From NCBI GenBank assembly GCA_026390815.1, contig JAPLFH010000032.1, positions 56,904 to 120,903 on the forward strand: a stretch of 64,000 bases of DNA, written 5' to 3'. Below the pieces are notes generated by a model, which worked only from the letters and a program-made list of their open reading frames with translations, searched no databases and had not been told where the DNA came from. Shown here one piece after another: positions 1-64,000 of the stretch. Source of the stretch: Ignavibacteriales bacterium. Lineage in GTDB: Bacteria; Bacteroidota; Ignavibacteria; Ignavibacteriales; SURF-24. How positions within the stretch are numbered: the first letter of the stretch is position 1; each line of letters opens with the position of its first letter. The position numbers and the translations under genes were made by a program.

Positions 1-1130
1 TACTTGGACAAGTAGTAATGTAACTAACGTAAAACTTGAGTACACAACCAACAATGGAACAAACTGGAATACAATCATTGCAAGTGTGGCGGCAATACCT
101 GCAAGCTACAACTGGGTAATCCCAAATGCACCTTCAACTAACTGCAAAGTAAGAATAAGCGATGCTGGTGATGCAACGGTAAATGATCTTAGTGATAATA
201 CTTTTACAATTTCTCAAAAGTCGATTAATCTTACTTCTCCAAATGGTGGAGAGAACTGGCGTGTAGGAACTCAACATAATATTACCTGGACGAAGTCCGG
301 ATTCACTTATGTAAAAGTAGAATACACAACAGATAATGGAACAAGCTGGATAGTTATTGATCCGAGTGTTGATGCAACTCTTGGAATGTCCTGGACTGTT
401 CCTAATACACCTTCAGCAAATTGTAAAGTAAGAGTAAGTGATGCCGGTGATGCAACGGTAATTGATCTTAGCGATAATATTTTTACAATCTATCAGCCAG
501 CAGTTACTGTAACTTCTCCAAATGGCGGTGAGAACTGGTTGGTTGGAACTAACCAGAACATTACTTGGACAAGTAGTAATGTAACTAACGTAAAACTTGA
601 GTACACAACCAACAACGGAACAAACTGGAATACAATCATTGCAAGTGTGGCGGCAATACCTGCAAGCTACAACTGGGTAATCCCGAATGCTCCATCAGCA
701 AATTGTAAAGTAAGAATAAGTGATGCCGGTGATGCAACGGTAAATGATCTTAGTGATAATACTTTTACAATTTCTCAAAAGTCGATTACACTTACTTCAC
801 CTAACGGAGGAGAAAACTGGCGTGTAGGAACTCAACATAATATTACCTGGACGAAGTCCGGATTCATTTACGTAAAAGTAGAATACACAACAGATAATGG
901 AACAAGCTGGATAGTTATTGACCCAAGCGTTGATGCAACTCTTGGAATGTCCTGGACGGTTCCCAATACACCTTCAGCAAATTGCAAAGTAAGAATAAGC
1001 GATGCCGGTGATGCAACGGTAAATGATGTAAGCGATGGATTATTTACAATCAGTACTTTACCAGTGCCCGTAATTGCATTAACTTCACCGAATGGCGGTG
1101 AGAACTGGCTGGTTGGAACTAACCAGAACA
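1..1130 (+). repeat. Near-identical tandem nucleotide repeat, period ~561 bp, 2 copies (1-561 and 562-~1130), followed by progressively diverged copies (~1131-1700, ~1800-). The array probably continues upstream of the window.
   Basis: nt 1-130 are almost base-for-base identical to nt 562-690, and 166-560 are almost identical to 721-1130. Each unit encodes two of the ~95-aa domains. Confidence 0.85.
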
Positions 1131-4100
1131 TCACCTGGACGAGTTCTAATGTGAATAATATTAAGATTGAGTACACAACAAACAATGGAACAAGCTGGAA
1201 TACAATCATTGCAAGTGTGGTAGCAACTCCTGCAAGCTACAATTGGGTAATCCCGAATTCTCCATCAACAAACTGCAAAGTAAGAATAAGCGATGCCGGC
1301 AATTCAACTATAAACGATCTCAGTAATAATGTGTTTACGATAACTGCACAACCGACAATTACTATGACAATTGGAAACGTAACTGCGGTAGTTGGTGACA
1401 CAATCCTGGTTCCAATTACTGTATCAAATTTTAATAATATTGGAGCGATTTCTTTAAAGATACAATATAATTCAACAGTACTTACATTTAGTGGTGTGGA
1501 AAACCAGCCAACAACCGGAAACTTTGCAGTTAATGCTTCCAATGGGTTTATTACAATCGGGTGGTTTAATACTACTCCTCTCAATCTGGGAAATTCAAAA
1601 CTCCTAGATCTGAAATTCCATTATAATGGAGGTATTAGTAATCTAAATTTCATTACCACTGAATGTGAAATTGCAAATGTACATGCCCAAACTTTTTTAG
1701 TTGAATACTATAATGGTTCTGTTTCGCAAATATTTAAAGAATTAATAGTAACAAGTCCAAATGGGGGTGGGAGCTGGCAGATTGGTTCTCAGCAGAATAT
1801 TTTATGGACGAGTTCTAATGTGAATAATGTGAAGATTGAATACACAACCAACAATGGATCAACCTGGATCTCGATAATAAATTCAGTTCCGGCTGCTTCA
1901 GGTACTTATACGTGGACAATCCCCAACACTCCATCTACAACCTGTAAGGTTAGAGTAAGTGATGCTGCGGATGCGACGGTAAATGATGTTAGCGATAATC
2001 TATTTAGTATTCCGGCATCAACATCAATTACTGTTATCTCACCAAATGGTGGAGAAAACTGGCTGGCAGGAACAGTTCATAATATAACATGGACAAGCAG
2101 CAACGTGAACAATATTAGGTTATATTGTTCAACTAACGGCGGTGGAAACTGGACATATATAGGAAACACTCCGGCAAATACCGGAAGTTTTAGCTGGACG
2201 ATTCAATCCGCTTCAAGCTCATTAAGTCCTTCGGCTAATTGCAGAATAAAAGCAGCTGATGACGCTAACCTGAGTACCTTTGACATTAGTAATTCAGATT
2301 TTACAATAAGCAAACTGGAGCAGACTATTCCGAATGGTGGTGAAAATTGGGCTGCTGGAACTTCACAAAGTATTCACTGGCTTTATGCATATACGGATTT
2401 TAATAATGTAAAGCTTGAATACACAACAAACAACGGTAGCAATTGGAATGTAATAATTGGCAGTACACCTATATCTGTAAACTCTTATAACTGGACTGTC
2501 CCGAACAATCCTTCTACTCAATGCAGGGTAAGAATAAGTAATCCCGCAAATCCATCACAAAAAGATTCAAGCAATAATGTCTTTACCATATCTTCGCTTA
2601 CTCTTACTTCCCCAAATGGAAGTGAATCATGGAAAGTTGGAACATCACAAAACATTACCTGGAATAGTTCTAACATAGCGAATGTAAAATTAGAATATTC
2701 TACTAACAGCGGTTCAACCTGGATTATAATAATTGCAAGTAACCCTTCAGTACTTGGAAGTTATTCCTGGACGGTACCCATTACGCCATCAACTAATTGC
2801 AAAGTAAGAATTAGTGATGTTTCCAATTCTTCTTATAATGATCTAAGTGATAATACCTTTACAATCTACCAGCCATCAATTGCTTTAACCTCTCCAAATG
2901 GAGGTGAACTTTGGCTTGTTGGTACAACAAAAAACATCACCTGGACAAGCAGCTATATCAGCAATGTTATATTGGATTACTCTAAAGATAATGGTATAAC
3001 ATGGACTAACATCATTAGTAGCGTGCCCGCTTCACCTTCAAATTACCAGTGGACTTTACCAAACATAAATTCAAATATGTGTCTTGTTAGAATAAGCGAT
3101 GCTGGGAATTCTTTAATTTCTGATACTAGCAATAATGTCTTTTCGATTTCAGCACTTCTTGTTACTTTTCCAAACGGTGGTGAAAAATTACAAGCCGGCA
3201 AAACCAAAAATATTTCCTGGTTGAGCACAAATATTGGTTGGTTAAATATCTACTATTCAATAGACGATGCCTTGAACTGGAATTCAGTAGCGTTTAATAA
3301 ACCATCCAGTTCAGGTAGTTTCACCTGGAACATACCAAATACACCATCTGTAAAGTGCAGAGTAAAAATTAAAAATCCGGCTGGGTCTATAACTGATTCC
3401 AGCGATAGAGTTTTCACTATAACTTCATTACAGGTAAGCGCACCCAATGGTGGAGAGAATATAAAACCGGGGGCTGACTTTGCTATTACATGGCAAAGTA
3501 AAAATATCCGGGATGTTAAACTTGAATATACTTCAGACAACGGTGCGCATTGGCAACTTATAGTTGATAAGACCAATTCTGGCGCAGATGGAGGCGGCTT
3601 TGTTTGGCAGGTACCTTCAACTGTAAGTGGTAATTGTAAAATAAAAGTTACGGATAAAGAGGATGATAATATAACAGATGAGAGTGATGCGGTATTTAAT
3701 ATAACACTCAGCAAATTTATCTCTACGGTTGTTCCAACAGGAACTGAAAGATGGTATATAGGAAATACATACCAGATTAAATGGTACAGCATTAATATCC
3801 CCAAGGTAAATATTGAATTTACATCCGATAACGGTGTTAAGTGGGAAAAAATAGTTGATAATATTAATGCTTCTGATCAATTATTTAATTGGAAAATTGA
3901 AGTTACCGTGGAAGGTGAATATAGGATAAGAGTAAGGGACTACAGTGATACTTCTGTTGTTACCGTTAGTCCAAAATTCCGTATAATATTTGTTCCTGAA
4001 ATAGTACTTAGTACTCCTAACGGGGGTGAACACCTTGAAGCAGGTAATGACTTTACAATTAAGTGGACTTCGAGAAATATATCCAGAATTAAAATTCAAT

Positions 4101-7066
4101 CCAGAATAAATAATTATACTGAAACAATTGAGAATTCATACCCGGCAGAGTTAGGTTCTTATGTATGGACAGTACCAATTGAAAATTCAACAAATTGCAA
4201 AATAATCTTAACCGATCTTTATGATGCTGATTTTAAGGATATGAGTAGCAACAGCTTTTCTATTTATGTTCCTCCTTTGAAATTGACATATCCAAATGGC
4301 GGAGAAAATTTTCAAATAGGTACTGAATGTAACATTAAATGGGTTGGTTTGAAAGATCTTGGAAAAGTAGATTTACATTATTCCTTAGATAATGGTTCAA
4401 CTTGGAGTTTAATTGGAACTGCAGATGTAAAAGATTACATATTTAGCTGGAGAGTACCAGATAACCTTTCTAATAACTGTAAGGTTAAAATAGTAGCCAA
4501 GAACCAAAGAAACATTTATGATATTAGCGATGGAATTTTTGCAATCAGTGATTATAGAATAATGGATTGGTATTGGTTAGAGACCGGAACAAATAAAAAC
4601 CTTAATGGTGTTTACTTTGTAAATGATCAAAATGGTTTTATCGTTGGTAATAACGGATTAATCTTATCAACAGCAACTGGCGGTCGTAACTGGAATGTTG
4701 TTTCTTCAGGTGTTACAAATAATCTGAATTCAATTCAATTTATTAATTCTTCTGTGGGATGGATAATTGGTGCCGGCGGGAAAATTCTTAAAACGTCCAA
4801 CAGCGGACTGAACTGGATAACACAAGTATCAGGAGTAACATCAACTTTATTAAGTAACAGTTTTATTAACGAACAGGTGGGTTATGTATGTGGGATAGGT
4901 GGAACAATTCTAAGAACAACAAACGGTGGAAATAACTGGATTCAACAAACTACAGGGATTACTAATAATATTAATTCAATTCATTTTTTTGCCGCAGATA
5001 TAGGCTGGGCAGCGTGTGATAATGGTAAAATTTTAAAAACCACTGATGGAGGCAATACCTGGGTGCAGGAAAATTCTGGAGTAACAGAAAATATAAAATC
5101 AGTTTTCTTTGTTGATGAGAGAAATGGATTTGCCGGAGTTAACCAGAGAGTGAATTTTCTTCTTAAGACAACTGATGGCGGCAATGTCTGGTCAGCTTAT
5201 AACAATCCAACTGTTTACAACTTCAACCAACTTAGATCGATGTATTTTACAAATACAACTACCGGTTGGATTCTAACTGACGATAGATTATTAAAAACTA
5301 CAGATGGTGGTTCAACATTTGAGCAGAGTTATTTCAATCCGACATTTAACTCATTTATGATGTTAAATCCTGGTCTTATTTGGGTAGTTGGTGATGGAGG
5401 AAAGCTATGCAAATATAATTACTTTTATTTTAAATTTACGGCACCTGTAGCAGGAAATAAATATCAATATGGAAATGTATGCACAATTACGTGGGAAAGT
5501 AGTCCTGATTTTGTGGTTCAAGGATTAACGGCTTATAAAGGCGAACAGTTCCTAACAACAATTGGATCAAATGAAAATATGCAAAATGGTTATTTTAATT
5601 GGAATATATCCCCTGGTACCAGTACCAATATTTTAGGCAATAATATCAGGATACAAATTCGTACACATCAACCAGTTTTACACTTAGCTTTTGAGCTGTT
5701 TAGTGATCCGTTCACAGTTAGTATACTACCTTCCTCAACAACATGGGAGCAATTGTTTGGTTTTGATAAATTCGATCATTTTACAGACAGTTATTTTATA
5801 AATGAAAATTTGGGATGGGTAACGACTTATTTTACTAAAGTTTTTAAAACAACTAATGGTGGTTTTAATTGGACTTTTAATAGACTTGTTCCCGAAGATT
5901 ATCCACTTGGGGTATGGTGGTCAAAAACGGTCTGGTTTGTAGATGAGAATAATGGCTTTGTAGGGGGAGGAGGAAGTATAGATAATAATAGAAGTTGTGG
6001 TAGAGGATTTTATGGTAAAACAACAAACGGTGGAAACAGTTGGGATGCAGATTACACAGCAACTTATATATGTGGAGGATATAATGAAGGCTATATAGAA
6101 GATGTGTTTTTTAATGATGCTCTTAATGGTTGGCAAGTTGGGGATGGAATATTAAAACATACAACAGATGGTGGTAACAATTGGCAAAATTATATTTATG
6201 TTTATGACGAATACTATGCTGTTCATAGCCCGGAACCTTCTACTGCATATGCAATAAGATATAGGTGGGATTTTGAATTGGATAAAGGTTTTTGGGAGAT
6301 TGTTAAAACTTCTGATTATGGAAATACTTGGCCTGGTTGGCCAGATAATCCGATCTTTAGATATGATAAACGGTTAAACTCCATATGGTTTATAAATCAA
6401 AACGTTGGCTGGGTAGTAGGGGATAATGGTAAAATTCTAAAAACAATTGATGGAGGAAAAAATTGGGTGTTTCAAAATAGTGGAACTGATCTTCCGCTTC
6501 TTAAGGTAAAATTTGTTAATAGCAGAAAGGGATATATTGTGGGTGGCTATAGCAATTATGAAAATGTGGGTGAAAATGAAAAAGGTATTATTTTAACAAC
6601 CAATACTGCGGGTGAAAAGTGGACTGTGCAAGTTGGAAATATAATGAGATGCTTAAATGATATTTCAATAATTAATGAAAATACTATTTATGTTGTTGGA
6701 GACTTCGGGACCATACTTAAAACAACTAGCGGCGGTGAATTTAGAGTTGATAGTAAAGCAACTGTAATAGACAGCCTATTGCCCGGCTCTTTTAATCTTT
6801 CTCAAAACTATCCCAATCCTTTCAATCCCTCTACAACAATAAATTATGCATTACCAAATGATAGCAGAGTTGAGTTACGTATTTTTAATGTTATTGGAGA
6901 ACAGGTGGCTGAACTTGTAAATGAAGTTCAGCCTGCGGGTTATTACAGAAAGCAATGGATTGCGGAAAATTTATCAAGCGGGATTTATTTATTAAGAATT
7001 GATGCAAAAGCTATTGCTTCCGAAGAAAGATTTGTGAAAACTATGAAAATGATTTTCCTGAAATGA
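1..7066 (+). CDS. Giant secreted repeat protein (5' end outside window) with T9SS C-terminal sorting domain. It has more than 25 tandem ~95-aa beta-sandwich repeats, then a Ycf48/BNR-like beta-propeller region (nt ~4560-6720), then a Por_Secre_tail.
   Basis: Reading frame is open from nt 2; the ORF caller's GTG at 86 is internal. The repeat motif recurs as PNGGENW.VGT..NITW...NVKLEYTT.NG..W..I.....A..Y.W.IPN.PS.NCKVRISD. The middle region has repeated G.ILKTTDGG.TW / TTNGGNNW beta-propeller blades. The C-terminus LSQNYPNPFNPSTTINY...IFLK is the canonical T9SS C-terminal domain. Confidence 0.8.
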   Translation, partial: TWTSSNVTNVKLEYTTNNGTNWNTIIASVAAIPASYNWVIPNAPSTNCKVRISDAGDATVNDLSDNTFTISQKSINLTSPNGGENWRVGTQHNITWTKSGFTYVKVEYTTDNGTSWIVIDPSVDATLGMSWTVPNTPSANCKVRVSDAGDATVIDLSDNIFTIYQPAVTVTSPNGGENWLVGTNQNITWTSSNVTNVKLEYTTNNGTNWNTIIASVAAIPASYNWVIPNAPSANCKVRISDAGDATVNDLSDNTFTISQKSITLTSPNGGENWRVGTQHNITWTKSGFIYVKVEYTTDNGTSWIVIDPSVDATLGMSWTVPNTPSANCKVRISDAGDATVNDVSDGLFTISTLPVPVIALTSPNGGENWLVGTNQNITWTSSNVNNIKIEYTTNNGTSWNTIIASVVATPASYNWVIPNSPSTNCKVRISDAGNSTINDLSNNVFTITAQPTITMTIGNVTAVVGDTILVPITVSNFNNIGAISLKIQYNSTVLTFSGVENQPTTGNFAVNASNGFITIGWFNTTPLNLGNSKLLDLKFHYNGGISNLNFITTECEIANVHAQTFLVEYYNGSVSQIFKELIVTSPNGGGSWQIGSQQNILWTSSNVNNVKIEYTTNNGSTWISIINSVPAASGTYTWTIPNTPSTTCKVRVSDAADATVNDVSDNLFSIPASTSITVISPNGGENWLAGTVHNITWTSSNVNNIRLYCSTNGGGNWTYIGNTPANTGSFSWTIQSASSSLSPSANCRIKAADDANLSTFDISNSDFTISKLEQTIPNGGENWAAGTSQSIHWLYAYTDFNNVKLEYTTNNGSNWNVIIGSTPISVNSYNWTVPNNPSTQCRVRISNPANPSQKDSSNNVFTISSLTLTSPNGSESWKVGTSQNITWNSSNIANVKLEYSTNSGSTWIIIIASNPSVLGSYSWTVPITPSTNCKVRISDVSNSSYNDLSDNTFTIYQPSIALTSPNGGELWLVGTTKNITWTSSYISNVILDYSKDNGITWTNIISSVPASPSNYQWTLPNINSNMCLVRISDAGNSLISDTSNNVFSISALLVTFPNGGEKLQAGKTKNISWLSTNIGWLNIYYSIDDALNWNSVAFNKPSSSGSFTWNIPNTPSVKCRVKIKNPAGSITDSSDRVFTITSLQVSAPNGGENIKPGADFAITWQSKNIRDVKLEYTSDNGAHWQLIVDKTNSGADGGGFVWQVPSTVSGNCKIKVTDKEDDNITDESDAVFNITLSKFISTVVPTGTERWYIGNTYQIKWYSINIPKVNIEFTSDNGVKWEKIVDNINASDQLFNWKIEVTVEGEYRIRVRDYSDTSVVTVSPKFRIIFVPEIVLSTPNGGEHLEAGNDFTIKWTSRNISRIKIQSRINNYTETIENSYPAELGSYVWTVPIENSTNCKIILTDLYDADFKDMSSNSFSIYVPPLKLTYPNGGENFQIGTECNIKWVGLKDLGKVDLHYSLDNGSTWSLIGTADVKDYIFSWRVPDNLSNNCKVKIVAKNQRNIYDISDGIFAISDYRIMDWYWLETGTNKNLNGVYFVNDQNGFIVGNNGLILSTATGGRNWNVVSSGVTNNLNSIQFINSSVGWIIGAGGKILKTSNSGLNWITQVSGVTSTLLSNSFINEQVGYVCGIGGTILRTTNGGNNWIQQTTGITNNINSIHFFAADIGWAACDNGKILKTTDGGNTWVQENSGVTENIKSVFFVDERNGFAGVNQRVNFLLKTTDGGNVWSAYNNPTVYNFNQLRSMYFTNTTTGWILTDDRLLKTTDGGSTFEQSYFNPTFNSFMMLNPGLIWVVGDGGKLCKYNYFYFKFTAPVAGNKYQYGNVCTITWESSPDFVVQGLTAYKGEQFLTTIGSNENMQNGYFNWNISPGTSTNILGNNIRIQIRTHQPVLHLAFELFSDPFTVSILPSSTTWEQLFGFDKFDHFTDSYFINENLGWVTTYFTKVFKTTNGGFNWTFNRLVPEDYPLGVWWSKTVWFVDENNGFVGGGGSIDNNRSCGRGFYGKTTNGGNSWDADYTATYICGGYNEGYIEDVFFNDALNGWQVGDGILKHTTDGGNNWQNYIYVYDEYYAVHSPEPSTAYAIRYRWDFELDKGFWEIVKTSDYGNTWPGWPDNPIFRYDKRLNSIWFINQNVGWVVGDNGKILKTIDGGKNWVFQNSGTDLPLLKVKFVNSRKGYIVGGYSNYENVGENEKGIILTTNTAGEKWTVQVGNIMRCLNDISIINENTIYVVGDFGTILKTTSGGEFRVDSKATVIDSLLPGSFNLSQNYPNPFNPSTTINYALPNDSRVELRIFNVIGEQVAELVNEVQPAGYYRKQWIAENLSSGIYLLRIDAKAIASEERFVKTMKMIFLK

Positions 7067-7087
7067 TAAACTGGAATATAACATAGC

Positions 7088-7123
7088 GCGGCATGCCGCA
7101 ATGGTTGATCCCGCTAGCGGGAT
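7088..7123. terminator. Two adjacent perfect palindromes 3' of the giant gene: gcggcatgccgc at 7088-7099 and atcccgctagcgggat at 7108-7123. Likely terminator or REP-like element; the 16-bp palindrome recurs at 37477-37492.
   Basis: Perfect dyad symmetry read directly. The second copy also lies immediately 3' of a gene (GH20-like, minus strand). Confidence 0.5.
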
Positions 7124-7334
7124 TGATGGATGATATAAAAATTATTTAAAATATCTTGACTTGCCCGAAGCAAGCAGGCACAAAAAACAAAAACTTACAT
7201 GCCAATACTATGGCGGTTTTGTAACGGAATGTTCTTGGATGAACTTTAGACATTTTTTTTATGAAAGGATGGCTTGAGCACGTAACTTTATTGTTCCTTT
7301 ATATATATTCATCCTAAAATAACCCGGGAGTAAT

Positions 7335-7799
7335 ATGAAAAAACATATAATCGTTCTTGCAGGAATTCTATGCTGTGTTTTTGCTTTCTGTTCTACGGGA
7401 CAAGGAATTAATTCTATTTCTAAATCCAAAATAAATTATGAACTAACGATTGGTTCCGGAGGTGGATTTACAGGCGGATACGAAGGGCACTTTATTGATA
7501 GCCTTGGAATTATATATTCATGGAAAGGAATTGCTATTACTGACTCAAATAAAATATTATTTGGAAAACTAAATGATGAACAGATTGAACTTGTAAATAA
7601 ATTAATCGATTCCAGTGATATACTAAATTTAGATTACCGGCATAGTGGTAATATCATTTCATTTATAACTATAAAAAATGATTCTAAAGAATATAAATAC
7701 TCGTGGGTGGGTGTCTCACCGGATGATAATGTTCCCCCAAATCTTAGAAAATTTGATGCGGAGATAAAGCAAATAATAAAACAATCAATAAACAATTAG
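7335..7799 (+). CDS. Small secreted or lipoprotein-like hypothetical protein (154 aa), immediately upstream of the M4 protease with a 3-bp gap.
   Basis: N-terminal signal peptide MKKHIIVLAGILCCVFAFCS. No recognisable catalytic motif. Forms a co-directional operon-like arrangement with 7803..10316. Confidence 0.55.
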   Translation: MKKHIIVLAGILCCVFAFCSTGQGINSISKSKINYELTIGSGGGFTGGYEGHFIDSLGIIYSWKGIAITDSNKILFGKLNDEQIELVNKLIDSSDILNLDYRHSGNIISFITIKNDSKEYKYSWVGVSPDDNVPPNLRKFDAEIKQIIKQSINN

Positions 7800-7802
7800 A
7801 GG

Positions 7803-10316
7803 GTGCTGATCATGAAAAATATTTACAAAATAATTTTATTAGTAATTTTTGTGTTCTGCGGTTCCATTCCAATTAGTGCGGGAATAAAATCTAAAAACCG
7901 AATTGTTAAATTTTATTCACATGATGCAAAGCAAGGATTGAATGTACTGCAAACTAAAATAAATCATAAACTGGAAGTTGAATGGAACAACCAATACTCT
8001 ACTCCCGTATTTGTTGGTGGCAGACTTACTTCTTCCGGCTATGTGGTTAATTCAGATAAATCAATTGATGGAATAAAATTTTTATCAGAAAATAATGAAT
8101 TGTTTGGTTTGAAAAACCCCGCACATGAATTAAAAGCTATTTCTTCTTTTACAGATAATCTGTCAATTACTCATATAAAATATCAGCAGGAAATAAATGG
8201 AGTAAAGATTTTTCACGGACAATTAATTGTTCATATCAATCCGGACGGATCTGTGGAATCAGTTAACGGAAGGTATTATCCAACACCAGATATCAACACC
8301 ACTCCTTTGCTGAACACTTTGAGTGCAATAAATATTGCAAAGAATAAACTTGGTAACTATAAATCAGAAAAAGAATTTGCCGAACTAAACATTTACGATA
8401 AAAACAACACCTTGGTTTTGGTTTATGAAGTTTCACTCCCGTCCTATTACAACCCTAACATGCAAATATTTATTGATGCAAATACTGGCGAAATAATAAA
8501 AATTGATGACGGGTTAAGATACGATGGACCACAAATTGGGACAGGAAAAGGTTTAAATGGGCAGACGAAATCAATTAATACTTACCTTTGGGGTGGTGAT
8601 TATGCAATGATTGATGCTTCGCTTCCAATGTATAAACCGCCGATTGATAGCTTTCAATCTATTGGCTGTATAGTTTCTTTCGATGCTAAAAATGATACGG
8701 CAGGAAATGGTTATATAAAAGCGGTAGTAATTGTGGATCCGAATAATGATAATAACTTTAGCGACAATGAAAGACTAAAAGCAGCAATTGATGCGCATAT
8801 TTATTCCAGAAAGGTTTATGAATTTTACAAATCGCATTTCAACAGAAACAGTTTTGATAACAAAGGAAAATCAATATTAAATATTCTTCATTTTAAAGAA
8901 AATTATAATAATGCCTTCTGGAATGGTGTATGTTTAACATATGGCGATGGCGATGGCGTTCAATATTCTAATTTGGCTGGAGCTTTTGATGTAATTACCC
9001 ATGAAATGACTCATGCTGTAACTAGCAGCACCGCTGATTTGGTTTACGAGAACCAACCCGGTGCAATGAATGAAGCAATGTCCGATGCATTTGGTTGTTT
9101 AGCCGATAGTACAAATTGGTTGATGGGTGAAGACGTCTATACACCCGGTATTCCTGGTGATGGTTTAAGAAGTATGCAGGATCCGCATAATGGAAAAGCT
9201 CAGGGTGATTATAATGATGGATGGTTGCCTGCGCATATGAATGAGTTTGTTAACCTGCCAAATGATGAACAAAATGATTGGGGTGGTGTGCATATTAACT
9301 CCGGAATTCCGAATAAAGCTTTTTATAATGTTGCATCTGTTATTGGACATTGGAAAACCGGTAAGATTTGGTACAGAGGTTTAACTGTTTATCTAACAAA
9401 AAATTCTCGGTTTTCTGATTTGCGAACTGCCTGCACAAATTCTGCAAAAGATCTTTATGGAAGAGGATCAGTAGAATATAACACAGTTGTTGATGCATTT
9501 GATGCCGTAGGTATAACCGGTGGCAGCTCCGGTAATACTGTTGATTTAATTTATGATGATAATAATCCGGATTCCTGGGTTTATGAAAGTGCCGCTAATT
9601 GGGAATTAGCTGTTCGGTTTTCTCCACCTTCGCATAATTCCGAAGTAAAAAAAGTTAGCATTTATATTTCCGGGGATTATTACCAAAGTGGAAACGGTCA
9701 TTTTAACTTAGTTATGTATAAGGCAAATCCATCCACAGGTTTACCAACTTCCATATTAATAAATCCTTACTCGCATACTCCTGCTGCGGTTGGATGGCAG
9801 AATTTTGATTTATCAAACGTAATTGCAGCAAATGATTTTTTGGTAGGATTACAGTATGATGGAATAAATGCTCCTGCACTCGGAGCTGACTTACCTCCGG
9901 GAAATGGAAAAGCTTATGAATTTGATCCAACAAGTAATAGCTGGTATAAGCTTAATTCGCCAAATGATTACACCTTGTTTATAAGGGCAAGTGTAGCAAC
10001 TGCAACCGGCGTGGTTGAAATTGATTCCAGGATACCAGAAAAATTTGAAGTCTATCAGAATTATCCAAATCCTTTTAATCCCACTACATCAATTCGTTAT
10101 TCATTACCGCAGGGAAAAAATGTTGAACTTTTTGTTTATGACATCAGCGGTAAAAAAGTTGCTGAACTTGTAAATAACTTTCAGAACGCCGGTGTTTATG
10201 AAGTTACATGGAATGGAACTGATGATTCCGGTAATCCGGCAGCAAGCGGAGTGTATTTCTATAAAATAAAAATGGAAAATTTTATTCAGACTAATAAGAT
10301 GATGTTCTTAAAATAA
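7803..10316 (+). CDS. M4 family (thermolysin-like) zinc metalloprotease with N-terminal propeptide (FTP/PepSY-like) region, a C-terminal accessory domain and a T9SS C-terminal sorting domain.
   Basis: Signal peptide present. HEXXH occurs as VITHEMTHAV, and the downstream GAMNEAMSDAFG matches the thermolysin third zinc ligand Glu motif (NEAxSD). C-terminus YQNYPNPFNPTTSIRY...KMMFLK. Confidence 0.85.
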   Translation: MLIMKNIYKIILLVIFVFCGSIPISAGIKSKNRIVKFYSHDAKQGLNVLQTKINHKLEVEWNNQYSTPVFVGGRLTSSGYVVNSDKSIDGIKFLSENNELFGLKNPAHELKAISSFTDNLSITHIKYQQEINGVKIFHGQLIVHINPDGSVESVNGRYYPTPDINTTPLLNTLSAINIAKNKLGNYKSEKEFAELNIYDKNNTLVLVYEVSLPSYYNPNMQIFIDANTGEIIKIDDGLRYDGPQIGTGKGLNGQTKSINTYLWGGDYAMIDASLPMYKPPIDSFQSIGCIVSFDAKNDTAGNGYIKAVVIVDPNNDNNFSDNERLKAAIDAHIYSRKVYEFYKSHFNRNSFDNKGKSILNILHFKENYNNAFWNGVCLTYGDGDGVQYSNLAGAFDVITHEMTHAVTSSTADLVYENQPGAMNEAMSDAFGCLADSTNWLMGEDVYTPGIPGDGLRSMQDPHNGKAQGDYNDGWLPAHMNEFVNLPNDEQNDWGGVHINSGIPNKAFYNVASVIGHWKTGKIWYRGLTVYLTKNSRFSDLRTACTNSAKDLYGRGSVEYNTVVDAFDAVGITGGSSGNTVDLIYDDNNPDSWVYESAANWELAVRFSPPSHNSEVKKVSIYISGDYYQSGNGHFNLVMYKANPSTGLPTSILINPYSHTPAAVGWQNFDLSNVIAANDFLVGLQYDGINAPALGADLPPGNGKAYEFDPTSNSWYKLNSPNDYTLFIRASVATATGVVEIDSRIPEKFEVYQNYPNPFNPTTSIRYSLPQGKNVELFVYDISGKKVAELVNNFQNAGVYEVTWNGTDDSGNPAASGVYFYKIKMENFIQTNKMMFLK

Positions 10317-10415
10317 TTCTCGGTTGATTACTGAAAAACTTAATTCGAATATCCTGAAACAAAATCTGTTAAAGAAATCTAAATAAGTTTTTCTGAAATC
10401 TCTTTTATTTAGAAA

Positions 10416-10444
10416 AAGTAAATCCTCAGCTTAGTCCACTACTA
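10416..10444. other. Imperfect 12-bp-stem hairpin (cctcagcttagt-ccact-actaagatgagg), 34 bp upstream of the 10478 start.
   Basis: Read directly from the sequence; there is one mismatch in the stem. No T-run follows on the plus strand. Confidence 0.35.
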
Positions 10445-10477
10445 AGATGAGGCTAAATTCAATTACAAAGGAATAAG

Positions 10478-11341
10478 GTGGTTATTATGAAATATATTTT
10501 TATGTGTGTGTTCTTAATGTTTATCTTGCAAATCCAATTTGTAACAGCGCAAAGTGTAGCAAATGGAAATTTTGAACAAGGACCTGCTTCTGGATGGATT
10601 CAGTATTCTTCAGGAGGATATGGACTTATCGGTACGGCTGCTTTTTTTAATTCCACATCAATTACTCCTCAAGTCTTTCCACGCTCCGGTCAATACATGG
10701 CAAGGATAGGTGGATTTTCTTACGAACAAAATTCTATTAAGCAGACTGTTACTTTACCGAATACACCAAAAGTATATATGGGGATGTTTTATCAAGATCG
10801 TGCTTCCACTACTTCAGAATGTGGCGGTCTTTGGGTTGGCGCTCAAATTAGAGTGTTTGTAGCTGGCACGGCTATTTTAGATCAATACCAATGCTATTAC
10901 AATACTGTAAACAATTGGACTTACGTGTATTTCGATTTAAGCGCTGCCGCAGGGCAGACTGTTGAAATTGGATTCCGGGCAGATGCGGCAAGCTCAGTTT
11001 GGTCCTATTTATACCTTGACGATATAACTATTAGTTCAACGGTATCGGTTCCGGAGGATTACACTTCAATTCAATTGGATAAATTCCGGCTTGATCAAAA
11101 CTACCCAAATCCATTCAATCCAACAACGACAATTAATTATCAGATTCCAACTGCAGGAAACGTTTCATTAAAAGTTAATGACATGCTTGGTAAGGAGGTG
11201 GCAACTTTAGTTAATGAAGAAAAACCTGCCGGGAATTATCAAGTTGATTTTGATGGAAGTAGACTTTCGGGTGGGATATATTTTTATCAAATTAAGACCG
11301 GTTCATTCGTTCAGACAAGAAAGATGTTGTTGTTGAAATAA
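10478..11341 (+). CDS. Secreted hypothetical protein with T9SS C-terminal sorting domain (287 aa).
   Basis: RBS aaggtgg lies upstream. Signal peptide MKYIFMCVFLMFILQIQFVTAQS. C-terminus LDQNYPNPFNPTTTINY...LVNEEKPAGNYQVDFDGSRLSGGIYFYQIKTGSFVQTRKMLLLK. Confidence 0.75.
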   Translation: MVIMKYIFMCVFLMFILQIQFVTAQSVANGNFEQGPASGWIQYSSGGYGLIGTAAFFNSTSITPQVFPRSGQYMARIGGFSYEQNSIKQTVTLPNTPKVYMGMFYQDRASTTSECGGLWVGAQIRVFVAGTAILDQYQCYYNTVNNWTYVYFDLSAAAGQTVEIGFRADAASSVWSYLYLDDITISSTVSVPEDYTSIQLDKFRLDQNYPNPFNPTTTINYQIPTAGNVSLKVNDMLGKEVATLVNEEKPAGNYQVDFDGSRLSGGIYFYQIKTGSFVQTRKMLLLK

Positions 11342-11701
11342 TTTTTACTTCTATAATTAAGTGTTAGAGTAGTTTTTGATTTTAATAAAATTATTCTAAA
11401 GTTACATATAAGTTCTACTCCGTGAGAGCATTAGTTCCAGAGTATTCCTGTTACATCACGCGGATAGTACTCTCCCGAAGCAGAAATGTTAATTTTGAAA
11501 GAACAACAACTTAATCAATTACTTGCCACAATCTTAAAATTTTTTTCATTAATCCATTGTTTATTCGGCTTCAAAAACTACTTGTTTTCCCTTGTTGGTT
11601 AAAATAAGCTCTTAGGGTTTATAATTATAACTCAATAGATGTACAGTTTATAATTCAATATGTACATTAAACTTGACATTATGTAAAACATACTATATAT
11701 T

Positions 11702-11950
11702 TTGCTTGAATTAAATATTTACACACATTTATTGAATATTGTGAAAACTAAACTACGGAAATACCGATTTGAAAATGGAGAGCTAAGTCAGCAACAGCTT
11801 GCTGATATAGTAAAAGTTTCTCGACAAACAATTGTTGCCATAGAGCGAGGTGACTATAATCTTTCAGTCAAACTTGCTTTACTATTGGCACACAAATTAA
11901 ATACAACCGTAGAAAACCTATTCCAACTTGAGGAGAAAGACTATGTTTAA
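11702..11950 (+). CDS. XRE-family (Cro/C1-type) helix-turn-helix transcriptional regulator.
   Basis: LSQQQLADIVKVSRQTIVAIERGDYNLSVKLALLLAHKLNTTVENLF is a canonical HTH_XRE. The gene overlaps the downstream membrane-protein gene. The true start may be a downstream Met. Confidence 0.75.
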   Translation: MLELNIYTHLLNIVKTKLRKYRFENGELSQQQLADIVKVSRQTIVAIERGDYNLSVKLALLLAHKLNTTVENLFQLEEKDYV

Positions 11951-12629
11951 AAAAGATCCGATCTTTTGGCTGGCAACTTGTATTTTCATTTCAGGAGTCG
12001 TCATTTTTGCTTTAACACAGAATCAATCATGGTTGTTCTTGTTGGCAGGATCGTATCTACTTCGACCAACGTTAGCTTCGCTCAACATTGCGAAGTCCCT
12101 GGTTGATGAACGCCAAATGAGCATTCAGTACCGATCTGGAAATATTGCATTTACGGTAATGATAATTGCGTGCATAGTTATGTCGGTCTATCAAAGTAAC
12201 AAAGGGGATCATAGCTGGGAGTTTTTTAATGCTATTGTTATCATCGGATTGACGGCCAAAGCATTGTCTAATGTTTTTTTGGTTGGCAATTACCGTGAGT
12301 CGGGGACAAAAATAATTATGGCGGTTGGATTGATGTTAGTGCTATTTGTTTCATTAGAAAATGGGTTCACAGTGGGAGGCCTAGTTGAATCCCTTCCTTG
12401 GTGGGGAATCGTAGGAGTTGGTTGGTTGTCAAAAAAAATTCCAAGAACGATTGGCGGAATAATTCTTATGATAACTGTGGTTCTTCTATTCTTCATTCTT
12501 AAAAAAGGATTTATTGTTGGACAAATTATCACAGCAGTAGTTGTATCCATACCGTTGGTAACGGCAGGAGTAAGTCTTATTGTTGGTGATAGAAGAGAAG
12601 AAGATTCTGATGGTGATGTTCTAGCTTGA
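11928..12629 (+). CDS. Polytopic membrane protein (6 or more predicted TM helices) translationally coupled to the XRE regulator. The arrangement is YozG/DUF2975-like.
   Basis: Hydrophobic segments occur throughout. There is a 23-bp overlap with the HTH gene. Confidence 0.6.
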   Translation: MRRKTMFKKDPIFWLATCIFISGVVIFALTQNQSWLFLLAGSYLLRPTLASLNIAKSLVDERQMSIQYRSGNIAFTVMIIACIVMSVYQSNKGDHSWEFFNAIVIIGLTAKALSNVFLVGNYRESGTKIIMAVGLMLVLFVSLENGFTVGGLVESLPWWGIVGVGWLSKKIPRTIGGIILMITVVLLFFILKKGFIVGQIITAVVVSIPLVTAGVSLIVGDRREEDSDGDVLA

Positions 12630-12766
12630 TCTATTGCTTATTCATTAAAGTGAATGGAGAACTATATATGACTCTAAAAATATGTATGAATAGTGCAATC
12701 CGAATTTTTAATTTATTCTGATAGTTCATTAATTCATTTAATTTCATAACATTAAACGGAGTAGTT

Positions 12767-13306
12767 ATGTTTTCACAAAAGTATTTTTTTTCAATTTCTA
12801 TTCTGGGTTTAATTCTTATCGGACTATTCTTTACTCCCGAAAAAGGTACAAACGCACAGACAACTCAAAGGATTGGAGTTTTCGATTCGAGAGCAGTTGT
12901 AGTAGCATACTATAATTCAAAATACTTCAAAGAGAAACAGATTTTTGATTCCTTAGGTTTGCAAATGAAAAATGCAAAAGAAAAAGACGACAAAAAAACG
13001 ATAGCCAAAATTGAACGGGAGGGAACATTGCGGCAAGCAATGATGCACGAGCAGGGATTCGGAAAAGGATCAATCAATAATATTACGGAGACTATGAAAG
13101 ATAAAATGGCAATACTGGTTAAGAACGAAAATCTGACCGCCATTGTCTCGAAGTGGGAGTTAGTTTATAGCGGAACGGATGTGGAGTTAGTCGATATTAC
13201 AGAGAAGATTGTTGATTTCTTCGAGCCGAGTGAAAAGATAAAATCTATGATGAAAGAAATTATGCAATCGGAACCGATTAAGGATGCCTATTTGATTGAA
13301 GATTGA
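12767..13306 (+). CDS. OmpH/Skp-like periplasmic chaperone (179 aa).
   Basis: Signal/TM segment, then RIGVFDSRAV resembling the Skp KIGVVD start. The protein is coiled-coil and Lys/Glu-rich. The C-terminal ...VELVDITEKIVDFF resembles Skp C-termini. Confidence 0.5.
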   Translation: MFSQKYFFSISILGLILIGLFFTPEKGTNAQTTQRIGVFDSRAVVVAYYNSKYFKEKQIFDSLGLQMKNAKEKDDKKTIAKIEREGTLRQAMMHEQGFGKGSINNITETMKDKMAILVKNENLTAIVSKWELVYSGTDVELVDITEKIVDFFEPSEKIKSMMKEIMQSEPIKDAYLIED

Positions 13307-13406
13307 AGTGTCGTCTTCATAGTGAACTTCTCCGATTTCTATTTTACCATCATTCACTCGGCGAACTCCCCAATGGATGAGACTTTTAGCAATGTTACTC
13401 TTATAG

Positions 13407-13580
13407 TGTAAAGTGTATTACATTCTTGGAAGAAAAGTAGGAACACTTGTTAATGAAGAAAAACCTGCCGGGAATTATCAATTTGATTTTAATGGCAGTT
13501 GTTTACCAAGCGGAATATATTATTATCAAATTAAAGCTGGCTCATTCGTTCAGTCAAGAAAGATGATATTGTTAAAGTAA
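13407..13580 (+). pseudogene. Orphan fragment of a T9SS C-terminal sorting domain (ILGRKVGTLVNEEKPAGNYQFDFNGSCLPSGIYYYQIKAGSFVQSRKMILLK*) with no cargo domain upstream.
   Basis: In-frame TAG at 13404-13406 lies just upstream. The fragment is about 70% identical to the tail of the 10478..11341 product and to the tail of 47792..50281. No start codon or signal peptide is present. Confidence 0.6.
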
Positions 13581-13724
13581 AATCATCACCTTTAATTATT
13601 TTAAAAAGGAGGTTTAATATGGCTGCCTCCTTTATAAAATTGAAATGAAATTGTAACAACAATTTGTCCTTTGGCGCTTTATACAACCGATTGACTTTCC
13701 TCTTTTACTCAGGTTAGAAAGAAA

Positions 13725-14264
13725 TTATAAAGCAAAGAGGAAGCCTACGGTGATGACATAAAAATTGCTGCTAATGTCATTGCTGCCCGGGAGTTGATTA
13801 AAATCATAATTCAGAAAGACGTAACGAATGTCTGCCGTCAGTTTGATTGAACCGACTGGCAATTCCAGACCACCACCAAAATGCCAGCCAACTTTTTGTG
13901 TTGTTTCGTCTTTAAGAAGCGGTAACTTGCTTTGATCATAATCCAAAGTAGTGTTGTACCAGCCCATTCCCATAGCACCATATACAATTGGGAGCGGATA
14001 AATTAAACCGGTTATCATCACGGGCCAACTACGAACCGTTAAGAGACCGTCCCCATATTTTTCCTGTCGATAATTAATGGATGCTTCTACACCAAGAATT
14101 GGTATCAATTTCGCGCGCAAGGCTACTCCCCCAGTATAATTACTTCTATCGGAATCCATAGTTTTAAAATAGCCGACCTGGGGACCCAGACTTACGCTCT
14201 GTGCATTCACCTGAGCAACCATCAATGCGGTAAGCCCTATTATCAGCAAAGTTTTCTTCCACAT
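13725..14264 (-). CDS. Small outer-membrane beta-barrel protein (OmpW/OmpA-beta-barrel-like, 179 aa).
   Basis: Signal peptide MWKKTLLIIGLTALMVAQVNAQS. Alternating amphipathic beta-strand pattern. Hydrophobic C-terminal strand. Confidence 0.55.
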   Translation of the reverse strand: MWKKTLLIIGLTALMVAQVNAQSVSLGPQVGYFKTMDSDRSNYTGGVALRAKLIPILGVEASINYRQEKYGDGLLTVRSWPVMITGLIYPLPIVYGAMGMGWYNTTLDYDQSKLPLLKDETTQKVGWHFGGGLELPVGSIKLTADIRYVFLNYDFNQLPGSNDISSNFYVITVGFLFAL

Positions 14265-14467
14265 ATATTAATCTCCTTTAAATGAATGAACGATGTATTT
14301 TATAAAAAAAACTAATGCATTACAAACATAAAAACAATCATCCAAAGGGATGAAAAAGGGATTGGTTCTTTTAACTTCCACCAAGGTATTCCAAGCAAAG
14401 AGTAATCGAACCTCTGAGGAACAAAAACGACAACCTGCAAAAAAAATGGTTGATGGTTGGCTGTTGA

Positions 14468-14489
14468 CCTGCCTGCCGGCAAAGGCAGG
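14468..14489. repeat. GC-rich palindromic element CCTGCCTGCCGGCAAAGGCAGG. The identical 22-mer occurs in inverse orientation at 29304-29325, and a variant at 16405-16427.
   Basis: Exact reverse-complement match read from the sequence. It sits in an AT-rich intergenic region. Confidence 0.7.
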
Positions 14490-14677
14490 TGGAAGATGTA
14501 GAAAATTATTTATGACAACCAAATGGCTTGCATTAGTCCTTTCATTATAATCTTACTATCACTTAGAATTTCACTATCTCTTTCAAGATGTATATCTGTA
14601 AGAATCTTTATTTTCTTCTTTATTCCCTTTCCTTTCCTTTTTATCTATTTTTAGGCAACCGATCAGGAGTTTTGCGG

Positions 14678-17600
14678 ATGTCATTCGAAAATGCTTTTAT
14701 AACAGTATCCAATCTTGTTAATGATTTTAAGGAAAACAAAAAAGTTTATTTAAGCACAAGCTATTCCGAAGCTGATGTACGAAATGATTTTATCAATAAG
14801 TTTTTTATTGCGCTTGGCTGGGATGTAAGACACGATGAGCAAAAAAATCCTTATGAGCAGGAAGTAAGAGTTGAAAAACCTGTGCAGGTTGCTAAAGCAC
14901 AAAAGCGCGCCGATTATACTTTTTACCTTTCCCCAAATTACCGCGATGTTAAATTTTTTGTTGAAGCTAAAAAACCTTATCACGATCTTGAGAATAAAGA
15001 TTACTTTTTTCAAACCGTACGTTATGGATGGAATGCAAACACTCCTGTTGCATTGCTTACCGATTTTGAAGAGTTTATAATCCTTGATTGCCGCTTTAGA
15101 CCAGACATAAATGAAATACTTAACTACAAAATAAAAAGCTTTACCTTTGATGATTATGCAAATGAAGAAAAGTTCAAAGAAATTTATTTCCTCTTTTCGC
15201 GTGAAGCTGTTGCAGACAATTCTATTGAAAAGTTTACCGAAGCATTACCAAAACCAAAGGGAAAGAAAAAAGCATTAGTAAAAGAATCCTACCAGAAAAT
15301 TGATGAAGCATTTTTAACTGAGCTTGATGCGATAAGAACAACGCTTGCAAAATCATTTAAAAAAAATAATGCCCATCTTACAAGTGAAGAGCTAACCGAG
15401 GCAACACAGCGGACTATTGACCGGCTTGTGTTTATTAAATTTCTTGAAGATAAAATGATTGAACCGCACCACTATGTAAGCGAGTTTGTAAAACCTCACC
15501 CTGTTTCCCTCTCCTTACAAAGGAGAGGGACTAAGGGAGAGGTCGGACTTGTTGATAAAGTTGAAAGCAATAAACAAGAGTTAAGTGCATGGGAAAAGTT
15601 TTTACGCGCAAGCCGTACTCTTGATGCAAAGTATAATGGCGTTGTTTTTAAGAAGAGCTTAATTGATTCCCGTAATATTGTTGAGCCGGAAGATAAAACA
15701 TTCTCCTCTATCTGTGAAGGATTATCCTACGATAACACGCCTTATAACTTTGATGCAATTCCGATACATATTCTCGGTTCCATTTATGAAAGATTTCTTG
15801 GCAAGGTTGTTAATGCAACCGATAAACGTGTAACGATTGATGAAAAACCGGAAGTAAGAAAAGCCGGCGGAGTTTATTACACGCCGCAGTACATTGTTAA
15901 TTATATAGTTGATAACACAATTGTAAAACTGATTGCGGGAGACCGTCCCTTTGGGAAAGGCAAAACTCCAAAGGAAATTGCAAAAATGCGTTTTGCAGAT
16001 ATTGCCTGTGGAAGCGGTTCCTTTTTAATTACTGTTTATGAAAGAATACTTGATTACCACAAACGCTGGTACTTAGAGAATCCTGAGCAGGCAAAGAAAG
16101 ACGGCTGCATTTTATTTGAAGGTGCTTACCGTTTATCCCTGCAGCAGAAGCAGAAAATACTTACCAACAATATTTACGGAGTTGATTTAGACCAGCAGGC
16201 AGTTGAAGTAACACAGCTTTCCCTTTATTTAAAATTACTTGAAGATGAAACCACAGCGACAGCAAACGATACCTGGGTGATGTTTAAAGAACAGATTTTA
16301 CCGGATCTGAATAAAAACATTATTTGCGGCAACTCGCTTATTGGAACAGATATTTTGAACCCCACCTTAATCCTCCCCTTTAGTAAAGGGGAGGAAACAG
16401 GAGGGCCTGCCTGTCCGGTAGGCAGGGTTAATGAACTGAAGCTTAAGCCTATGGATTTTGAGAATGTATTTCCGCATATCTTTAAAAGCTCCCCTTTGGG
16501 GGGAGTTGAGGGGGCTGGTGGCTTTGATGCGGTTGTAGGAAATCCACCATATCTGTACTCAGCTGGAAAAAGATTTAGTGAATATTTCAAAACGCATTTT
16601 AAGTTCAATCAATATCAAACTGATTATTATGTTTACTTCATAGAAAGGGCACTATCATTAATTAAAAACAAAGGAAAATTTTCATATATAATATCAGATT
16701 CATGGCTTAATTCAGATTACTTTAAAAAAATGAGAGATGAATTATTATTAAAACATAAGATTGAGAAATTAATAGTCTTTGATTATCCTGTATTTCAAAA
16801 TGTTACTCTAGAAAATTCAATTATAATAATTTCAGTCAATGAGAAACCTTCATCATTTGATATTATAAGATTTAACTCCCCACAGAAATATATCATTGCC
16901 AATAACTTAGCACCTAATGATGCTTATGCTGAAGGAATAATTAAACCCAATAAGTCAACTATTACAGATTATTTAATTAATAAAATTGAAAATGATTCTA
17001 AACCTTTGTCTCATTTTTGTAAAATAAACAGAGGAATTCATGCATATAGGACGGACGGTTATGGAAAATCGAAATTTGGTGGTGGGCACCAAACAAAGAA
17101 AGATAAAGAATTACAATCATATCATTCTGACAAACCTATCGATAAAACATATTTACCAGAGATAAAAGGGAAAGATGTATTTAAATATTCTTTTAATTAT
17201 TCAGGTAAGTATCTTTCATATGGTGATTGGTTAGCAGAACCAAGAACTCCTGAGTATTTTATGAATCCAAAAGTTGTTCTAAGAAAGATTTTAGGAGATA
17301 AAATAATTGGTACATTTATAAGCGAACCGTTAGCAATTGATCAGTCTCTTTATATTTTAATAGTAGAGAAAAATGAAGAGGCCGTATTAAAAACTTTTCT
17401 CGGTTTATTGTCTTCACGTTTAGCCGCTTGGTATCTGAAAAATAAATACTCAATCTTTGATACTCTTTATCCTTGGTTTACAATTAAACAATTATCTACA
17501 TTCCCGACAAAAATAATTGATAATAAACTTCACTCTCTTGCCGATCAAATGCTCACCACAAAAAAGCAACTCCAGCAAGCCAAAACAGAAAGCGATATAA

Positions 17601-17716
17601 ATTATCTTCAACGTAAATGCGAAACCATAGACCGGCAAATAGATCAGCTCGTTTACGGGCTTTACGGCTTAACCGAAGAAGAAATAAAAATTGTAGAAGG
17701 AGCAAGCAACCCATAG
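14678..17716 (+). CDS. Type IIG restriction-modification enzyme (MmeI/Eco57I-like fused PD-ExK endonuclease and gamma-class N6-adenine DNA methyltransferase). It is solitary, with no BREX partner genes.
   Basis: RBS aggag lies 8 nt before the ATG at 14678; the ORF-track start at 14588 is probably too far upstream. The N-terminal nuclease motif reads ...RADYTFY...VKFFVEAKKP (D...EAK). Methyltransferase motif I is DIACGSGSFLIT. Motif IV is FDAVVGNPPYLYS. The protein length of about 1010 aa fits the MmeI family. Confidence 0.75.
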   Translation: MSFENAFITVSNLVNDFKENKKVYLSTSYSEADVRNDFINKFFIALGWDVRHDEQKNPYEQEVRVEKPVQVAKAQKRADYTFYLSPNYRDVKFFVEAKKPYHDLENKDYFFQTVRYGWNANTPVALLTDFEEFIILDCRFRPDINEILNYKIKSFTFDDYANEEKFKEIYFLFSREAVADNSIEKFTEALPKPKGKKKALVKESYQKIDEAFLTELDAIRTTLAKSFKKNNAHLTSEELTEATQRTIDRLVFIKFLEDKMIEPHHYVSEFVKPHPVSLSLQRRGTKGEVGLVDKVESNKQELSAWEKFLRASRTLDAKYNGVVFKKSLIDSRNIVEPEDKTFSSICEGLSYDNTPYNFDAIPIHILGSIYERFLGKVVNATDKRVTIDEKPEVRKAGGVYYTPQYIVNYIVDNTIVKLIAGDRPFGKGKTPKEIAKMRFADIACGSGSFLITVYERILDYHKRWYLENPEQAKKDGCILFEGAYRLSLQQKQKILTNNIYGVDLDQQAVEVTQLSLYLKLLEDETTATANDTWVMFKEQILPDLNKNIICGNSLIGTDILNPTLILPFSKGEETGGPACPVGRVNELKLKPMDFENVFPHIFKSSPLGGVEGAGGFDAVVGNPPYLYSAGKRFSEYFKTHFKFNQYQTDYYVYFIERALSLIKNKGKFSYIISDSWLNSDYFKKMRDELLLKHKIEKLIVFDYPVFQNVTLENSIIIISVNEKPSSFDIIRFNSPQKYIIANNLAPNDAYAEGIIKPNKSTITDYLINKIENDSKPLSHFCKINRGIHAYRTDGYGKSKFGGGHQTKKDKELQSYHSDKPIDKTYLPEIKGKDVFKYSFNYSGKYLSYGDWLAEPRTPEYFMNPKVVLRKILGDKIIGTFISEPLAIDQSLYILIVEKNEEAVLKTFLGLLSSRLAAWYLKNKYSIFDTLYPWFTIKQLSTFPTKIIDNKLHSLADQMLTTKKQLQQAKTESDINYLQRKCETIDRQIDQLVYGLYGLTEEEIKIVEGASNP
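15507..15530. repeat. In-frame GC-rich hairpin insertion (tccctctcc-ttacaa-aggagaggga) inside the Type IIG gene, followed by a partial third arm (gggagagg).
   Basis: 9-bp perfect stem. It encodes ...PVSLSLQRRGTKGEVGL... Confidence 0.6.
16372..16427. repeat. Two adjacent in-frame GC-rich hairpins inside the Type IIG gene: cctccccttt-agt-aaaggggagg (16372-16394) and ccctgcctgtccggtaggcaggg (16405-16427, a variant of the 14468 element).
   Basis: 10-bp and 8-bp perfect stems. They encode ...LILPFSKGEETGGPACPVGRVNE... The GC content is sharply higher than the surrounding gene. Confidence 0.65.
16489..16505. repeat. Third in-frame GC-rich hairpin (ctcccc-tttg-gggggag) about 10 codons before the NPPY motif.
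   Basis: Encodes KSSPLGGVEGAGG immediately before FDAVVGNPPY. Confidence 0.5.
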
Positions 17717-17753
17717 CTTCAGCTATGGGGATAAGAATACAACACATAACCAG
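17621..17753. repeat. Direct repeat copy 1 (~133 bp), the 3' end of the Type IIG gene. A near-identical copy 2 lies at 17988-18112.
   Basis: About 97% identity over roughly 125 bp. Copy 2 encodes ...IDRQIDQLVYGLYGLTEEEIKIVEGENNP*. Confidence 0.85.
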
Positions 17754-17987
17754 AGAATCTTTGTGGAAATAGAAAATTTTGGCAGCCCACGAATTTATTC
17801 GTGGGAACTTAGATAAAAGACAAAACAAAAAACCGATTCATCGGTTTGAAGGAGGAATCAGATTTGTTTATTAAAAAATACGGGTTGAAATTATAAACCC
17901 CGCCTACCGGCTGGCGGGCGTTAAAACGGTTATAAAAATTATTTTATTTTCCCACGGTTAAAACCGTGGGCTGTATAAAATAAAACA
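17754..17987. other. 234-bp hairpin-dense segment between the two direct repeats. Contains cccacgaa-ttta-ttcgtggg, aaaccgat-tc-atcggttt, ccgcc-taccggctg-gcggg and cccacgg-ttaaaa-ccgtggg. Possible inserted element or structured RNA.
   Basis: Four perfect stems of 7-8 bp in 234 bp, bounded by the 125-bp duplication. Confidence 0.4.
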
Positions 17988-18112
17988 CGAAACCATAGAC
18001 CGGCAAATAGATCAGCTCGTTTACGGGCTTTACGGCTTAACCGAAGAAGAAATAAAAATTGTAGAAGGAGAAAACAACCCATAGCTTCAGCTATGGGGAT
18101 AAGAACACAACC
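17988..18112. repeat. Direct repeat copy 2 (duplicate of the Type IIG gene 3' end).
   Basis: See 17621..17753. Confidence 0.85.
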
Positions 18113-18362
18113 AATCAGGATTATAATCTCTTCACTTATTCACTTTCCTTCCGATAATAAACTGGAAATATTATATTAGTTTGCAAAGCGGGTTTAAAGA
18201 GTAATCCTTTATAATGCAAACAAAACAGTTTCTACATGTTCTGCTTCTGCAAATTCAAATGGAAAAGAAGTTGTAAAAGTTAGATACTGTTGACAATAAC
18301 CTTTCTGAGCTTACCGATTAATTTGGAATATAAATATGTATAAAATGAAAGGAGATAGAATA

Positions 18363-19400
18363 ATGAAAGTAAAAAAAAATGCAATTGTATTTATGGCACT
18401 TTTATTCAGTTTAGCTTTTACAGCATGCACAAATAAACAAGGAGTAACCGATTATTCAAATCAAGAACAAGCGTTAACCGATTATTCAACACCTGAGCAT
18501 TGGTTATCTTTACATTATTCGGCTGTAAAAGAAGTAGATATTTTTTACCTTTATCCAACTTCGTGGCAAAAAATTGATTCAACGGAGTCAAACATTTGTG
18601 CAATCAATAATCCTTTAATGCTAAAATATTCAAGATATGCATTTGAAAGACAAGCTACTGCTTTTGAAACCGTTGGGAATATTTACGCACCATATTACAG
18701 ACAAATGGATGTTGCTTCCCGCGCCTTTATGACCACAGAAGAACAAGAAAAGTTTGTGGCTGGAATACCAACGTTAGATGCTATAGCAGCTTTTGATTAT
18801 TATATTAAACATTACAACAATGGACGCCCGTTTATTTTAGCCGGACATTCACAGGGTGCAAATATCCTTGCAAATATATTATCAGGATACTTGAAAGATA
18901 ATCAACAGGTTTACTCAAGAATGATTGCTGCTTATGTTATTGGATATTCAATTACAGGTGAATATCTTAACAAAAATCCGCATTTAAAATTTGCTGAAGG
19001 TCCTGATGATATAGGAGTGATAATTTCATATAACACTGAAGCTCCTGAAGTTGTTAAAGGAACCAACCCCGTTACATTGCCAGGCGGTATTGCCATAAAT
19101 CCAATTACCTGGACAAGGGAAGAAACATTAGCAACTGCCGATAAAAATTTAGGATCCATAATATTAAATAAAGATGGTTCTGTAGCAGCTGGAATACCTA
19201 TACCAGTAATGAACTATGCGGACGCCCGTATTGATAAGAATAAAGGAGTAGTTATTTGCAGTACTGCTGATGTATCAAAATTATCCCCCGGTACCGCCGG
19301 ATATGTTAGAGGTGTTTATCATAGTTTTGATTTCCCATTTTACTATTACAATATCAGAGAAAATGCAGCCAACAGAACAAAAAAATTCTTAAACAAATGA
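18363..19400 (+). CDS. Lipoprotein with alpha/beta-hydrolase fold (GHSQG nucleophile-elbow motif; DUF3089-like esterase/lipase family).
   Basis: RBS aaaggag lies 7 nt before the ATG at 18363 (MKVKK). The ORF-track start at 18336 is probably too early. Lipobox ...LAFTAC. GHSQGANILANIL matches the G-x-S-x-G motif. Confidence 0.6.
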   Translation: MKVKKNAIVFMALLFSLAFTACTNKQGVTDYSNQEQALTDYSTPEHWLSLHYSAVKEVDIFYLYPTSWQKIDSTESNICAINNPLMLKYSRYAFERQATAFETVGNIYAPYYRQMDVASRAFMTTEEQEKFVAGIPTLDAIAAFDYYIKHYNNGRPFILAGHSQGANILANILSGYLKDNQQVYSRMIAAYVIGYSITGEYLNKNPHLKFAEGPDDIGVIISYNTEAPEVVKGTNPVTLPGGIAINPITWTREETLATADKNLGSIILNKDGSVAAGIPIPVMNYADARIDKNKGVVICSTADVSKLSPGTAGYVRGVYHSFDFPFYYYNIRENAANRTKKFLNK

Positions 19401-19630
19401 TTATAGAAATTTTTCAATTCATACATAAATGCAGCATTATTTAGATACATATAAAAGAGAAGACAGGAGAAATATTGCTGTTAAAAGGATGTACTTGCTC
19501 AAGGAAGTTTACCGACACGTAAAGGAATAATTATCAGTTTGTAGGAAAAAGGAATTAGTCCTGCCGATATAGTTTTGAAGACAAGGCATAGTCAAGATGC
19601 AGTAGACAGAAGTCGGAATGCATATTTATG

Positions 19631-19653
19631 GTCCAGGTAGCTGGACTTTTTTA
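19631..19653 (+). terminator. Rho-independent terminator (gtccag-gtag-ctggac followed by ttttttatt).
   Basis: 6-bp stem plus T-run, about 230 bp downstream of the 18363..19400 stop. Confidence 0.5.
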
Positions 19654-20240
19654 TTAAAGCCTGGTTATTACATTTCAACAACTCAATTAATCTTAAACAA
19701 TTCTGTCACCATTCTAAGGTTCTAACACTACTTTTCAGAATTCATTCTTAATGATAGACTACGTTGGAAAAAATTAATTTTCCGGTTCATTTAGTTGGAT
19801 TATTAAAACAATCACGGGTGCTATTTTAAGCAAAAGATATTGTTCACTTTTCATTCCAGGTAACTTTCCTGATTCAATTTTGGGAATTATTGGATTTATA
19901 TTTTTTAATGTTTATAATATAATTAAACAAGAACCTCTAAGCACTTGAGATTTAAGTTGCAATAAAATTGTAAATACGTAGTTCAATGATAGACACGATT
20001 ACTGTACAATGGAAAATAAAGAAGAGAGCAAATTCTTAGCAATAAAGAAAAATAAATATTTAGTCAAATTGGAGTAACCTTAAGAGCATGATGGTTTGAC
20101 AAAAACATTATCAACATTATTAAATGCATTAATTACAGATTTCAAATCTGAATTTGATTGAATCAACGGGTAATAGTACAAAGGGCTATAATTTGAATAT
20201 TAAAATAATTACTTCAAACTAACATAAAAAAAGGGCAACC

Positions 20241-23200
20241 ATGAAAAAGTATATTTCCATTACTCTGTCCACTTTTGTTCTGATTCTGTTATTAGGAACA
20301 AAAGTTTTTGCAATATCTAAAACAACTTCACAATCAGGCAATTGGAGTGCATCATCCACGTGGGGTGGCAACCCTTCTCCTGTAGCTGGTGATGATATAA
20401 TTATAGATGGCGGATTCACTGTAACAGTGGATATTCCCGATGCAGTTTGTTTAAGCATTCAACTCGGCGGTTCTGCACTTGGTCTTGGAACCGGAACACT
20501 TTTATTTACTGGTGGATCTCAGGTAACAGTATCAGGCGCTGTTTCAATTGGACCATTTAACAACAACAACACCGCAGGCAGTGTAATTATGTCTAATGGT
20601 GGTACACTTATTTGCGAGGGATTTATTGTAGGTAGGTTAGGAACTTGGACGCCTGGAACGGGAACCATTGAGTTGACGGCTACCAATACAATTCCTAATA
20701 ATAACAATATTATATTTAACAATCTTACAATAAGTAGCGGTATAACCACGCTCTCCCATAACGTAGATGTAAATGGTAACCTGTTAATCAATACAAGCGC
20801 AACGCTTAATGGTGGAGCTAATACATTAACGGTGGGAGGTGACTGGACGAACGATGGTTCATACGCTGGAAACACTGGTACTGTTACATTTAAAAAAACT
20901 GGTAATCCAACTATCTCAGGTACCGGAATAAACAATTTCAACCTCATAAGGGTAAACCTCGGTACAAGTATTAATAATACGCTGGAGGTATTGTCGTCAC
21001 ACTTTAATGCTCCTGATGGGTTTCTAACTCTTACTAATGGGACGTTCAAAATGTCCGGAACATTCACATTTACAAACACATTTCTTGTTGGACCAAGCTA
21101 TAATATTCAACCAACATCCGGGTTATGGATCAACAATCCGAATGTAACTGTAGTTGCTCAGGCTGGTGGAATCTCTTTAAGAGGATTGTTAAGAATTTCT
21201 GCAGGAACATATAACATCGGAACAGGTATAGACAACTCTCTTACATATGTTACAGGTTCATCTATCATTATCGAAGGTGGATCACTTCACATTGCAGGTC
21301 GGTTAAATGGAAATAATTCAACCGCTACCACTACCTATAATCAAAGCGATGGGGTGGTATCTGTCGTAGAACAGGGTTCCACTGATCCAGTATTTGCTGG
21401 TTTTGATCTTAGTGTTGTAGGCTCTTCATTTACAATGGCTGGTGGTAATATAATCTTGAGAAATGCAACAAGTGCCCCAACAGATTACCTTAATAATTCA
21501 TCAGTCGCGATTGTTACCGGAGGTACACTTCAGATAGGTGATGCAGGTAGTTTAAATGCCCAGGTTATACGCATTCAGAGCCCTCGTCCAATTGGCAATC
21601 TTCTTGTCTTCAATGCAACAGCACAACTTGTTAGTTCAAGTATTAGCGTTGTTAACAATGTTACTGTACAAACAGGAAGAACACTCAATGCAAATGGATT
21701 CAATATATCGTTGGGCGGAGATTGGTTTAACATCGGTACATTCATAGCCGGTGGCAATACCGTAACGTTCAATGGATCTGTAGCTCAAACACTAACTAAC
21801 CCCAGTGGAGAGCAACTCAACAACCTCACAATCAATAAAACAGCAGACACCCTAACACTGAAAAATTCCATAACAGTCAATAATACATTTAACCTTGCCC
21901 AAGGTACAATTGAAGTAGGCAACCATACTTTAACACTTAACAATACTGTAAATGGAGCTGGAACACTGATAAGTGCAGGCATTGGTATTGTCAACTATAA
22001 TCAGGGCAGTCCAGGGCAAAACATTCTTGCAGCCAACTATGGTAACCTTGTATTCAGCAACTTCATTAAGACACTTGCACCATCGGGTATAATTAGTATT
22101 TCAGGAACGTTTACACCAGGATCTTTAAGTGGGCACACGGTTACGGGCAGTACGCTGAACTTTAATGGAAGTTCTCAAGATATCCCGGCTTTCATTTACA
22201 ACAATCTTATTATTAGTGGTAGTGGTATAAATACAGGCTCCGGAACTATTACAGTTGGTGGAAACCTGACTATCAACTCTGGGGTCACTTTCTCCGGTAC
22301 ATCTACACTTAATCTCAATGGTTCAGTTCACACAAATGATGGTACACTAATTACTTCAACGCTCTCAGTTGGACCTGGTGCTGTATTTACAAACAATGGA
22401 ACTACTTCAGTCAGCTTAGCGCTAAATGGAGCCGGCACACTTACACAAGGATCTGCCGGAATACTTAACATTGGTGGTACAGTTGGAATTAACACTCTTA
22501 ATGCTTCATCCTCTGGTAGCTCCATAAATTACACTGGTAATGGACAGACAATTGTTCCTGTAGTTTACTACAACCTAACACTTTCTGGATCGGGAACACC
22601 TATTCTTACTGGATTAAACACAATAATTGGAAATTTCACTCTCTTGGGTAGTGTAACTCCCGTAGCTGCAACGGGAATAACCATGGGTGGAAATTTTTCA
22701 ATTAACTCCGGGACGTCGTTCGATGCAGGTAGTTTCTCTCACTCACTTGCAGGCAACTTTAACAGCTCAGGAACATTCATCGCAGGTACCAGCACATTTA
22801 CTTTGAGTGGTACGAGTGCCCAGACTATTAGTGGATCTACATTTTATAATCTGTCAATTGCTAACTCTTCAGGTGTAACAATCACAAGTGATGAAACCGT
22901 AAACAATACACTCTCACTTGTTAATGGTTCCATATCTATTGGGGCTCACACGCTCAACCTCAATGGATCTCTTTCATTCGGAACGGGCTCACTGGTTGGT
23001 GGTTCATCTTCAAATATAGCAATTGGCGGTTCTGGCACCAGTACAATTCTGCCAACCATTACTTTGAACAATCTCTCACTTAATCGAAGCAGCGGTAGTT
23101 CATTAACCGGAGATATTACAATTAATGGAAATCTAACAATCGCCAACGGCACTTTAACAACGAATGACCATATCATCACTCTTGCACAAAGTGGAATTCT

Positions 23201-24857
23201 TTCTGAAGTTGCCGGACAACCGGTTATTGGCAATATCAGCACGACTCGGAATATCACTGCAACATCCGGCATAGAATCTTTTGGGAATATTGGAGCTGAC
23301 ATAGTGTTGAACGGTATTGCACTTGGTAATACGACAGTCTTAAGGAAAACCGGCATAACATCTACTGGAAATGGACACAACTCAATCAAGCGGTCTTTCG
23401 AAATTGTTCCAGCTACCAACACCGGATTAAATGCAGGTTTAATATTTCATTTCGATTCAACTGAATTGAATGGGCAAAATTCCAGTGCACTTGAACTTTA
23501 TATGTCTAGAGACAATGGGACTACATGGAATAATAATGGAGGAACCGTAGATTTATTGTTAAACGCTATTAGCATAACAGGAGTTAATGATTTTTCTCAC
23601 TGGACTGCCTCGGATACGACTAATCGAATTGGCAATACTCCTACTCCTGCAACGTTCTCCATCAACCCGGCAGCAGCAACCATTGGCGATCCAGGTTTTA
23701 GTATAACGGTTAATGGTGTAAATTTCGTCAATGGCAAATCCGTCATTCGGTTTAATAGTAATAATAAGACAACAACGTTTATAAGCAGCACACAATTAGT
23801 TGCATCAATTCCTACAAGTGATCTTCAAATCGCAGGAACATTTCCAGTAACGGTCTTTAATATTGATGGTGGTGGATTATCTAATTTGCAACCATTCACA
23901 GTAGCTTCTCTGCCACCTACAAAGATTAGTGTGGAAACACTTGCAGATGGATCAGGAATAATTGTTCCTCCACAGGCACTGCCATCAGGGTCATCAATCA
24001 CAGTTTATGCTATTTCAAGAGACGCTTTAAACCACTTTGTTGCAAATGTAGCAGCCGATGAATGGGCTCTGGAAAACATTTCGGGTGGTGTTGTATTATC
24101 TGATCTGGTACCATCTCCTGATAAAAAAAATGCTGTGTTATCGGGGCATTTGATTGGTGCTGCCACTATAAAATCCACTTCCGGTCCATTGGTTACAATT
24201 CCATCGGGGACAGTAACAGTTACGCAAGGTACAGTGGCTAAAATAAGAGTTGAGACTGCTGCAGATGGCTCTGGGGTGGTGGTTCCCGCAGATACATTGA
24301 TCTCAGGATCTTCAATAACTGTTTACTCAATTGCAAGAGATAGCTTTGACAATTTTATTGAAAATGTTGCCGCTGATGCATGGAGCCTCGAGAATATCAA
24401 TGGTGGTATTGTTGCTTCCGATCTGGTTGCTGCAATTAATGGAAGGAGCGCAGAATTCAATAGCCATTCTTCAGGCAGCGCTAACATAAAGGCAACATCT
24501 GGGGCTTTAACTATTATTACGTCTGGTACAATCTCCGTCGTACAACCTACAGGAATAGAAAAAGGAGAACAACCCATCTCATTTGCGTTGATGCAGAACT
24601 ATCCAAATCCATTTAATCCATCTACAACTATAAAATATGCATTACCAAACGAAAGCAAAGTTGTGTTATACATTTACAATATTTTTGGCGAACAGGTTGC
24701 GGAGCTTGTAAATGAAATTCAACCAGCTGGTTATTACAATAAAAAGTGGTCAGCAGAAAATTTATCAAGCGGAATTTACCTTGTTAGAATAAATGCGAAA
24801 GCAATTGGTAAAGAAGAAAATTATAATAAGATTATAAAGATGCAGCTTGTAAAGTAA
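20241..24857 (+). CDS. Giant secreted beta-helix/adhesin-like protein (1538 aa) with two tandem Big/IPT-like domain pairs and a T9SS C-terminal sorting domain.
   Basis: Signal peptide present. The body is Gly/Thr/Asn-rich with about 20-residue pseudo-repeats (GG.LT.N..GT..., NGS). ...ADGSG..VP......SGSSITVY.I.RD...NF..NVAAD.W.LENI.GG... is duplicated. C-terminus MQNYPNPFNPSTTIKY...KMQLVK. Confidence 0.75.
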   Translation: MKKYISITLSTFVLILLLGTKVFAISKTTSQSGNWSASSTWGGNPSPVAGDDIIIDGGFTVTVDIPDAVCLSIQLGGSALGLGTGTLLFTGGSQVTVSGAVSIGPFNNNNTAGSVIMSNGGTLICEGFIVGRLGTWTPGTGTIELTATNTIPNNNNIIFNNLTISSGITTLSHNVDVNGNLLINTSATLNGGANTLTVGGDWTNDGSYAGNTGTVTFKKTGNPTISGTGINNFNLIRVNLGTSINNTLEVLSSHFNAPDGFLTLTNGTFKMSGTFTFTNTFLVGPSYNIQPTSGLWINNPNVTVVAQAGGISLRGLLRISAGTYNIGTGIDNSLTYVTGSSIIIEGGSLHIAGRLNGNNSTATTTYNQSDGVVSVVEQGSTDPVFAGFDLSVVGSSFTMAGGNIILRNATSAPTDYLNNSSVAIVTGGTLQIGDAGSLNAQVIRIQSPRPIGNLLVFNATAQLVSSSISVVNNVTVQTGRTLNANGFNISLGGDWFNIGTFIAGGNTVTFNGSVAQTLTNPSGEQLNNLTINKTADTLTLKNSITVNNTFNLAQGTIEVGNHTLTLNNTVNGAGTLISAGIGIVNYNQGSPGQNILAANYGNLVFSNFIKTLAPSGIISISGTFTPGSLSGHTVTGSTLNFNGSSQDIPAFIYNNLIISGSGINTGSGTITVGGNLTINSGVTFSGTSTLNLNGSVHTNDGTLITSTLSVGPGAVFTNNGTTSVSLALNGAGTLTQGSAGILNIGGTVGINTLNASSSGSSINYTGNGQTIVPVVYYNLTLSGSGTPILTGLNTIIGNFTLLGSVTPVAATGITMGGNFSINSGTSFDAGSFSHSLAGNFNSSGTFIAGTSTFTLSGTSAQTISGSTFYNLSIANSSGVTITSDETVNNTLSLVNGSISIGAHTLNLNGSLSFGTGSLVGGSSSNIAIGGSGTSTILPTITLNNLSLNRSSGSSLTGDITINGNLTIANGTLTTNDHIITLAQSGILSEVAGQPVIGNISTTRNITATSGIESFGNIGADIVLNGIALGNTTVLRKTGITSTGNGHNSIKRSFEIVPATNTGLNAGLIFHFDSTELNGQNSSALELYMSRDNGTTWNNNGGTVDLLLNAISITGVNDFSHWTASDTTNRIGNTPTPATFSINPAAATIGDPGFSITVNGVNFVNGKSVIRFNSNNKTTTFISSTQLVASIPTSDLQIAGTFPVTVFNIDGGGLSNLQPFTVASLPPTKISVETLADGSGIIVPPQALPSGSSITVYAISRDALNHFVANVAADEWALENISGGVVLSDLVPSPDKKNAVLSGHLIGAATIKSTSGPLVTIPSGTVTVTQGTVAKIRVETAADGSGVVVPADTLISGSSITVYSIARDSFDNFIENVAADAWSLENINGGIVASDLVAAINGRSAEFNSHSSGSANIKATSGALTIITSGTISVVQPTGIEKGEQPISFALMQNYPNPFNPSTTIKYALPNESKVVLYIYNIFGEQVAELVNEIQPAGYYNKKWSAENLSSGIYLVRINAKAIGKEENYNKIIKMQLVK

Positions 24858-24879
24858 TTTATAATGAAGAATGGATAAT

Positions 24880-24911
24880 GTATAATGAGGATGAGTTTTT
24901 CCTCATTATAC
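24880..24911. terminator. Bidirectional terminator hairpin gtataatgagg-atgagttttt-cctcattatac between convergent genes. The same element recurs at 47735-47770.
   Basis: 11-13-bp perfect stem with a T-rich loop and flank. Both flanking genes end here. Confidence 0.65.
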
Positions 24912-24949
24912 ATTGCTAATTATAAATTATACATTCACCGTAAAATCGA

Positions 24950-27535
24950 TTAAATAAAATTCAGGACTATCTCTTCCACCTTGTGCAATGCTTCATCAAT
25001 CTTTGTAACATCTTTTCCGCCAGCAGTAGCAAGATGAGGTCGTCCGCCGCCGGCGCCGCCAACTATCTTTGCTATTTCACCAACAATTTTACCCGCGGTT
25101 AATTTCTTTTCTTTAATCAGTCCATCAGAAACCACGCATACAATTCCAACTTTTCCTTCTATCTCACTAATCAAAACACCAACACCTTCCTTCATCTTGG
25201 AACGAAGTTCATCACCAAAGGATTTTAGTTCATCCATATTTAATGCATCAACTTTACCGGTATATATTTTCAATCCCCTGATATTATTTGGTTCACCAAG
25301 TATCTCGCTTATAATTTCCAATTTACTTTCAAGACTTAATTCAGCTAATTCTTTTTCAAGTTTTTTCTTTTCTTCTAAAAGATGAATGGCTTTAGCTTCT
25401 TCTTTCTTAATTTCTTCAGTTAATTGATTGATATATAACTCAACTCCTCTTCCGGTCACGGCTTCAATTCTTCTAACTCCGCTCGCGATGGAAGATTCGC
25501 TTACAATTTTCAGCAATCCAATTTGAGAAGTATTCTTAACGTGTGTACCTCCGCAAAATTCCATACTGTACTCGCCGAACTGAACAACATTAACCTTATC
25601 ACCATACTTATCGCCAAAGAACATCAGCGCTCCCATCTTCTTTGCATTATCAAACGGGATTGCCCGGTGATGTGTTAAATCCACATTGCTTCTTATCTCT
25701 TCGTTAACCATCGATTCAATCTGGTTCAATTCAGCTTCACTTAGTTTTGAGTAATGTGAGAAATCGAAACGAAGCCTGTCCGGTCCAACATACGAACCGG
25801 ATTGATGAACGTGCGTACCAAGAACTTTTCGTAATGCAGCGTGGAGCAGATGAGTGGCAGAATGATTTCGCATGATGTCCCATCTTCGTTTTTCATCAAC
25901 TTCAACCATTACTTCCATTCCAACGGAAAGAGGAATTTCTTCTGCATTCTCCGCAACATGAATCACATAATCATTCAACTTTATTAAATCAATTACCTTT
26001 AGTTTACTTCCACCGATTGTTATCGTTCCGAGATCATCAATTTGACCACCTGATTCAACATAGTAAGGAGTTTTATCTAAAATGATCAACGCTTTATCTT
26101 CTTCTTTTTTATAACCAATAATTTTTGCCTGCACTTCAAACTCATCAAAACCAACAAATTCTGTTGAAGAGTTTTCAATCAGATCAAATGAATCAAGATT
26201 GCTTATAATAACATTGGCTGCAGCAAATTTGTCTTTAGAAGATTCTCTTGCTCTTGTTTTTTGATCTGCCATTAATTCATTAAAGCGAGCTTCATCAATC
26301 AAAAGATTTATTTCCCTTGCCATAACATTTGTAAGATCAATAGGAAATCCATAAGTATCATAAAGCAGGAACACATCTTCTCCGCTTATTATTTTTTGTT
26401 TATTAGCTTCAACCTTCAAGGCGATCTTTTCAAAAAGATCAATTCCTCTATCGAGAGTAACATTAAAACTTTCTTCTTCACCTTTAATAATTTTTTCTAT
26501 GTAGCTTTGTTTGTGTTTAAGTTCCGGGAAAACACCGGACATATATTCAACCAGAACTTTAACAAGTTGGTAAATGAATGGTTTATCCAGATTAAGTTTT
26601 CTTCCGTAGCGGGCAGCTCTTCTTAAAATTCTTCTTAACACATAACCTCTGCCATCATTCCCGGGATTGGCGCCGTCCGCAATTGCAAATGAAAGCATTC
26701 TTAAATGATCGGCAATTACGCGCATCGGGATTTTATGTTCCTCGCTGTCATAATTAATTCCAGCCATAGCCGAGATCGCTTCAATGATTGGTGAGAAAAC
26801 ATCTGTATCGTAGTTGGAAGATTTATTCTGCAGAACAGCGCAAATTCTTTCAAAGCCCATTCCGGTATCAATATGTTTTAAAGTAAGTTCGTGGAGTGTA
26901 CCTTCTTTATCCCGGTTATATTGAATGAAAACCAAATTCCAGATCTCAATACATTCCGGTACACCGGCATTCACAAATTTCGGATTATCATAATCATCGC
27001 TTAGATTAAAATGAATTTCTGAACATGGTCCGCAGGGACCGGTTTCCCCCATCTCCCAAAAATTATCCTTCTCATCAAAATGAAGAATATGATTTGGATT
27101 TATATCGGTTTTGTTTTTCCATATTTCATATGCTTCATTATCAGTCCTGTATACAGTAGCCCACAATCTTTCCTTTGGAAGTTTCCAGACAGCTGTAAGT
27201 AATTCCCACGCCCAGGTAATCGCTTCTTCCTTGTAGTAATCACCGAAGGACCAGTTGCCAAGCATCTCAAAAAAAGTATGATGGTAAGTATCGTAGCCTA
27301 CTTCTTCCAGATCGTTATGCTTGCCGCTTACCCGGATACATTTTTGTGTATCCGCCGCACGTTTATATTTTCTTGTTCCCGCACCAAGGAATACATCCTT
27401 AAACTGGTTCATTCCTGCATTTGTAAAAAGTAAAGTCGGATCATCGAATGGAACAACCGGCGAGGACGGTACAATACGATGTTCTTTATTCTTAAAAAAA
27501 TCTAAAAACTGCTGCCTGATCTCTGATGATGTCAT
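24950..27535 (-). CDS. alaS: Alanine--tRNA ligase (alanyl-tRNA synthetase).
   Basis: N-terminus MTSSEIRQQFLDFFKNKEHRIVPSSPVVP..DPTLLFTNAGMNQFK is canonical AlaRS. The editing-domain zinc motif is HSATHLLHAALRKVLG...CGGTH. A C-terminal DHHA1-like region is present. Length 861 aa. Confidence 0.95.
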   Translation of the reverse strand: MTSSEIRQQFLDFFKNKEHRIVPSSPVVPFDDPTLLFTNAGMNQFKDVFLGAGTRKYKRAADTQKCIRVSGKHNDLEEVGYDTYHHTFFEMLGNWSFGDYYKEEAITWAWELLTAVWKLPKERLWATVYRTDNEAYEIWKNKTDINPNHILHFDEKDNFWEMGETGPCGPCSEIHFNLSDDYDNPKFVNAGVPECIEIWNLVFIQYNRDKEGTLHELTLKHIDTGMGFERICAVLQNKSSNYDTDVFSPIIEAISAMAGINYDSEEHKIPMRVIADHLRMLSFAIADGANPGNDGRGYVLRRILRRAARYGRKLNLDKPFIYQLVKVLVEYMSGVFPELKHKQSYIEKIIKGEEESFNVTLDRGIDLFEKIALKVEANKQKIISGEDVFLLYDTYGFPIDLTNVMAREINLLIDEARFNELMADQKTRARESSKDKFAAANVIISNLDSFDLIENSSTEFVGFDEFEVQAKIIGYKKEEDKALIILDKTPYYVESGGQIDDLGTITIGGSKLKVIDLIKLNDYVIHVAENAEEIPLSVGMEVMVEVDEKRRWDIMRNHSATHLLHAALRKVLGTHVHQSGSYVGPDRLRFDFSHYSKLSEAELNQIESMVNEEIRSNVDLTHHRAIPFDNAKKMGALMFFGDKYGDKVNVVQFGEYSMEFCGGTHVKNTSQIGLLKIVSESSIASGVRRIEAVTGRGVELYINQLTEEIKKEEAKAIHLLEEKKKLEKELAELSLESKLEIISEILGEPNNIRGLKIYTGKVDALNMDELKSFGDELRSKMKEGVGVLISEIEGKVGIVCVVSDGLIKEKKLTAGKIVGEIAKIVGGAGGGRPHLATAGGKDVTKIDEALHKVEEIVLNFI

Positions 27536-27614
27536 AATTCCTTAGTATTAATTATTGATTAACTGGTCTCAAATATAATAAAAACAGGAGTAAAGGCGAA
27601 GACGTGGAATTAAG

Positions 27615-27656
27615 CACCAAAGAACAAATACTAAATAACAAACACCAAAGAACAAA
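27615..27656. promoter_or_regulatory. Two copies of the 14-bp direct repeat caccaaagaacaaa (27615-27628 and 27643-27656) in the alaS 5' region.
   Basis: Exact repeat 80-120 nt upstream of the alaS start on the minus strand. Confidence 0.3.
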
Positions 27657-27773
27657 CAAATACAAAATTTCAAATTACAAAAATCAATCGTACATCGTTT
27701 GCGTGTATGCGATGTTGCGATAGCAATATGGGTGAAACAAAGTGGAACCGCATACACACTGTTATGTTAAATG

Positions 27774-28355
27774 CTAATTTTGCGATTCATAATATTCCTT
27801 TGCTTTCTTAGTAACAGACAAGATGAAGTTGCTTTTTTCTTCTGTGTATTTTACTCTGTTGTTTGCATATTCTACTGACAACTTTCTCTTTAATTCATCA
27901 TAGCGTTTCGCTTCCGCAGGAAATTGCCGAAGATAATCTCTGAAATAAAGCCTATCCCATAATTCAGAATCTGCCTCTGCCATATGAATGTGATGTGTAC
28001 GTTTGCCTTCTAAATTTCGCTTGATGAACCAAGCGTAGTACGGTGGACCATCATCACCAAAAGCTGGGCGCCAAAAGTATTCATAACCTTCAGCTTCCAA
28101 AATAGGTACAATTTGCTTTTTTGTATCTTCTAAACTTGTAACTTCCACCAGAATATCAATAATTGGTTTTGCAGAAAGACCAGGGACCGCCGTACTACCA
28201 AAATGCTCAATTCTTTTAACGATATTCTTGGGCAATTTCCTGCGTAAAAAAGCGGCTTCATCTTCAAACATTTTTGACCACGACAAATTATAAGGAACGA
28301 TAAATATTTCCTCTTTCACTAATTCCTGGATACGTTTTAGCTTTTTTTCATCCAT
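27774..28355 (-). CDS. GrpB-family (UPF0157) nucleotidyltransferase-fold protein.
   Basis: HFGSTAVPGLSAKPIIDILVEV is the hallmark GrpB motif. Length 193 aa. Confidence 0.75.
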   Translation of the reverse strand: MDEKKLKRIQELVKEEIFIVPYNLSWSKMFEDEAAFLRRKLPKNIVKRIEHFGSTAVPGLSAKPIIDILVEVTSLEDTKKQIVPILEAEGYEYFWRPAFGDDGPPYYAWFIKRNLEGKRTHHIHMAEADSELWDRLYFRDYLRQFPAEAKRYDELKRKLSVEYANNRVKYTEEKSNFILSVTKKAKEYYESQN

Positions 28356-28458
28356 ATTAATTAAGCAAAATTAACATTTCACATAAATTTTGGTTTGCGA
28401 AATTGGAATTTGATCTTTGTTGTTTATTCCGGAATCAGGATTTATTATTCTCAAACAC

Positions 28459-29238
28459 TCAATCTCTATGTACAACTGTTGCAGAAGCCTGCCTTGCCGG
28501 AAGAATAATTATTTCTGCAAGATTGATATGTGCCGGTCTTGTTACAATGAAAATTATCGTTTCAGCAATATCTTTTCCGGTTAGTGGCTGTAATCCTTTG
28601 TAAACGTTCTTTGCTTTTTCTTCATCTCCGTGGAAGCGGATATTGCTGAAGTTTGTTTCAACTAATCCAGGATCGATTGTACTTACTCTTATGTTTTTAT
28701 CTACCAGATCCATTCTTAAAGATTTTGTGATTGCATCCACAGCATGTTTGGTTCCGCAGTAAACTCCTCCTTTGGGATAAGCTTCGTGTCCTGCAATTGA
28801 GCCGATGTTTATTATATGTCCGTTCATTCTTTCAACCATGCCGGGTGTAACAGCGCGCGTTACATAAAGCAAGCCTTTTACGTTGGTATCTATCATTTCT
28901 TCCCAGTTATTAAAATCATCCTCAAAAAGTTTTGCCAATCCGCGGGCTAAACCGGCATTGTTAATCAGAATATCAATTTGCTTAAACTCTTCCGGCAATG
29001 AATCAACGAAGCTGTCAACTTCATTTTTATTTCGAACATCTACTTTATCAAAATGGATTTTGATGCCATATTCTTTCTTTAATTCTTCAGCAAACTCAGT
29101 TAGAAGATTTAATCTTCTTGCACAAAGGATTAAATTAGCGCCAGCTTTGGCAAACTCAATAGCGCACGCTTTTCCGATTCCAGATGTTGCACCCGTTATA
29201 AATACAATTTTGTTTTTAAGTGATTCCATAATTCCCAT
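28459..29238 (-). CDS. Short-chain dehydrogenase/reductase (SDR) family NAD(P)-dependent oxidoreductase (YdfG-like).
   Basis: TGATSGIGKA cofactor motif, NNAG, and a catalytic YCGTKHAV (YxxxK). Confidence 0.85.
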   Translation of the reverse strand: MGIMESLKNKIVFITGATSGIGKACAIEFAKAGANLILCARRLNLLTEFAEELKKEYGIKIHFDKVDVRNKNEVDSFVDSLPEEFKQIDILINNAGLARGLAKLFEDDFNNWEEMIDTNVKGLLYVTRAVTPGMVERMNGHIINIGSIAGHEAYPKGGVYCGTKHAVDAITKSLRMDLVDKNIRVSTIDPGLVETNFSNIRFHGDEEKAKNVYKGLQPLTGKDIAETIIFIVTRPAHINLAEIIILPARQASATVVHRD

Positions 29239-29303
29239 AAAATTGATTTGATAATATATTTAAACCCACGAATGAATAAGTGGTCTGCTTTTCCCATCAA
29301 CTA

Positions 29304-29325
29304 CCTGCCTTTGCCGGCAGGCAGG
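29304..29325. repeat. GC-rich palindromic element cctgcctttgccggcaggcagg, the reverse complement of the 14468 element, immediately 3' of the fusion gene.
   Basis: Exact 22-bp inverse match. Confidence 0.7.
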
Positions 29326-29335
29326 TCTTCCATCC

Positions 29336-32300
29336 CTACCCATTCTCTCCGCAAATTCTTGCCATCTGTAATATGTAAAAACGGAGCAAGTCTTGTTCTT
29401 TCTGCGTAAGTGCCTGCTTCTCGATAACCAAAATTCTTTCAACATCTTTCAACGCGCGGATAACATCAATTGGTACTTCTACCATATTGCCAGGCAGGCG
29501 GGAAAGATATTGAACAGAAGCAATTAAAAACTGCCTCATCGAATCATCAATTGATCCTTTAAGCAGGTCAGCTAAATTTGCACCAACATTTATCTGGTTT
29601 GCACCAACCGAAAAAATATTTTCAGTTCCTTCAACATCTTTGGAAACGGAATAGAGTGCACGGGATAATTCCACAAAACTTTCCACCTGCTGCAGGATAG
29701 GCTTCTCAAGCATCTCCCAGATTTGCGCACGCCAGAATTTTACTTTCTCAGGAATCTCTAGCAATTCTTTCACTTGATTTATCCAGCTTTTATCAATCTC
29801 ACCAGATATTTCTGATTTCAGCAAATTAAAGTTGGTATTAAATAAATCCGGTTGAAGAAGAACTGCAAGATCGGGACGCAAAGCTGGCAGTAAATCAGCA
29901 ACAAATTTTTCTCCTTCAAAAAATTCTGCTACGTTTATTCCATGCCGTCTAAGCAGTTCCTTCTGAAGCAATCCAAGGAATGAAAACATTGAATCAATAT
30001 CTTCTCGTAAGATTAATAAAGCCGAGTTTCCGGCTGGAAATGCTTTCTCAGTTAATGACAAATATTTTAATCCGGGATCATGATAAATCCTTAGCGAATG
30101 CAGAATTTCATAAACTGGTAAGCGTGGCAATATAACGTCACTTACCAGGGAAGAACTCTCACCTTCGGTGAATTTCATCCTTTCAAATTCGCGCAGGCTG
30201 CGGAATAAACCGGTGGTTAGCTGGTTGATTCCAAGTATCATCGTCTGCGCCTGGTTATGCCCAATCGCTCTCAACAAACTTCCGTGATGAGAAAGCGGTA
30301 TGGTTCCGGAAATTCTTTCAAGGACTCTTTGCCCGGCATTTTCTCCAAGATTTCTGCTCGGTCTTACTACCGGACGGTCCCGCAAATTTGGTGTAGTACG
30401 TGAAATGAAATATGAAATTGCATGAATACCAACCACATCTTCCTCAGTTCCATAAAGAATTGTGCGGAAATTTTTAGTAACAATTTCACAAAACTTTTCA
30501 TACAGTTCGCTTTTCTTTCCGATGGTTAAGCGTTCTAATTCCTGGTAACCCCTGGTGCCGAACTGCAAACGAGTATCCAGCAAAGGTTCTGCCGCTCGGT
30601 AAATTTCTTTTTCGTAAAAATGCTGCGCCTGCTTAATATGATAGAAAAGCTGTGCTCTTTCTTTAACTGAAATGAACCGGAGTTTTTCCGCAAGGTTGCT
30701 CTGGAAGGTTCTTAAATCGCCTCCGGAAAAAACTCCAAGCAAAGGACTTGTAGCATACTCAGTACTTTTTCTTGTTGAGTCGTTAAGATTTTTAATTAAG
30801 CGCTGCTGGTTTTCCTTGGATGATATGAATGCCGGTTCACCTGCAACCGAAGAATAATATCCACCCTGGCGCTGCATTGGTTCGCCGCTGCCAAGTTTTA
30901 TTCTTACATCAGCAACAATTCCTTTTTCTGCCAGCCATTTAATTGCAGTTTGTTTCGCTTCTTTAAACAAAGCCGTACCTGCGGGCTGCCCTACAGCCTG
31001 ACTTAAATCTGACCCAGCAATAAACAATTCGCAAATCATTTCTGTAAATCGTTTTTTTGTTTCCTGATTTAACCTTCTGCTTTGGATTGAATATTCCCAA
31101 ACACGGTTAAGATAATTTTCTATGTTACGGACAGTTTTAATATCTTCAAAAAGAGGAATGATCCAAACTGGCGGAAGATTGCTGTTCGGTTTTTCGCGAA
31201 GAGAATGTTCCCTGCGCGCAACAAGTTTTCGATCCAATGCAATCAGAGCTTCCGGTTCAGTAGACATACTAACTTGCAGAGCCAGGATCATCCCGGGATT
31301 GCCACATTCACCGGAGATTTCGTTTATCTCCATTATATTGTGAACAGTTGTATCGATGGAAAACTGATCGCGTGCCGTAATCATCTTTTGATGGATACGC
31401 GGAGTGAGCAAAAACCGGTTTAATAAATTTTTATACAAACCGGCAACCAACGCAAGTTCTTTATGCTGCAAATTATTTTTAATCTGAGGCAACAGCGAGT
31501 GGAGTGTTTTTCGTAAATGTTTATTTAACGAAAAATAATATTCAAGATTGTTTCTTCGCTGCAATCGCAAGTCGAGCATTTTCTTTTCAGTTCTATCATT
31601 GTGCTGCCATAAAGCATAAAGCGGATCTTTTGCAACATGTAGCTTCATTCCCAGGCGGCGCGCACGCCCGGTTTCTATGTTAAACGGCAGAACGCTTCGG
31701 TATCTTTTTTCAAGTTGGTTCGTTAGGATTGTAATTTCGTTTAATAGCTTCCAGAAATTAATATTCTTATTGGGAAGTTTTAATAATTCGCTGGAAAGAG
31801 TATCCTCAATTTTAATTGAATTATCATACTTCAACAAAGTATTCAACAAGATGGAAAGCTGGTTTACATTTTCAATAAGTGCCGAAGCCACCAGGCGGTG
31901 CCCTTGTCCAGAAGGTCTTGTGCTTCCATCCCAATCGCCCCAGAAAGATAAAACTGATTGGAAAGATTCATTCGAATTCATCTGCAGGTATTCTTCTGCA
32001 GCAATCATATATCGCAAATCGCAAACAAGCTCATCCGCTTCCTCTTTCGATTTTATTGTAACATTCAATCCAAGAAATTCTTTAATCAAAGCATCAGATG
32101 TTTGTTCGATCAGATCATTTGGTAATGAACTTCCTCTGATCAGGCTGCCGATTATCTTATCAATTAAAATATCAACCTGAAGGGAGTACATTTGAGTTGG
32201 ATGCACAGTGCGGTCATAAAGCCGGTGCTTAAAAAGCAATTCTCTTTTTTCAAGACTTTCTTTAAATAATTCTTTCTCTAAAAGTTCAGTAAGAGCTCTT

Positions 32301-34990
32301 CCCTGATCTGCTCCAGCAAAAGACAAAACTGCATTGGCAATTTCAAGATTGTCTTTGAAACGTTGTTCGAAGGTTCTGATTCTATCGGGAAGAAAATCAT
32401 TTATAAAATTTCTCGAAAATGTTTCGTGATTAATTCCTGCCGAAAATAATTTTAATCGATTCCCGATATTTTTTCTTGCGCTTTCATCAATTCGTTTTGA
32501 AAAAGAATGCCACTTTTCATTAACATCCGGAAATTGATTTCTCGCTTCAGATGATTTTGATGTTCGAATAAATTTTCTTGCGTTGTAGTTGGCAGCTTCC
32601 TCAGCAATCATTCTGTTCAAATCAATTAAAACTCGCCTCGTTTTTCTAAAGAGTTCTTCGGGTCCATCTTTTCCACCAAGGGTTAAACGAAAAGTTTTTC
32701 TTGCCAGCTCAAATCCTTTTGCTGTACGCGCAAAAGTAGAAAGCGGTACCAAACCAATCCCCTGCGTTGCCAAACCTGATGCAAGCCAATCCAGCGATAA
32801 ACCGGATGGAAGATTCTGGATTATCATTTGCGGATACATACTTCCTTTTGGACCTTTGATTTCAATGCCGAAAGGATTCCTTTCTGCAGGAAGATTTTCC
32901 TGCGCGTCATTCAGCGCCTTCATCCGCTCAAAGAAAATTTGATTACGTAAAAGCCAAAAAGAACTAACGTATTCCGATCTGTTCCTGTAAAACAAATAAG
33001 CAATTAACGTTGCCATTATATTCGGTTTTATCTTTTCAATCTGCGCAGCAAATTTTTCTTTTACTTCAGGATGTGGAATGTGGGCAACTGCCAGTCTTGC
33101 ACCTGCAAAGCAATCTGTTTTAGAAAGCGAATGCATGGTAAAAACGAATTTCCTTTTTTCAGCATTAACATATCCGTTCTTTACAAGATCGAGTGTAATC
33201 TGCTGAATTGTTTTAACGCCGGATAGTTTTTTTGCCGGAGCCACATTCTGATATGAAAGATCATCAATAATAAAGATGTCTCTTTCAAGCAGCCATTTAA
33301 TCAGGTGCGCAAGTTTCTCTTCGGCAAAAACCTGTCCGCTTGCATTATGCGGATTGTTGAAAACCACCGCTCCGTTTTTATTCCAGTTTGGATTTTCATC
33401 CAGCTTTTTAGTTACTATGCTGATAATTCCGTCAACATCAAGATCAAGCTCATCGGTTAACGGCACTACAGAGACTGACGGAAAGCAGTGTTCGTACGTC
33501 CAGCTATAGTCGCATGTAACCGCTTCTTTAATTCCGCAATGAAACCCAAGCAGACTTAATCCAGTTCGTGCTGAACCGCTTATAACGAAAGAATCTTTTA
33601 ATTTATATTCAGGATGATGATTAATAAACGAGACCAAAAAATTATTTATCAGTTCATCAAACCACTTTTTAGAATTTATATTGCTGAATAAAGAATCCAA
33701 AACTTCTTTAGATGATAAGTTAGAAAATGAATCTTCGTTGAAGAATGGGAAAGACATTCCGTTAAAATATTTATTTGTTAAGGATTCTCCCTTTTCCAGA
33801 ATAGAATTTATTCTGCCATCAATTACTTTTGTTTTGGATTCGATCAGATCAGAAATTTTATTCGATATTATTTTTGTATGAGTATAGAAGTTGCTCCCGA
33901 GCTGTGTTGTAGGTAAAACATTTTCCTGTGATGGTTCGGAACTAATTTTTAATGCCGCGCTGCCATTCTTTTTATGAAAATTATTTTTTAAAAGAAATGT
34001 AAGAAGCTCAGCTTCGGCAGAAGCAGGCGTTCCTTTCAACTGAAAATGAATTGCGTCGAGAGTTTTTAAATATTCGGAATTCCCCGCAACAAAAACTAAA
34101 GATAGTTCAGAAAAAAGAGGTGATAGAACCGCCGGCGAAATGTAACGCACAACTCTATTCATCATCTTTGCTTCGCGTGCAAGGGAAAGATGATTAGGTG
34201 CTTCGTTGGCTTCAATAAAAAATAGTGGGTTCTCTAAGCTTAGAAGACGGAGATTTCTCCGTGTCTCTTCCCGTAAATTTTTTCCTATTAAAAAGTAGGT
34301 TGGGGCTGCATTGTTCTGAATGAATTGTGCTTTTATTTCTTCTGTTAAAAGTTCTTCGTTACTAGAAAGTGTATTGAATTCCAAATGCGAAAAATTTTTC
34401 AAATAAACTGGCAATTCAATTCCGAAAGTTAAAATTCTTGCCGGAAGCTTAATCAAATTTTTATTTAATGCATGAAACAGTATTCTAAAACATTCCCAGA
34501 TACCACCGCTGTTGATGCTGCACTCACGCTTGCCGGATTCCCTTCCTAAATCATATTCAAGCGGCTCCTGTTGTTCTTTTGTAAGCCAGTTATGAAAATA
34601 TAAAATTAGTTCGCTTGGATTTTTTACATTATATCCACCACCCGGCATATAAGGAACACTTTTCTGGATTGTTGTCTGAACAAACTCCAATAGTTTCTTT
34701 TTGTCTTCATTCCAGCCAAGTTCATCCAAGATCGAATCGAGCGTATTTTCCGTAATATCAGACTGACTATTTCCTAATCCAAGTACAGTGCGAAAAAAAA
34801 GTTGGGTGAGCTGCGCATCTTCAATCGGATTACCGATATGAAAATTAACACGTTCCTTAACTGGTACCGGAGAAATAGCCGTAGCTTCGCTTATTTCAGA
34901 AATCTTGGCGGCTTTAAGCGGCTTAAGTCTGAAGTAACTTAAATAATCCTGTTCTATATTTTTTGTTTTATTATTCGTAATCATTCCCAA
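29336..34990 (-). CDS. Giant three-part protein (1884 aa). The N-terminal ~440 aa has no recognisable domain. A complete class I/II PLP-dependent aminotransferase domain follows (aa ~440-780, nt ~32650-33673). The C-terminal ~1085 aa is a divergent phosphoenolpyruvate carboxylase (PEPC)-like domain (nt ~29339-32590).
   Basis: Aminotransferase motifs: ISGSARTGLSLL, VVFNNPHNASGQVF (NPxNxSG), IFIIDDLSYQ (Asp/Tyr), MHSLSKTDCFAGARLAVAH (PLP Lys, SxSK...GxR), and the C-terminal small domain ...LVPLSTFAR...FRLTLGG. PEPC motifs appear in canonical order: RTVHPTQ (TAHPT catalytic His), SFWGDWDGSTRP (SWMGGDRDGNP), LQVSMSTEPEALIAL (VISMAKTPSDVLAV), IIPLFEDIKTV (PLFETxxDL), FIAGSDLSQAVG (MIGYSDSAKDAG), KLGSGEPMQRQGG (FHGRGGSIGRGG, with the first Arg missing), LRAIGHNQAQT (LRAIPWIFAWTQ), and the C-terminus ...ICGENG (QNTG). 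Confidence 0.65.
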   Translation of the reverse strand: MGMITNNKTKNIEQDYLSYFRLKPLKAAKISEISEATAISPVPVKERVNFHIGNPIEDAQLTQLFFRTVLGLGNSQSDITENTLDSILDELGWNEDKKKLLEFVQTTIQKSVPYMPGGGYNVKNPSELILYFHNWLTKEQQEPLEYDLGRESGKRECSINSGGIWECFRILFHALNKNLIKLPARILTFGIELPVYLKNFSHLEFNTLSSNEELLTEEIKAQFIQNNAAPTYFLIGKNLREETRRNLRLLSLENPLFFIEANEAPNHLSLAREAKMMNRVVRYISPAVLSPLFSELSLVFVAGNSEYLKTLDAIHFQLKGTPASAEAELLTFLLKNNFHKKNGSAALKISSEPSQENVLPTTQLGSNFYTHTKIISNKISDLIESKTKVIDGRINSILEKGESLTNKYFNGMSFPFFNEDSFSNLSSKEVLDSLFSNINSKKWFDELINNFLVSFINHHPEYKLKDSFVISGSARTGLSLLGFHCGIKEAVTCDYSWTYEHCFPSVSVVPLTDELDLDVDGIISIVTKKLDENPNWNKNGAVVFNNPHNASGQVFAEEKLAHLIKWLLERDIFIIDDLSYQNVAPAKKLSGVKTIQQITLDLVKNGYVNAEKRKFVFTMHSLSKTDCFAGARLAVAHIPHPEVKEKFAAQIEKIKPNIMATLIAYLFYRNRSEYVSSFWLLRNQIFFERMKALNDAQENLPAERNPFGIEIKGPKGSMYPQMIIQNLPSGLSLDWLASGLATQGIGLVPLSTFARTAKGFELARKTFRLTLGGKDGPEELFRKTRRVLIDLNRMIAEEAANYNARKFIRTSKSSEARNQFPDVNEKWHSFSKRIDESARKNIGNRLKLFSAGINHETFSRNFINDFLPDRIRTFEQRFKDNLEIANAVLSFAGADQGRALTELLEKELFKESLEKRELLFKHRLYDRTVHPTQMYSLQVDILIDKIIGSLIRGSSLPNDLIEQTSDALIKEFLGLNVTIKSKEEADELVCDLRYMIAAEEYLQMNSNESFQSVLSFWGDWDGSTRPSGQGHRLVASALIENVNQLSILLNTLLKYDNSIKIEDTLSSELLKLPNKNINFWKLLNEITILTNQLEKRYRSVLPFNIETGRARRLGMKLHVAKDPLYALWQHNDRTEKKMLDLRLQRRNNLEYYFSLNKHLRKTLHSLLPQIKNNLQHKELALVAGLYKNLLNRFLLTPRIHQKMITARDQFSIDTTVHNIMEINEISGECGNPGMILALQVSMSTEPEALIALDRKLVARREHSLREKPNSNLPPVWIIPLFEDIKTVRNIENYLNRVWEYSIQSRRLNQETKKRFTEMICELFIAGSDLSQAVGQPAGTALFKEAKQTAIKWLAEKGIVADVRIKLGSGEPMQRQGGYYSSVAGEPAFISSKENQQRLIKNLNDSTRKSTEYATSPLLGVFSGGDLRTFQSNLAEKLRFISVKERAQLFYHIKQAQHFYEKEIYRAAEPLLDTRLQFGTRGYQELERLTIGKKSELYEKFCEIVTKNFRTILYGTEEDVVGIHAISYFISRTTPNLRDRPVVRPSRNLGENAGQRVLERISGTIPLSHHGSLLRAIGHNQAQTMILGINQLTTGLFRSLREFERMKFTEGESSSLVSDVILPRLPVYEILHSLRIYHDPGLKYLSLTEKAFPAGNSALLILREDIDSMFSFLGLLQKELLRRHGINVAEFFEGEKFVADLLPALRPDLAVLLQPDLFNTNFNLLKSEISGEIDKSWINQVKELLEIPEKVKFWRAQIWEMLEKPILQQVESFVELSRALYSVSKDVEGTENIFSVGANQINVGANLADLLKGSIDDSMRQFLIASVQYLSRLPGNMVEVPIDVIRALKDVERILVIEKQALTQKEQDLLRFYILQMARICGENG

Positions 34991-35104
34991 AACAAATTGA
35001 AAGCAACAAACTAATTCACGCGGTTTTTTAAATAGAAATACTCTTAATCTTAATCTTACTCTTCTTTTAAACTTTATGAAAGAAGAGTAAGAGCATGAAT
35101 CAAA

Positions 35105-36094
35105 TTACTTCTGCTCCTCAATCTTCAATTCAGCTTTCTTAGAAGTTGATTGAACCAGGCGCTGTAAAAATGATTGTAAGATGCCAACAAACTGTGTGCT
35201 TTGATCAACCTGATCCGGCGAAAGTGAAACAACTGTACGCGCATTCTTCAAGCTCTGGCTTGCCTCTGCAAGGCGTGCCATCTGCGGAGAAAGCATTAAA
35301 AGTTCAGGACTGTTCTTCAGCAAATCCATTTCCTTTTTATCAAGCTCCAACTGCTTTTCTCTACGTTTCAATTCCTCATCCAGTCGCTGCTGTGCAAGGA
35401 TTGCTTCCTTTTCTTCGCGTGCTTGTTTTAAATCGTACTTTTTTATTTCAAGGTTATGCTCTAAAATGGTAATCTGCTCATCGGATTTGTATTTAAGCTG
35501 GGCTGCTGCCATGCGCGCATTCTGATTTGCAGTTTCAGTAGTTTCCAAAATTCTTGCCGCTTCCTGCTGGCGCATAGCTTCGGCAATATCTTTATCAACC
35601 GGATCGATTGAATGAATTGAAAGAGAAATAACTTTTAATCCAAGCGCTTCTGATGTACTAGTTACTTTACCCAGAAGAAAATTATAAATCTTCTCAGAAG
35701 ATAATTCCTCAATTTCATATTTCTCAGTAAACTCCCTAACATAACCCTGAACAGTTCCTTCCAATTCCTTGCAGGCTTTTAAGATTGCATCTTTATTCCA
35801 TCCGCCAACACGGATTAGAGCAAATAAATTATCCAATGCCGCTGCGGCAGTTACAGATAATTTAACCAGCAGCTTCAACTTACCTTTTGCCTCAGCTTCT
35901 ACAGTTAAGGTAAAGGATTGAATGGTTGCCGGAATTGCCAGGCTAAAATGGCGCGAATAAAACCGCGATTTTCTTTGAAGTATTTTGCCTTCAACCTCGT
36001 GTAAAACAATCTGGTCCGGTCTCTTGATTCTGTATTCAAATAATACTGCGGCAATTAAGATTACAATTACAATTATTGCTATGGTTACAAACAT
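35105..36094 (-). CDS. SPFH/band-7 (flotillin-like) membrane protein with C-terminal coiled coil.
   Basis: N-terminal TM segment MFVTIAIIVIVILIAAVLF. SPFH-like core ...GLKVISLSIHSIDPVDKDIAEAMRQQEAAR... Glu/Lys-rich coiled-coil tail. Confidence 0.6.
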   Translation of the reverse strand: MFVTIAIIVIVILIAAVLFEYRIKRPDQIVLHEVEGKILQRKSRFYSRHFSLAIPATIQSFTLTVEAEAKGKLKLLVKLSVTAAAALDNLFALIRVGGWNKDAILKACKELEGTVQGYVREFTEKYEIEELSSEKIYNFLLGKVTSTSEALGLKVISLSIHSIDPVDKDIAEAMRQQEAARILETTETANQNARMAAAQLKYKSDEQITILEHNLEIKKYDLKQAREEKEAILAQQRLDEELKRREKQLELDKKEMDLLKNSPELLMLSPQMARLAEASQSLKNARTVVSLSPDQVDQSTQFVGILQSFLQRLVQSTSKKAELKIEEQK

Positions 36095-36372
36095 TTTTTT
36101 ATTACTCCTATACTCAAATTGACTTTATAATTATACTAAAAAAGGAGATGGATTTCGAATTTACAGACTAAGAAGCTAAGGGCAAATATACTATTCCCGA
36201 AATAAAATACAAGTTAAAGGTGAGAAAATGCAAAAAAAATTATATGATTGTAGTAACAAAAAAATTTGTTCTGAGTTAAGTTATTTGCTCCTGTCAAGGT
36301 GTGGACTTTGACAGCCGAGAAAAACAAGTAATTAAGTATATGAATAAATATTTTTTCATTTAATAACCCCTT

Positions 36373-37302
36373 CTATTTAATTTTGCCTTGTTCAAACTTT
36401 TTATTCAGTCTTTCTACATTCTTTTTGATTATTGGAGTTAGTTGTTCTTGTATCTCTTTCGAATTAAATAACTCTTTATTGTATTTATTATAAAAACTTA
36501 GTGCATTTAATGTTATATATGAATCTGGAAATTTTTTTAATAATTTTAAAAATATTTTTTCAAGTGTACTTTTGTCTTTTTCAAACCGATATATTTTATT
36601 GAGTAGCTGATAAAAGGACGGTAAATAATTACTAGTATAATATTTTTCAAAAAGATTTAAAATCTCCTTTTTTAATAATTCTTTTTTAGTTTTTTCATAT
36701 GGTTTTTTATCGTTGTATTTGTATTCTAGAATTTTCATTTCTTTTAAGGCTAAAATGTCTGTTTCTTCAGTAGGATGTTTTACTTTGAACTGTACCCATT
36801 CAGAAAAAAAATCTTTTTTCATTTTATTTTCTATAAATTCCCCTGGGCTATCATAATCAACATAATTGTATTTAACGCGCATTTGATATTTACCTGGTAA
36901 AAATGATTTTTTGAAATATGTATATCCTGTTCCAATTCTTGGATCGTTACCATACCAATCAGATAGCCACATTGTAAGATATTTTGTTTCTCCAGGTAGT
37001 AATTTACTTCCCTTTGATAAAAAATCTTTCATTACAACATTGTAATTTTCAACTTTTTTTAATCTTTTATTAAGTTCATCTAATACTTGAATATCTACTC
37101 TTGTTGCCTCCTGTGAAAATACTGGTTCTTCAATATAGATTGCCGAAACACCTATGTTTTTTATTTCCAATAAAACTACTATTACTTCCCCTTCCAGATA
37201 TTCCTCTTTATCAAGTATGGTTCTTAATTCCATTTCTTGGCTATATGTTTTCACATAAAGGAAGAAGAGAATAAAAAAACAAATAATTATATTTTTCATC
37301 AT
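36373..37302 (-). CDS. Secreted hypothetical protein (309 aa, Lys-rich).
   Basis: Signal peptide MMKNIIICFFILFFLYVKTYSQ. No recognisable motif. Confidence 0.5.
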   Translation of the reverse strand: MMKNIIICFFILFFLYVKTYSQEMELRTILDKEEYLEGEVIVVLLEIKNIGVSAIYIEEPVFSQEATRVDIQVLDELNKRLKKVENYNVVMKDFLSKGSKLLPGETKYLTMWLSDWYGNDPRIGTGYTYFKKSFLPGKYQMRVKYNYVDYDSPGEFIENKMKKDFFSEWVQFKVKHPTEETDILALKEMKILEYKYNDKKPYEKTKKELLKKEILNLFEKYYTSNYLPSFYQLLNKIYRFEKDKSTLEKIFLKLLKKFPDSYITLNALSFYNKYNKELFNSKEIQEQLTPIIKKNVERLNKKFEQGKIK

Positions 37303-37318
37303 TTTCTCCTAAAATTTC

Positions 37319-37473
37319 CTTGGCTGTCAAGAACCATGAGTCTGTCCGAGAACTAGTATTGCAAGAATAAAAATCCAATAAGAGGGGGTTATAAATTATT
37401 TAAATGCAATATTGTGAAAATTAATTTAACAAATCTAAGTTCTCGGACAGACTCCCATTCCTTGACAGAATTG
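37319..37473. repeat. MITE-like or long-hairpin element: ~35-bp imperfect inverted repeats (perfect 17-bp core gagtctgtccgagaact / agttctcggacagactc) flanking an ~83-bp AT-rich centre. It is followed by the atcccgctagcgggat palindrome (37477-37492).
   Basis: Left arm 37319-37354, right arm 37438-37473, read directly. It sits in the intergenic region between two minus-strand genes. Confidence 0.55.
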
Positions 37474-37546
37474 TTCATCCCGCTAGCGGGATTATGTTCA
37501 CAAAACTATTGGATTGAATTTCGCATCCACAATTATAAAAACTCGT

Positions 37547-39994
37547 CTATCTCTCGATCCAGCTTGATCTTCCGGTCTTAAAGTTTGGCGCAGTAATAAT
37601 GAAAGGATAATCTTTAATTACCGTGCTGTTCCAGCTATCTGTATTATCGGAAAGATCCTGTCCCTGCCAGCTTTCATCACTTAATATTTCAAGAGTGGAA
37701 TTACCTGTTTCAATTTGCGAGATTAAATTAAATCCTGCAGAACCGGTGCGGTTGTAATTCTTAACTTCAACAACAATTTCGTTTTCACCTTTCTTCAGAT
37801 ATTTTGCAATATCAAGAAATTTAATTCTTTTATACTCACTCCAAAGCGAAAGAGAGCGTCTTGCATAAACTTCGTCAACAAAATTTCCGTTGATGTAAAG
37901 TTTAGCATACGTATCCCCCAAAAGCTGAAGATGTGCTGTTTGCGGAATTTCTGATATTGTAAAATTCTTTTTGAATCGTGCCGACCTGGAAAAGGTTGTA
38001 TCGCCAGTTTTAACATAAATCCATTTGCTGGCTAACTGCGGATTCTTTAATTCACCATCTGTTACTTGGTTTTTTGTTTCTTCAAAGTAACTAATAAGCC
38101 GGTTGAATTTATCTTCAATCATCCAAAGATTTTCCGGCTTGTAATACTTCAACCAGATAAATTTATATTCATCTTTTAATTTTTTAAGCGAAGAAACATT
38201 CTGGTCAATCATTTCTTTTAATTCTTCCGAATTCTTCTGTTTGTTAAGCATAAACTCATTTAATTTTATTTGAGTTTGCAATTTATCTTTATACCAGTAA
38301 TCGAATTGAACCAGAAACTCCAGGATGATTAATTGATCTAAATTATTTTTAACTACGGAATGTAAATCAGTCAGTTCCTTTTCGCACTTAGGTAGAATGG
38401 TTTTGATTGATGCAATTTTTTCATCAGGTTGCATTTTAGCTTCCCACCAATTTTGAGTCCGTAATGGAAGCAGCGGATGCCGCCATGCTTCGTGCCATAC
38501 AATATAACTTGCGGGATTAGTAAACGTTTTATAAATGCTGGTTAATCGTGGATCATCAGTACCGAAGAAATCATAAAGAAAGTCATGGTAAAATTTATCT
38601 TCATCGCTGGCTTTATAATTCCATGCACATTGAGCAGACCAGGCATAACCAAAGTAGTTCAATTCTTTAAATGTTTCTGCGCCATAATCTCCCCAGTTGG
38701 AGTTTATTATTCCGGTAGAACTATTTTCAAGTCCTGCCATAATAATATTTTTAATATTCGGAATAGCGTTTGCCTGAACTGGAAAAGTTGTTTGAAAATT
38801 CCAGACCGAGGGAGAAACATAATATTCAAATCCCGCTTCCTGAAAAATTTTTGTAGAAGGATAATCACCATCAGGACGGTAATGCCAGTCAATAACAATT
38901 ATATCTTTCGGTAGTTCTTTAAGATTGTCTTTATGATTCAGGAGTTCGTCGCCATACATTATAACTTTTTTGCCATACTTCTTAACAATTGCATACACTT
39001 TTTTATAATGTTCCAGGTGAACCTTACCCAAACTGGATTGATCTACAAGATATTTACTATATCCTAATCCAACATCGTGACTTTCATCTGCTCCCATATT
39101 AAAATATTCTGAAGGAAATAGCTCAAAAACTTCCTTCAACATATTTTCAAGAAAAATGTAAGTCGAATCATTCGAAACATTCAAGCAAGCCGCACCGGGG
39201 AACTCGGCGTATTTCAAATATTCCTTTTGCGAAAGAATATTTTCATAATGCCCAAGTGTTTGGAAAATTGGAATGATCTCAACAAAATTTTCAGAGGCAA
39301 AGTTAACCAATTCCTTAATTTCATCTTTTGTTAACGCACCTCTTCCTTTTCCAATTGATGGATAAGATTCGAATTGAATCATATCTTCGATGTACGGCAT
39401 ATAAACGTTCATCTTATAACGGGCAAGAAAAGAAATTATCTTTTTAAAATTATCCAGTGTAGAAACCTGTCCGCGGCTTATGTCGTCGGAAATTCCTCTC
39501 ACCTTCATATCGGACCAATCAATTATTTGTATTGCGCTAAGTGGATTTTTACCGGCTTTCTCCAGCAACTGGATTAAACTCATTGTTCCGTAAAATATTC
39601 CTTTCGGTGTGGGCGCTTGAACAGTTATACCCTTTTCATCAATCACTAATAAATAACTTTCATCTAATTTTCCGGCAGGAATTATATTTTTAACCTGGTC
39701 CGGGAAATCAGATTGATTTAGAATAATATTTTTTTCTTCATTGCGGCTCTGTTCTATTTGCGCATTAATACCTGCAGATTCCATTAATGTCTTCCGGATC
39801 TTTACTGCGGAAAAATTATTCACGTCCTGTTTTTCTCCCTTCAAAATAATTTTGATGTTTGAAGTAAGATTAAAGTAACCTGCCGCGTTATTAACAATTT
39901 GCGGGGTTGGAACTATCGGTAAACTCATTTCTTCACCTTTTACAAATTGGGAAGTAACAATTAAAAACAAAATTAGTATCCAAGAATTTTTCAT
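37547..39994 (-). CDS. Secreted glycoside hydrolase family 20-like beta-N-acetylhexosaminidase with a C-terminal beta-sandwich (carbohydrate-binding-like) domain.
   Basis: Signal peptide present. VRGISDDISRG matches the GH20 R-G-x-x-D-x-SR motif. IIPIFQTLGHY matches PEIDxPGH. YFNMGADESHDVG matches the H-x-G-G-D-E catalytic region. Confidence 0.6.
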   Translation of the reverse strand: MKNSWILILFLIVTSQFVKGEEMSLPIVPTPQIVNNAAGYFNLTSNIKIILKGEKQDVNNFSAVKIRKTLMESAGINAQIEQSRNEEKNIILNQSDFPDQVKNIIPAGKLDESYLLVIDEKGITVQAPTPKGIFYGTMSLIQLLEKAGKNPLSAIQIIDWSDMKVRGISDDISRGQVSTLDNFKKIISFLARYKMNVYMPYIEDMIQFESYPSIGKGRGALTKDEIKELVNFASENFVEIIPIFQTLGHYENILSQKEYLKYAEFPGAACLNVSNDSTYIFLENMLKEVFELFPSEYFNMGADESHDVGLGYSKYLVDQSSLGKVHLEHYKKVYAIVKKYGKKVIMYGDELLNHKDNLKELPKDIIVIDWHYRPDGDYPSTKIFQEAGFEYYVSPSVWNFQTTFPVQANAIPNIKNIIMAGLENSSTGIINSNWGDYGAETFKELNYFGYAWSAQCAWNYKASDEDKFYHDFLYDFFGTDDPRLTSIYKTFTNPASYIVWHEAWRHPLLPLRTQNWWEAKMQPDEKIASIKTILPKCEKELTDLHSVVKNNLDQLIILEFLVQFDYWYKDKLQTQIKLNEFMLNKQKNSEELKEMIDQNVSSLKKLKDEYKFIWLKYYKPENLWMIEDKFNRLISYFEETKNQVTDGELKNPQLASKWIYVKTGDTTFSRSARFKKNFTISEIPQTAHLQLLGDTYAKLYINGNFVDEVYARRSLSLWSEYKRIKFLDIAKYLKKGENEIVVEVKNYNRTGSAGFNLISQIETGNSTLEILSDESWQGQDLSDNTDSWNSTVIKDYPFIITAPNFKTGRSSWIER

Positions 39995-40389
39995 GCTAAT
40001 TACTCCAGCAAAAAATGATAAGAGTTTATATTTTTCTGTAACTTTTTATTTAATGAAGGTAAAATAAACAATTGATGTTGCTATATTCAAGAAAATACTT
40101 ACCTAAATTGGCAACAACTAAAATAGTTGGGTGAAAGGGAATTCAATTCAAGACGGCAATAATTGTTCAATTGCTAAATTGTTATTTGCAATTATCTTTG
40201 GCTTTATCAAGTTGTGGCATTAGGTTAAGTATTTCTAAAATTTCCCGCCAATTTTTACGGGGAAATATTTAAATGATGTTTTTTTTAAGAACCAAAATTA
40301 ATGTAAATTTATGACTACAAAATGAAAGCTAACTAATAATACCATAAACTAAGTTTTTAACCATTTTAAAAATGTAAAAGGTGAGTCCG

Positions 40390-41184
40390 ATGACAAAGAA
40401 AATTTACATCCCGTTTTTACTCCTTCTATCAATTGCTATAATGTGGGGATGCGGAAAAGGAAAAACATCAATTACATTAGCGGGTTCTACGGCTTTTCAG
40501 CCATTTGCAGAAAAACTTGCAGACGAATACATGAAAATCAACAATAACATTAATATAACTGTTCAAGGCGGCGGCTCGGCAGTGGGTATTCAATCCGCAA
40601 ATTCCGGTGCGGCAGAAATTGGAATGGCGGATTTGGTTGTGTTACCCGCTGAAGCGAAAGCCTTAACCGCAACTGCTGTTGCACAGGATGGAATTGCCAT
40701 GGTGGTTAATCCAAAAAATAAAATTACCGATCTAACTACCGATCAGGTGCGCGATATTTTTAATGGTAAAATTTCCAATTGGAAAGAAGTTGGTGGTGAT
40801 GATATTCCAATTACAGTTGTGTCGCGAGAAGCTGGCTCAGGAACAAGATCATCGTTTGAGCAGATTGTTAAAGATGTAATTCTAAAAAAAGAAGCGTTGA
40901 TTCAGGATTCCAACGGTACTATTCGTGAGACCGTAGCAAATGACGCAAACTCAATTGGGTATCTTTCTCATGGTTTGATTAACGAAAAAATCAAAGCTCT
41001 TAGAGTTGACGGACAGGAATGTACATCAGAATCAATTCTTTCCGGAAATTATAAATTAGTAAGACCAATATATCTTCTTGTTAAAGGAAGCCTTCAAGGT
41101 GAAATAAAGAATTTCATCGATTACATTCTTTCTGCTGAAGGACAGCAAACCATTAAATCAAGTGGTCTTTTACCAATCAAATAA
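40390..41184 (+). CDS. pstS: Phosphate ABC transporter substrate-binding lipoprotein PstS.
   Basis: RBS aaaggtgag precedes the ATG at 40390. Lipobox IAIMWGC. LAGSTAFQPFAEKLADEY..., GGGSAVGIQ and SREAGSGTR are PstS family motifs. Confidence 0.85.
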   Translation: MTKKIYIPFLLLLSIAIMWGCGKGKTSITLAGSTAFQPFAEKLADEYMKINNNINITVQGGGSAVGIQSANSGAAEIGMADLVVLPAEAKALTATAVAQDGIAMVVNPKNKITDLTTDQVRDIFNGKISNWKEVGGDDIPITVVSREAGSGTRSSFEQIVKDVILKKEALIQDSNGTIRETVANDANSIGYLSHGLINEKIKALRVDGQECTSESILSGNYKLVRPIYLLVKGSLQGEIKNFIDYILSAEGQQTIKSSGLLPIK

Positions 41185-41208
41185 TATGATTTTTATCTAC
41201 CCGGGTAT

Positions 41209-42069
41209 TTGATGAAGTTGATTGGTGAAAAAGGAGTAAAACGAATTCTGATGGCAACTGCTTTTTCAGCAATTTCCGCACTGCTGTTGATTGCTCTGTT
41301 TATCATCAATGAAGGTTTACCATTTATCTTCCGGTATGGTATAAAGGATTTTCTATTTTCATCTGAATGGCAGCCACAGTTAGGTAAATTCGGTATCTAT
41401 CCCATGATTGCGGCTTCATTATGGGTTACTTTTGGTGCAATGATAGTTGGTGCACCATTAGGAGTTGCCGGAGCATTATTCCTTAGTGAATATGTTCCGC
41501 GTTCAGTAATGCGAATTGTTAAACCAATAATTGAACTCCTGGCAGCTATTCCATCGGTCGTTTATGGATTTATTGGAGTGATGGTACTTGCTCCGCTTAT
41601 CCGAAACTATTTTGGAGGACCAGGTCTCTCGCTTTTAGCAGGTTCCATCATCCTGGGGATTATGATTCTTCCAACTGTTATCAGCATTTCAATCGATTCA
41701 ATTTTAGCTGTTCCGCAATCCTACCGGGAAGGTTCATTAGCACTTGGCGCTACAACATGGCAAACCATTCATATGGTTACAATCAGAGCGTCTAAGTCTG
41801 GAATTATCGCAAGTATTATTCTTGGAATGGGTCGTGCCATTGGCGAAACGATGGCTGTAATTATGGTCGCAGGAAATTCTGTAAACTTTCCGCATTCAGC
41901 TTTAGATTCTGTAAGAACATTAACGGCAAATATTGCTTTAGAGATGAGCTTTGCCACTGGTGTCCATCGCGAAGCCCTGTTTGCAACCGGAGTTGTTTTA
42001 TTTGTTGGAATAATAATACTTAACTCGATAGCCAGTGTTGCATTAAGAAAGAGGCTGGTAAAGAAATGA
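41209..42069 (+). CDS. pstC: Phosphate ABC transporter permease PstC.
   Basis: Six or more TM segments. EAA-like loop ...SYREGSLALGATTWQTI.... Position in the pst operon. Confidence 0.85.
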   Translation: MMKLIGEKGVKRILMATAFSAISALLLIALFIINEGLPFIFRYGIKDFLFSSEWQPQLGKFGIYPMIAASLWVTFGAMIVGAPLGVAGALFLSEYVPRSVMRIVKPIIELLAAIPSVVYGFIGVMVLAPLIRNYFGGPGLSLLAGSIILGIMILPTVISISIDSILAVPQSYREGSLALGATTWQTIHMVTIRASKSGIIASIILGMGRAIGETMAVIMVAGNSVNFPHSALDSVRTLTANIALEMSFATGVHREALFATGVVLFVGIIILNSIASVALRKRLVKK

Positions 42070-42902
42070 GAATTCACCCGCGATATACACAAAGAGGTGC
42101 TGTTGCTATTTTGGGCGGAGCAACTGTCTTAACGCTGATGATTTTAATTTTCATCATCTTCTTTATTTTGGAGAAAGGTTTACCCGTCATCAGCCTAAAG
42201 TTTCTAACTAGTAATCCAGAGGAGATGGGCAGAGCCGGTGGAATTTTTCCAACCTTACTGGGTACTATTTTATTGCCGTTACTGGCAATTATTATTGCTA
42301 CTCCACTTGGAATTTTCACCTCGGTATATCTTTCTGAATATACCAGAGAAACAAGAGCAACTAAAATTATTCGCTTCGGAACAGATTGCCTTGCCGGCAT
42401 TCCATCAATCATTTTTGGTTTATTTGGATATATCTTTTTTGTAATTACGCTTGGATTCGGATGGTCTATTCTTTCCGGCGGATTAACATTAGCTGTAATG
42501 ATTTTGCCAACAATTATTCGTACTTCGGAAGAAGCGATAAGAGCAGTACCAAAATCTTACCGCGAAGTAAGTTTTTCTTTGGGCGCTACAAGCTGGCAGA
42601 CAGTTAAAAAAGTTATTTTACCAAATGCCTTACCCGGCATTGTAACTGGAATTATGTTAAGCATTGGTCGCTCTATTGGTGAAACTGCTGCGGTGATATT
42701 TACAGCAGGCTCATCGTTACGAATTCCCACTTCACTTCTCGATTCAACCCGAACGATGGCGGTTCACTTTTACATTTTGGCGCGGGAAGGTATTTCTTCA
42801 GAAAACGCATACGGTACTGCCGCCGCACTTATAATTGCTGTGCTTTTAGTTAATCTTACTGCTTACTGGTTAATGAACCGGTTCATTGCAAAGAGAAGTT
42901 AA
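42066..42902 (+). CDS. pstA: Phosphate ABC transporter permease PstA.
   Basis: 4-bp overlap with pstC. TM-rich. ...SYREVSFSLGATSWQTV.... Confidence 0.85.
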   Translation: MRIHPRYTQRGAVAILGGATVLTLMILIFIIFFILEKGLPVISLKFLTSNPEEMGRAGGIFPTLLGTILLPLLAIIIATPLGIFTSVYLSEYTRETRATKIIRFGTDCLAGIPSIIFGLFGYIFFVITLGFGWSILSGGLTLAVMILPTIIRTSEEAIRAVPKSYREVSFSLGATSWQTVKKVILPNALPGIVTGIMLSIGRSIGETAAVIFTAGSSLRIPTSLLDSTRTMAVHFYILAREGISSENAYGTAAALIIAVLLVNLTAYWLMNRFIAKRS

Positions 42903-42918
42903 ATTTATTGGTTATTTG

Positions 42919-43674
42919 ATGAGTACAAAATTCAACATACAAGATCTTAATTTTTATTTTAACAAAGAGAAAGTTTTAAAACAAATTACCTTTGAGATTC
43001 CCTCGAATAATATTTTGGGAATCATAGGTCCAGCCGGTTCCGGCAAAACTACTTTTTTGCGCGCGTTAAACCGCATGAATGATCTGGAAACTGGCTCACG
43101 AATAGAAGGCAAAATTCAATTAGATGGAATAGATATTTATCAACCGGATTACGATGTGGTTGCATTACGGAAAAAGGTTGGGATGGTCTTTGCAATGCCG
43201 GTTCCTCTGCCGATGAGTATTTTTGAAAACGTTGTTTATGGTCCAAGGTTATCCGGCATTAACGATAAAAAACTGTTAGAAGAACTGGTGGAAAAAAGTT
43301 TAACAGCGGCTTACCTTTGGGATGAAGTTAAAGACAGATTGAAGACATCGGGAATGCGGCTTTCCGGCGGGCAACAGCAACGGCTTTGTCTTGCACGTGT
43401 ACTTGCAATGGAACCCGATGTAATTCTTCTTGATGAACCTTGCTCTGGTTTAGATCCAATTTCTACAGCTAAGATTGAAGATGCTTTAACTGTATTAAAA
43501 CATGAATACACAATAATTTTAGTTACAAACAATACAAAGCAAGCCGCAAGAGTATCTGATAATACAGCTTTTTTTCTAATGGGAGAATTAATTGAAATTG
43601 GAATAACCAGGCAAATTTTTACTGCACCAAAGAAAACAGAAACAAATGATTACATCACCGGAAGATTTGGATAA
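42919..43674 (+). CDS. pstB: Phosphate ABC transporter ATP-binding protein PstB (canonical).
   Basis: Walker [10 protein letters not shown]. Signature [13 protein letters not shown]. Walker [19 protein letters not shown] is PstB-specific. The likely start is the ATG at 42919 (MSTKF). Confidence 0.9.
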
Positions 43675-43676
43675 GT

Positions 43677-44450
43677 ATGGATAGTTTATTAGCACCTACA
43701 AATAAAATTGAAGTAAGCAACCTGGATTTATACTACGGTAAATTCCAGGCTTTAATATCCGTTGATCTCTCAGTTCAGAAAAATATAATTACAGCTCTGA
43801 TCGGTCCTTCCGGTTGTGGTAAATCAACATTGCTGCGCTGTCTGAACAGAATGAACGATTTGATCAACGGAGTTAAAATAACCGGTAGTGTTCTTCTGGA
43901 TGATACTGATATTTATAATTCATCATTGGAAGTAACTGAACTAAGAACAAGAGTTGGTATGGTTTTCCAGCGACCGAATCCTTTTCCTCTCTCGATATAT
44001 AATAATGTAGTTTATGGTTTAAAAGTGGCTGGAGTCCGAAACAAAAATAAATTAAATGAAATTGCAGAAAAAAGTTTAAACGGTGCCTGGCTTTGGGATC
44101 AGGTTAAAGATAAACTTGATCAATCTGCTTTGGAATTGCCATTAGATCAACAGCAGCGCTTGTGTGTTGCAAGATTATTAGCTGTGCAGCCGGAAGTTAT
44201 TTTGATGGATGAACCATGCTCGGCGTTGGATCCAATTGCAACAATGAAAATTGAAGAACTGATGATTGAATTAAAGAAGAATTATACAATCGTAATTGTA
44301 ACGCATAATATGCAGCAGGCATCGCGGGTTTCCGATTATACGGGATATATGTTATTAGGTAAGATGATTGAATTCAACAACACAAAAAATATTTTTACCA
44401 GACCAGCCCAAAAGCTAACCGAAGATTATATTTCCGGTAAATACGGATAA
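43677..44450 (+). CDS. Second PstB paralogue with a degenerate ABC signature (LPLDQ instead of LSGGQ).
   Basis: Walker [10 protein letters not shown], Walker [12 protein letters not shown] and H-loop VTHNMQQ are intact. The C-loop reads [14 protein letters not shown]. Confidence 0.85.
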
Positions 44451-44747
44451 AGCGAATTTCACTTTTATCTCAATCCTAATCTTGACCTTACTAAGTTACA
44501 AATTTTTATTAAAAGAGCAGGATTAAGATTTTGGTCCAGATTCCTTAAATAAATACTTGGTAAAGTTAATTATTTAACCAACAATTCCATGATGTTCTTT
44601 AAGATAACGAAGTTGTGGCTAAGGCGCAGCCCAGAACTACAATGCAGACTTGTTAATTAAATTTTTAATTAGAACAAACTTTCTTCCACAAACTATGCTA
44701 CACAACAAAGCCGAAACGGAAGAACTTGTTAGGTGCATTTATTATTG

Positions 44748-46523
44748 TTAAAAGAGTTCTGCTTGTATTGGGACTAAATTCTTATTTGATATCTTTTCTA
44801 GAATATTTTCAAACATTTGTATAGTAATTTGTTCACAAAGGTTATTATAGTTTGTTCTAGTTAATTGCTCAAAATAGGTGAAGGGGATATTATTCAAGAT
44901 TGCGACAAGATCAATTCTCATCAAAATATCTTTTGTAATAACTCTTTTAGAATCAAAAAATATTAGAGAGTTAAAAAATTCTTGTGTGGTTTCGTGATTC
45001 AATGCTAGAAGGATTATAATTGCGTCAATGATATTATCAAAACCAATGAAATAGCAAGTATCATCTAACATAATAGTTCTATTATTTAAAGGAAGTATAA
45101 GTGAAAATTTGGTCTGTTTGTATAAACCAGAAATTGCAACTTTATATTTATAAAATGAATACTCGCCTATTCCGAAAATCGAGAAGGAAGTTTTATCTTT
45201 ATAAATTTTTGATTTTCTCGCATCAAAGTATTCTTTATTACTTTCTAAGTATGTAAACGTTTGAGGATATTTTTCAGCAATATAAGATGTGTCTTCTCCT
45301 ATTTTTTTCTGAGTTATAATAGTATACTTTCGTGTTGTATCAATTACATCTTTATTAAGGTCAGAACTTTTCAGCAATCCATAAACTAAATCTTCTTCAA
45401 GAAAAACTTCTTCATTATTTTGGTTAAGGAAATGATTATTAATTTTTTCTAATTCCATTATTTTGGAGCAATCGTGTTTTACTCCTTGTCGCCAAACCAA
45501 AGTAGATTTACCATCATATTTTTTATATCTGTGATATGTGTTGATGCTAGATACAAATTTACCATCCACATAGCCAAAATAATCTTTTGATTTACCGTTA
45601 GTATCATAAATTGAAGAACGAAGACATTGATATTCAGGTTCAGAATTTAATCTACAGTAAAATAAAGAAGCATCGGCAGAAACATTAAATTCTTTTTTGG
45701 CGTCTATACTTAGTTGTGAGATGTTGCTAATTCTAAATCTATTATAGTTCTGATCATTAATAAGGTTTTTTACAACAATGTTCTTGAGTAAAAATGCAAA
45801 TTCACCATTGACATTTGAAAAGGCTTTCAACAACATTAAGCTAATATATTCAGCAATATCAAAATTGCCTTTCCCGGTTATTGCCTCAAATCCATTATGC
45901 CCTTTAAAATTTGATTTCTTCGGTAAATTATCAGAATTAAGTATTCCTAATTGAGTATTTGTAACCCAGGGAGGATTTCCTACAATGAGTAGCAAATCAT
46001 TGTTGTCTAATTTAACTATCTCGTTTAATTGCAGATCGAAAATATTTTGATGTAAATATTCAATGTGAGGAACGGTTCTGTCTGTTGAGTTCAGAAAATG
46101 ATCTAAAATGTTAAACTTAGAAATCCAAATATATGGTTTGTAGATTTCTATGCAGTAGAATTTTATAAAAGTAGTTGTTTGTTTTAAAACTGCTAGTATG
46201 AAATTTCCCTTTCCGCAAGTTGGTTCAAGAATAACAGTAGGGATAAATTTATTTTCTAAAATTCTACGTATTACTAGGTCAGCCAATGATTTAGGTGTTT
46301 GAAAATCACCATACTCAATTCGACTATCATCTTTTACTAAATTTTGATGGGATTTGAGTCTGTTTTTAACTTTCAAAAAATCTTCATCGGAAGGGAAAAA
46401 ATCCTTTATACCACAAACTGAATATATTTTCTCATTCGCATTTTGATAATTTTGTTCTAAATATATGTTCTCCTCAAAAAAACTATAAATTTTGGAACTT
46501 ATTGATATCTTATTCATTTCCAT
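44748..46523 (-). CDS. Type II restriction-modification system DNA methyltransferase (gamma-class N6-adenine/N4-cytosine; motif I then NPPW) with a C-terminal target-recognition region.
   Basis: VILEPTCGKGNFILAV (motif I, xLEPxCGxGxF) followed by LLIVGNPPWVTNT (motif IV). 14-bp overlap with the upstream nuclease gene. Very AT-rich. Confidence 0.75.
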   Translation of the reverse strand: MEMNKISISSKIYSFFEENIYLEQNYQNANEKIYSVCGIKDFFPSDEDFLKVKNRLKSHQNLVKDDSRIEYGDFQTPKSLADLVIRRILENKFIPTVILEPTCGKGNFILAVLKQTTTFIKFYCIEIYKPYIWISKFNILDHFLNSTDRTVPHIEYLHQNIFDLQLNEIVKLDNNDLLLIVGNPPWVTNTQLGILNSDNLPKKSNFKGHNGFEAITGKGNFDIAEYISLMLLKAFSNVNGEFAFLLKNIVVKNLINDQNYNRFRISNISQLSIDAKKEFNVSADASLFYCRLNSEPEYQCLRSSIYDTNGKSKDYFGYVDGKFVSSINTYHRYKKYDGKSTLVWRQGVKHDCSKIMELEKINNHFLNQNNEEVFLEEDLVYGLLKSSDLNKDVIDTTRKYTIITQKKIGEDTSYIAEKYPQTFTYLESNKEYFDARKSKIYKDKTSFSIFGIGEYSFYKYKVAISGLYKQTKFSLILPLNNRTIMLDDTCYFIGFDNIIDAIIILLALNHETTQEFFNSLIFFDSKRVITKDILMRIDLVAILNNIPFTYFEQLTRTNYNNLCEQITIQMFENILEKISNKNLVPIQAELF

Positions 46524-47190
46524 TAACTTTATCTACTATCCTTATAATTCCGTCAACTTTGTCTTTTAGCATAACAATTCTACCATATTGCAATCGCCAT
46601 TGCAAGGCATTGCTTATGGTAAGATATCCTTGGACCGGAGTGTTTTTAAGTATTTCTTCAGCTAATTGATTTAACGTTATTTCATCAGCCGGTATGTTTC
46701 TATCCATAAGATAACCAATTATGTCATCTGAGTTTGCTTTATTTTCAATCATCTGCCGTAATGATAATGTTGTTTGATAATCTGCCGTTCTTTCTTTTTT
46801 AATAAACGTACAACTTACGAAATCTAGTTTTGCAACTTTGTTAATCGGATCATCTTTCTTATCATATATGAACACCAAAATATTATATCCAAGACCGTAA
46901 ATTTTTTGTTTTGCAAATTTAAATGGGCAAGATGATTGAGGTTGTTTAATCGAAGTTACTTTTATATCAGTGTAAATTTCTTCAGAAGGAAAATCAATTC
47001 CATTAGCGGAAGAACCTTTTGTGTAGATGTACTTCTCATCTAAATAATTACCAAACTTATGCTCAATAAAAGTTCCTACAGCTTTACCATCCGTTACACC
47101 ATACAGGTCTGCGTTATCATAATTTGACTCTTGATTGCAAAATAATTTCGCTTCTTCAATAAGTTTTTCTATTGTCAATTTTTCTTTCAT
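46510..47190 (-). CDS. Putative Type II restriction endonuclease (PD-(D/E)xK-like), first gene of the restriction-modification operon.
   Basis: ...GIDFPSEEIYTDIKVTS... fits ID...(E)...DxK. Length 226 aa. Translationally coupled to the methyltransferase. Confidence 0.5.
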   Translation of the reverse strand: MKEKLTIEKLIEEAKLFCNQESNYDNADLYGVTDGKAVGTFIEHKFGNYLDEKYIYTKGSSANGIDFPSEEIYTDIKVTSIKQPQSSCPFKFAKQKIYGLGYNILVFIYDKKDDPINKVAKLDFVSCTFIKKERTADYQTTLSLRQMIENKANSDDIIGYLMDRNIPADEITLNQLAEEILKNTPVQGYLTISNALQWRLQYGRIVMLKDKVDGIIRIVDKVNGNE

Positions 47191-47389
47191 CTTTTCCTCA
47201 ATATTCTATAGATTATTCGTGTATTAAAATACAATTATTTAGTAAAAAATGTTTCTATTAATTGTGCATCTAACATTATTCTAAGTCGGCATTAATTGCA
47301 AACTTGTAATTGCAATTGATTAAAGCCGTGTTTAATATTGCATTTAGAAAATCTTGTAATGCAATTTTCAAATAATTTGGAGTATACTC

Positions 47390-47719
47390 ATGGACCACAA
47401 TTTAATCACCACAGCATTTGCCATTGATGGTTACCGTGTAAAACAAAACCTTGGGGTTGTTAAAGGTATAGTTGTTCGTTCAAGATCAATATTCGGAACA
47501 ATAGGCGCCGGGCTTCAAACGCTTTTTGGTGGAAACATCACTCTTCTTACAGAACTTTGCGAAAAAACACGCCGGGATTCTTTTGAGATGATGCTTAAAC
47601 ATGCCGAAGAAATCGGGGCGAACAGCGTTATAGGTTTCCGGTATGATGCAAATGAAGTAATGTCCGGAGTTACAGAAGTTCTTGCCTATGGAACAGCGGT
47701 GGTTTTGGAAAAAATGTAG
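47390..47719 (+). CDS. YbjQ/UPF0145 (DUF74) family protein.
   Basis: Characteristic 109-aa sequence ...[38 protein letters not shown]...[10 protein letters not shown]... Confidence 0.75.
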
Positions 47720-47734
47720 AATGTATAATTCATA

Positions 47735-47770
47735 ATGTATAATGAGGATAAATTTTTCCTCATTATACAT
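47735..47770. terminator. Bidirectional terminator hairpin atgtataatgagg-ataaattttt-cctcattatacat, the second copy of the 24880 element.
   Basis: 13-bp perfect stem between the convergent genes 47390..47719 and 47792..50281. Confidence 0.65.
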
Positions 47771-47791
47771 TTTACATTCTTCATTATAAAA

Positions 47792-50281
47792 TCATTTCAA
47801 CAGTATCATCTTTCTTGTCTGAACAAATGAAGCGGTTTTTATTTGATAAAAATATATACCATTCGAAAGTTTACTTGCATCAAAATCCACCCGATAACTT
47901 CCTGCAGGTTTTTCTTCATTAACAAGAGTAGCTATTTCGTTTCCTAGTATGTCAAATACTTTCAACGTTACATTACTCGTAATTCCTAATTCGTAATTTA
48001 TAATTGTAACTGGATTAAACGGGTTAGGATAATTCTGTTCAAGTTTGAAATCATATTTTTCAATTTCATTTTGGACTGATGTTTCAACTTCAAAAGATGC
48101 GGTTATTTCGGAATCCCCTGAAATAACAACAGCAATTGAATCTGAAGTTGAGTTTGTAACTCCGCTCCAGCCAGTAAACTTATATCCCGCATTTGGAACG
48201 ACCTTAAGGTGAATTGGAATTTCTTTGAAGAAGATACCAGTAAAATTTCCATCTTTAACTTCAACTGTGTTAACAAAGATTTTTCCTTTGTTCAATTCAG
48301 GATTTTTTATTGCAAGGTTAGCTGTTCCCGAGATACCAAATTTATTTTTTAAATGATCAATCACAAAGCCTGATCGCTTCTCAGCAAATTCATATACAAT
48401 GTTTAACTGGCTTTCCCAGGTAGGTCCGAAAGACATCGATTCTGGCCACATAGCTTTATGTCTGGGAACTTCTTTGGCAACAACTGCAATTATGCTATCG
48501 ATAATAGGTTTCAGTCTTTCTGCTTTGAAAGTTGTATTCATGTACATTGCAAACCGCTGTACAAAATCATTTTTGAAATCTGTGTTTGATAAAAGTGTTC
48601 GCAGCAAATATGTAGACCAGGGTGGATTTGCATAATAAGTTTCCACCGGAGAGGTTGCGTTTTCCAATGAGTTGCTGTTGTACTGCCCCTGCTGGTGGGC
48701 GCCAAATCCCAAATCAGTATCGAACAAAATCCACCGCCATTTTGCACCCGGTTTTTGTGGACGCCAGTATTTTATATTTCCACCGGGCCAATCAATATTA
48801 GCATAATAAATTTCCGCAATCTGGTAATTGATATAATTATCAACATCCATCTGAGTTTTAACATATTCATAATTGGCGGATTGTTTAATATCGTTAGACT
48901 TTATAAAACTGATGAGGTTTTTATAGTGATCGGCTTTACCGTTTTTCACGTCGGCATTATCAACCAGAATATCAACGCTATCCGGATTAATTCCAAAATT
49001 CGATTCCAGATAATGCTCGTTATGTTTTTCTCTTATATCGTGGATTCCCCAATACTCTCCGTTTAAAAAAACAATTGCTGGACGATACGCTTGTCTTTCA
49101 ATATCCATCTGACCTATTAAGATTGTGTGCATAAGTCCATCGCGGATTAGCGTACGCCACCAATCCTGCCCGGTATTCCTAAGCAAAATATTATTTACAC
49201 TTTGCATCGGTTTATCTTTGAAAATATTGTACTTAATCTTGCTGGTTCCATAATCACTCCTGGCATAAATAGCTAAAGATTTCTCAGGATATTTTCTTGT
49301 GCAGCCGCCACCTATTTTCATTCCCGCATCAAGATTAAAACCAGGCGTTCCGCCGTCTTCAAAAAATTCCAGACTAATCGGTCTCTCCCAATCGCGGTTC
49401 CAATTACGCGGGGAGTTTACACAATAACCGGAAACACCATTAGTGCCTACAACATAAATTCCAATTTTATCATCCCAAAAATTTTTAGGATCAGTTGCAA
49501 TCGAAACAACCGGCAATGTTGTCTGCTCATTTATAAAATATGTTTTAGTAACCACTTCACTTGGAATACAATCCTGTTTTGTTGCAAATGCACGCACAAC
49601 TGTTGTTTTGGTAAGATCAATTGGTAAAGAAAAGTTAGTAGAAGAATCTGTAGGTAATGCACCATCAAGAGTATATTTAATTTCAGCAGTTGGATCTTCG
49701 CAGGTAAGCAAAAGCGTTTGCTGCATTGGATAAAATCCTCTCTGAATAGAAAAATGTGGTTTTGGAATTACATCAAGTGAGCCGCTTAAATTCTTAGATC
49801 TTGGTGTGGGATGATCGAAATAAAACAAATTCAAATCCCCATCCGGAAACCGACCATAAGAAATATCTGCACTCATCGAATCATATTTTACTTCATCCAC
49901 TGCTTTCAATTCATAATCAAAAAGTGCAATCTCCTCTTTCTCTTTAGATAAATTAAAATTAGTATGGTTGAGTGTATCTTTACCGTCCGCCCAGAACAAA
50001 ACAAAAGCCTTTGGAGCAACTATAAGATCAAACTTAATTTTCCACATAGATGGATTTAAAGTATTATCTGTCAGATAAAAACCATTTAAGTTTATTGCTG
50101 ATTCTCCTCCGTTATAAAGTTCAATCCAATCAGAATATTCATTAAAGTCTTCATCAAGAATTGTTCTGGAGTTTGAAGCCATAAATTCATTTATGTAAAT
50201 TTTATATAAATTCCCTTGCCCATTAAAATTATTATGTAGAATCAGCAACAAAATAGGTACTATCAAAATATACTTTTTCAT
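47792..50281 (-). CDS. Secreted lamin-tail-domain (LTD) plus Fn3/chitobiase-like plus CotH-kinase-family protein with a T9SS C-terminal sorting domain.
   Basis: N-terminus IYINEFMASN...DWIELYNGGESAINLNGFYLTDN is a lamin-tail domain. The central ...YQIAEIYYANIDWPGGNIKYWRPQ... is CotH-like. C-terminus LEQNYPNPFNPVTIINY...KMILLK. Confidence 0.6.
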   Translation of the reverse strand: MKKYILIVPILLLILHNNFNGQGNLYKIYINEFMASNSRTILDEDFNEYSDWIELYNGGESAINLNGFYLTDNTLNPSMWKIKFDLIVAPKAFVLFWADGKDTLNHTNFNLSKEKEEIALFDYELKAVDEVKYDSMSADISYGRFPDGDLNLFYFDHPTPRSKNLSGSLDVIPKPHFSIQRGFYPMQQTLLLTCEDPTAEIKYTLDGALPTDSSTNFSLPIDLTKTTVVRAFATKQDCIPSEVVTKTYFINEQTTLPVVSIATDPKNFWDDKIGIYVVGTNGVSGYCVNSPRNWNRDWERPISLEFFEDGGTPGFNLDAGMKIGGGCTRKYPEKSLAIYARSDYGTSKIKYNIFKDKPMQSVNNILLRNTGQDWWRTLIRDGLMHTILIGQMDIERQAYRPAIVFLNGEYWGIHDIREKHNEHYLESNFGINPDSVDILVDNADVKNGKADHYKNLISFIKSNDIKQSANYEYVKTQMDVDNYINYQIAEIYYANIDWPGGNIKYWRPQKPGAKWRWILFDTDLGFGAHQQGQYNSNSLENATSPVETYYANPPWSTYLLRTLLSNTDFKNDFVQRFAMYMNTTFKAERLKPIIDSIIAVVAKEVPRHKAMWPESMSFGPTWESQLNIVYEFAEKRSGFVIDHLKNKFGISGTANLAIKNPELNKGKIFVNTVEVKDGNFTGIFFKEIPIHLKVVPNAGYKFTGWSGVTNSTSDSIAVVISGDSEITASFEVETSVQNEIEKYDFKLEQNYPNPFNPVTIINYELGITSNVTLKVFDILGNEIATLVNEEKPAGSYRVDFDASKLSNGIYFYQIKTASFVQTRKMILLK

Positions 50282-50444
50282 TACACTCCGGATTTTGCCC
50301 GCTTTTGTGCAAAAATAGTTGTTTGTTCAAAAAATATTTGCATTCACAGGCTCAAACTAAATAAAAATTACCTCTCTTTCATATTAAATTTGGTGTAATA
50401 AAGACGCTGCTGGCTTTGGAAAAAAAATAAATAAAAATTCCATC

Positions 50445-50473
50445 TTGACTTTAACATTTATTTTCGATATTAA
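50445..50473 (+). promoter_or_regulatory. Sigma-70-like promoter candidate: TTGACT, 17 nt, TATTAA.
   Basis: -35 at 50445-50450 and -10 at 50468-50473. A strong RBS aaggagg lies at 50506-50512 before the ACP gene. Confidence 0.4.
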
Positions 50474-50521
50474 CGTTTCAAAAATTTCCTCATTTAAAAA
50501 ACACAAGGAGGTTTCAATCTA

Positions 50522-50773
50522 ATGGAAAGATCAGAAGTAGAAGCGAGAGTTAAAAAAGTAATTGGCAATGTGTTAAAAATTAATCCGGATACTATTTCAT
50601 CAACAGCAAACTTTGTATTCGATCTTGGTGCTGACTCGATGCAAAGCCTTCAGCTTATTGCCGGTTTTGAAGAGGAGTTTGATGTTCAAATGGATGAAGA
50701 TAAAGCTCTTGAAGTTCAATCTGTTGCGGACGCAGTGGATTTTCTTAAATCTTTAGTTGAAGCGAAGGGGTAA
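50522..50773 (+). CDS. Acyl carrier protein-like (83 aa).
   Basis: DLGADSMQSLQLIAGFEEEFD matches the ACP DSL phosphopantetheine-attachment motif. Acidic. 3-bp gap to the next gene. Confidence 0.7.
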   Translation: MERSEVEARVKKVIGNVLKINPDTISSTANFVFDLGADSMQSLQLIAGFEEEFDVQMDEDKALEVQSVADAVDFLKSLVEAKG

Positions 50774-50775
50774 AT

Positions 50776-52908
50776 ATGCCTCAAAGAACTATTAAAACAC
50801 GCGAGCAGGTAGATAGAATTTTTTATCCACAATCAATTGCTGTTGTTGGAACAAATAAAGTTAAAGGAACCGTTCCGGCTGATATATTTATGAACATCGT
50901 TAAAGATGATTTCCAGGGAATAATTTATCCTGTTGCACCAGGCGAACGTTTTGTTGCCGGAATAAAAGCATACAAATACGTGGTTGATATTGAGGATCCG
51001 GTCGATCTTGGAGTGCTTGTATTTCCAAGCTCGGTTTGCCACATGGCAATGGAGCAGTGCGGGCAGAAAGGTATCAAATCGATGATAATTATTTCTGCTG
51101 GATTTAAGGAGGTAGGCAGCGCAGGATTAGTACGCGAAAAGCAAATACAAGCAATTGCCGATAAATATGGAATTTCATTTATCGGTCCTAACTGTCTTGG
51201 AGTAATAAACACCGATCCAAAATGTAAGATGAACGCCTCCTTTGCACGGCAAATGCCGGAAGAAGGTAATATTGCCTTCATTTCTCAAAGTGGTGCGTTA
51301 TGTACTGCTGTACTCGATTACGCAAGAGCAAAGCATATTGGTTTTTCCAAATTTGTTAGCTTTGGCAACAAAGCAGATATAAACGAGATCGATTTACTTT
51401 ATTACTTAAAAGATGATCCGCAAACAAAAGTTATTCTTCTTTACCTTGAAGAAGTAAGTGATGCAGCAGCTTTAATGGATGTTGCGAGGGAAATTATTAC
51501 GGAAACCGGCAAACCGGTTCTTGCCCTAAAATCAGGAAGAACCACTGAAGGTGCTTCTGCGGCAGCTTCACATACCGGTTCACTTGCAGGAAGTGATGAA
51601 GCCTGCGATGCCGCTTTTTCCCAGGCTGGCATAATCCGCTGTACTGATATTGAGGAAATGTTTAACACAGCAATTGCATTTGCATATCAACCATTACCGC
51701 AAGGAAACCGAATAGCAATTATTACTAACGCTGGCGGACCCGGAGTTCTAACTACAGATATGGCAATTAAGGAAGGATTGAAACTTTCAAAATTTTCAGA
51801 TGAAACAACAAGAACTTTTAAGTTAAGTCTTCCTAAAACTGCAAACATTAAAAATCCAGTTGATGTCATCGGTGATGCTCGTGCAGATCGGTACAATGTT
51901 GCTTTAACAGCATCTTTAAAAGATCCAAATGTGGATGGAGTTATGGTTATTCTAACTCCACAATCTATGACTGATATCAAGACAATTGCGGAAGAAATTG
52001 CAAACATTGCCGGACAATCCAATAAACCAATACTAACTTCCTTTATGGGCGAAGTTGATGTAGCGGTTGGAATCGATATACTTCAAAGAAGAAATATTCC
52101 GCATTACCAGCTTCCTGAAAATATGTGCAGAGCTTTTGCCCGCACCTATCGTTTTAAAACAGAACTAAAAAAAGAGCATATGGAGATTGTAAATTTTAGC
52201 GATGTTGATAAAGTAAAAGCTCATTCAATTTTGGATGAAGCCATTAAAGCCGGCAGAAACTATCTTCCGGAAGCGGAAGCAGAGGAAGTGCTTAAGGCAT
52301 ATAACTTTCCTTTAATTCCCGGTGGATTAGCGCAAAGTGCGGAAGAAGCAGTTGCAATTGCAGAAAAAATTGGCTACCCCGTAGTAATGAAAATTATTTC
52401 TGATGATGTTGTCCACAAGTTTGATATAGGTGGAGTCAGATTAAATATAATTGGCAATGAAGATGCCGAGAATGCTTTCCGCTTCATAAAGGAAAATGTT
52501 TCGAATGTTAAACCAAATGCAATTATTAAAGGTATTTTCGTTCAGAAGATGATAAGGAACGGCGAGGAAGTTATTCTTGGGCTTAAAAGAGACCCGGCTT
52601 TTGGTCCTGTAATTATGTTTGGACTTGGTGGAATTTTTGTTGAAGTATTTAAAGATGTTAGTTTTCGAATCGCACCAGTTTTCAAAGATTCTATAGCTGA
52701 TATGGTTCGCCAGATTAAATCGTATCCACTATTAGCAGGCGCCAGAGGAAGGGTTGAGAAAGACATTGAAGCCATCGAAATTTGCATTCAAAGACTTTCA
52801 CAGCTTGCAGCAGAATGCCCGCAGATTAAAGAGCTGGATATAAATCCTTTGCTTGTCCTAAACAAGGGAAGCGGTTGTTATGTAGCAGACACAAAGATTA
52901 TGCTGTAA
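50776..52908 (+). CDS. NDP-forming acyl-CoA synthetase (acetyl-CoA synthetase [ADP-forming]-like, fused alpha and beta): CoA-binding/succinyl-CoA-synthetase-like domains plus a C-terminal ATP-grasp.
   Basis: QSIAVVGTNK...YPVAPGER...GIKSMIIISAGFKE...FIGPNCLGVINT...IAFISQSGAL is the ACD alpha pattern. The C-terminal ...AYNFPLIPGG...IGYPVVMKIISDDVVHKFDIGGVRLNI is ATP-grasp. Confidence 0.8.
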   Translation: MPQRTIKTREQVDRIFYPQSIAVVGTNKVKGTVPADIFMNIVKDDFQGIIYPVAPGERFVAGIKAYKYVVDIEDPVDLGVLVFPSSVCHMAMEQCGQKGIKSMIIISAGFKEVGSAGLVREKQIQAIADKYGISFIGPNCLGVINTDPKCKMNASFARQMPEEGNIAFISQSGALCTAVLDYARAKHIGFSKFVSFGNKADINEIDLLYYLKDDPQTKVILLYLEEVSDAAALMDVAREIITETGKPVLALKSGRTTEGASAAASHTGSLAGSDEACDAAFSQAGIIRCTDIEEMFNTAIAFAYQPLPQGNRIAIITNAGGPGVLTTDMAIKEGLKLSKFSDETTRTFKLSLPKTANIKNPVDVIGDARADRYNVALTASLKDPNVDGVMVILTPQSMTDIKTIAEEIANIAGQSNKPILTSFMGEVDVAVGIDILQRRNIPHYQLPENMCRAFARTYRFKTELKKEHMEIVNFSDVDKVKAHSILDEAIKAGRNYLPEAEAEEVLKAYNFPLIPGGLAQSAEEAVAIAEKIGYPVVMKIISDDVVHKFDIGGVRLNIIGNEDAENAFRFIKENVSNVKPNAIIKGIFVQKMIRNGEEVILGLKRDPAFGPVIMFGLGGIFVEVFKDVSFRIAPVFKDSIADMVRQIKSYPLLAGARGRVEKDIEAIEICIQRLSQLAAECPQIKELDINPLLVLNKGSGCYVADTKIML

Positions 52909-52989
52909 TTATAGACTAATAAAATTGTTATTAGATGTATTGGTCACCTTAGTCTATTTAAATTTTAAAATTAGTTAAGGAGATTTTTT

Positions 52990-53799
52990 ATGAGAATTAT
53001 AATTCACGATAACTACCAGGCACTTAGCAAATGGACTGCATATTATATTGCAAAGAGAATCAGTGATTTTAATCCTACTCCTGAAAAACCATTTGTGCTT
53101 GGGCTTCCTTCCGGAACCTCGCCTCTTGGCACTTTCCAACAGATTGTAAATCTGCATGAAGAAGGAAAAATATCTTTCCAAAATGTAATTACATTTAATA
53201 TGGATGAGTACGTTAAATGCCCTGAAGATAATCCCGGGAGTTACCATTACATGATGTATTCAAATTTGTTTAATCATATCGATATTCCGCGCGAGAATAT
53301 TAATATGCTAAATGGCAATGCTTCCGATCTTGAGAAAGAATGTTCTGAATACGAAGAAAAAATTATTTCTTCAGGCGGAATTAATCTTTTCTTTTGTGGC
53401 ATTGGACCGGATGGACACATTGCCTTTAACGAACCTGGTTCATCGCTTTCTTCAAGAACCAGGATTAAAACACTTACTTATGAAAACATCCTTGCCAACT
53501 CTCAATTTTTTAAGAATGATATTTCTAAAGTTCCTAAGCTTGCTTTAACAGTTGGGATAGGAACAGTAATGGATGCGGAAGAAGTTCTTGTGGTTGCTGG
53601 TGGTCATTCAAAAACCAGGGCGCTTCAGAAAGCTGTGGAAGAAGGTGTTAATCATATGTGGAATATCTCGGCACTTCAGCTTCATAAAAAAGGAATTATT
53701 GTTTGCGATGAAGAAGCTACATACGAATTGAAGGTGGGAACAGTAAAATATTTTAAGGAGATTGAAAAAGAAGCAATTGAAAATTTGCCGGAATTGTAA
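52990..53799 (+). CDS. nagB: Glucosamine-6-phosphate deaminase.
   Basis: MRIIIHDNY...[16 protein letters not shown]...ITFNMDEYV...[18 protein letters not shown] is canonical NagB. Length 269 aa. RBS aaggag. Confidence 0.9.
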
Positions 53800-53938
53800 G
53801 CTAAACTTTAATATTAATTGTAAATAAAATATTACTTCCAATGAACTGTGGCGAGAATCAGTTGGATCCAATTGAACTTCCAACGCAGTTCATTCCGAAT
53901 TTTATTTTTTAATTCAGAACCAATAGCAGGATAAATTT

Positions 53939-55924
53939 ATGAACTTCAGAAATCTTACCGAATCAGAAATCAAAACACTAACAAATCAAGGTTGCTCTGC
54001 AACAGAATGGACAAAAATTCAGGTTAAAGAAAAATTTCTTCCGGAAAGAATACGGAACGTAAACTTTAGCGGAGAAAATTTTTTAGGAGAATTCCAAAAG
54101 ACAATTTCATTCGCCAGTGGTTTAGAAAAACTTTCCGGAATTTATAACTGTTCTGTTCATAACTGCACAATCGGAGATGATGTTTATCTTTCCAACATTT
54201 GCACACTGGCAAACTATGAAATAGAAAAGAATGTCGTTGTTGAAAATGTTCAAACATTAGTTGTTACCGGCAAAAGTAGTTTTGGCAATGGGGTTGAATT
54301 AGAAATTCTTAACGAAGGCGGCGGGCGCGGATTAAAAATCTATGAATCGCTGTCATCACAAATTGCCTACCTTATGGTTCTTTACAGACATGATAAGAAA
54401 CTTGTTGAAAATCTTGAAAGGATGATTGAAGAATTTGTTGCTGGTAAAACTTCCACAAAAGGAATTCTTAAGGAAGGCTGCAAAATTAATAACTGCGTTT
54501 CAATTACGAATGTAAATGTTGGAGCATTTGCATCTTTAACCGGCGCAAACAAATTAGAGAATGGTACGATTGTAAGCAAAGCAGAAGCACCAACTTCTGT
54601 TGGAACTGGTGTACTGGCAAAGGATTTCATCATTCACACCGGAACAAAAATAGACAGCTTTGTAATGCTGGATAAATGTTTTGTTGGACAGGGCGTTACT
54701 TTGGGGAAACAATACTCGGCGGAAAACTCAGCCTTCTTTGCCAACTGCGAAGGATTCCATGGTGAAGCCGTGGCATTGTTTGCTGGTCCTTATACTGTTA
54801 CACATCACAAATCAACATTAATGATTGCCGGATTGTTTTCTTTCTTTAATGCGGGAAGCGGGACAAATCAAAGTAACCATATGTACAAACTTGGACCATT
54901 GCATCAGGGAATACTTGAACGCGGTTCTAAAACTGGTTCATTCAGTTATATGCTTTGGGAAAGCAGGGTCGGCGCTTTCTCCGCTGTAATCGGAAAGCAT
55001 TACACAAATTTTGATTGCACAAATTTTCCATTCTCATACATCAACGAGGAAAATGGAAAAACAGTTCTAACTCCTGCAATGAATCTGCTTACTGTTGGGA
55101 CGAAACGCGACAGCGAAAAATGGCCTGCGAGAGATAGACGAAAAGATTCTGAAAAACTCGACTTGATTCATTTCGATTTATTCAGCCCGTTCACCGTTGG
55201 AAAGATGGTAAAAGCAAATAAGATCCTTCAAGAGTTATATGAAAAGGCTTCAAAGGAGCAAGAGTATGTTTCTTATGGCGGATTGCACATTAACCGGTTA
55301 ATGCTTAGAACCAGCACTAAATATTACGAAATGGGAATTAAGATTTTTATGGGCAAGTGCCTGATGGCAAAATTGAATGGTGTTGCCCCGGTCTTGAAGA
55401 TTGAAGAATTGAAATTAAAGCTGTCAGAAAATGTAACAGAAAATATTTCTGATTGGGTGGATGTTTCCGGATTGCTTGCACCTTCAACGGTTATTCAAAA
55501 TCTTCTTGCGGAAATTGCAGATGCAAAAGTAATAAATGTTGATGAGTTACAGAGCCGGCTAAAATTAATTTTCAACAATTATAATGAAGCTGAATGGAAT
55601 TGGGGATTGAAGTTAATCGAAGCCCGGCTTGGAATTAAGTTGAATGAAATGACACAAAAACATTTTGTGCAAATCATAAGCGATTGGAAAGACAATTCAA
55701 TTAAGTTGAACAACATGATCGCTAAGGATGCACAGCGGGAATTTGATGCATTATCAAAAATTGGGTTTGGTATTGATGGAACTGATGAAGAAAAAGACAA
55801 AGATTTTGAAGCAGTCCGCGGTACTTATGAAGGAAACAAATTCGTAAAACAATTAGCTTCTGAAAATAAATCTAATGAAGAAAAAGCCGCAAGCTTAATT
55901 AAGATGATTGAAGAATTGAACTAG
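53939..55924 (+). CDS. Hypothetical 661-aa protein with an N-terminal left-handed beta-helix-like (hexapeptide) region, adjacent to nagB. Possibly the DUF4954-type nagB neighbour of Bacteroidota.
   Basis: Imperfect hexapeptide periodicity (VHNCTIGDDVYLSNICTLANYEIEKNVVVENV...). No catalytic motif recognised. Confidence 0.4.
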   Translation: MNFRNLTESEIKTLTNQGCSATEWTKIQVKEKFLPERIRNVNFSGENFLGEFQKTISFASGLEKLSGIYNCSVHNCTIGDDVYLSNICTLANYEIEKNVVVENVQTLVVTGKSSFGNGVELEILNEGGGRGLKIYESLSSQIAYLMVLYRHDKKLVENLERMIEEFVAGKTSTKGILKEGCKINNCVSITNVNVGAFASLTGANKLENGTIVSKAEAPTSVGTGVLAKDFIIHTGTKIDSFVMLDKCFVGQGVTLGKQYSAENSAFFANCEGFHGEAVALFAGPYTVTHHKSTLMIAGLFSFFNAGSGTNQSNHMYKLGPLHQGILERGSKTGSFSYMLWESRVGAFSAVIGKHYTNFDCTNFPFSYINEENGKTVLTPAMNLLTVGTKRDSEKWPARDRRKDSEKLDLIHFDLFSPFTVGKMVKANKILQELYEKASKEQEYVSYGGLHINRLMLRTSTKYYEMGIKIFMGKCLMAKLNGVAPVLKIEELKLKLSENVTENISDWVDVSGLLAPSTVIQNLLAEIADAKVINVDELQSRLKLIFNNYNEAEWNWGLKLIEARLGIKLNEMTQKHFVQIISDWKDNSIKLNNMIAKDAQREFDALSKIGFGIDGTDEEKDKDFEAVRGTYEGNKFVKQLASENKSNEEKAASLIKMIEELN

Positions 55925-55957
55925 TGTTACGTCTTTTGGCACCTTGGAAAAAATAGC

Positions 55958-55990
55958 AGGCTGAAACCGTGCTTCAGCCTGCTTCATCAG
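55958..55990 (-). terminator. Terminator hairpin gcaggctgaa-accgtgc-ttcagcctgc (the T-run is on the minus strand). A related copy lies at 60662-60697.
   Basis: 10-bp stem. On the minus strand it is followed by tatttttt, just 3' of gene 55995..58166. Confidence 0.6.
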
Positions 55991-55994
55991 GATA

Positions 55995-58166
55995 TTATTT
56001 TACGAGAAGCATCTTCTTCATTGTTACAAATTCATTTGTTCTAAGCTCGTAGAAATAAATGCCACTTGTAAGATTACTACCGTTAAACTCAGCAATATAT
56101 TTTCCTTCTTCTTTATGTTCATTAACAAGAGTCGCAACTACTTTGCCTAACACATCATAAATCTTTAAGGTTACTCTGCCTGCTTTGGGCGTCTGGTAAC
56201 TTATTATCGTGGTTGGATTGAAAGGATTTGGATAATTTTGATTTAACGAAAATGAAGAGGGCTTTTCCTCATTGCTAGCTGTTTCCTTATTGGCGCCCTC
56301 TGCTCTTACAGTTACTACATCACTGTATAATGAGTAAAGATTCTGTGTATCTTTTACTCTTACACGATAGTTAGGTGTAAAATCACCGCCACCAGGGGCG
56401 TAAATATATGCATTGTCAATATAATATGAATTTGTAGTTGTGCCAAGTACAACCCAATTTGAACTTATACTTGGTACTTTTCTGGAAACTTCATATAGTG
56501 AAATACTTTCACCAGATTCATTTGGCGTCCATGAGATTTTTACAGGACCATTCAAGCCAGACGAACTGCTTAACTTAGGATTAATTGGTTTTGATGGGGA
56601 AGCATTAACCGCAGTATTAACATAAATATCTATTGAGTACGTTCCGCTGATTAAAGTATTAATTTTAAAACCAATTCCGGTCTGAGTCCCGTCTGCTTTT
56701 TTTGAAGTTGGACTACTCCACGGTGAGAAAACTTCATTGTAACCAATTTTAAATGCATCTTGTCCATGCCCAATACGTGCAAGGTAATCAATGGTCCCCC
56801 CAGTATTTGGATCTTCTATAAAAAACATTTCATTTGGCTCATAATATCCGCGTAAACTAAAAGGTATCATATCAGTTTCAGAATAACCATTAGCTCTATT
56901 AGCTAATCCTTTTTTATAAACTGGTAAAGAGTCAGGATAAAAACTAGCTAAGGTCAATTTATTAACAGTCCAATCGTATCTTCCATTTGCTGGTACAAGC
57001 CACATCCAATTTGGTGTATTACCATTAGAAGAAGATGCTCTATCCTGTCTAATTATATATAAACCTTTTTCATTTTGATCGCTTGAACAGTTATCCCAAT
57101 AAGAATTTCTTTGATGGTTTTCGATGTAGAAATATTGGTTAGTGGCTGCATTTATTTCTATCTTGTAACCTATACCTGTAGTAATAAAATCGGGTAGTGT
57201 AGCGTTTGTAATTGTTTGTGTTGAACTTGTAACTGGTGTAAGATTACACCATCCAAGCCTGTATCTTTCATATGAATTTGCCATATAGGATCTTATTTCA
57301 TAACCTGAAAGCATTGCCCAGAATGCATGACCATTATGATATTCATTTCCTCCCAGTAAATAATGAGCAAATTCATGGATGCTAAAACGGAACATATCTG
57401 CATTAAACCAATCCGTCATAGTTGCACCTGATCCCCCTGGTGTTTTAGCTGGAACATTTGGCCAAAAACCTGTTTTAATTGTTCTAGCTCCACCATCTAC
57501 CGATATGTCACCACCATAACCTAAATCACCATAACGATTCAATTCTAATTTATCCATAATAATTTTAACAGAATCTGTAGGTACTGTAGGCCATTCATGA
57601 GCAATATTTCTCCAAATTATAAACACCATGTCAACAATTCCATCCGGGCTATTAATATGTTTCCATGTAGAATCGAAATCCCAATTATCAAATTGTGCAA
57701 AATCCCAGGTTGGATCTGCGTCTAATTGCTGAATTATTTCCTTATGAATATCAAATCTTTTTTTGTTATTAGCTAAATACCAGCTCCTGTTCTGCGGTGT
57801 TATTACAGAAACAGTTTTTCCAATAAATTTTAGTTTATTAAAAGACATTTCATTAAAGTAATGTGTCATGGAACCTTGTGTTGGTGTACTGCTCCAGGTT
57901 TGATCTACCCAACCATTCATATTAGCCGGTCCTTGTCCTTTAGTCCATCCAACATTTGTAGTATCATACATATCATCTTTAAATTGTGCAAAAATAAATA
58001 AGGCTTTTATTGTACCCTCTGAAGGTAATAAATAACCTCCCATTTGTCCGCTCCAGGTTGTTGTTACACCATAAGGAGCATTAGGAATTTCTTTTTCACC
58101 GCCAATGCTGGCAAAACTGTTAATTAACAAGAAAAGAATAAAAATAGGAATAAGAATCTTTTTCAT
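55995..58166 (-). CDS. Secreted HEXXH zinc-metallopeptidase-like protein with an Fn3-like domain and a T9SS C-terminal sorting domain.
   Basis: Signal peptide present. FRFSIHEFAHYLLGGNEYHNGH carries a HExxH motif. C-terminus LNQNYPNPFNPTTIISYQTPKAGRVTLKIYDVLGK...KMLLVK. Confidence 0.55.
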   Translation of the reverse strand: MKKILIPIFILFLLINSFASIGGEKEIPNAPYGVTTTWSGQMGGYLLPSEGTIKALFIFAQFKDDMYDTTNVGWTKGQGPANMNGWVDQTWSSTPTQGSMTHYFNEMSFNKLKFIGKTVSVITPQNRSWYLANNKKRFDIHKEIIQQLDADPTWDFAQFDNWDFDSTWKHINSPDGIVDMVFIIWRNIAHEWPTVPTDSVKIIMDKLELNRYGDLGYGGDISVDGGARTIKTGFWPNVPAKTPGGSGATMTDWFNADMFRFSIHEFAHYLLGGNEYHNGHAFWAMLSGYEIRSYMANSYERYRLGWCNLTPVTSSTQTITNATLPDFITTGIGYKIEINAATNQYFYIENHQRNSYWDNCSSDQNEKGLYIIRQDRASSSNGNTPNWMWLVPANGRYDWTVNKLTLASFYPDSLPVYKKGLANRANGYSETDMIPFSLRGYYEPNEMFFIEDPNTGGTIDYLARIGHGQDAFKIGYNEVFSPWSSPTSKKADGTQTGIGFKINTLISGTYSIDIYVNTAVNASPSKPINPKLSSSSGLNGPVKISWTPNESGESISLYEVSRKVPSISSNWVVLGTTTNSYYIDNAYIYAPGGGDFTPNYRVRVKDTQNLYSLYSDVVTVRAEGANKETASNEEKPSSFSLNQNYPNPFNPTTIISYQTPKAGRVTLKIYDVLGKVVATLVNEHKEEGKYIAEFNGSNLTSGIYFYELRTNEFVTMKKMLLVK

Positions 58167-58193
58167 TAAAATATCTCCGTGTTTTATTTATAG

Positions 58194-59084
58194 TTATTTA
58201 AGAAGGATCATTTTTTTACTTGAAGAATAACTGCCAGCGGTAATTCTGTATATATAAATACCGCTCGGCATATTATTCGCATTAAATTTTATTTCGTGAA
58301 CACCTGAATTCTGATATTCATCAACTAATATTGATATTTCTTCACCTATTGGAGAATAAATTTTTATGTTTATTTTTTCAGGCTTACTAATTGAATACTT
58401 AATAGTTGTTGATGGGTTAAAAGGATTGGGAAAATTCTGATAGAGTTCATAAGAAACGGGGATTTCAAATTTATTATCAACAGAAGTGATAGTTCCTAAA
58501 GTATCACCATTAATAATACAACCCCGTAATACTTTTTGTGGTCCTGTTGCTTCATCATCAAATTCCATATATTCTCCCACTCCTTCAATTAAAGTCATAG
58601 TAAAACTTGCAAAAGAAAATTCGTTCACTACCGAATCTTGCTGATGAGCATAAAAAGTAATTTCCTTAACATGTCTTGTTTTGCCAAAGATTTGGGTGAG
58701 GTATTCGTCACTTACTTTTGCAGGTTTATATATATATATCGTGTCTCCTTCGTTTATAAAAAACCTTTTAGTAACGATCCAAGAATTTCCTTTGTTGGCA
58801 TTAAGCTTATAATATAACCAGTTCATTGTGGAATCAACGGGTAACCAATAAACATTATAGTTTGTATCGATTCTAAAGTAAGGGTCAGTATTAGGAGCAT
58901 AATAAATAAATTTGCTTCCATCAGTTAAGATTGAATCATTAACAATTTCATATCTCAATATCTCTGTCTTGCTATTATACTCCCAAACATTTCCAACTGA
59001 AGAAGGTAAAAAGTTATAAGGGTCTGGTTCTTGGGCAAAGACAAAGTGGGTTAAAAATGTTAACACTATAATTACTTTTTTCAT
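58194..59084 (-). CDS. Secreted hypothetical protein with T9SS C-terminal domain (296 aa), a tandem paralogue of 59165..60061.
   Basis: Signal peptide present. Shares ...GCIINGDTLGTIT... and ...YQNFPNPFNPSTTIKYSI...IYIYRITAGSYSSSKKMILLK with the paralogue. Confidence 0.7.
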   Translation of the reverse strand: MKKVIIVLTFLTHFVFAQEPDPYNFLPSSVGNVWEYNSKTEILRYEIVNDSILTDGSKFIYYAPNTDPYFRIDTNYNVYWLPVDSTMNWLYYKLNANKGNSWIVTKRFFINEGDTIYIYKPAKVSDEYLTQIFGKTRHVKEITFYAHQQDSVVNEFSFASFTMTLIEGVGEYMEFDDEATGPQKVLRGCIINGDTLGTITSVDNKFEIPVSYELYQNFPNPFNPSTTIKYSISKPEKINIKIYSPIGEEISILVDEYQNSGVHEIKFNANNMPSGIYIYRITAGSYSSSKKMILLK

Positions 59085-59164
59085 ATTTATACTCCAAAAT
59101 AGGTAAAGGTGTTTGTTTCATCGCTATACTTCTATATTGACTTTTTCATTTTAGTTGCCACTTT

Positions 59165-60061
59165 TTATTTTATAAGTATCATTTTATTATAAGCAGAATA
59201 TTTTCCTGCTGTTAATCGACAAAAGTATATTCCGCTTGGTAAATTAGCTGCATTAAAGTTGGTTTCATAAGTTCCAATATTCTGGTATTGATCTACCAGA
59301 ATCTTAAGCTCTTCACCTATAAGAGAATAAATTAATAGCTTTACTTTTTCCAGTGTTGAAATAGAATATCTAATTGTAGTCGATGGATTAAAAGGATTAG
59401 GATAGTTTTGAAATAAACAAAAATTCTCCGGTTTTAATAAATCAGGCTTTTCTTCAACATCGGTAATTGTTCCATATTTAACACCATTTATTATACAGCC
59501 CATTAGCTGGTAATACTCAACTTCATTTCCCCACCATATCTTTCCAAAACCATCTGCAATATCTTCACGCCATGCCCAGGTATAAAATTGAGTTGACGTA
59601 TCCTGCAGATCATTCTTTGAAAAATAATCGATGTAATATCCCTTAGTAATCACACCGAATACACTTGCAGTAAATTCACCCCAACAATGTCCCATATACC
59701 CGGCTTGCCTGAGAGTATCCCAAAGCATCCATTTGTCCCCTGGTTTCATTGGAAATTTGTAAAGTAATATGTCGATAGAATTAGGCCATTTTATAACACT
59801 ATCCTGGTTTTTACTCACCTGATAACTCCACAAAATATCATTATTAGTATTCTTATTTAATAAAGGATTTAAAACTAATAGCAACTTACTGCTATCAGCT
59901 AATAAAGAATCTTTAACAATTACATCTTTAAAAATTCTTCCATTATCATATTTATACTGCCAGGCATTTCCAATTGCATGCGGAAAGTAATTTTCAGTTT
60001 GTTGTGCATAAACAATTGTTGTTATAAATATTATTAATACAGTTAATTTCTTTGCGTTCAT
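59165..60061 (-). CDS. Secreted hypothetical protein with T9SS C-terminal domain (298 aa), paralogue of 58194..59084.
   Basis: Signal peptide present. ...GCIINGVKYGTIT.... C-terminus FQNYPNPFNPSTTIRYSI...YFCRLTAGKYSAYNKMILIK. Confidence 0.7.
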   Translation of the reverse strand: MNAKKLTVLIIFITTIVYAQQTENYFPHAIGNAWQYKYDNGRIFKDVIVKDSLLADSSKLLLVLNPLLNKNTNNDILWSYQVSKNQDSVIKWPNSIDILLYKFPMKPGDKWMLWDTLRQAGYMGHCWGEFTASVFGVITKGYYIDYFSKNDLQDTSTQFYTWAWREDIADGFGKIWWGNEVEYYQLMGCIINGVKYGTITDVEEKPDLLKPENFCLFQNYPNPFNPSTTIRYSISTLEKVKLLIYSLIGEELKILVDQYQNIGTYETNFNAANLPSGIYFCRLTAGKYSAYNKMILIK

Positions 60062-60661
60062 AAGTATACCTTTGTTTTAAATATCTTAATAAAGAGATTT
60101 ATACATATCTCTTTTGTTTTTAGTACTTGTTTCTACTTTAAATCAGCAAGTGTTATTTACTTCTTCACGCATAATGTGCTCCTTTTAATTACTTTAGGAA
60201 AAAATGCGGAGAATTATTATAATTGTATGTAAGTAAAAAGAAAGATACAGTCAGCCAGACTGCAAATACGAACATAGCAACTTTTTACCTGCATTTCTGC
60301 CGTTCAGGTACTGCAATTACCGGGATGGCTTTTAATTTTTAAATGGCAGCCGCTACATAATTTTTTATTAAGTATTTCTGTTCTGTATTAAGTAAGAAAA
60401 GTAAAGACAACAACTGAAACAGGAATAACAATTTTGTCTTTTATTGAAAGATATCTCTGGTTAGGCTTTTAAGTAAGAACCCCCGTGCTTTTATAACCAA
60501 AGGCAATTTACTATAGTTTTTTGGATAAAAATAATTTATTGGTCCTTCTGCTGCTGGTTTTGAGGTTTTTCCTTGTAAAGGTGTGGTAATTACCCGACAA
60601 TAAACCAGTTTATGTTTTTAACCTATATAGGAGTCGCACAATGCATATGTGGGGAGAAATA

Positions 60662-60697
60662 AAATAGCTGGCTGAAACTAAACTTCAGCCTGCCAGT
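60662..60697 (-). terminator. Terminator hairpin (ggctgaa-actaaac-ttcagcc, extended aaaatagctggctgaaac...cttcagcctgcc) 3' of gene 60706... It is a sequence relative of the 55958 element.
   Basis: On the minus strand the hairpin is followed by tattttatttct. Confidence 0.55.
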
Positions 60698-60705
60698 GTG
60701 TATTA

Positions 60706-63700
60706 TTATTTTACAAGGATCATCTTTTTTGATGAGGTGTAATCGTTTGAACGCAGTTCATACAAATAAATTCCGCTTGTAAGTCCCGCTAAGCGGGAGC
60801 TTGCGTTGAACTCAACCGAGTATTTTCCCACATCTTTCCTTTCATCAACAAGTGTTGCTACTTCTTTGCCTAACACATCATAAATCTTTAAGGTTACTCT
60901 GCCTGCTTTGGGCGTCTGGTAATTAATTACAGTTGAAGGATTGAATGGATTGGGATAGTTCTGGGATAATCCGTAGTCATTTACAACTAAGTTCCCTTCG
61001 TATGTAATTTCCTGATCGCTTTCTTTCGGTAATGTGTTATTCACCGTGTAATGCTGTGCTATCAGATAATTACCTTTAACAGAATTATCCAGCACTAATC
61101 TTAACCTTACTATCCTATCACCAATGCCCGATGCTATTATCTTATATGAAGAGATTTTATTCTTCAGAAGATTGTTTTTATTGAAGGAAAGTTTATTAAA
61201 CGAGCCAAGTACTTTTCCGTCATTATTATCTATCAACTCAACTTCAAAATCCGTACTCTTTTCATTGCCAAGCAGGGTTACCGCCTTAACAGAATCTGAT
61301 GAGCCAAACATAGTGCTAAAGCTTAACTCCGATTTATCATTTAATGTGAATGGCTGGCTGGTTAAATATCCGGTGAACTCATTCCAACTATTAAAAGCTG
61401 TAGTTTCTTTCATCTCCTTAAAATCAACCGCCTGTCCATCTACGTTTATATCACCAAGCGCAAAGTAAATTGCAGTACTGTCATTATAAACAACCGCTTT
61501 CCTGCTTGAAGAGATAAAATCTTTTGTGCTTTCTTTACCAAGGCTTTCTACAGAATTTGATTTATTAAAACTATACGGAGATGATGTAGTTGATAATGTT
61601 ATTCCAAACATACTGGTCCAACTGCTCCAGGTATCGCTGTTGCACACTTGTAGGTTTTTGCCTGTTATACCAAAGTTTCTAATGTTAGAAAATGAAGTGT
61701 TGCGGATATATTTGTTATAACTGCCGTTACTTTCAGTCCAGCCAATTACATAACCTGCGGCAGGTATATTTAAATTAATAACTGAATTATTTACTGAACT
61801 GCCGAATTCATAAATGGTTGAGAACCAAGTATTGTCGCTTTGTCTTGCACGCAGCAGGGTATGGGAAATGCCCATTTCGGTGTCTTCGCCAACCCAAGTT
61901 AATCTTGGTGTACCATCCGGCAATACAATTATTGAAGGATATGAGTTTTTCAGATATGCGCTTCCCGACGAAGCTTCTGAGAGATAGGAACATTGGATAC
62001 CTGAATAATAAATAAGTTGTTCATATTTAATTTTTGAACCTCCTGTTACATTTTGTTGCCAGACTAAATGAAATACAGTTGCTCCGGCATCTAAGGCTTG
62101 CTTACATACACTTATCGCAGGGTTTAAACTGGAATTATCAGTTCCCGTTACAATTGTAGCAGCGGAAGTCCAGGAGGTATAATTGCCCGCACGGTAATAA
62201 AGCCCGGCAGTACCTTCTTTCCAAACAACAACAATTTTATTTAATGCACCCCAGCTTCCACATACTACCGGTGTTGCATTATTACTTGAGTAGGAATTTG
62301 CCGATGCATACACAACATCATTGAACAGGATATTTCCACTAACATCCAATTTCTTTACCTTAATACTATAGGTAGTGCCGGTCTTTAGTTGATAAGTTAC
62401 AAGTATGGCAGGTGTACTACCTAATACAAAATCAATTGAGGGACTTTTTGCTTCTGGTCCTTCATCAACAGGAGCATTATTTACAATTGTCCAGTTTGCG
62501 CCATCATCTACGCTTTTTTCAAGCCATATCCTGTTCATACTTTCATAAACTTTATAAAGAGTTCCATCTAAATTAACAAACTTCCGTTGGCTGGGATTAG
62601 AGAAAGCGTTTTGATTGTTTGTAAGATTAGTGCCTTTTAAGTTTGCAGTTACAATTGCACCACTACCTTTAAATACTATGGGTGTTTCCAAATTGTAAGG
62701 TTGCTTAATATCTGCTAAAGCAGAATTATTAACACTCCAAGAACTAAGATAGAATTTGTGTGTTTTACCTGTTTGCGAAAGATATATATCCTGTGATGAA
62801 GATTTGATACTATAAGGAATCTTGTTGGAATAGGGATCTTGATTTAAAAAAATACCATTATAGTGTATCCCGCTACTTGTAGTAGTATTAATGTTCAAAA
62901 CTAATGGAGTGCTATAGGAATAGAATATTCCATCATTGCCTCTGTTACGAAAATTATTCCCATAGTTTGCATCTGCGTAATCATAAATCCACGGGTCTTT
63001 AAATTCAACATTTCCATTATATTGGTTGCACTCAGGCAAATAAGAATTAATTGTTAAATCTCCTGATGTTACATTGCCAAAATATGATGCAACAGTGCCG
63101 TAAGTTCCATCAATGGAAAAAGAACCATGATTAATTATTTTATTGTCACTGCCCCAATTATTAAATTTCTCTGTTAAATTAAGTAATGATTGAGATGCTT
63201 TGAAAGTTTCAATAAAATTTTTATAACAATCAAATTTTGTTGTTTGTATTGGGTATGATACAAAACTTTGGTTCTCCCAATGGCCCAATGTTGAACCGGT
63301 CATTCTGGAACCATTTGCATAATATTGATCTATAGATATCTCGACTAATCCTATTGCATCATAAAAAGCATTATTAGATAAACTAGTCCCTGAATTTGGA
63401 CAAACTGGCATAGTATGAACACCTATTGCATAACCAGTTGCTTCGTCAATTATTGGACTTCCTGAATTTCCACTTTCTGTATCAGTATAATAAGATATTG
63501 CATTCTCTGTCGCCGAATATTGATAAAAATTAGCTGAAGCTGTTTGCTGTATGTAAGCAGAAGAACCATCATCTACACCATAACCAGTAATCCTAATAGT
63601 AGTTGGGTTATATTTTCTGTCAATATTTAAATATGTACCGTATTGTTCAATTGGATATTTTCCAGTTCCGGAATTTGGGTAAACAGTAAATACCGCCCAG

Positions 63701-64000
63701 TCCTTTCCCGCAATAGGATTACCACTCATATCTCCAGTATCTTGCTTCTGAATACTTGTGGCATTGATGGTATAAATATCAGCCGGATTAGATGGATGAA
63801 CTATTATCTTATCGGTGTTCGAAAAAGGTACATTAAATTCCAGGGTTAAATTGTCCGGCCCATTTTTAAAACAATGACCTGCCGTAACAAACTTATTATT
63901 TTTTGTTGCCCACGCTGTACCAACCACGCTATTACCTCTTACAATACGACCTATTGCATTATTATAAGAAGGGACACGTTCATCAGTTCCGCAAATAGAG
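60706..64000 (-). CDS. Secreted S1B-like (glutamyl-endopeptidase/V8-like) serine protease domain fused to a large beta-propeller/BNR-like region and a T9SS C-terminal sorting domain. The N-terminus lies beyond the window end.
   Basis: The frame stays open upstream of the caller's GTG (…SYNNAIGRIVRGNSVVGTAW…) to nt 64000. TAGHCF is the His motif and ESGNSGSPIIDE is the Ser motif (compare V8 GNSGSPVF). C-terminus LSQNYPNPFNPSTVINYQTPKAGRVTLKIYDVLGK...KMILVK. Confidence 0.7.
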   Translation of the reverse strand, partial: SICGTDERVPSYNNAIGRIVRGNSVVGTAWATKNNKFVTAGHCFKNGPDNLTLEFNVPFSNTDKIIVHPSNPADIYTINATSIQKQDTGDMSGNPIAGKDWAVFTVYPNSGTGKYPIEQYGTYLNIDRKYNPTTIRITGYGVDDGSSAYIQQTASANFYQYSATENAISYYTDTESGNSGSPIIDEATGYAIGVHTMPVCPNSGTSLSNNAFYDAIGLVEISIDQYYANGSRMTGSTLGHWENQSFVSYPIQTTKFDCYKNFIETFKASQSLLNLTEKFNNWGSDNKIINHGSFSIDGTYGTVASYFGNVTSGDLTINSYLPECNQYNGNVEFKDPWIYDYADANYGNNFRNRGNDGIFYSYSTPLVLNINTTTSSGIHYNGIFLNQDPYSNKIPYSIKSSSQDIYLSQTGKTHKFYLSSWSVNNSALADIKQPYNLETPIVFKGSGAIVTANLKGTNLTNNQNAFSNPSQRKFVNLDGTLYKVYESMNRIWLEKSVDDGANWTIVNNAPVDEGPEAKSPSIDFVLGSTPAILVTYQLKTGTTYSIKVKKLDVSGNILFNDVVYASANSYSSNNATPVVCGSWGALNKIVVVWKEGTAGLYYRAGNYTSWTSAATIVTGTDNSSLNPAISVCKQALDAGATVFHLVWQQNVTGGSKIKYEQLIYYSGIQCSYLSEASSGSAYLKNSYPSIIVLPDGTPRLTWVGEDTEMGISHTLLRARQSDNTWFSTIYEFGSSVNNSVINLNIPAAGYVIGWTESNGSYNKYIRNTSFSNIRNFGITGKNLQVCNSDTWSSWTSMFGITLSTTSSPYSFNKSNSVESLGKESTKDFISSSRKAVVYNDSTAIYFALGDINVDGQAVDFKEMKETTAFNSWNEFTGYLTSQPFTLNDKSELSFSTMFGSSDSVKAVTLLGNEKSTDFEVELIDNNDGKVLGSFNKLSFNKNNLLKNKISSYKIIASGIGDRIVRLRLVLDNSVKGNYLIAQHYTVNNTLPKESDQEITYEGNLVVNDYGLSQNYPNPFNPSTVINYQTPKAGRVTLKIYDVLGKEVATLVDERKDVGKYSVEFNASSRLAGLTSGIYLYELRSNDYTSSKKMILVK

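Follow-up and report, generated by a model that had tools for sequence, protein, structure and literature searches.

The window, the whole 64-kb stretch of DNA analysed here, carries on its plus strand a gene of 1012 codons whose product has the Pfam domains Eco57I (1.8e-35), N6_Mtase, MmeI_Mtase and TaqI_C, together with an HSDR_N(_2) match below the curated cut-off. Type IIG enzymes were recognised as a single polypeptide with an N-terminal PD-(D/E)XK nuclease, an NPPY methyltransferase and a C-terminal specificity domain. Judged by its sequence, the protein would be such an enzyme (MmeI/Eco57I-like), in which a nuclease, an NPPY-bearing N6-adenine methyltransferase of the gamma class and a specificity domain are joined. 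Residues D79, E96 and K98 and the NPPY residues N622, P623 and P624 were invariant in an alignment of 30 homologues, and P0001, from an Ignavibacteriales MAG, was 100% identical to the host protein. The gene and the palindromic features in and around it are as follows:

14467–14490, strand not assigned: intergenic CCTGCC palindrome ACCTGCCTGCCGGCAAAGGCAGGT, lying after the ORF that ends at 14264 and before the gene start (14678)
14678–17716, plus strand: Type IIG restriction-modification gene (putative), host of the insertions; 1012 aa, ORF continuous over 1012 codons
15488–15586, plus strand: site-1 indel, 33 codons here versus 5 (GKRRS-like) in 90 of 104 homologues
15493–15543, plus strand: site-1 51-nt double-stem palindrome, ACCTCACCCT-GTT-TCCCTCTCCTT-ACA-AAGGAGAGGGA-CTA-AGGGAGAGGT
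15935–15964, plus strand: site-4 insert, 7 extra codons; AGDRPFGKGK versus DGK or EGK in 71 of 78 homologues
16358–16405, plus strand: site-2 48-nt double-stem palindrome, AACCCCACCTTAA-TCCTCCCCTTT-AGT-AAAGGGGAGGA-AACA-GGAGGG
16406–16426, plus strand: 21-nt palindrome CCTGCCTGTCCGGTAGGCAGG, abutting the 3' end of the 48-nt site-2 element
16487–16516, plus strand: site-3 30-nt element, AGCTCCCC-TTTGG-GGGGAG-TTGA-GGGGGCT, encoding SSPLGGVEGAG
17899–17918, strand not assigned: CCTGCC-like hairpin CCCGCC-TACCGGCT-GGCGGG, downstream of the gene, with compensated stem changes
29303–29326, strand not assigned: second intergenic CCTGCC copy, exact reverse complement of 14467–14490

The original prediction had placed four GC-rich hairpins at 15507–15530, 16372–16394, 16405–16427 and 16489–16505, in frame within this gene. 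All four were found, each as the core of a longer insertion, and the reading frame remains unbroken over its full length despite the inserts. The inner hairpins are TCCCTCTCCTT-ACA-AAGGAGAGGGA at site 1 (15506–15530, 11-bp stem) and TCCTCCCCTTT-AGT-AAAGGGGAGGA at site 2 (16371–16395, 11-bp stem), followed by a CCTGCC-family hairpin, CCTGCCT-GTCCGGT-AGGCAGG (16406–16426, 7-bp stem), and the site-3 hairpin, CTCCCC-TTTGG-GGGGAG (16489–16505, 6-bp stem). One hairpin was said to lie about 10 codons before NPPY; the measured distance from the end of the last hairpin to the NPPY codons (16541–16552) is 12 codons. These hairpins are the inner cores of five short palindromic insertions spread over four predicted loops, with element lengths of 51, 48, 21 and 30 nt. 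The site-4 insert, which has a weak hairpin, is probably a decayed palindromic insertion; CCTGCC-like inserts of the type LPADRSAGKAG occupy this site in other alleles.

The elements are of two kinds. Those of the double-stem superfamily have a pyrimidine-rich left half and a purine-rich right half, arranged as outer-left arm, inner-left arm, loop, inner-right arm and outer-right arm, typically with arms CCTCACCC / GGGTGAGG flanking CCCTCTCCTT-N3-AAGGAGAGGG. The second kind is a perfect 20–21-nt palindrome, CCTGCCTGCCGG(C/T)AGGCAGG. The inserts have a GC content of 42–60%, compared with 35% for the surrounding gene. The 99-nt site-1 segment folds at -37.6 kcal/mol, and when the whole window was scanned in 50-nt folds, its two most stable local structures were those of site 1 and site 2 (-26.5 and -26.2 kcal/mol). 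With a threshold of at least 6 bp of stem and at least 66% GC, the 64-kb window contains 23 perfect hairpins versus a mean of 4.35 in 20 first-order Markov shuffles; by the same shuffles, about 0.2 would be expected by chance per 3 kb, compared with four in the host gene. Rfam 15 covariance models returned nothing relevant at E<=1 between positions 14000 and 18500. A link between the AAGGAG of the hairpin and a Type IIG recognition site is merely conceivable.

In an AlphaFold model of the host protein, itself only moderate in quality (mean pLDDT 69), the inserts correspond to residues 273–300, 423–426, 552–592 and 605–613, all of them predicted as coil with pLDDT <50. Among solved structures, only distant BREX PglX-type methyltransferases were matched, over 76 residues, and the insert loops could therefore not be mapped on a solved structure.

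Recurrence of the hairpins elsewhere had been anticipated from the window, and this held in part. The CCTGCC family recurs within the 64-kb window, as its sole recurrent element family: intergenic relatives noted at 14468 and 29304 are present as the two listed copies, mutual reverse complements that have CCTGCCTG..CCGG..AGGCAGG in common with the genic 21-nt palindrome, and the second is flanked by two minus-strand ORFs (a large one at 29336–34990, and one of 259 aa at 28459–29238). No copy of the pyrimidine/purine-arm hairpins was found in the window outside the host gene, a point against the insertion reading; these families recur in other genomes.

Alignment against homologues, proposed with the original prediction as the way to test it, confirmed that the segments are indels. 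Homologues number roughly 8000; the set compared comprised 120 sequences, with smaller denominators at each site (78–104): the alleles were empty at site 1 in 90/104, at site 2 in 33/90, at site 3 in 83/100 and at site 4 in 71/78. Empty sites were uniform in length (5, 13, 6 and 3 aa at sites 1, 2, 3 and 4, respectively), and filled sites varied, site 1 for example spanning 18–52 aa. Different palindromes occupy the four loops in other homologues; at site 2, the 57 filled alleles (of 90) represent at least five element types, among them an unrelated REP-type 'double-foot' palindrome (GTAG...TTAC) in L128 (P0120), whose VET...SLQ peptide was matched, at the peptide level, at site 2 of five further homologues. 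Neither P0062, the Verrucomicrobia homologue, nor the basal clade had inserts at sites 1 and 2 (all four scored), and P0062 had none at site 4 in the alignment; the basal member P0053 carries an unrelated 56-aa insert at site 3. Peptide segments of filled alleles include SLSLQRRGTKGEV and PFSKGEETGGPACPVGRV. On a neighbour-joining tree built from 80 homologues, which is rough and would be scrambled by recombination, Fitch parsimony counted 35 changes of element type and 13 filled/empty changes at site 2, and nine filled/empty changes at site 1, implying that elements were gained or lost many times. The site-3 truncation of P0119 was ruled out as an effect of the element and traced to the loss of 1 nt from a T/C run, which may be an error of long-read sequencing.

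Pairs of closely comparable alleles reveal individual events. P0013 (L002) has the same element as the 48-nt one of the window, also at site 2, with identical stems and a different loop, and lacks the 21-nt palindrome at the corresponding point, so that the window exceeds L002 by exactly 21 nt. Relative to L126, L125 has gained a 21-nt CCTGCC-family copy between the stem and the loop of the inner hairpin, with no target duplication. At site 1, the series from the window to L003 and then L004 adds 30 nt and a further 24 nt, each a hairpin within one outer stem, and CCTGCC copies nested in themselves occur in L218, L219, L226 and L228. Flanking stems of at least 6 bp accompany 9% of CCTGCC copies, compared with 0.9% of permuted controls. 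The insertions thus nest, and composites grow by accretion, since copies sometimes land in or beside existing hairpins. The site-3 insert is found almost unchanged in P0005 and P0100, and its architecture recurs at site 2 of P0047 as TCCCTCCC-TTT-GGGAGGGA-CTGA-GGGAGGGG. Gene conversion from one allele to another could give the appearance of transposition.

The same DNA is translated in different ways. At site 2, the peptide encoded by CCCTCTCCTT-N3-AAGGAGAGGG is PSPYQGEG in L126, PLLGKERG in L003 and L127 and PLSLLRRG in L280, and at site 1 of the window it is SLSLQRRG; PSPxxGEG, PLLxKER and LSLxRRG are therefore three frames of one hairpin, in different alleles. The 51-mer of site 1 in the window is found again in L126 and L277, where it lies at site 2, differs by one loop base and is read in another frame. 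Because a single hairpin yields peptides in each of the three frames and has intergenic copies in unrelated genomes, the repeat unit is the DNA and not a conserved peptide. The alignments show the elements to be copied as DNA, in one clean case without target duplication.

The element families are widespread. The inner 23-mer of site 1 matched at least 120 genome stretches; among the 80 matches listed, about 40 were cyanobacterial, 14 from CPR bacteria, eight from Bacteroidota/Ignavibacteria, five from Armatimonadota, four from Chloroflexi, five from other named lineages and four from unclassified bacteria, and CCTCACC / GGTGAGG arms were present in the flanks of 23-mer matches. The 23-mer also matched 28 phage-contig stretches, with in-frame copies in one terminase gene and one head-morphogenesis gene among them, and for the CCTGCC palindrome there were at least 120 matching metagenome stretches, with a GC content of 30–71%. 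Open frames of at least 200 codons held 22 of 101 element copies, versus 71% of random positions, and these genic copies were spread over the three frames (6, 8 and 8).

No neighbouring gene recurred across 120 genome loci carrying elements: an all-against-all BLAST of their 1429 ORFs yielded common families only, which from reading representative sequences were labelled ABC ATPases, kinases, TPR proteins, P-type ATPases and glycosyltransferases. In 16 element-bearing loci, Rfam reported one tRNA at gathering score and nothing else. A BLAST search with a consensus element, limited by the short query and the low-complexity filter, gave one weak, unannotated match each in annotated phages and plasmids. 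Searching the literature for the element sequences as text strings returned no relevant paper in the collection searched, and three 12-nt CCTGCC strings had no occurrence among the papers listed. Identity as intrinsic terminators was considered and dropped, since not all copies have a T-run behind the right arm.

The GC clusters and double-hairpin elements of fungal mitochondria are likewise GC-rich palindromes that spread through an AT-rich genome and now and then lie in frame in genes; they are organellar and eukaryotic, have no sequence relation to the window elements and serve as an analogy only. Among bacterial systems, the Rickettsia palindromic elements (RPE), to which the hairpins were originally likened, are, as far as the summaries of Ogata et al. 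2000 in PMC10969869 and PMC3733652 describe them, about 100–150 bp long with a CGTC end and found in Rickettsia only, where they lie in intergenic positions and also in frame in unrelated, still functional-looking genes, and are translated. The likeness holds for behaviour, as the window elements are palindromic and in frame and leave the host gene intact, and it does not extend to family membership: with 21–51 nt instead of 100–150, other sequences, a distribution over many phyla and stacking in one another, they are not RPE. None of the four window elements contains CGTC, RPE being compared by description.

REPs are GC-rich palindromes of 20–40 nt tagged by GTAG or CGTC and thought to be moved by RAYTs (Di Nocera et al. 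2013, PMC3733652; Quentin et al. 2018, PMC6006769). They are mostly intergenic, with a minority in genes whose frame is unbroken, and form single, double and clustered inserts; different REPs occupy about the same recB site in two Xanthomonas species, and in-frame REPs occur in the tnpA-REP genes of cyanobacteria and Bacteroidetes (PMC3733652; PMC6006769). Elements of the window type are likewise GC-rich, repeated and mostly extragenic (79 of 101 copies outside long open frames, counted across other genomes). Unlike REPs, however, the four window elements lack a GT[AG]G or CGTC foot; the only GTAG is an internal one, where loop meets stem in the T-variant of the CCTGCC palindrome, and the more frequent C-variant lacks it. 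Moreover, a REP family is usually restricted to one species or genus, but the CCTCACC / GGTGAGG arms keep their sequence from phylum to phylum. An assignment to MITEs was rejected on size (21–51 nt versus 70–400 bp) and on the 21-nt insertion that separates L126 from L125 without a target-site duplication.

The small dispersed hairpin repeats (SDRs) of Nostocaceae are reported by Elhai et al. 2008 (Genome Res 18:1484) to measure 21–27 nt, to be the smallest mobile elements and often to be nested in their own copies or in other repeats; both that work and PMC5861425 report them from a single cyanobacterial subgroup only. The 20–21-nt CCTGCC palindrome resembles them in nesting in itself and, in L125, in the loop of another hairpin. 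In contrast to SDRs, beside which they are set by description only, elements of the window type occur in Ignavibacteria and many other groups. The present locus is thus a clear new case of an already known phenomenon, the in-frame palindromic repeat, represented by RPE and intragenic REPs.

We consider it very probable that the Type IIG gene has received five insertions of short non-autonomous palindromic repeats. The genic copies that survive would be those that have a length divisible by three, contain no stop codon and fell in a tolerant loop; they would be translated as Gly/Pro/Glu/Arg-rich loop peptides, from which the enzyme would need nothing. We suggest, tentatively, that the elements may have been moved in trans by an enzyme recognising folded single-stranded DNA, such as an HUH/Y1 transposase (RAYT or IS200/IS605-type). 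Neither the window nor the 120 loci with elements contained an HUH/RAYT-like ORF in a regular-expression search for the HUH...Y motif, a weak test given that RAYTs are single-copy.

A different view, which we regard as unlikely, is that the hairpins are retained for a role at the level of DNA or RNA: to slow translation where domains meet, to stabilise or attenuate the mRNA and so limit a toxic restriction enzyme, or to offer short, identical GC-rich landing pads for the recombination that exchanges the variable specificity region. Stems are 96% conserved, versus 79% for adjacent codons and 51% at third codon positions, and do not differ between alleles whose flanks agree at 51–62% of third codon positions, which could, from the alignments, reflect selection on structure instead of recent copying; perfect stems can, however, also be explained by recent copying or by arm-to-arm template switching. 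The elements lie between the predicted domains, site 3 falls where conserved sequence switches to hypervariable, and a 129-nt duplicate of the 3' end of the gene points to past cassette recombination. Hairpin density was 0.67 per kb in nine genes of the family versus 0.125 per kb in 128 kb of flanks, a roughly five-fold enrichment that counts against the insertion reading, as neutral insertion with selective filtering offers no obvious explanation for it. Nevertheless, the genes are equally intact in the many alleles that are empty at site 1 or site 2, the type, frame and number of elements vary freely among close alleles, and the same sequences are mainly intergenic in unrelated phyla and phages.

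It is very improbable that the segments are ancestral linkers deleted in most homologues. Filled alleles at sites 1 and 2 do differ from empty ones in a few adjacent codons, and the boundaries are not always clean, but P0062 and the basal clade lack palindromic inserts at the scored sites, a single empty length stands against many filled ones, the inserts are richer in GC than the gene, one 51-mer occupies two different sites and identical hairpins are intergenic repeats in other phyla. Convergent selection for flexible Gly/Pro/Glu-rich linkers, with DNA palindromy as a by-product, appears more improbable still: the encoded peptides are indeed loop-like and modelled as low-confidence coil, yet three frames of one hairpin contradict such selection, coding for a linker needs no perfect 11-bp stems and the same DNA is found outside genes. 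That the hairpins are assembly or sequencing artefacts is hardly credible, since, although the source is a MAG and a 1-nt frameshift of homopolymer type, as long-read errors typically produce, is present in the homologue L277, equivalent inserts occur in independent NCBI, JGI, ENA and Logan assemblies and in finished cyanobacterial chromosomes.

Insertion of palindromic repeats into the gene has consequences for how such proteins are read. Loops of the forms PSPxxGEG, PLLxKERGxGEV, LSLxRRG, PFxKGE, PLGGxEGG and LPxxxAG would represent read-through of repeat DNA and not conserved protein motifs, and homology and structure pipelines should mask Gly/Pro/Glu/Arg-rich loops of this origin. The alleles also amount to a natural insertion scan, in which four loops of a Type IIG enzyme tolerate 7–47 extra residues, one of them 12 codons before NPPY, and such tolerated loops may be useful in engineering MmeI-like enzymes. 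Pairs of empty and filled alleles provide base-exact insertion junctions for elements of 21–51 nt and could guide the search for a mobilising gene, which in turn could test whether elements this small are truly mobile. It is conceivable, though doubtful, that the CCTCACC/CCCTCTCC double-stem elements and the 20–21-nt CCTGCC palindromes are undescribed tiny mobile elements that insert in or beside hairpins, keep their sequence in eight or more bacterial phyla and in phage contigs, and are moved by horizontally spread machinery recognising folded DNA. If so, the loops of these restriction genes would be a natural record of the serial insertion, nesting and turnover of such elements.

Pfam matches to Eco57I (1.8e-35), N6_Mtase, MmeI_Mtase and TaqI_C, with sub-threshold matches to an HSDR_N nuclease N-terminus, indicate that the host gene encodes a Type IIG restriction-modification enzyme in one chain, and an identical protein (P0001) was found in an Ignavibacteriales MAG (120.9-kb contig). 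All four hairpins that the original prediction described in this gene (35% GC) are present and keep the reading frame, and the claimed spacing of about 10 codons before the NPPY motif was close to that observed. The genic CCTGCC copy, which had been called a variant of an intergenic element, has the same arms as the two intergenic copies.

Features of the host gene and related elements
14467-14490 and 29303-29326: intergenic CCTGCC copies, exact reverse complements of each other
14678-17716, forward strand: Type IIG restriction-modification gene, one uninterrupted ORF of 1012 codons
15493-15543, forward strand: site-1 unit, ACCTCACCCT-GTT-TCCCTCTCCTT-ACA-AAGGAGAGGGA-CTA-AGGGAGAGGT, 51 nt
15506-15530, forward strand: hairpin TCCCTCTCCTT-ACA-AAGGAGAGGGA, core of the site-1 unit
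16358-16405, forward strand: site-2 unit, same design as the site-1 unit, 48 nt, with the 21-nt CCTGCC palindrome directly 3'
16371-16395, forward strand: hairpin TCCTCCCCTTT-AGT-AAAGGGGAGGA, core of the site-2 unit
16406-16426, forward strand: hairpin CCTGCCT-GTCCGGT-AGGCAGG, the 21-nt CCTGCC palindrome
Forward strand: site-3 unit, AGCTCCCC-TTTGG-GGGGAG-TTGA-GGGGGCT, 30 nt
16489-16505, forward strand: hairpin CTCCCC-TTTGG-GGGGAG, core of the site-3 unit
16541-16552, forward strand: NPPY motif, starting 12 codons past the last hairpin

The four GC-rich perfect hairpins compare with about 0.2 expected in the gene from first-order Markov shuffles of the window, which gave 4.35 per 64 kb when stems of 6 bp or more were counted. 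They are the cores of larger composite palindromes: an outer stem encloses each inner hairpin when the segments between conserved protein anchors are folded, and the site-1 and site-2 segments formed the two most stable folds across the whole window (50-nt sliding fold). In the site-1, -2 and -3 units the left half is pyrimidine-rich and the right half purine-rich, and the element lengths in the gene (51, 48, 21 and 30 nt) are all multiples of three.

Alignment of 30 homologues and a survey of the 120 best matches by anchor motifs identified the segments as insertions relative to homologues, as had been proposed, and added a site-4 insert to those originally listed.

Empty and filled forms of the four sites among homologues
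Site 1, after HYVSEF: empty form of 5 residues, GKRRS-like; empty in 90/104, filled in 14 (18-52 residues)
Site 2, after GNSLIGTDI: empty form of 13 residues; empty in 33/90, filled in 57
Site 3, before GGFDAxVGNPPY: empty form of 6 residues; empty in 83/100, filled in 17
Site 4, AGDRPFGKGK (15935-15964): empty form of 3 residues; empty in 71/78, filled in 7

Where scored, inserts are absent both from the Verrucomicrobia homologue P0062 and from the basal clade (sites 1 and 2 in all four; site 4 also in P0062, by alignment); site 3 of the basal member P0053 holds an unrelated insert of 56 aa. For 80 homologues, placed on a neighbour-joining tree by their conserved N-terminal core, Fitch parsimony required 35 changes for site-2 element type, 13 for filled or empty site 2 and nine for filled or empty site 1; although these counts are rough, with a simple tree and recombination that would inflate them, they rule out a single inherited linker. 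An AlphaFold2 model that used the 30-homologue alignment as input (mean pLDDT 69, pTM 0.46) shows the insert sites (residues 273-300, 423-426, 552-592 and 605-613) as coil with pLDDT <50. Residues 52-104 and 180-206, outside them, are likewise of low confidence. The coil at the insert sites would fit, without strongly arguing for, surface loops or inter-domain linkers. A search of solved structures by sequence found no close one for the host protein.

Comparisons of empty and filled alleles indicate that insertion can be precise, without target duplication, and that elements nest. At site 2, the homologue-bearing loci L126 and L125 differ by exactly 21 nt, CCTGCCTGACCGGCAGGCAGG, lying where the inner hairpin passes from stem to loop, and no target sequence is duplicated; the remainder of the element is 66/69 identical, and identity over the 300 nt upstream is 79%, falling to 51% for third codon positions. 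Between the window and L002, the difference is the 21-nt palindrome at 16406-16426. A series at site 1 runs from the window through L003 to L004, with one, two and three inner hairpins within one outer stem (+30 nt, +24 nt). L280 has an inner hairpin and right arm only, following an intact EDLF. The pairs at sites 1 and 2 imply that insertion proceeds hairpin by hairpin and that composites accrete.

The DNA of 13 homologues argues that the copied unit is DNA and not peptide. At site 2, the hairpin CCCTCTCCTT-N3-AAGGAGAGGG is translated in three frames depending on the allele, as PSPYQGEG (L126), PLLGKERG (L003, L127) or PLSLLRRG (L280), so that three apparent peptide families in the alignment are three frames of one palindrome; its site-1 reading in the window is SLSLQRRG. 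The window 51-mer also occurs, with one loop base different, at site 2 of L126 and L277, where it encodes DLTLFPSPYQGEGLRERF compared with PHPVSLSLQRRGTKGEV in the window. Site 2 of L128 (P0120) carries an unrelated palindrome, GTAGAGACGAGGC-AC-GCCTCGTCTTTAC (1665-1684), of the GTAG...TTAC 'double-foot' REP type at the DNA level. At the peptide level only, the matching VET...SLQ was found at site 2 in five other homologues, and a similar VET...SLQ or VEM...SLQ in six besides P0120 (P0091, P0104, P0108, P0112, P0114 and P0116). The L128 palindrome and these peptides suggest possible activity of RAYT-type REPs in these organisms as well.

Pattern searches show that the element families recur across many genomes and in phage contigs. 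With one genome taken per species, a scan for the exact pattern gave at least 120 matches to the CCCTCTCC hairpin, where arithmetic predicts about 0.5 for a pattern of 20 bases if the 596 Gb were uniform sequence. The 80 loci listed among these matches comprise about 40 from Nostocales and other cyanobacteria, 14 CPR/Patescibacteria, 5 Armatimonadota, 4 Chloroflexi, 8 Bacteroidota/Ignavibacteria, 4 unclassified bacterial MAGs, and one each from Bathyarchaeia, Bdellovibrionales, Leptospirales, Desulfobacterales and a gammaproteobacterium, with binning errors possible for single MAG matches. Most copies have CCTCACCC as the left flank, GGGTGAGG as the right flank, or both, and a second hairpin of variable sequence often lies in between. 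Outer stems are exactly CCTCACC / GGTGAGG in 34 of 48 scored, and the arms are therefore conserved in sequence beyond mere pairing. Long open frames (200 codons or more) contain 22 of 101 copies, compared with 71% of random positions, and all three reading frames are represented among these 22 (6, 8 and 8 copies). IMG/VR yielded 28 stretches with this hairpin, including a 7283-nt contig (L130), read from inspection of its ORFs as Mu-like phage, with five copies, among them in-frame ones within a small ORF and within what appear to be the terminase and head-morphogenesis genes. The CCTGCC palindrome, with consensus CCTGCCTGCCGG(C/T)AGGCAGG, gave at least 120 matches in metagenome contigs of 30-71% GC; several copies are self-nested, and perfect flanking stems of 6 bp or more enclose 9% of copies, versus 0.9% in permuted controls.

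Within the 64-kb window, no pyrimidine/purine-arm k-mers occur outside the host gene, and no inserts of the studied families were detected in the large ORFs at 86-7066, 20241-24857 and 29336-34990 (2326, 1538 and 1884 aa). Other repeats are present. The last 129 nt of the host gene (17615-17743), including a hairpin, CCCATAGCTTCAGCTATGGG, that overlaps its stop codon, are duplicated at 17983-18111 (124/129 identical), with three further GC-rich hairpins (17786, 17899, 17951) in the intervening ~240 nt; an exchange of specificity cassettes, or an insertion, may have left this as a scar. A long AT-rich hairpin of a different kind, AATGTATAATGAGGA-N8-TCCTCATTATACATT (stem ~15 bp), is repeated at 24871-24920 and 47726-47775, and short GC-rich hairpins at 7108-7123, 37477-37492 and 60784-60798 (ATCCCGCTAGCGGGAT twice, identical; TCCCGCTAAGCGGGA once) are possibly terminators or another small repeat family.

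Across the gene family (the 30-homologue alignment and L003, L125, L278 and L280), the N-terminal ~620 aa and last ~60 aa are highly conserved and the middle, comprising the second half of the methyltransferase and the specificity domain, is hypervariable, which suggests cassette swapping. The family gene shares a slot after a polyphosphate kinase gene in three Ignavibacterium-like contigs; a DUF559 (Vsr-like) gene lies 3' of it in L003, L125 and L280, the last outside that slot. Family-A hairpins immediately follow its stop codon in L003 (13022) and L125 (8044 and 8079). In L001, a CCCTTCTCCTT-CAT-AAGGAGAAGGG hairpin (3445-3469) overlaps the 3' end of the closest homologue gene (P0002, with no inserts at the four internal sites) and provides its last codons (PHPNPSPS) and stop. 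In L277, the homologue is split into two ORFs just 5' of site 3 (5660-5690) where a T/C run lacks 1 nt; this is a pseudogene or else a homopolymer error of long reads, and an element is not the cause.

Some room remains for a structural or recombinational role of hairpins in this gene family, which is a strong magnet for them (0.67 per kb in nine family genes versus 0.125 per kb across 128 kb of flanking sequence, with none within other flanking genes) and in which stems are far better conserved than adjacent codons. Under insertion by mobile palindromes, copies surviving within coding DNA would be those that are frame-neutral and stop-free in tolerant loops, read through as flexible peptides. 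A palindrome already in place would favor further palindromic insertions, which would explain why the same four loops contain different elements in different alleles. Conservation of the arms across phyla implies a conserved trans-acting partner, and the hairpin nature of the elements and absence of target duplication point, tentatively and with considerable doubt, to an HUH/Y1 transposase acting on single-stranded DNA; a search around the elements revealed no gene of this kind, and they lack the GTAG/CGTC tag of described REPs.

In-frame palindromic insertion is itself a known phenomenon, established for Rickettsia RPEs (reviewed in PMC10969869, PMC3733652). In several species, REPs tagged with GTAG or CGTC occur in frame, including double and clustered inserts, and two Xanthomonas species carry different REPs at about the same site of recB (PMC3733652). 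The tnpA-REP genes of cyanobacteria and Bacteroidetes contain in-frame REPs (PMC6006769). Nostoc SDRs are 21-27-nt hairpin repeats for which nesting was reported (Elhai 2008), and they are stated to be confined to Nostocaceae (PMC5861425). The host-gene elements resemble RPEs, REPs and SDRs in behavior, and the original likeness to Rickettsia-type elements holds for in-frame palindromic insertion; they differ from RPEs in length and in lacking CGTC, from tagged REPs in lacking a GTAG/CGTC foot, and from MITEs in lacking target duplication. Rfam gave no family match, and literature searches with element sequences as text strings found no relevant paper in the collection searched, nor any occurrence of three 12-nt CCTGCC strings in the 15 papers that were listed. 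The wide cross-phylum conservation and hairpin-by-hairpin accretion may be undescribed. Across its many alleles, the host-gene family records with unusual clarity the entry of tiny palindromic elements into a gene.

Follow-up and report, generated by a model that had tools for sequence, protein, structure and literature searches.

A single gene in the window, a stretch of 64,000 nucleotides from an Ignavibacteriales bacterium, encodes a three-domain protein of about 1,880 residues in which a class-I PLP aminotransferase is covalently joined to a C-terminal domain with the predicted fold and the motif order of PEP carboxylase (PEPC). That this architecture is conserved, and that its C-terminal domain is homologous to PEPC, are conclusions in which we place high confidence. 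Upstream lies the gene of an SPFH/Band-7 protein, and the overall explanation that we favour, as probable though well short of secure, is a conserved two-gene module composed of an SPFH scaffold and a three-domain PEPC-like/aminotransferase enzyme. A more far-reaching proposal is advanced tentatively: the family may represent a third lineage of the PEPC superfamily, with a re-tooled active site, fused to a pseudo-dimeric aminotransferase and an SPFH scaffold into a membrane machine that converts PEP to an amino acid. Such a machine could carboxylate, with aspartate as its product, or could use the PEPC fold for a new reaction that involves no carboxylation.

The open reading frame occupies 29336..34990 of the reverse strand (1884 aa, stop codon at 29336-29338), opens at a TTG and is free of stops on translation. 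The ATG at 34984 is the likely start, because Met3 is the point at which the orthologues start, and this choice gives a gene of 29336..34984 (-) and a three-domain protein of 1882 aa. The first-pass annotation of this DNA had read one uninterrupted frame here, which the stop-free translation and the full-length orthologues confirm, and the motifs that it quoted for both enzyme domains were all located in the order given, with their coordinates verified. It had also singled out the region near 32600 as the place where a frameshift or an assembly join might lie; none was found, and GC content and skew pass smoothly across it. Frameshift and chimeric assembly were both rejected, because the full-length architecture recurs in 368 species genomes, in independent assemblies that include isolates, and the possibility that the fusion is an artefact is effectively refuted.

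Searched for among relatives, the same architecture was found in four phyla, the 368 species genomes belonging to Ignavibacteriota, Calditrichota, KSB1 and Acidobacteriota and including those of the isolates Melioribacter sp. OK-6-Me, Stygiobacter electus and Rosettibacter primus. More than 120 full-length homologues are present among the matches listed (1845-1904 aa, 50-68% identity), and every homologue listed carries PF00155. An exhaustive search of 1.84 billion representatives with an HMM of the C-terminal domain (C-domain) gave 242 matches, all of them members of the same family or its fragments. In the full-length matches (about 1700-1950 aa) the C-domain starts at about residue 700-850 and continues to the C-terminus, and the remaining matches are shorter, mostly partial sequences; no stand-alone C-domain and no bridging family occurs among the 242. 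These proteins are currently named only as "aminotransferase", and some 1,000 residues are left without a domain call. Pfam, NCBIfam and PADLOC searches with the whole protein, five segments, 11 members of the C-domain and 16 of the N-terminal domain returned PF00155 alone, with no defence-system match in PADLOC, and HMMER searches of the PDB with single sequences and domain profiles returned aminotransferases only. The architecture had been put forward as undescribed, and a literature search likewise found no description of a PEPC-aminotransferase fusion or of a "PEPC-like domain", and the gene goes unmentioned in the genome papers of I. album and M. roseus.

The middle domain (aa ~426-800; 32591..33715, -) is a bona fide class-I PLP aminotransferase with intact PLP-binding residues. 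It matches PF00155 (E 1e-11) with 40.3 bits in the full protein and 45.0 bits as an isolated domain, against a cutoff of 19.7, and its top 50 Foldseek matches are class-I aminotransferases or ACC synthases (E~1e-13, TM about 0.6-0.7, with 0.65-0.70 for the leading aminotransferase matches). The AF2 model (pLDDT 79) has the fold-type-I layout of a seven-stranded large domain and a C-terminal small domain. The motifs NNPHNASG (aa 545-552), DDLSY (aa 576-580) and SLSK...GAR (aa 621-632) are present, K624 (SLSKTD; codon 33119-33121) aligns with the PLP lysine in the SKT motif of cystalysin, and the domain was also aligned to Bna3. N549, D577, Y580, S623, K624, R632 and R768 are invariant across the family, the roles of these residues being assumed by us from textbook AspAT numbering (N194, D222, Y225, K258, R266 and R386). 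The domain match, the Foldseek result and the aligned lysine thus agree with the original description of this domain as a complete class-I aminotransferase.

Its further designation as "aspartate-type" was not borne out. Even the best NCBIfam equivalogs reach just 18-24 bits where 350-590 would be required, and all equivalogs are far under cutoff, so that substrate specificity cannot be assigned from the sequence. The nearest PDB sequences, all weak, are Bna3/KAT, cystalysin, PatB and YbdL, and the nearest sequence relatives, equally weak, are kynurenine and methionine aminotransferases and C-S lyases. The fold, PF00155, the PLP residues and the Arg that binds the alpha-carboxylate are shared with I-gamma-like class-I enzymes, namely 2GB3, 1BJW, 3B46, 1C7N and 1U08 (the T. 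maritima AspAT TM1698, the T. thermophilus AspAT, yeast Bna3, cystalysin and E. coli YbdL, respectively), although identity to these aminotransferases and C-S lyases is only 13-18%.

The N-terminal domain (aa ~15-338; 33977..34948, -) was at first regarded as an uncharacterised region of ~440 aa, and it can now be described as a probable pseudo-aminotransferase. In the AF2 model (pLDDT 79, pTM 0.81), its seven strands match those of the true aminotransferase domain in order and spacing. An hhalign comparison of the two domains aligns 209 colinear columns (P=0.011) with a score of 27.6, which none of 40 column shuffles reached (highest 23.5); Pfam and PDB HMMER searches with the N-terminal domain gave no match. 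The domain has neither a Schiff-base lysine nor an NNPHN motif, and its invariant motifs are VNFHIGNP, PYxPxGG, SGG, FFIE and NHLSLAREA. The modelled strands and the alignment suggest that this domain is probably a PLP-fold copy of the large domain of the aminotransferase, degenerate and without the lysine. Class-I aminotransferases are obligate dimers whose active sites lie where the two subunits meet. Whereas the known class-I enzymes homodimerise, here the second "subunit" is apparently supplied in cis by the degenerate copy, and we infer that the two domains together form a single-chain pseudo-dimer. Two variable linkers separate the three domains. The first (aa 339-425; 33716..33976, -) is partly disordered, with pLDDT <50 at aa 339-376, continues as a long helix and has no invariant columns; the second (aa 801-915; 32246..32590, -) is helical in the AF2 model and has one invariant column in 115.

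The C-domain (aa ~916-1884; 29339..32245, -) had been called a divergent PEPC domain, a description upheld by fold and by hhalign; sequence profiles of PEPC do not recognise it. When the AF2 model of the C-domain, which is of low confidence, was compared with the PDB by Foldseek, all 37 matches at E<=0.001 were PEPC, the 38th was an archaeal-type PEPC, and the first unrelated match followed at E 0.18. The hhalign alignment, which was unsupervised, pairs residues 22-922 of the C-domain with residues 26-823 of E. coli PEPC, with the motifs in register, and places nine motifs in PEPC order and with PEPC-like spacing. It used a PEPC profile built from plasmid-borne ppc genes of 10 species, and the match improved only after this profile had been built. 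It scores 37-39, whereas shuffles reach at most 24 and a reversed-sequence control 30.9; the short segments outside 1231-1380 are not significant singly, and the C-domain profile matches the single E. coli Ppc sequence marginally (E 0.063). PF00311 and PF14010 gave no match at E<=10 with the protein of the window, whole or in segments, or with 11 other members tried from the family, and PEPC was not recovered by the C-domain in NCBIfam, in phmmer/hmmsearch searches of the PDB or in the profile search of 1.84 billion proteins. The PEPC-like core is the best-conserved part of the protein (15% invariant columns in sequences down to 35% identity), and conservation along the chain is highest at the would-be active-site motifs, from which we argue that the active site is under selection. 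Together, the model and the alignment show a predicted PEPC-type fold, in which a large, mostly helical protein surrounds a barrel of eight strands, carrying the PEPC order of motifs.

To our knowledge, only two sequence types of PEPC are recognised, both stand-alone. The bacterial and plant type (E. coli Ppc 1FIY/1JQN, maize, Arabidopsis; PF00311) gives the C-domain its best fold match, and no other fold matches significantly; the sizes are similar, 880-970 aa compared with ~970 aa. The two have in common the order TxHPT, WxGDxDG, (I/V)SM, PLFE, SD, loop R-x-GG, RPxxR, LRAI and C-terminal Gly; they differ in that the C-domain has an insertion of ~30 aa after the Gly-rich loop and before its LR(V/T)xQ motif, and in that it follows an aminotransferase module in every full-length member, whereas known PEPCs stand alone. 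Archaeal-type PEPC (C. perfringens 3ODM, PF14010) is likewise too divergent for PF00311, and the last two catalytic arginines, 31 aa apart in the C-domain, have a spacing nearer that of the archaeal R379-R413 than of the E. coli R703-R713 (PMC13147460). The archaeal-type enzyme is, however, ~530 aa long and stand-alone while the C-domain is ~970 aa and fused, and the link between the two is a structural match that scores weakly and was obtained with a poor model, with no match to PF14010.

The active site was surveyed in 52 family members, using E. coli PEPC numbering. Retained are H930 in TVHPTQ (aa 928-933), W1017, D1019 and D1021 in SFWGDWDGSTRP (aa 1015-1026), E1282 in PLFE (aa 1279-1282), D1328 in AGSDLSQ (aa 1325-1331), R1374 in the remodelled Gly-rich loop KLGSGEPMQRQGG (aa 1365-1377, nt 30860-30898), R1539 and R1543, R1574 in LRAI (aa 1573-1576), and G1884 in the ENG that forms the C-terminal end. 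H930, E1282 and D1328 are the equivalents of H138, E506 and D543, and R1374, R1539, R1543 and R1574 are those of R587, R699, R703 and R713; all of these, together with the equivalent of G883, are invariant (52/52). The catalytic His and the metal ligands E506 and D543 are part of the accepted PEPC mechanism (PMC10176493), their roles being given also in PMC11832675, and the residues invariant here include four of the five used for verification in PMC13147460, a set to which R396, R587, R703 and R713 belong. For R396, hhalign gives W1128/Q1129 as the equivalent, while spacing, the predicted strand and invariance favour R1198 instead; the hhalign pairing of LLTPRIHQ with E. coli LLPRNWQ was not accepted as it stands, because other PEPCs do not share this stretch of the E. 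coli enzyme. The equivalents of W248, L504 and M538 (F1323 for the last), which form the hydrophobic pocket, are kept or conservatively replaced.

The signature set of PEPC that had been read from the sequence therefore stands as to its order and is incomplete as to its content, since several catalytic and loop residues are replaced. W1020, Q1331, S1368 and E1370 are family-specific invariant replacements. K546 is replaced by Q (Q1331) in 52/52 members, while R581 is replaced by S or C, H579 by L, M or F, R253 by W and G583 by E in all or nearly all of the 52, and W717 of the E. coli-type enzyme is H in the C-domain. The Gly-rich loop reads K(L/M)G(S/C)GEPMQRQGG and departs from the canonical FHGRGGxxGRGG, and Q1331 takes the place of the Lys of GYSDSxKD; the loss of the first Arg of GRGGxxGRGG noticed in the first-pass annotation is thus a property of the family. 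According to a passage of PMC6363079 that cites Gao & Woo 1995 and Kai 2003, K546 is a conserved bicarbonate-site residue, equivalent to K600 of Flaveria.

The SPFH/Band-7 gene (329 aa; 35105..36094, -), which the first-pass annotation had not connected with the large gene, matches PF01145 with 27.7 bits (cutoff 23.6), as do 8 of 11 of its orthologues (best E 2.3e-9); NCBIfam and PDB sequence searches with this partner gave no match. Its protein begins with a transmembrane helix, followed by RIKR and a long coiled coil that makes the C-terminal half heptad-rich, and the SPFH domain is predicted to face the cytoplasm. In 69-74 of 80 loci the partner immediately precedes the large gene in the same direction, the median gap being about 23 nt, and it accompanies the most divergent orthologue too. 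No other conserved neighbour was found in the 80 loci, and the neighbours in the window (alaS, GrpB, SDR, a 309-aa ORF and GH20) are not conserved with the module. A membrane-anchored coiled-coil SPFH gene co-directional with a client gene recalls the stomatin-NfeD, HflK/C-FtsH and flotillin operons, but the client here is a predicted giant soluble metabolic enzyme and neither an NfeD protein nor a protease. One contig also has a canonical NfeD-Band_7 pair, and the SPFH gene of the module is therefore a separate paralogue. Between the two genes of the window there is an intercistronic stem-loop (35055..35091, -; identified from sequence and fold energy) with a 13-bp perfect stem (-16.9 kcal/mol, z -4.8) and no T-run after it. 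Similar stem-loops occur in several orthologous loci with long spacers, and the structure may serve in partial termination or in mRNA stability.

In the mechanism that we propose, the first gene would supply a membrane-anchored SPFH/Band-7 scaffold and the second the ~1,880-aa three-domain enzyme. Domain 1 would stand in for the second aminotransferase subunit, giving one complete PLP site per chain. Domain 3 would bind a divalent metal and PEP, or a close enol-phosphate or 2-oxo acid, and would perform PEPC-type phosphoryl-transfer/enolate chemistry; the 2-oxo acid so formed would be aminated by domain 2 without release, oxaloacetate to aspartate being the simplest case, and the SPFH partner would tether the complex at the membrane. 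PEPC and aspartate aminotransferase act consecutively in C4 and anaplerotic metabolism (PEP + HCO3- to oxaloacetate to aspartate), which offers a rationale for the fusion. We know of no described PEPC and aspartate aminotransferase that are other than separate polypeptides; here the two activities would sit on one chain. Co-expression of the two enzymes has been used in engineering (PMC12946523).

True carboxylation is the leading reading of the retained residues, and an insecure one because no member keeps the bicarbonate-site Lys or an unaltered Gly-rich loop; the specific sequence from PEP and HCO3- through oxaloacetate to aspartate is, in our estimate, a real possibility that falls short of being probable. 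The strict retention of H138 fits carboxylation, because in E. coli PEPC this residue is needed only for the carboxylation half-reaction (Terada & Izui 1991, as cited in a passage of PMC11832675). The same residue counts against what is otherwise the strongest alternative, that the C-domain is active without carboxylating and performs another metal- and His-dependent reaction on PEP or a related substrate, for example PEP hydrolysis or phosphoryl transfer to pyruvate, followed by formation of alanine in the PLP domain, or another kind of enolate trapping. The family would then have an enzymatic function new to the PEPC fold. The exchanges at the bicarbonate-site residue K546 (52/52; PMC6363079) and, family-wide, at R581, H579, R253 and G583 are themselves invariant, a pattern that suggests re-tooling more than decay, and the metal ligands, the His and the phosphate-binding arginines are all retained. 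The nearest relatives of the aminotransferase are, moreover, not specifically AspATs. The hosts also own other enzymes of the C3/C4 node: pyruvate carboxylase, PEP carboxykinase and malic enzyme are described for Melioribacter roseus (PMC3534657), so that an extra anaplerotic carboxylase is not obviously needed. The pocket of W248, L504 and the M538 equivalent F1323, on the other hand, is kept or conservatively replaced, and gene context yields no alternative substrate, none being nameable because conserved metabolic neighbours are absent. We regard the non-carboxylating alternative as unlikely, if worth serious consideration.

Still less likely is a C-domain that has become a non-catalytic pseudoenzyme, serving as a ligand sensor (for PEP, aspartate or malate, for example) or as a scaffold for oligomerisation, through which the aminotransferase would be regulated or attached to the SPFH assembly. 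PEPCs are classic allosteric tetramers, a property of the family that would suit such a role, and the protein already contains one probable pseudo-domain in its N-terminal copy. Several canonical catalytic and loop residues have been lost, and sequence similarity to active PEPCs is undetectable. Against this, the active-site motifs are the conservation peaks of a core that keeps its 15% of invariant columns down to 35% identity, and invariance (52/52) of the metal ligands, the His and R587, R699, R703 and R713 is unusual for a decayed site. That the likeness to PEPC reflects chance motifs in a large helical protein, or an artefact of fusion by frameshift or chimerism, is very improbable: the blank HMMER-level searches, the segments outside 1231-1380 that are singly insignificant, the reversed-sequence score of 30.9 and the low confidence of the C-domain model speak for chance, but every significant Foldseek match (37/37) is a PEPC, the next is an archaeal PEPC ahead of any unrelated protein, nine motifs fall in order and spacing in an unsupervised alignment, and the fusion recurs across the 368 species genomes.

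PEP carboxylase is among the best-studied carbon-fixing enzymes, and the PEPC-like domain described here points to a third, far more divergent branch of PEPC that current annotation has missed. The phyla that harbour it (Ignavibacteriota, Calditrichota, KSB1 and Acidobacteriota) abound in groundwater, sediments and peat, and cultivated host genera exist (Melioribacter, Stygiobacter, Rosettibacter and Caldithrix). Two features of the module are unusual, namely the probable construction of a fold-type-I PLP enzyme as a single-chain pseudo-dimer and the strict association between an SPFH scaffold in the membrane and what is predicted to be a soluble enzyme of metabolism. Free oxaloacetate is unstable. 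If the C-domain carboxylates, the protein would be a natural covalent PEPC-aminotransferase that bypasses free oxaloacetate, which would be relevant to the engineering of carbon fixation; if it does not, the family would represent a new reaction on the PEPC scaffold.

The minus-strand ORF at 29336-34990 is translated without interruption into a protein of 1884 aa, counted from TTG, that joins an N-terminal domain, an aminotransferase and a C-terminal domain resembling PEP carboxylase (PEPC). The continuous frame and all of the motifs quoted in the first-pass annotation were recovered, and their codon coordinates were checked. The likely start is the ATG at 34984, because orthologues begin at Met3 and GGGA precedes this codon. 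Among 5.8 billion clustered proteins, 702 matches were obtained; almost all of the 120 listed have full length (1845-1904 aa, with one of 1749 aa), and they share 50-68% identity and carry source names including Ignavibacteria, Melioribacter, and Stygiobacter. In a scan of one genome per species, the protein is encoded in 368 genomes, among them the isolates Melioribacter sp. OK-6-Me, Stygiobacter electus, and Rosettibacter primus. The carrier MAGs are assigned to Ignavibacteriota, Calditrichota (one labelled Caldithrix abyssi), KSB1, and Acidobacteriota (Bryobacterales, Solibacteraceae), and the architecture thus recurs full length in Ignavibacteriota and beyond. When 1.84 billion representatives were searched exhaustively with an HMM of the C-terminal 1085 aa, all 242 matches proved to be members or fragments of this family, and in the full-length ones the domain spans residue ~700-850 through the C-terminus. 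Judged from the 368 genomes and the confinement of all 242 matches to the family, the fusion is ancient and obligatory and the family isolated in sequence space. A frameshift or chimera, for which a join near 32600 had been considered, is ruled out by the full-length orthologues, the 368 genomes, and GC content and GC skew that show no break there. In L045, a related locus from one MAG, the called ORF does not include the N-terminal ~590 codons (VNFHIGNPVQD among them), which lie ~1.8 kb upstream of it, so that a frameshift, a sequencing error, or a pseudogene is suspected in this genome.

The middle domain is a PF00155 member: the whole protein matches the profile at E 3e-10 and the segment taken alone at 1e-11, both well clear of the cutoff. 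PF00155 is the sole precomputed domain in every one of the 120 matches listed, among which public annotation recognises the aminotransferase alone. The AlphaFold2 model of residues 1-812 (mean pLDDT 79, pTM 0.81) finds as its best PDB structural matches only class-I aminotransferases/ACC synthases (E ~1e-13, target-normalised TM 0.60-0.70). In the family profile alignment, SLSK624TD aligns with the cystalysin SKT that carries the PLP lysine. N549, D577, Y580, S623, K624, R632, and R768 are invariant in the family alignments; we take the first six to be the PLP-binding Asn, Asp, Tyr, Ser, Lys, and Arg, and R768 to be the α-carboxylate Arg (AspAT numbering). Domain match, structural matches, and K624 agree on the class-I PLP aminotransferase proposed earlier. 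Its supposed aspartate-type specificity is not upheld, as no NCBIfam equivalog comes near cutoff (18-24 bits vs 350-590); in the PDB, the closest sequences are a kynurenine aminotransferase, C-S lyases, and YbdL.

The N-terminal ~440 aa, previously called uncharacterised, indeed have no sequence match in Pfam, NCBIfam, or PDB. In the AlphaFold2 model, seven strands interleaved with helices span residues 157-303, matching in order and spacing the seven aminotransferase large-domain strands at 467-637. Profile-profile alignment of residues 1-400 with 401-800 places 209 columns colinearly, strand on strand (118-345 with 420-678, P=0.011), with a score of 27.6 against a maximum of 23.5 in 40 column-shuffled controls and 12.1 for the reversed control. 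These results point to a diverged, degenerate copy of the aminotransferase large domain, probably cofactor-less because, in this alignment, the NNPHN segment is absent and Leu/Ser occupies the PLP-lysine position. Fold-type-I enzymes are obligate dimers whose active sites are shared between subunits. Together with this biology and the confident inter-domain pTM, the N-terminal copy suggests that each chain forms a pseudo-dimer on its own, with a single working PLP site.

The C-terminal region had been read as a divergent PEPC, and HMMER does not bear this out at the level of sequence models: at E<=10, neither PF00311 nor PF14010 matches the window protein, any of its segments, or any of 11 family members. 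Neither phmmer nor three different family profiles found a PEPC in the PDB, and the exhaustive C-domain profile search (1.84 billion representatives) did not reach canonical PEPC. The AlphaFold2 model of residues 800-1884 is poor (pLDDT 62, pTM 0.47). A Foldseek search with it against 350,542 PDB chains gave 37 matches at E<=0.001, all plant or E. coli PEPC (E 1.3e-7 to 2.4e-5, probability 0.99-1.00, 1060-1200 aligned columns). Next, at rank 38, comes the archaeal-type PEPC 3ODM (E 0.035); unrelated structures begin at E 0.18. Global TM-scores are low (0.12-0.17) because the model domains are badly packed. Alignment by hhalign of 52 family members (down to 35% identity) with PEPCs from 10 species (E. 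coli ppc and nine plasmid- or chromid-borne ppc, 30-58% identity) is significant (P=0.003), with a core of 432-578 against E. coli 465-590 that covers ISMA, PLFE, GYSDS, and the Gly-rich loop; for the sub-segment of residues 1231-1299, paired with E. coli 465-523, P is 1.3e-4. The real alignment scores 36.9-38.6, compared with at most 24.3 in 30 column shuffles and 30.9 when reversed. At a relaxed threshold it extends to 22-922 against E. coli 26-823, with TAHPT, W..GDxDG, ISMA, PLFE, SD, the loop Arg, RPxxR, and LRAI in register.

In PEPC, the metal is held by Glu and Asp and a conserved His deprotonates carboxyphosphate (PMC10176493); H138, H579, and R587 are important for E. coli PEPC activity (PMC11832675). 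Verification residues of the bacterial enzyme are H138, R396, R587, R703, and R713, for which archaeal-type counterparts exist (PMC13147460). Comparison of the 52 members with the 10 PEPCs shows the following to be invariant in the family (E. coli residue first): H138/H930, W248/W1017, D252/D1019, D254/D1021, G255/G1022, S475/S1241, P503-L-F-E506/P1279-L-F-E1282, S542-D543/S1327-D1328, R587/R1374, R699/R1539, R703/R1543, L-R713-A-I/L-R1574-A-I, and the C-terminal G883/G1884; R609/R1427 is nearly so (48/52). Replaced are R253 (W1020), K546 (Q1331), H579 (L/M/F), G583 (E1370), G588 (Q1375), E141 (Q933), W717 (H1578), and R581 (S/C), the last being the loss of the first Gly-rich-loop Arg noted in the first-pass annotation, here seen across the family. 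The new residue is mostly itself family-invariant. By a constant numbering offset, K546 corresponds to Flaveria K600, which belongs to a conserved set of four residues at the bicarbonate site (PMC6363079). For R396 the counterpart is ambiguous: hhalign places W1128/Q1129 there, and an alternative is R1198 in the invariant RF(V/L)xTPR1198IHQK, located after a predicted strand. Its spacing is similar (H to R, 268 vs 258 residues in E. coli; R to loop R, 176 vs 191), and the E. coli segment that hhalign pairs with this motif is unconserved among PEPCs. Conservation maxima of the large protein coincide with the PEPC-like motifs; invariant columns reach 15% in the PEPC-like core, the highest in the protein, and are essentially absent from the two inter-domain linkers.

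Fold match and motif order favour the earlier reading, and the C-domain is distantly related to PEPC and predicted to be PEPC-like in its working. It differs from PEPC in sequence model, Gly-rich loop, and bicarbonate Lys, and is therefore classed within the PEPC superfamily, as a new and divergent branch, and not as PEPC itself. As the earlier annotation supposed, no description of the aminotransferase-PEPC fusion was found in the literature searched, nor of the cis pseudo-dimer or the SPFH pairing.

Directly upstream lies the gene of an SPFH partner (35105-36094, minus strand, 329 aa), with an N-terminal hydrophobic helix, RIKR, a Band_7/SPFH domain (27.7 bits vs cutoff 23.6), and a long coiled-coil region. 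Band_7 is matched by 8/11 orthologues; the partner has no sequence match in NCBIfam, PADLOC, or PDB. It is present in 74/80 related loci by tblastn and 70/80 by clustering, always co-directional and immediately upstream (median gap ~23 nt), and the loci without it are mostly truncated on that side. It also lies upstream of the large gene in the family member that has diverged furthest, at 35% identity (hhalign E 5e-59). The contig of this orthologue (L091) also holds a canonical stomatin-type NfeD-Band_7 pair ~3 kb downstream (14722-16811), so the partner is a dedicated, separate paralogue. The positive-inside rule predicts that its SPFH domain is cytoplasmic and could there bind the large enzyme. 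Between the two genes, a minus-strand stem-loop (35055-35091) has a perfect 13-bp AT-rich stem, CTTACTCTTCTTT / AAAGAAGAGTAAG, and an 11-nt loop (-16.9 kcal/mol, z -4.8 vs shuffles, no T-run after it). Strong hairpins occupy the same place in several orthologous loci with long spacers, and the element may set the scaffold:enzyme ratio.

No other conserved neighbours of the module were found across the 80 related loci. Immediately downstream are GrpB-family and short-chain dehydrogenase genes (27774-29238, minus strand), which do not recur, and then alaS, near the module in 7/80. Upstream of the SPFH gene, a 309-aa ORF (36373-37302, minus strand) matches nothing in Pfam or NCBIfam and is not kept beside the module; GC around it is 0.25-0.30 (36000-37500) in surroundings of ~0.38. 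Elsewhere in the window, a 1042-aa ORF (14588-17716, plus strand) with Eco57I, N6_Mtase, MmeI_Mtase, and TaqI_C domains looks like a fused type IIG/IIL-style restriction-modification enzyme. Very large ORFs ending in Por_Secre_tail (T9SS sorting) lie at 86-7066 (plus, 2326 aa, with BNR/YCF48-like, cohesin, and Ig-like domains), 20241-24857 (plus, 1538 aa, no other recognisable domain), and 60706-63927 (minus, 1073 aa, with a trypsin-like protease).

The elements established are an intact PLP site, a PEPC-type scaffold, their covalent link, and a membrane scaffold that is strictly co-inherited. They are read most economically as a putative bifunctional enzyme. Doubt about carboxylation arises mainly because the bicarbonate-site Lys is replaced and the Gly-rich loop remodelled across the family, changes that would suit a C-domain re-tooled for a non-carboxylating reaction equally well. 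The published description of M. roseus lists pyruvate carboxylase, PEP carboxykinase, and malic enzyme and no PEPC (PMC3534657), a set that neither requires nor excludes an extra carboxylase. A pure pseudoenzyme is unlikely because of the conservation pattern, the equivalents of the PEPC metal ligands, catalytic His, and phosphate-binding arginines being under strong selection. In the bifunctional enzyme, the C-domain would convert PEP by PEPC-type chemistry into a 2-oxo acid, which the PLP domain would then aminate, the classical case being oxaloacetate to aspartate; such coupling, if true, would also protect the labile oxaloacetate.
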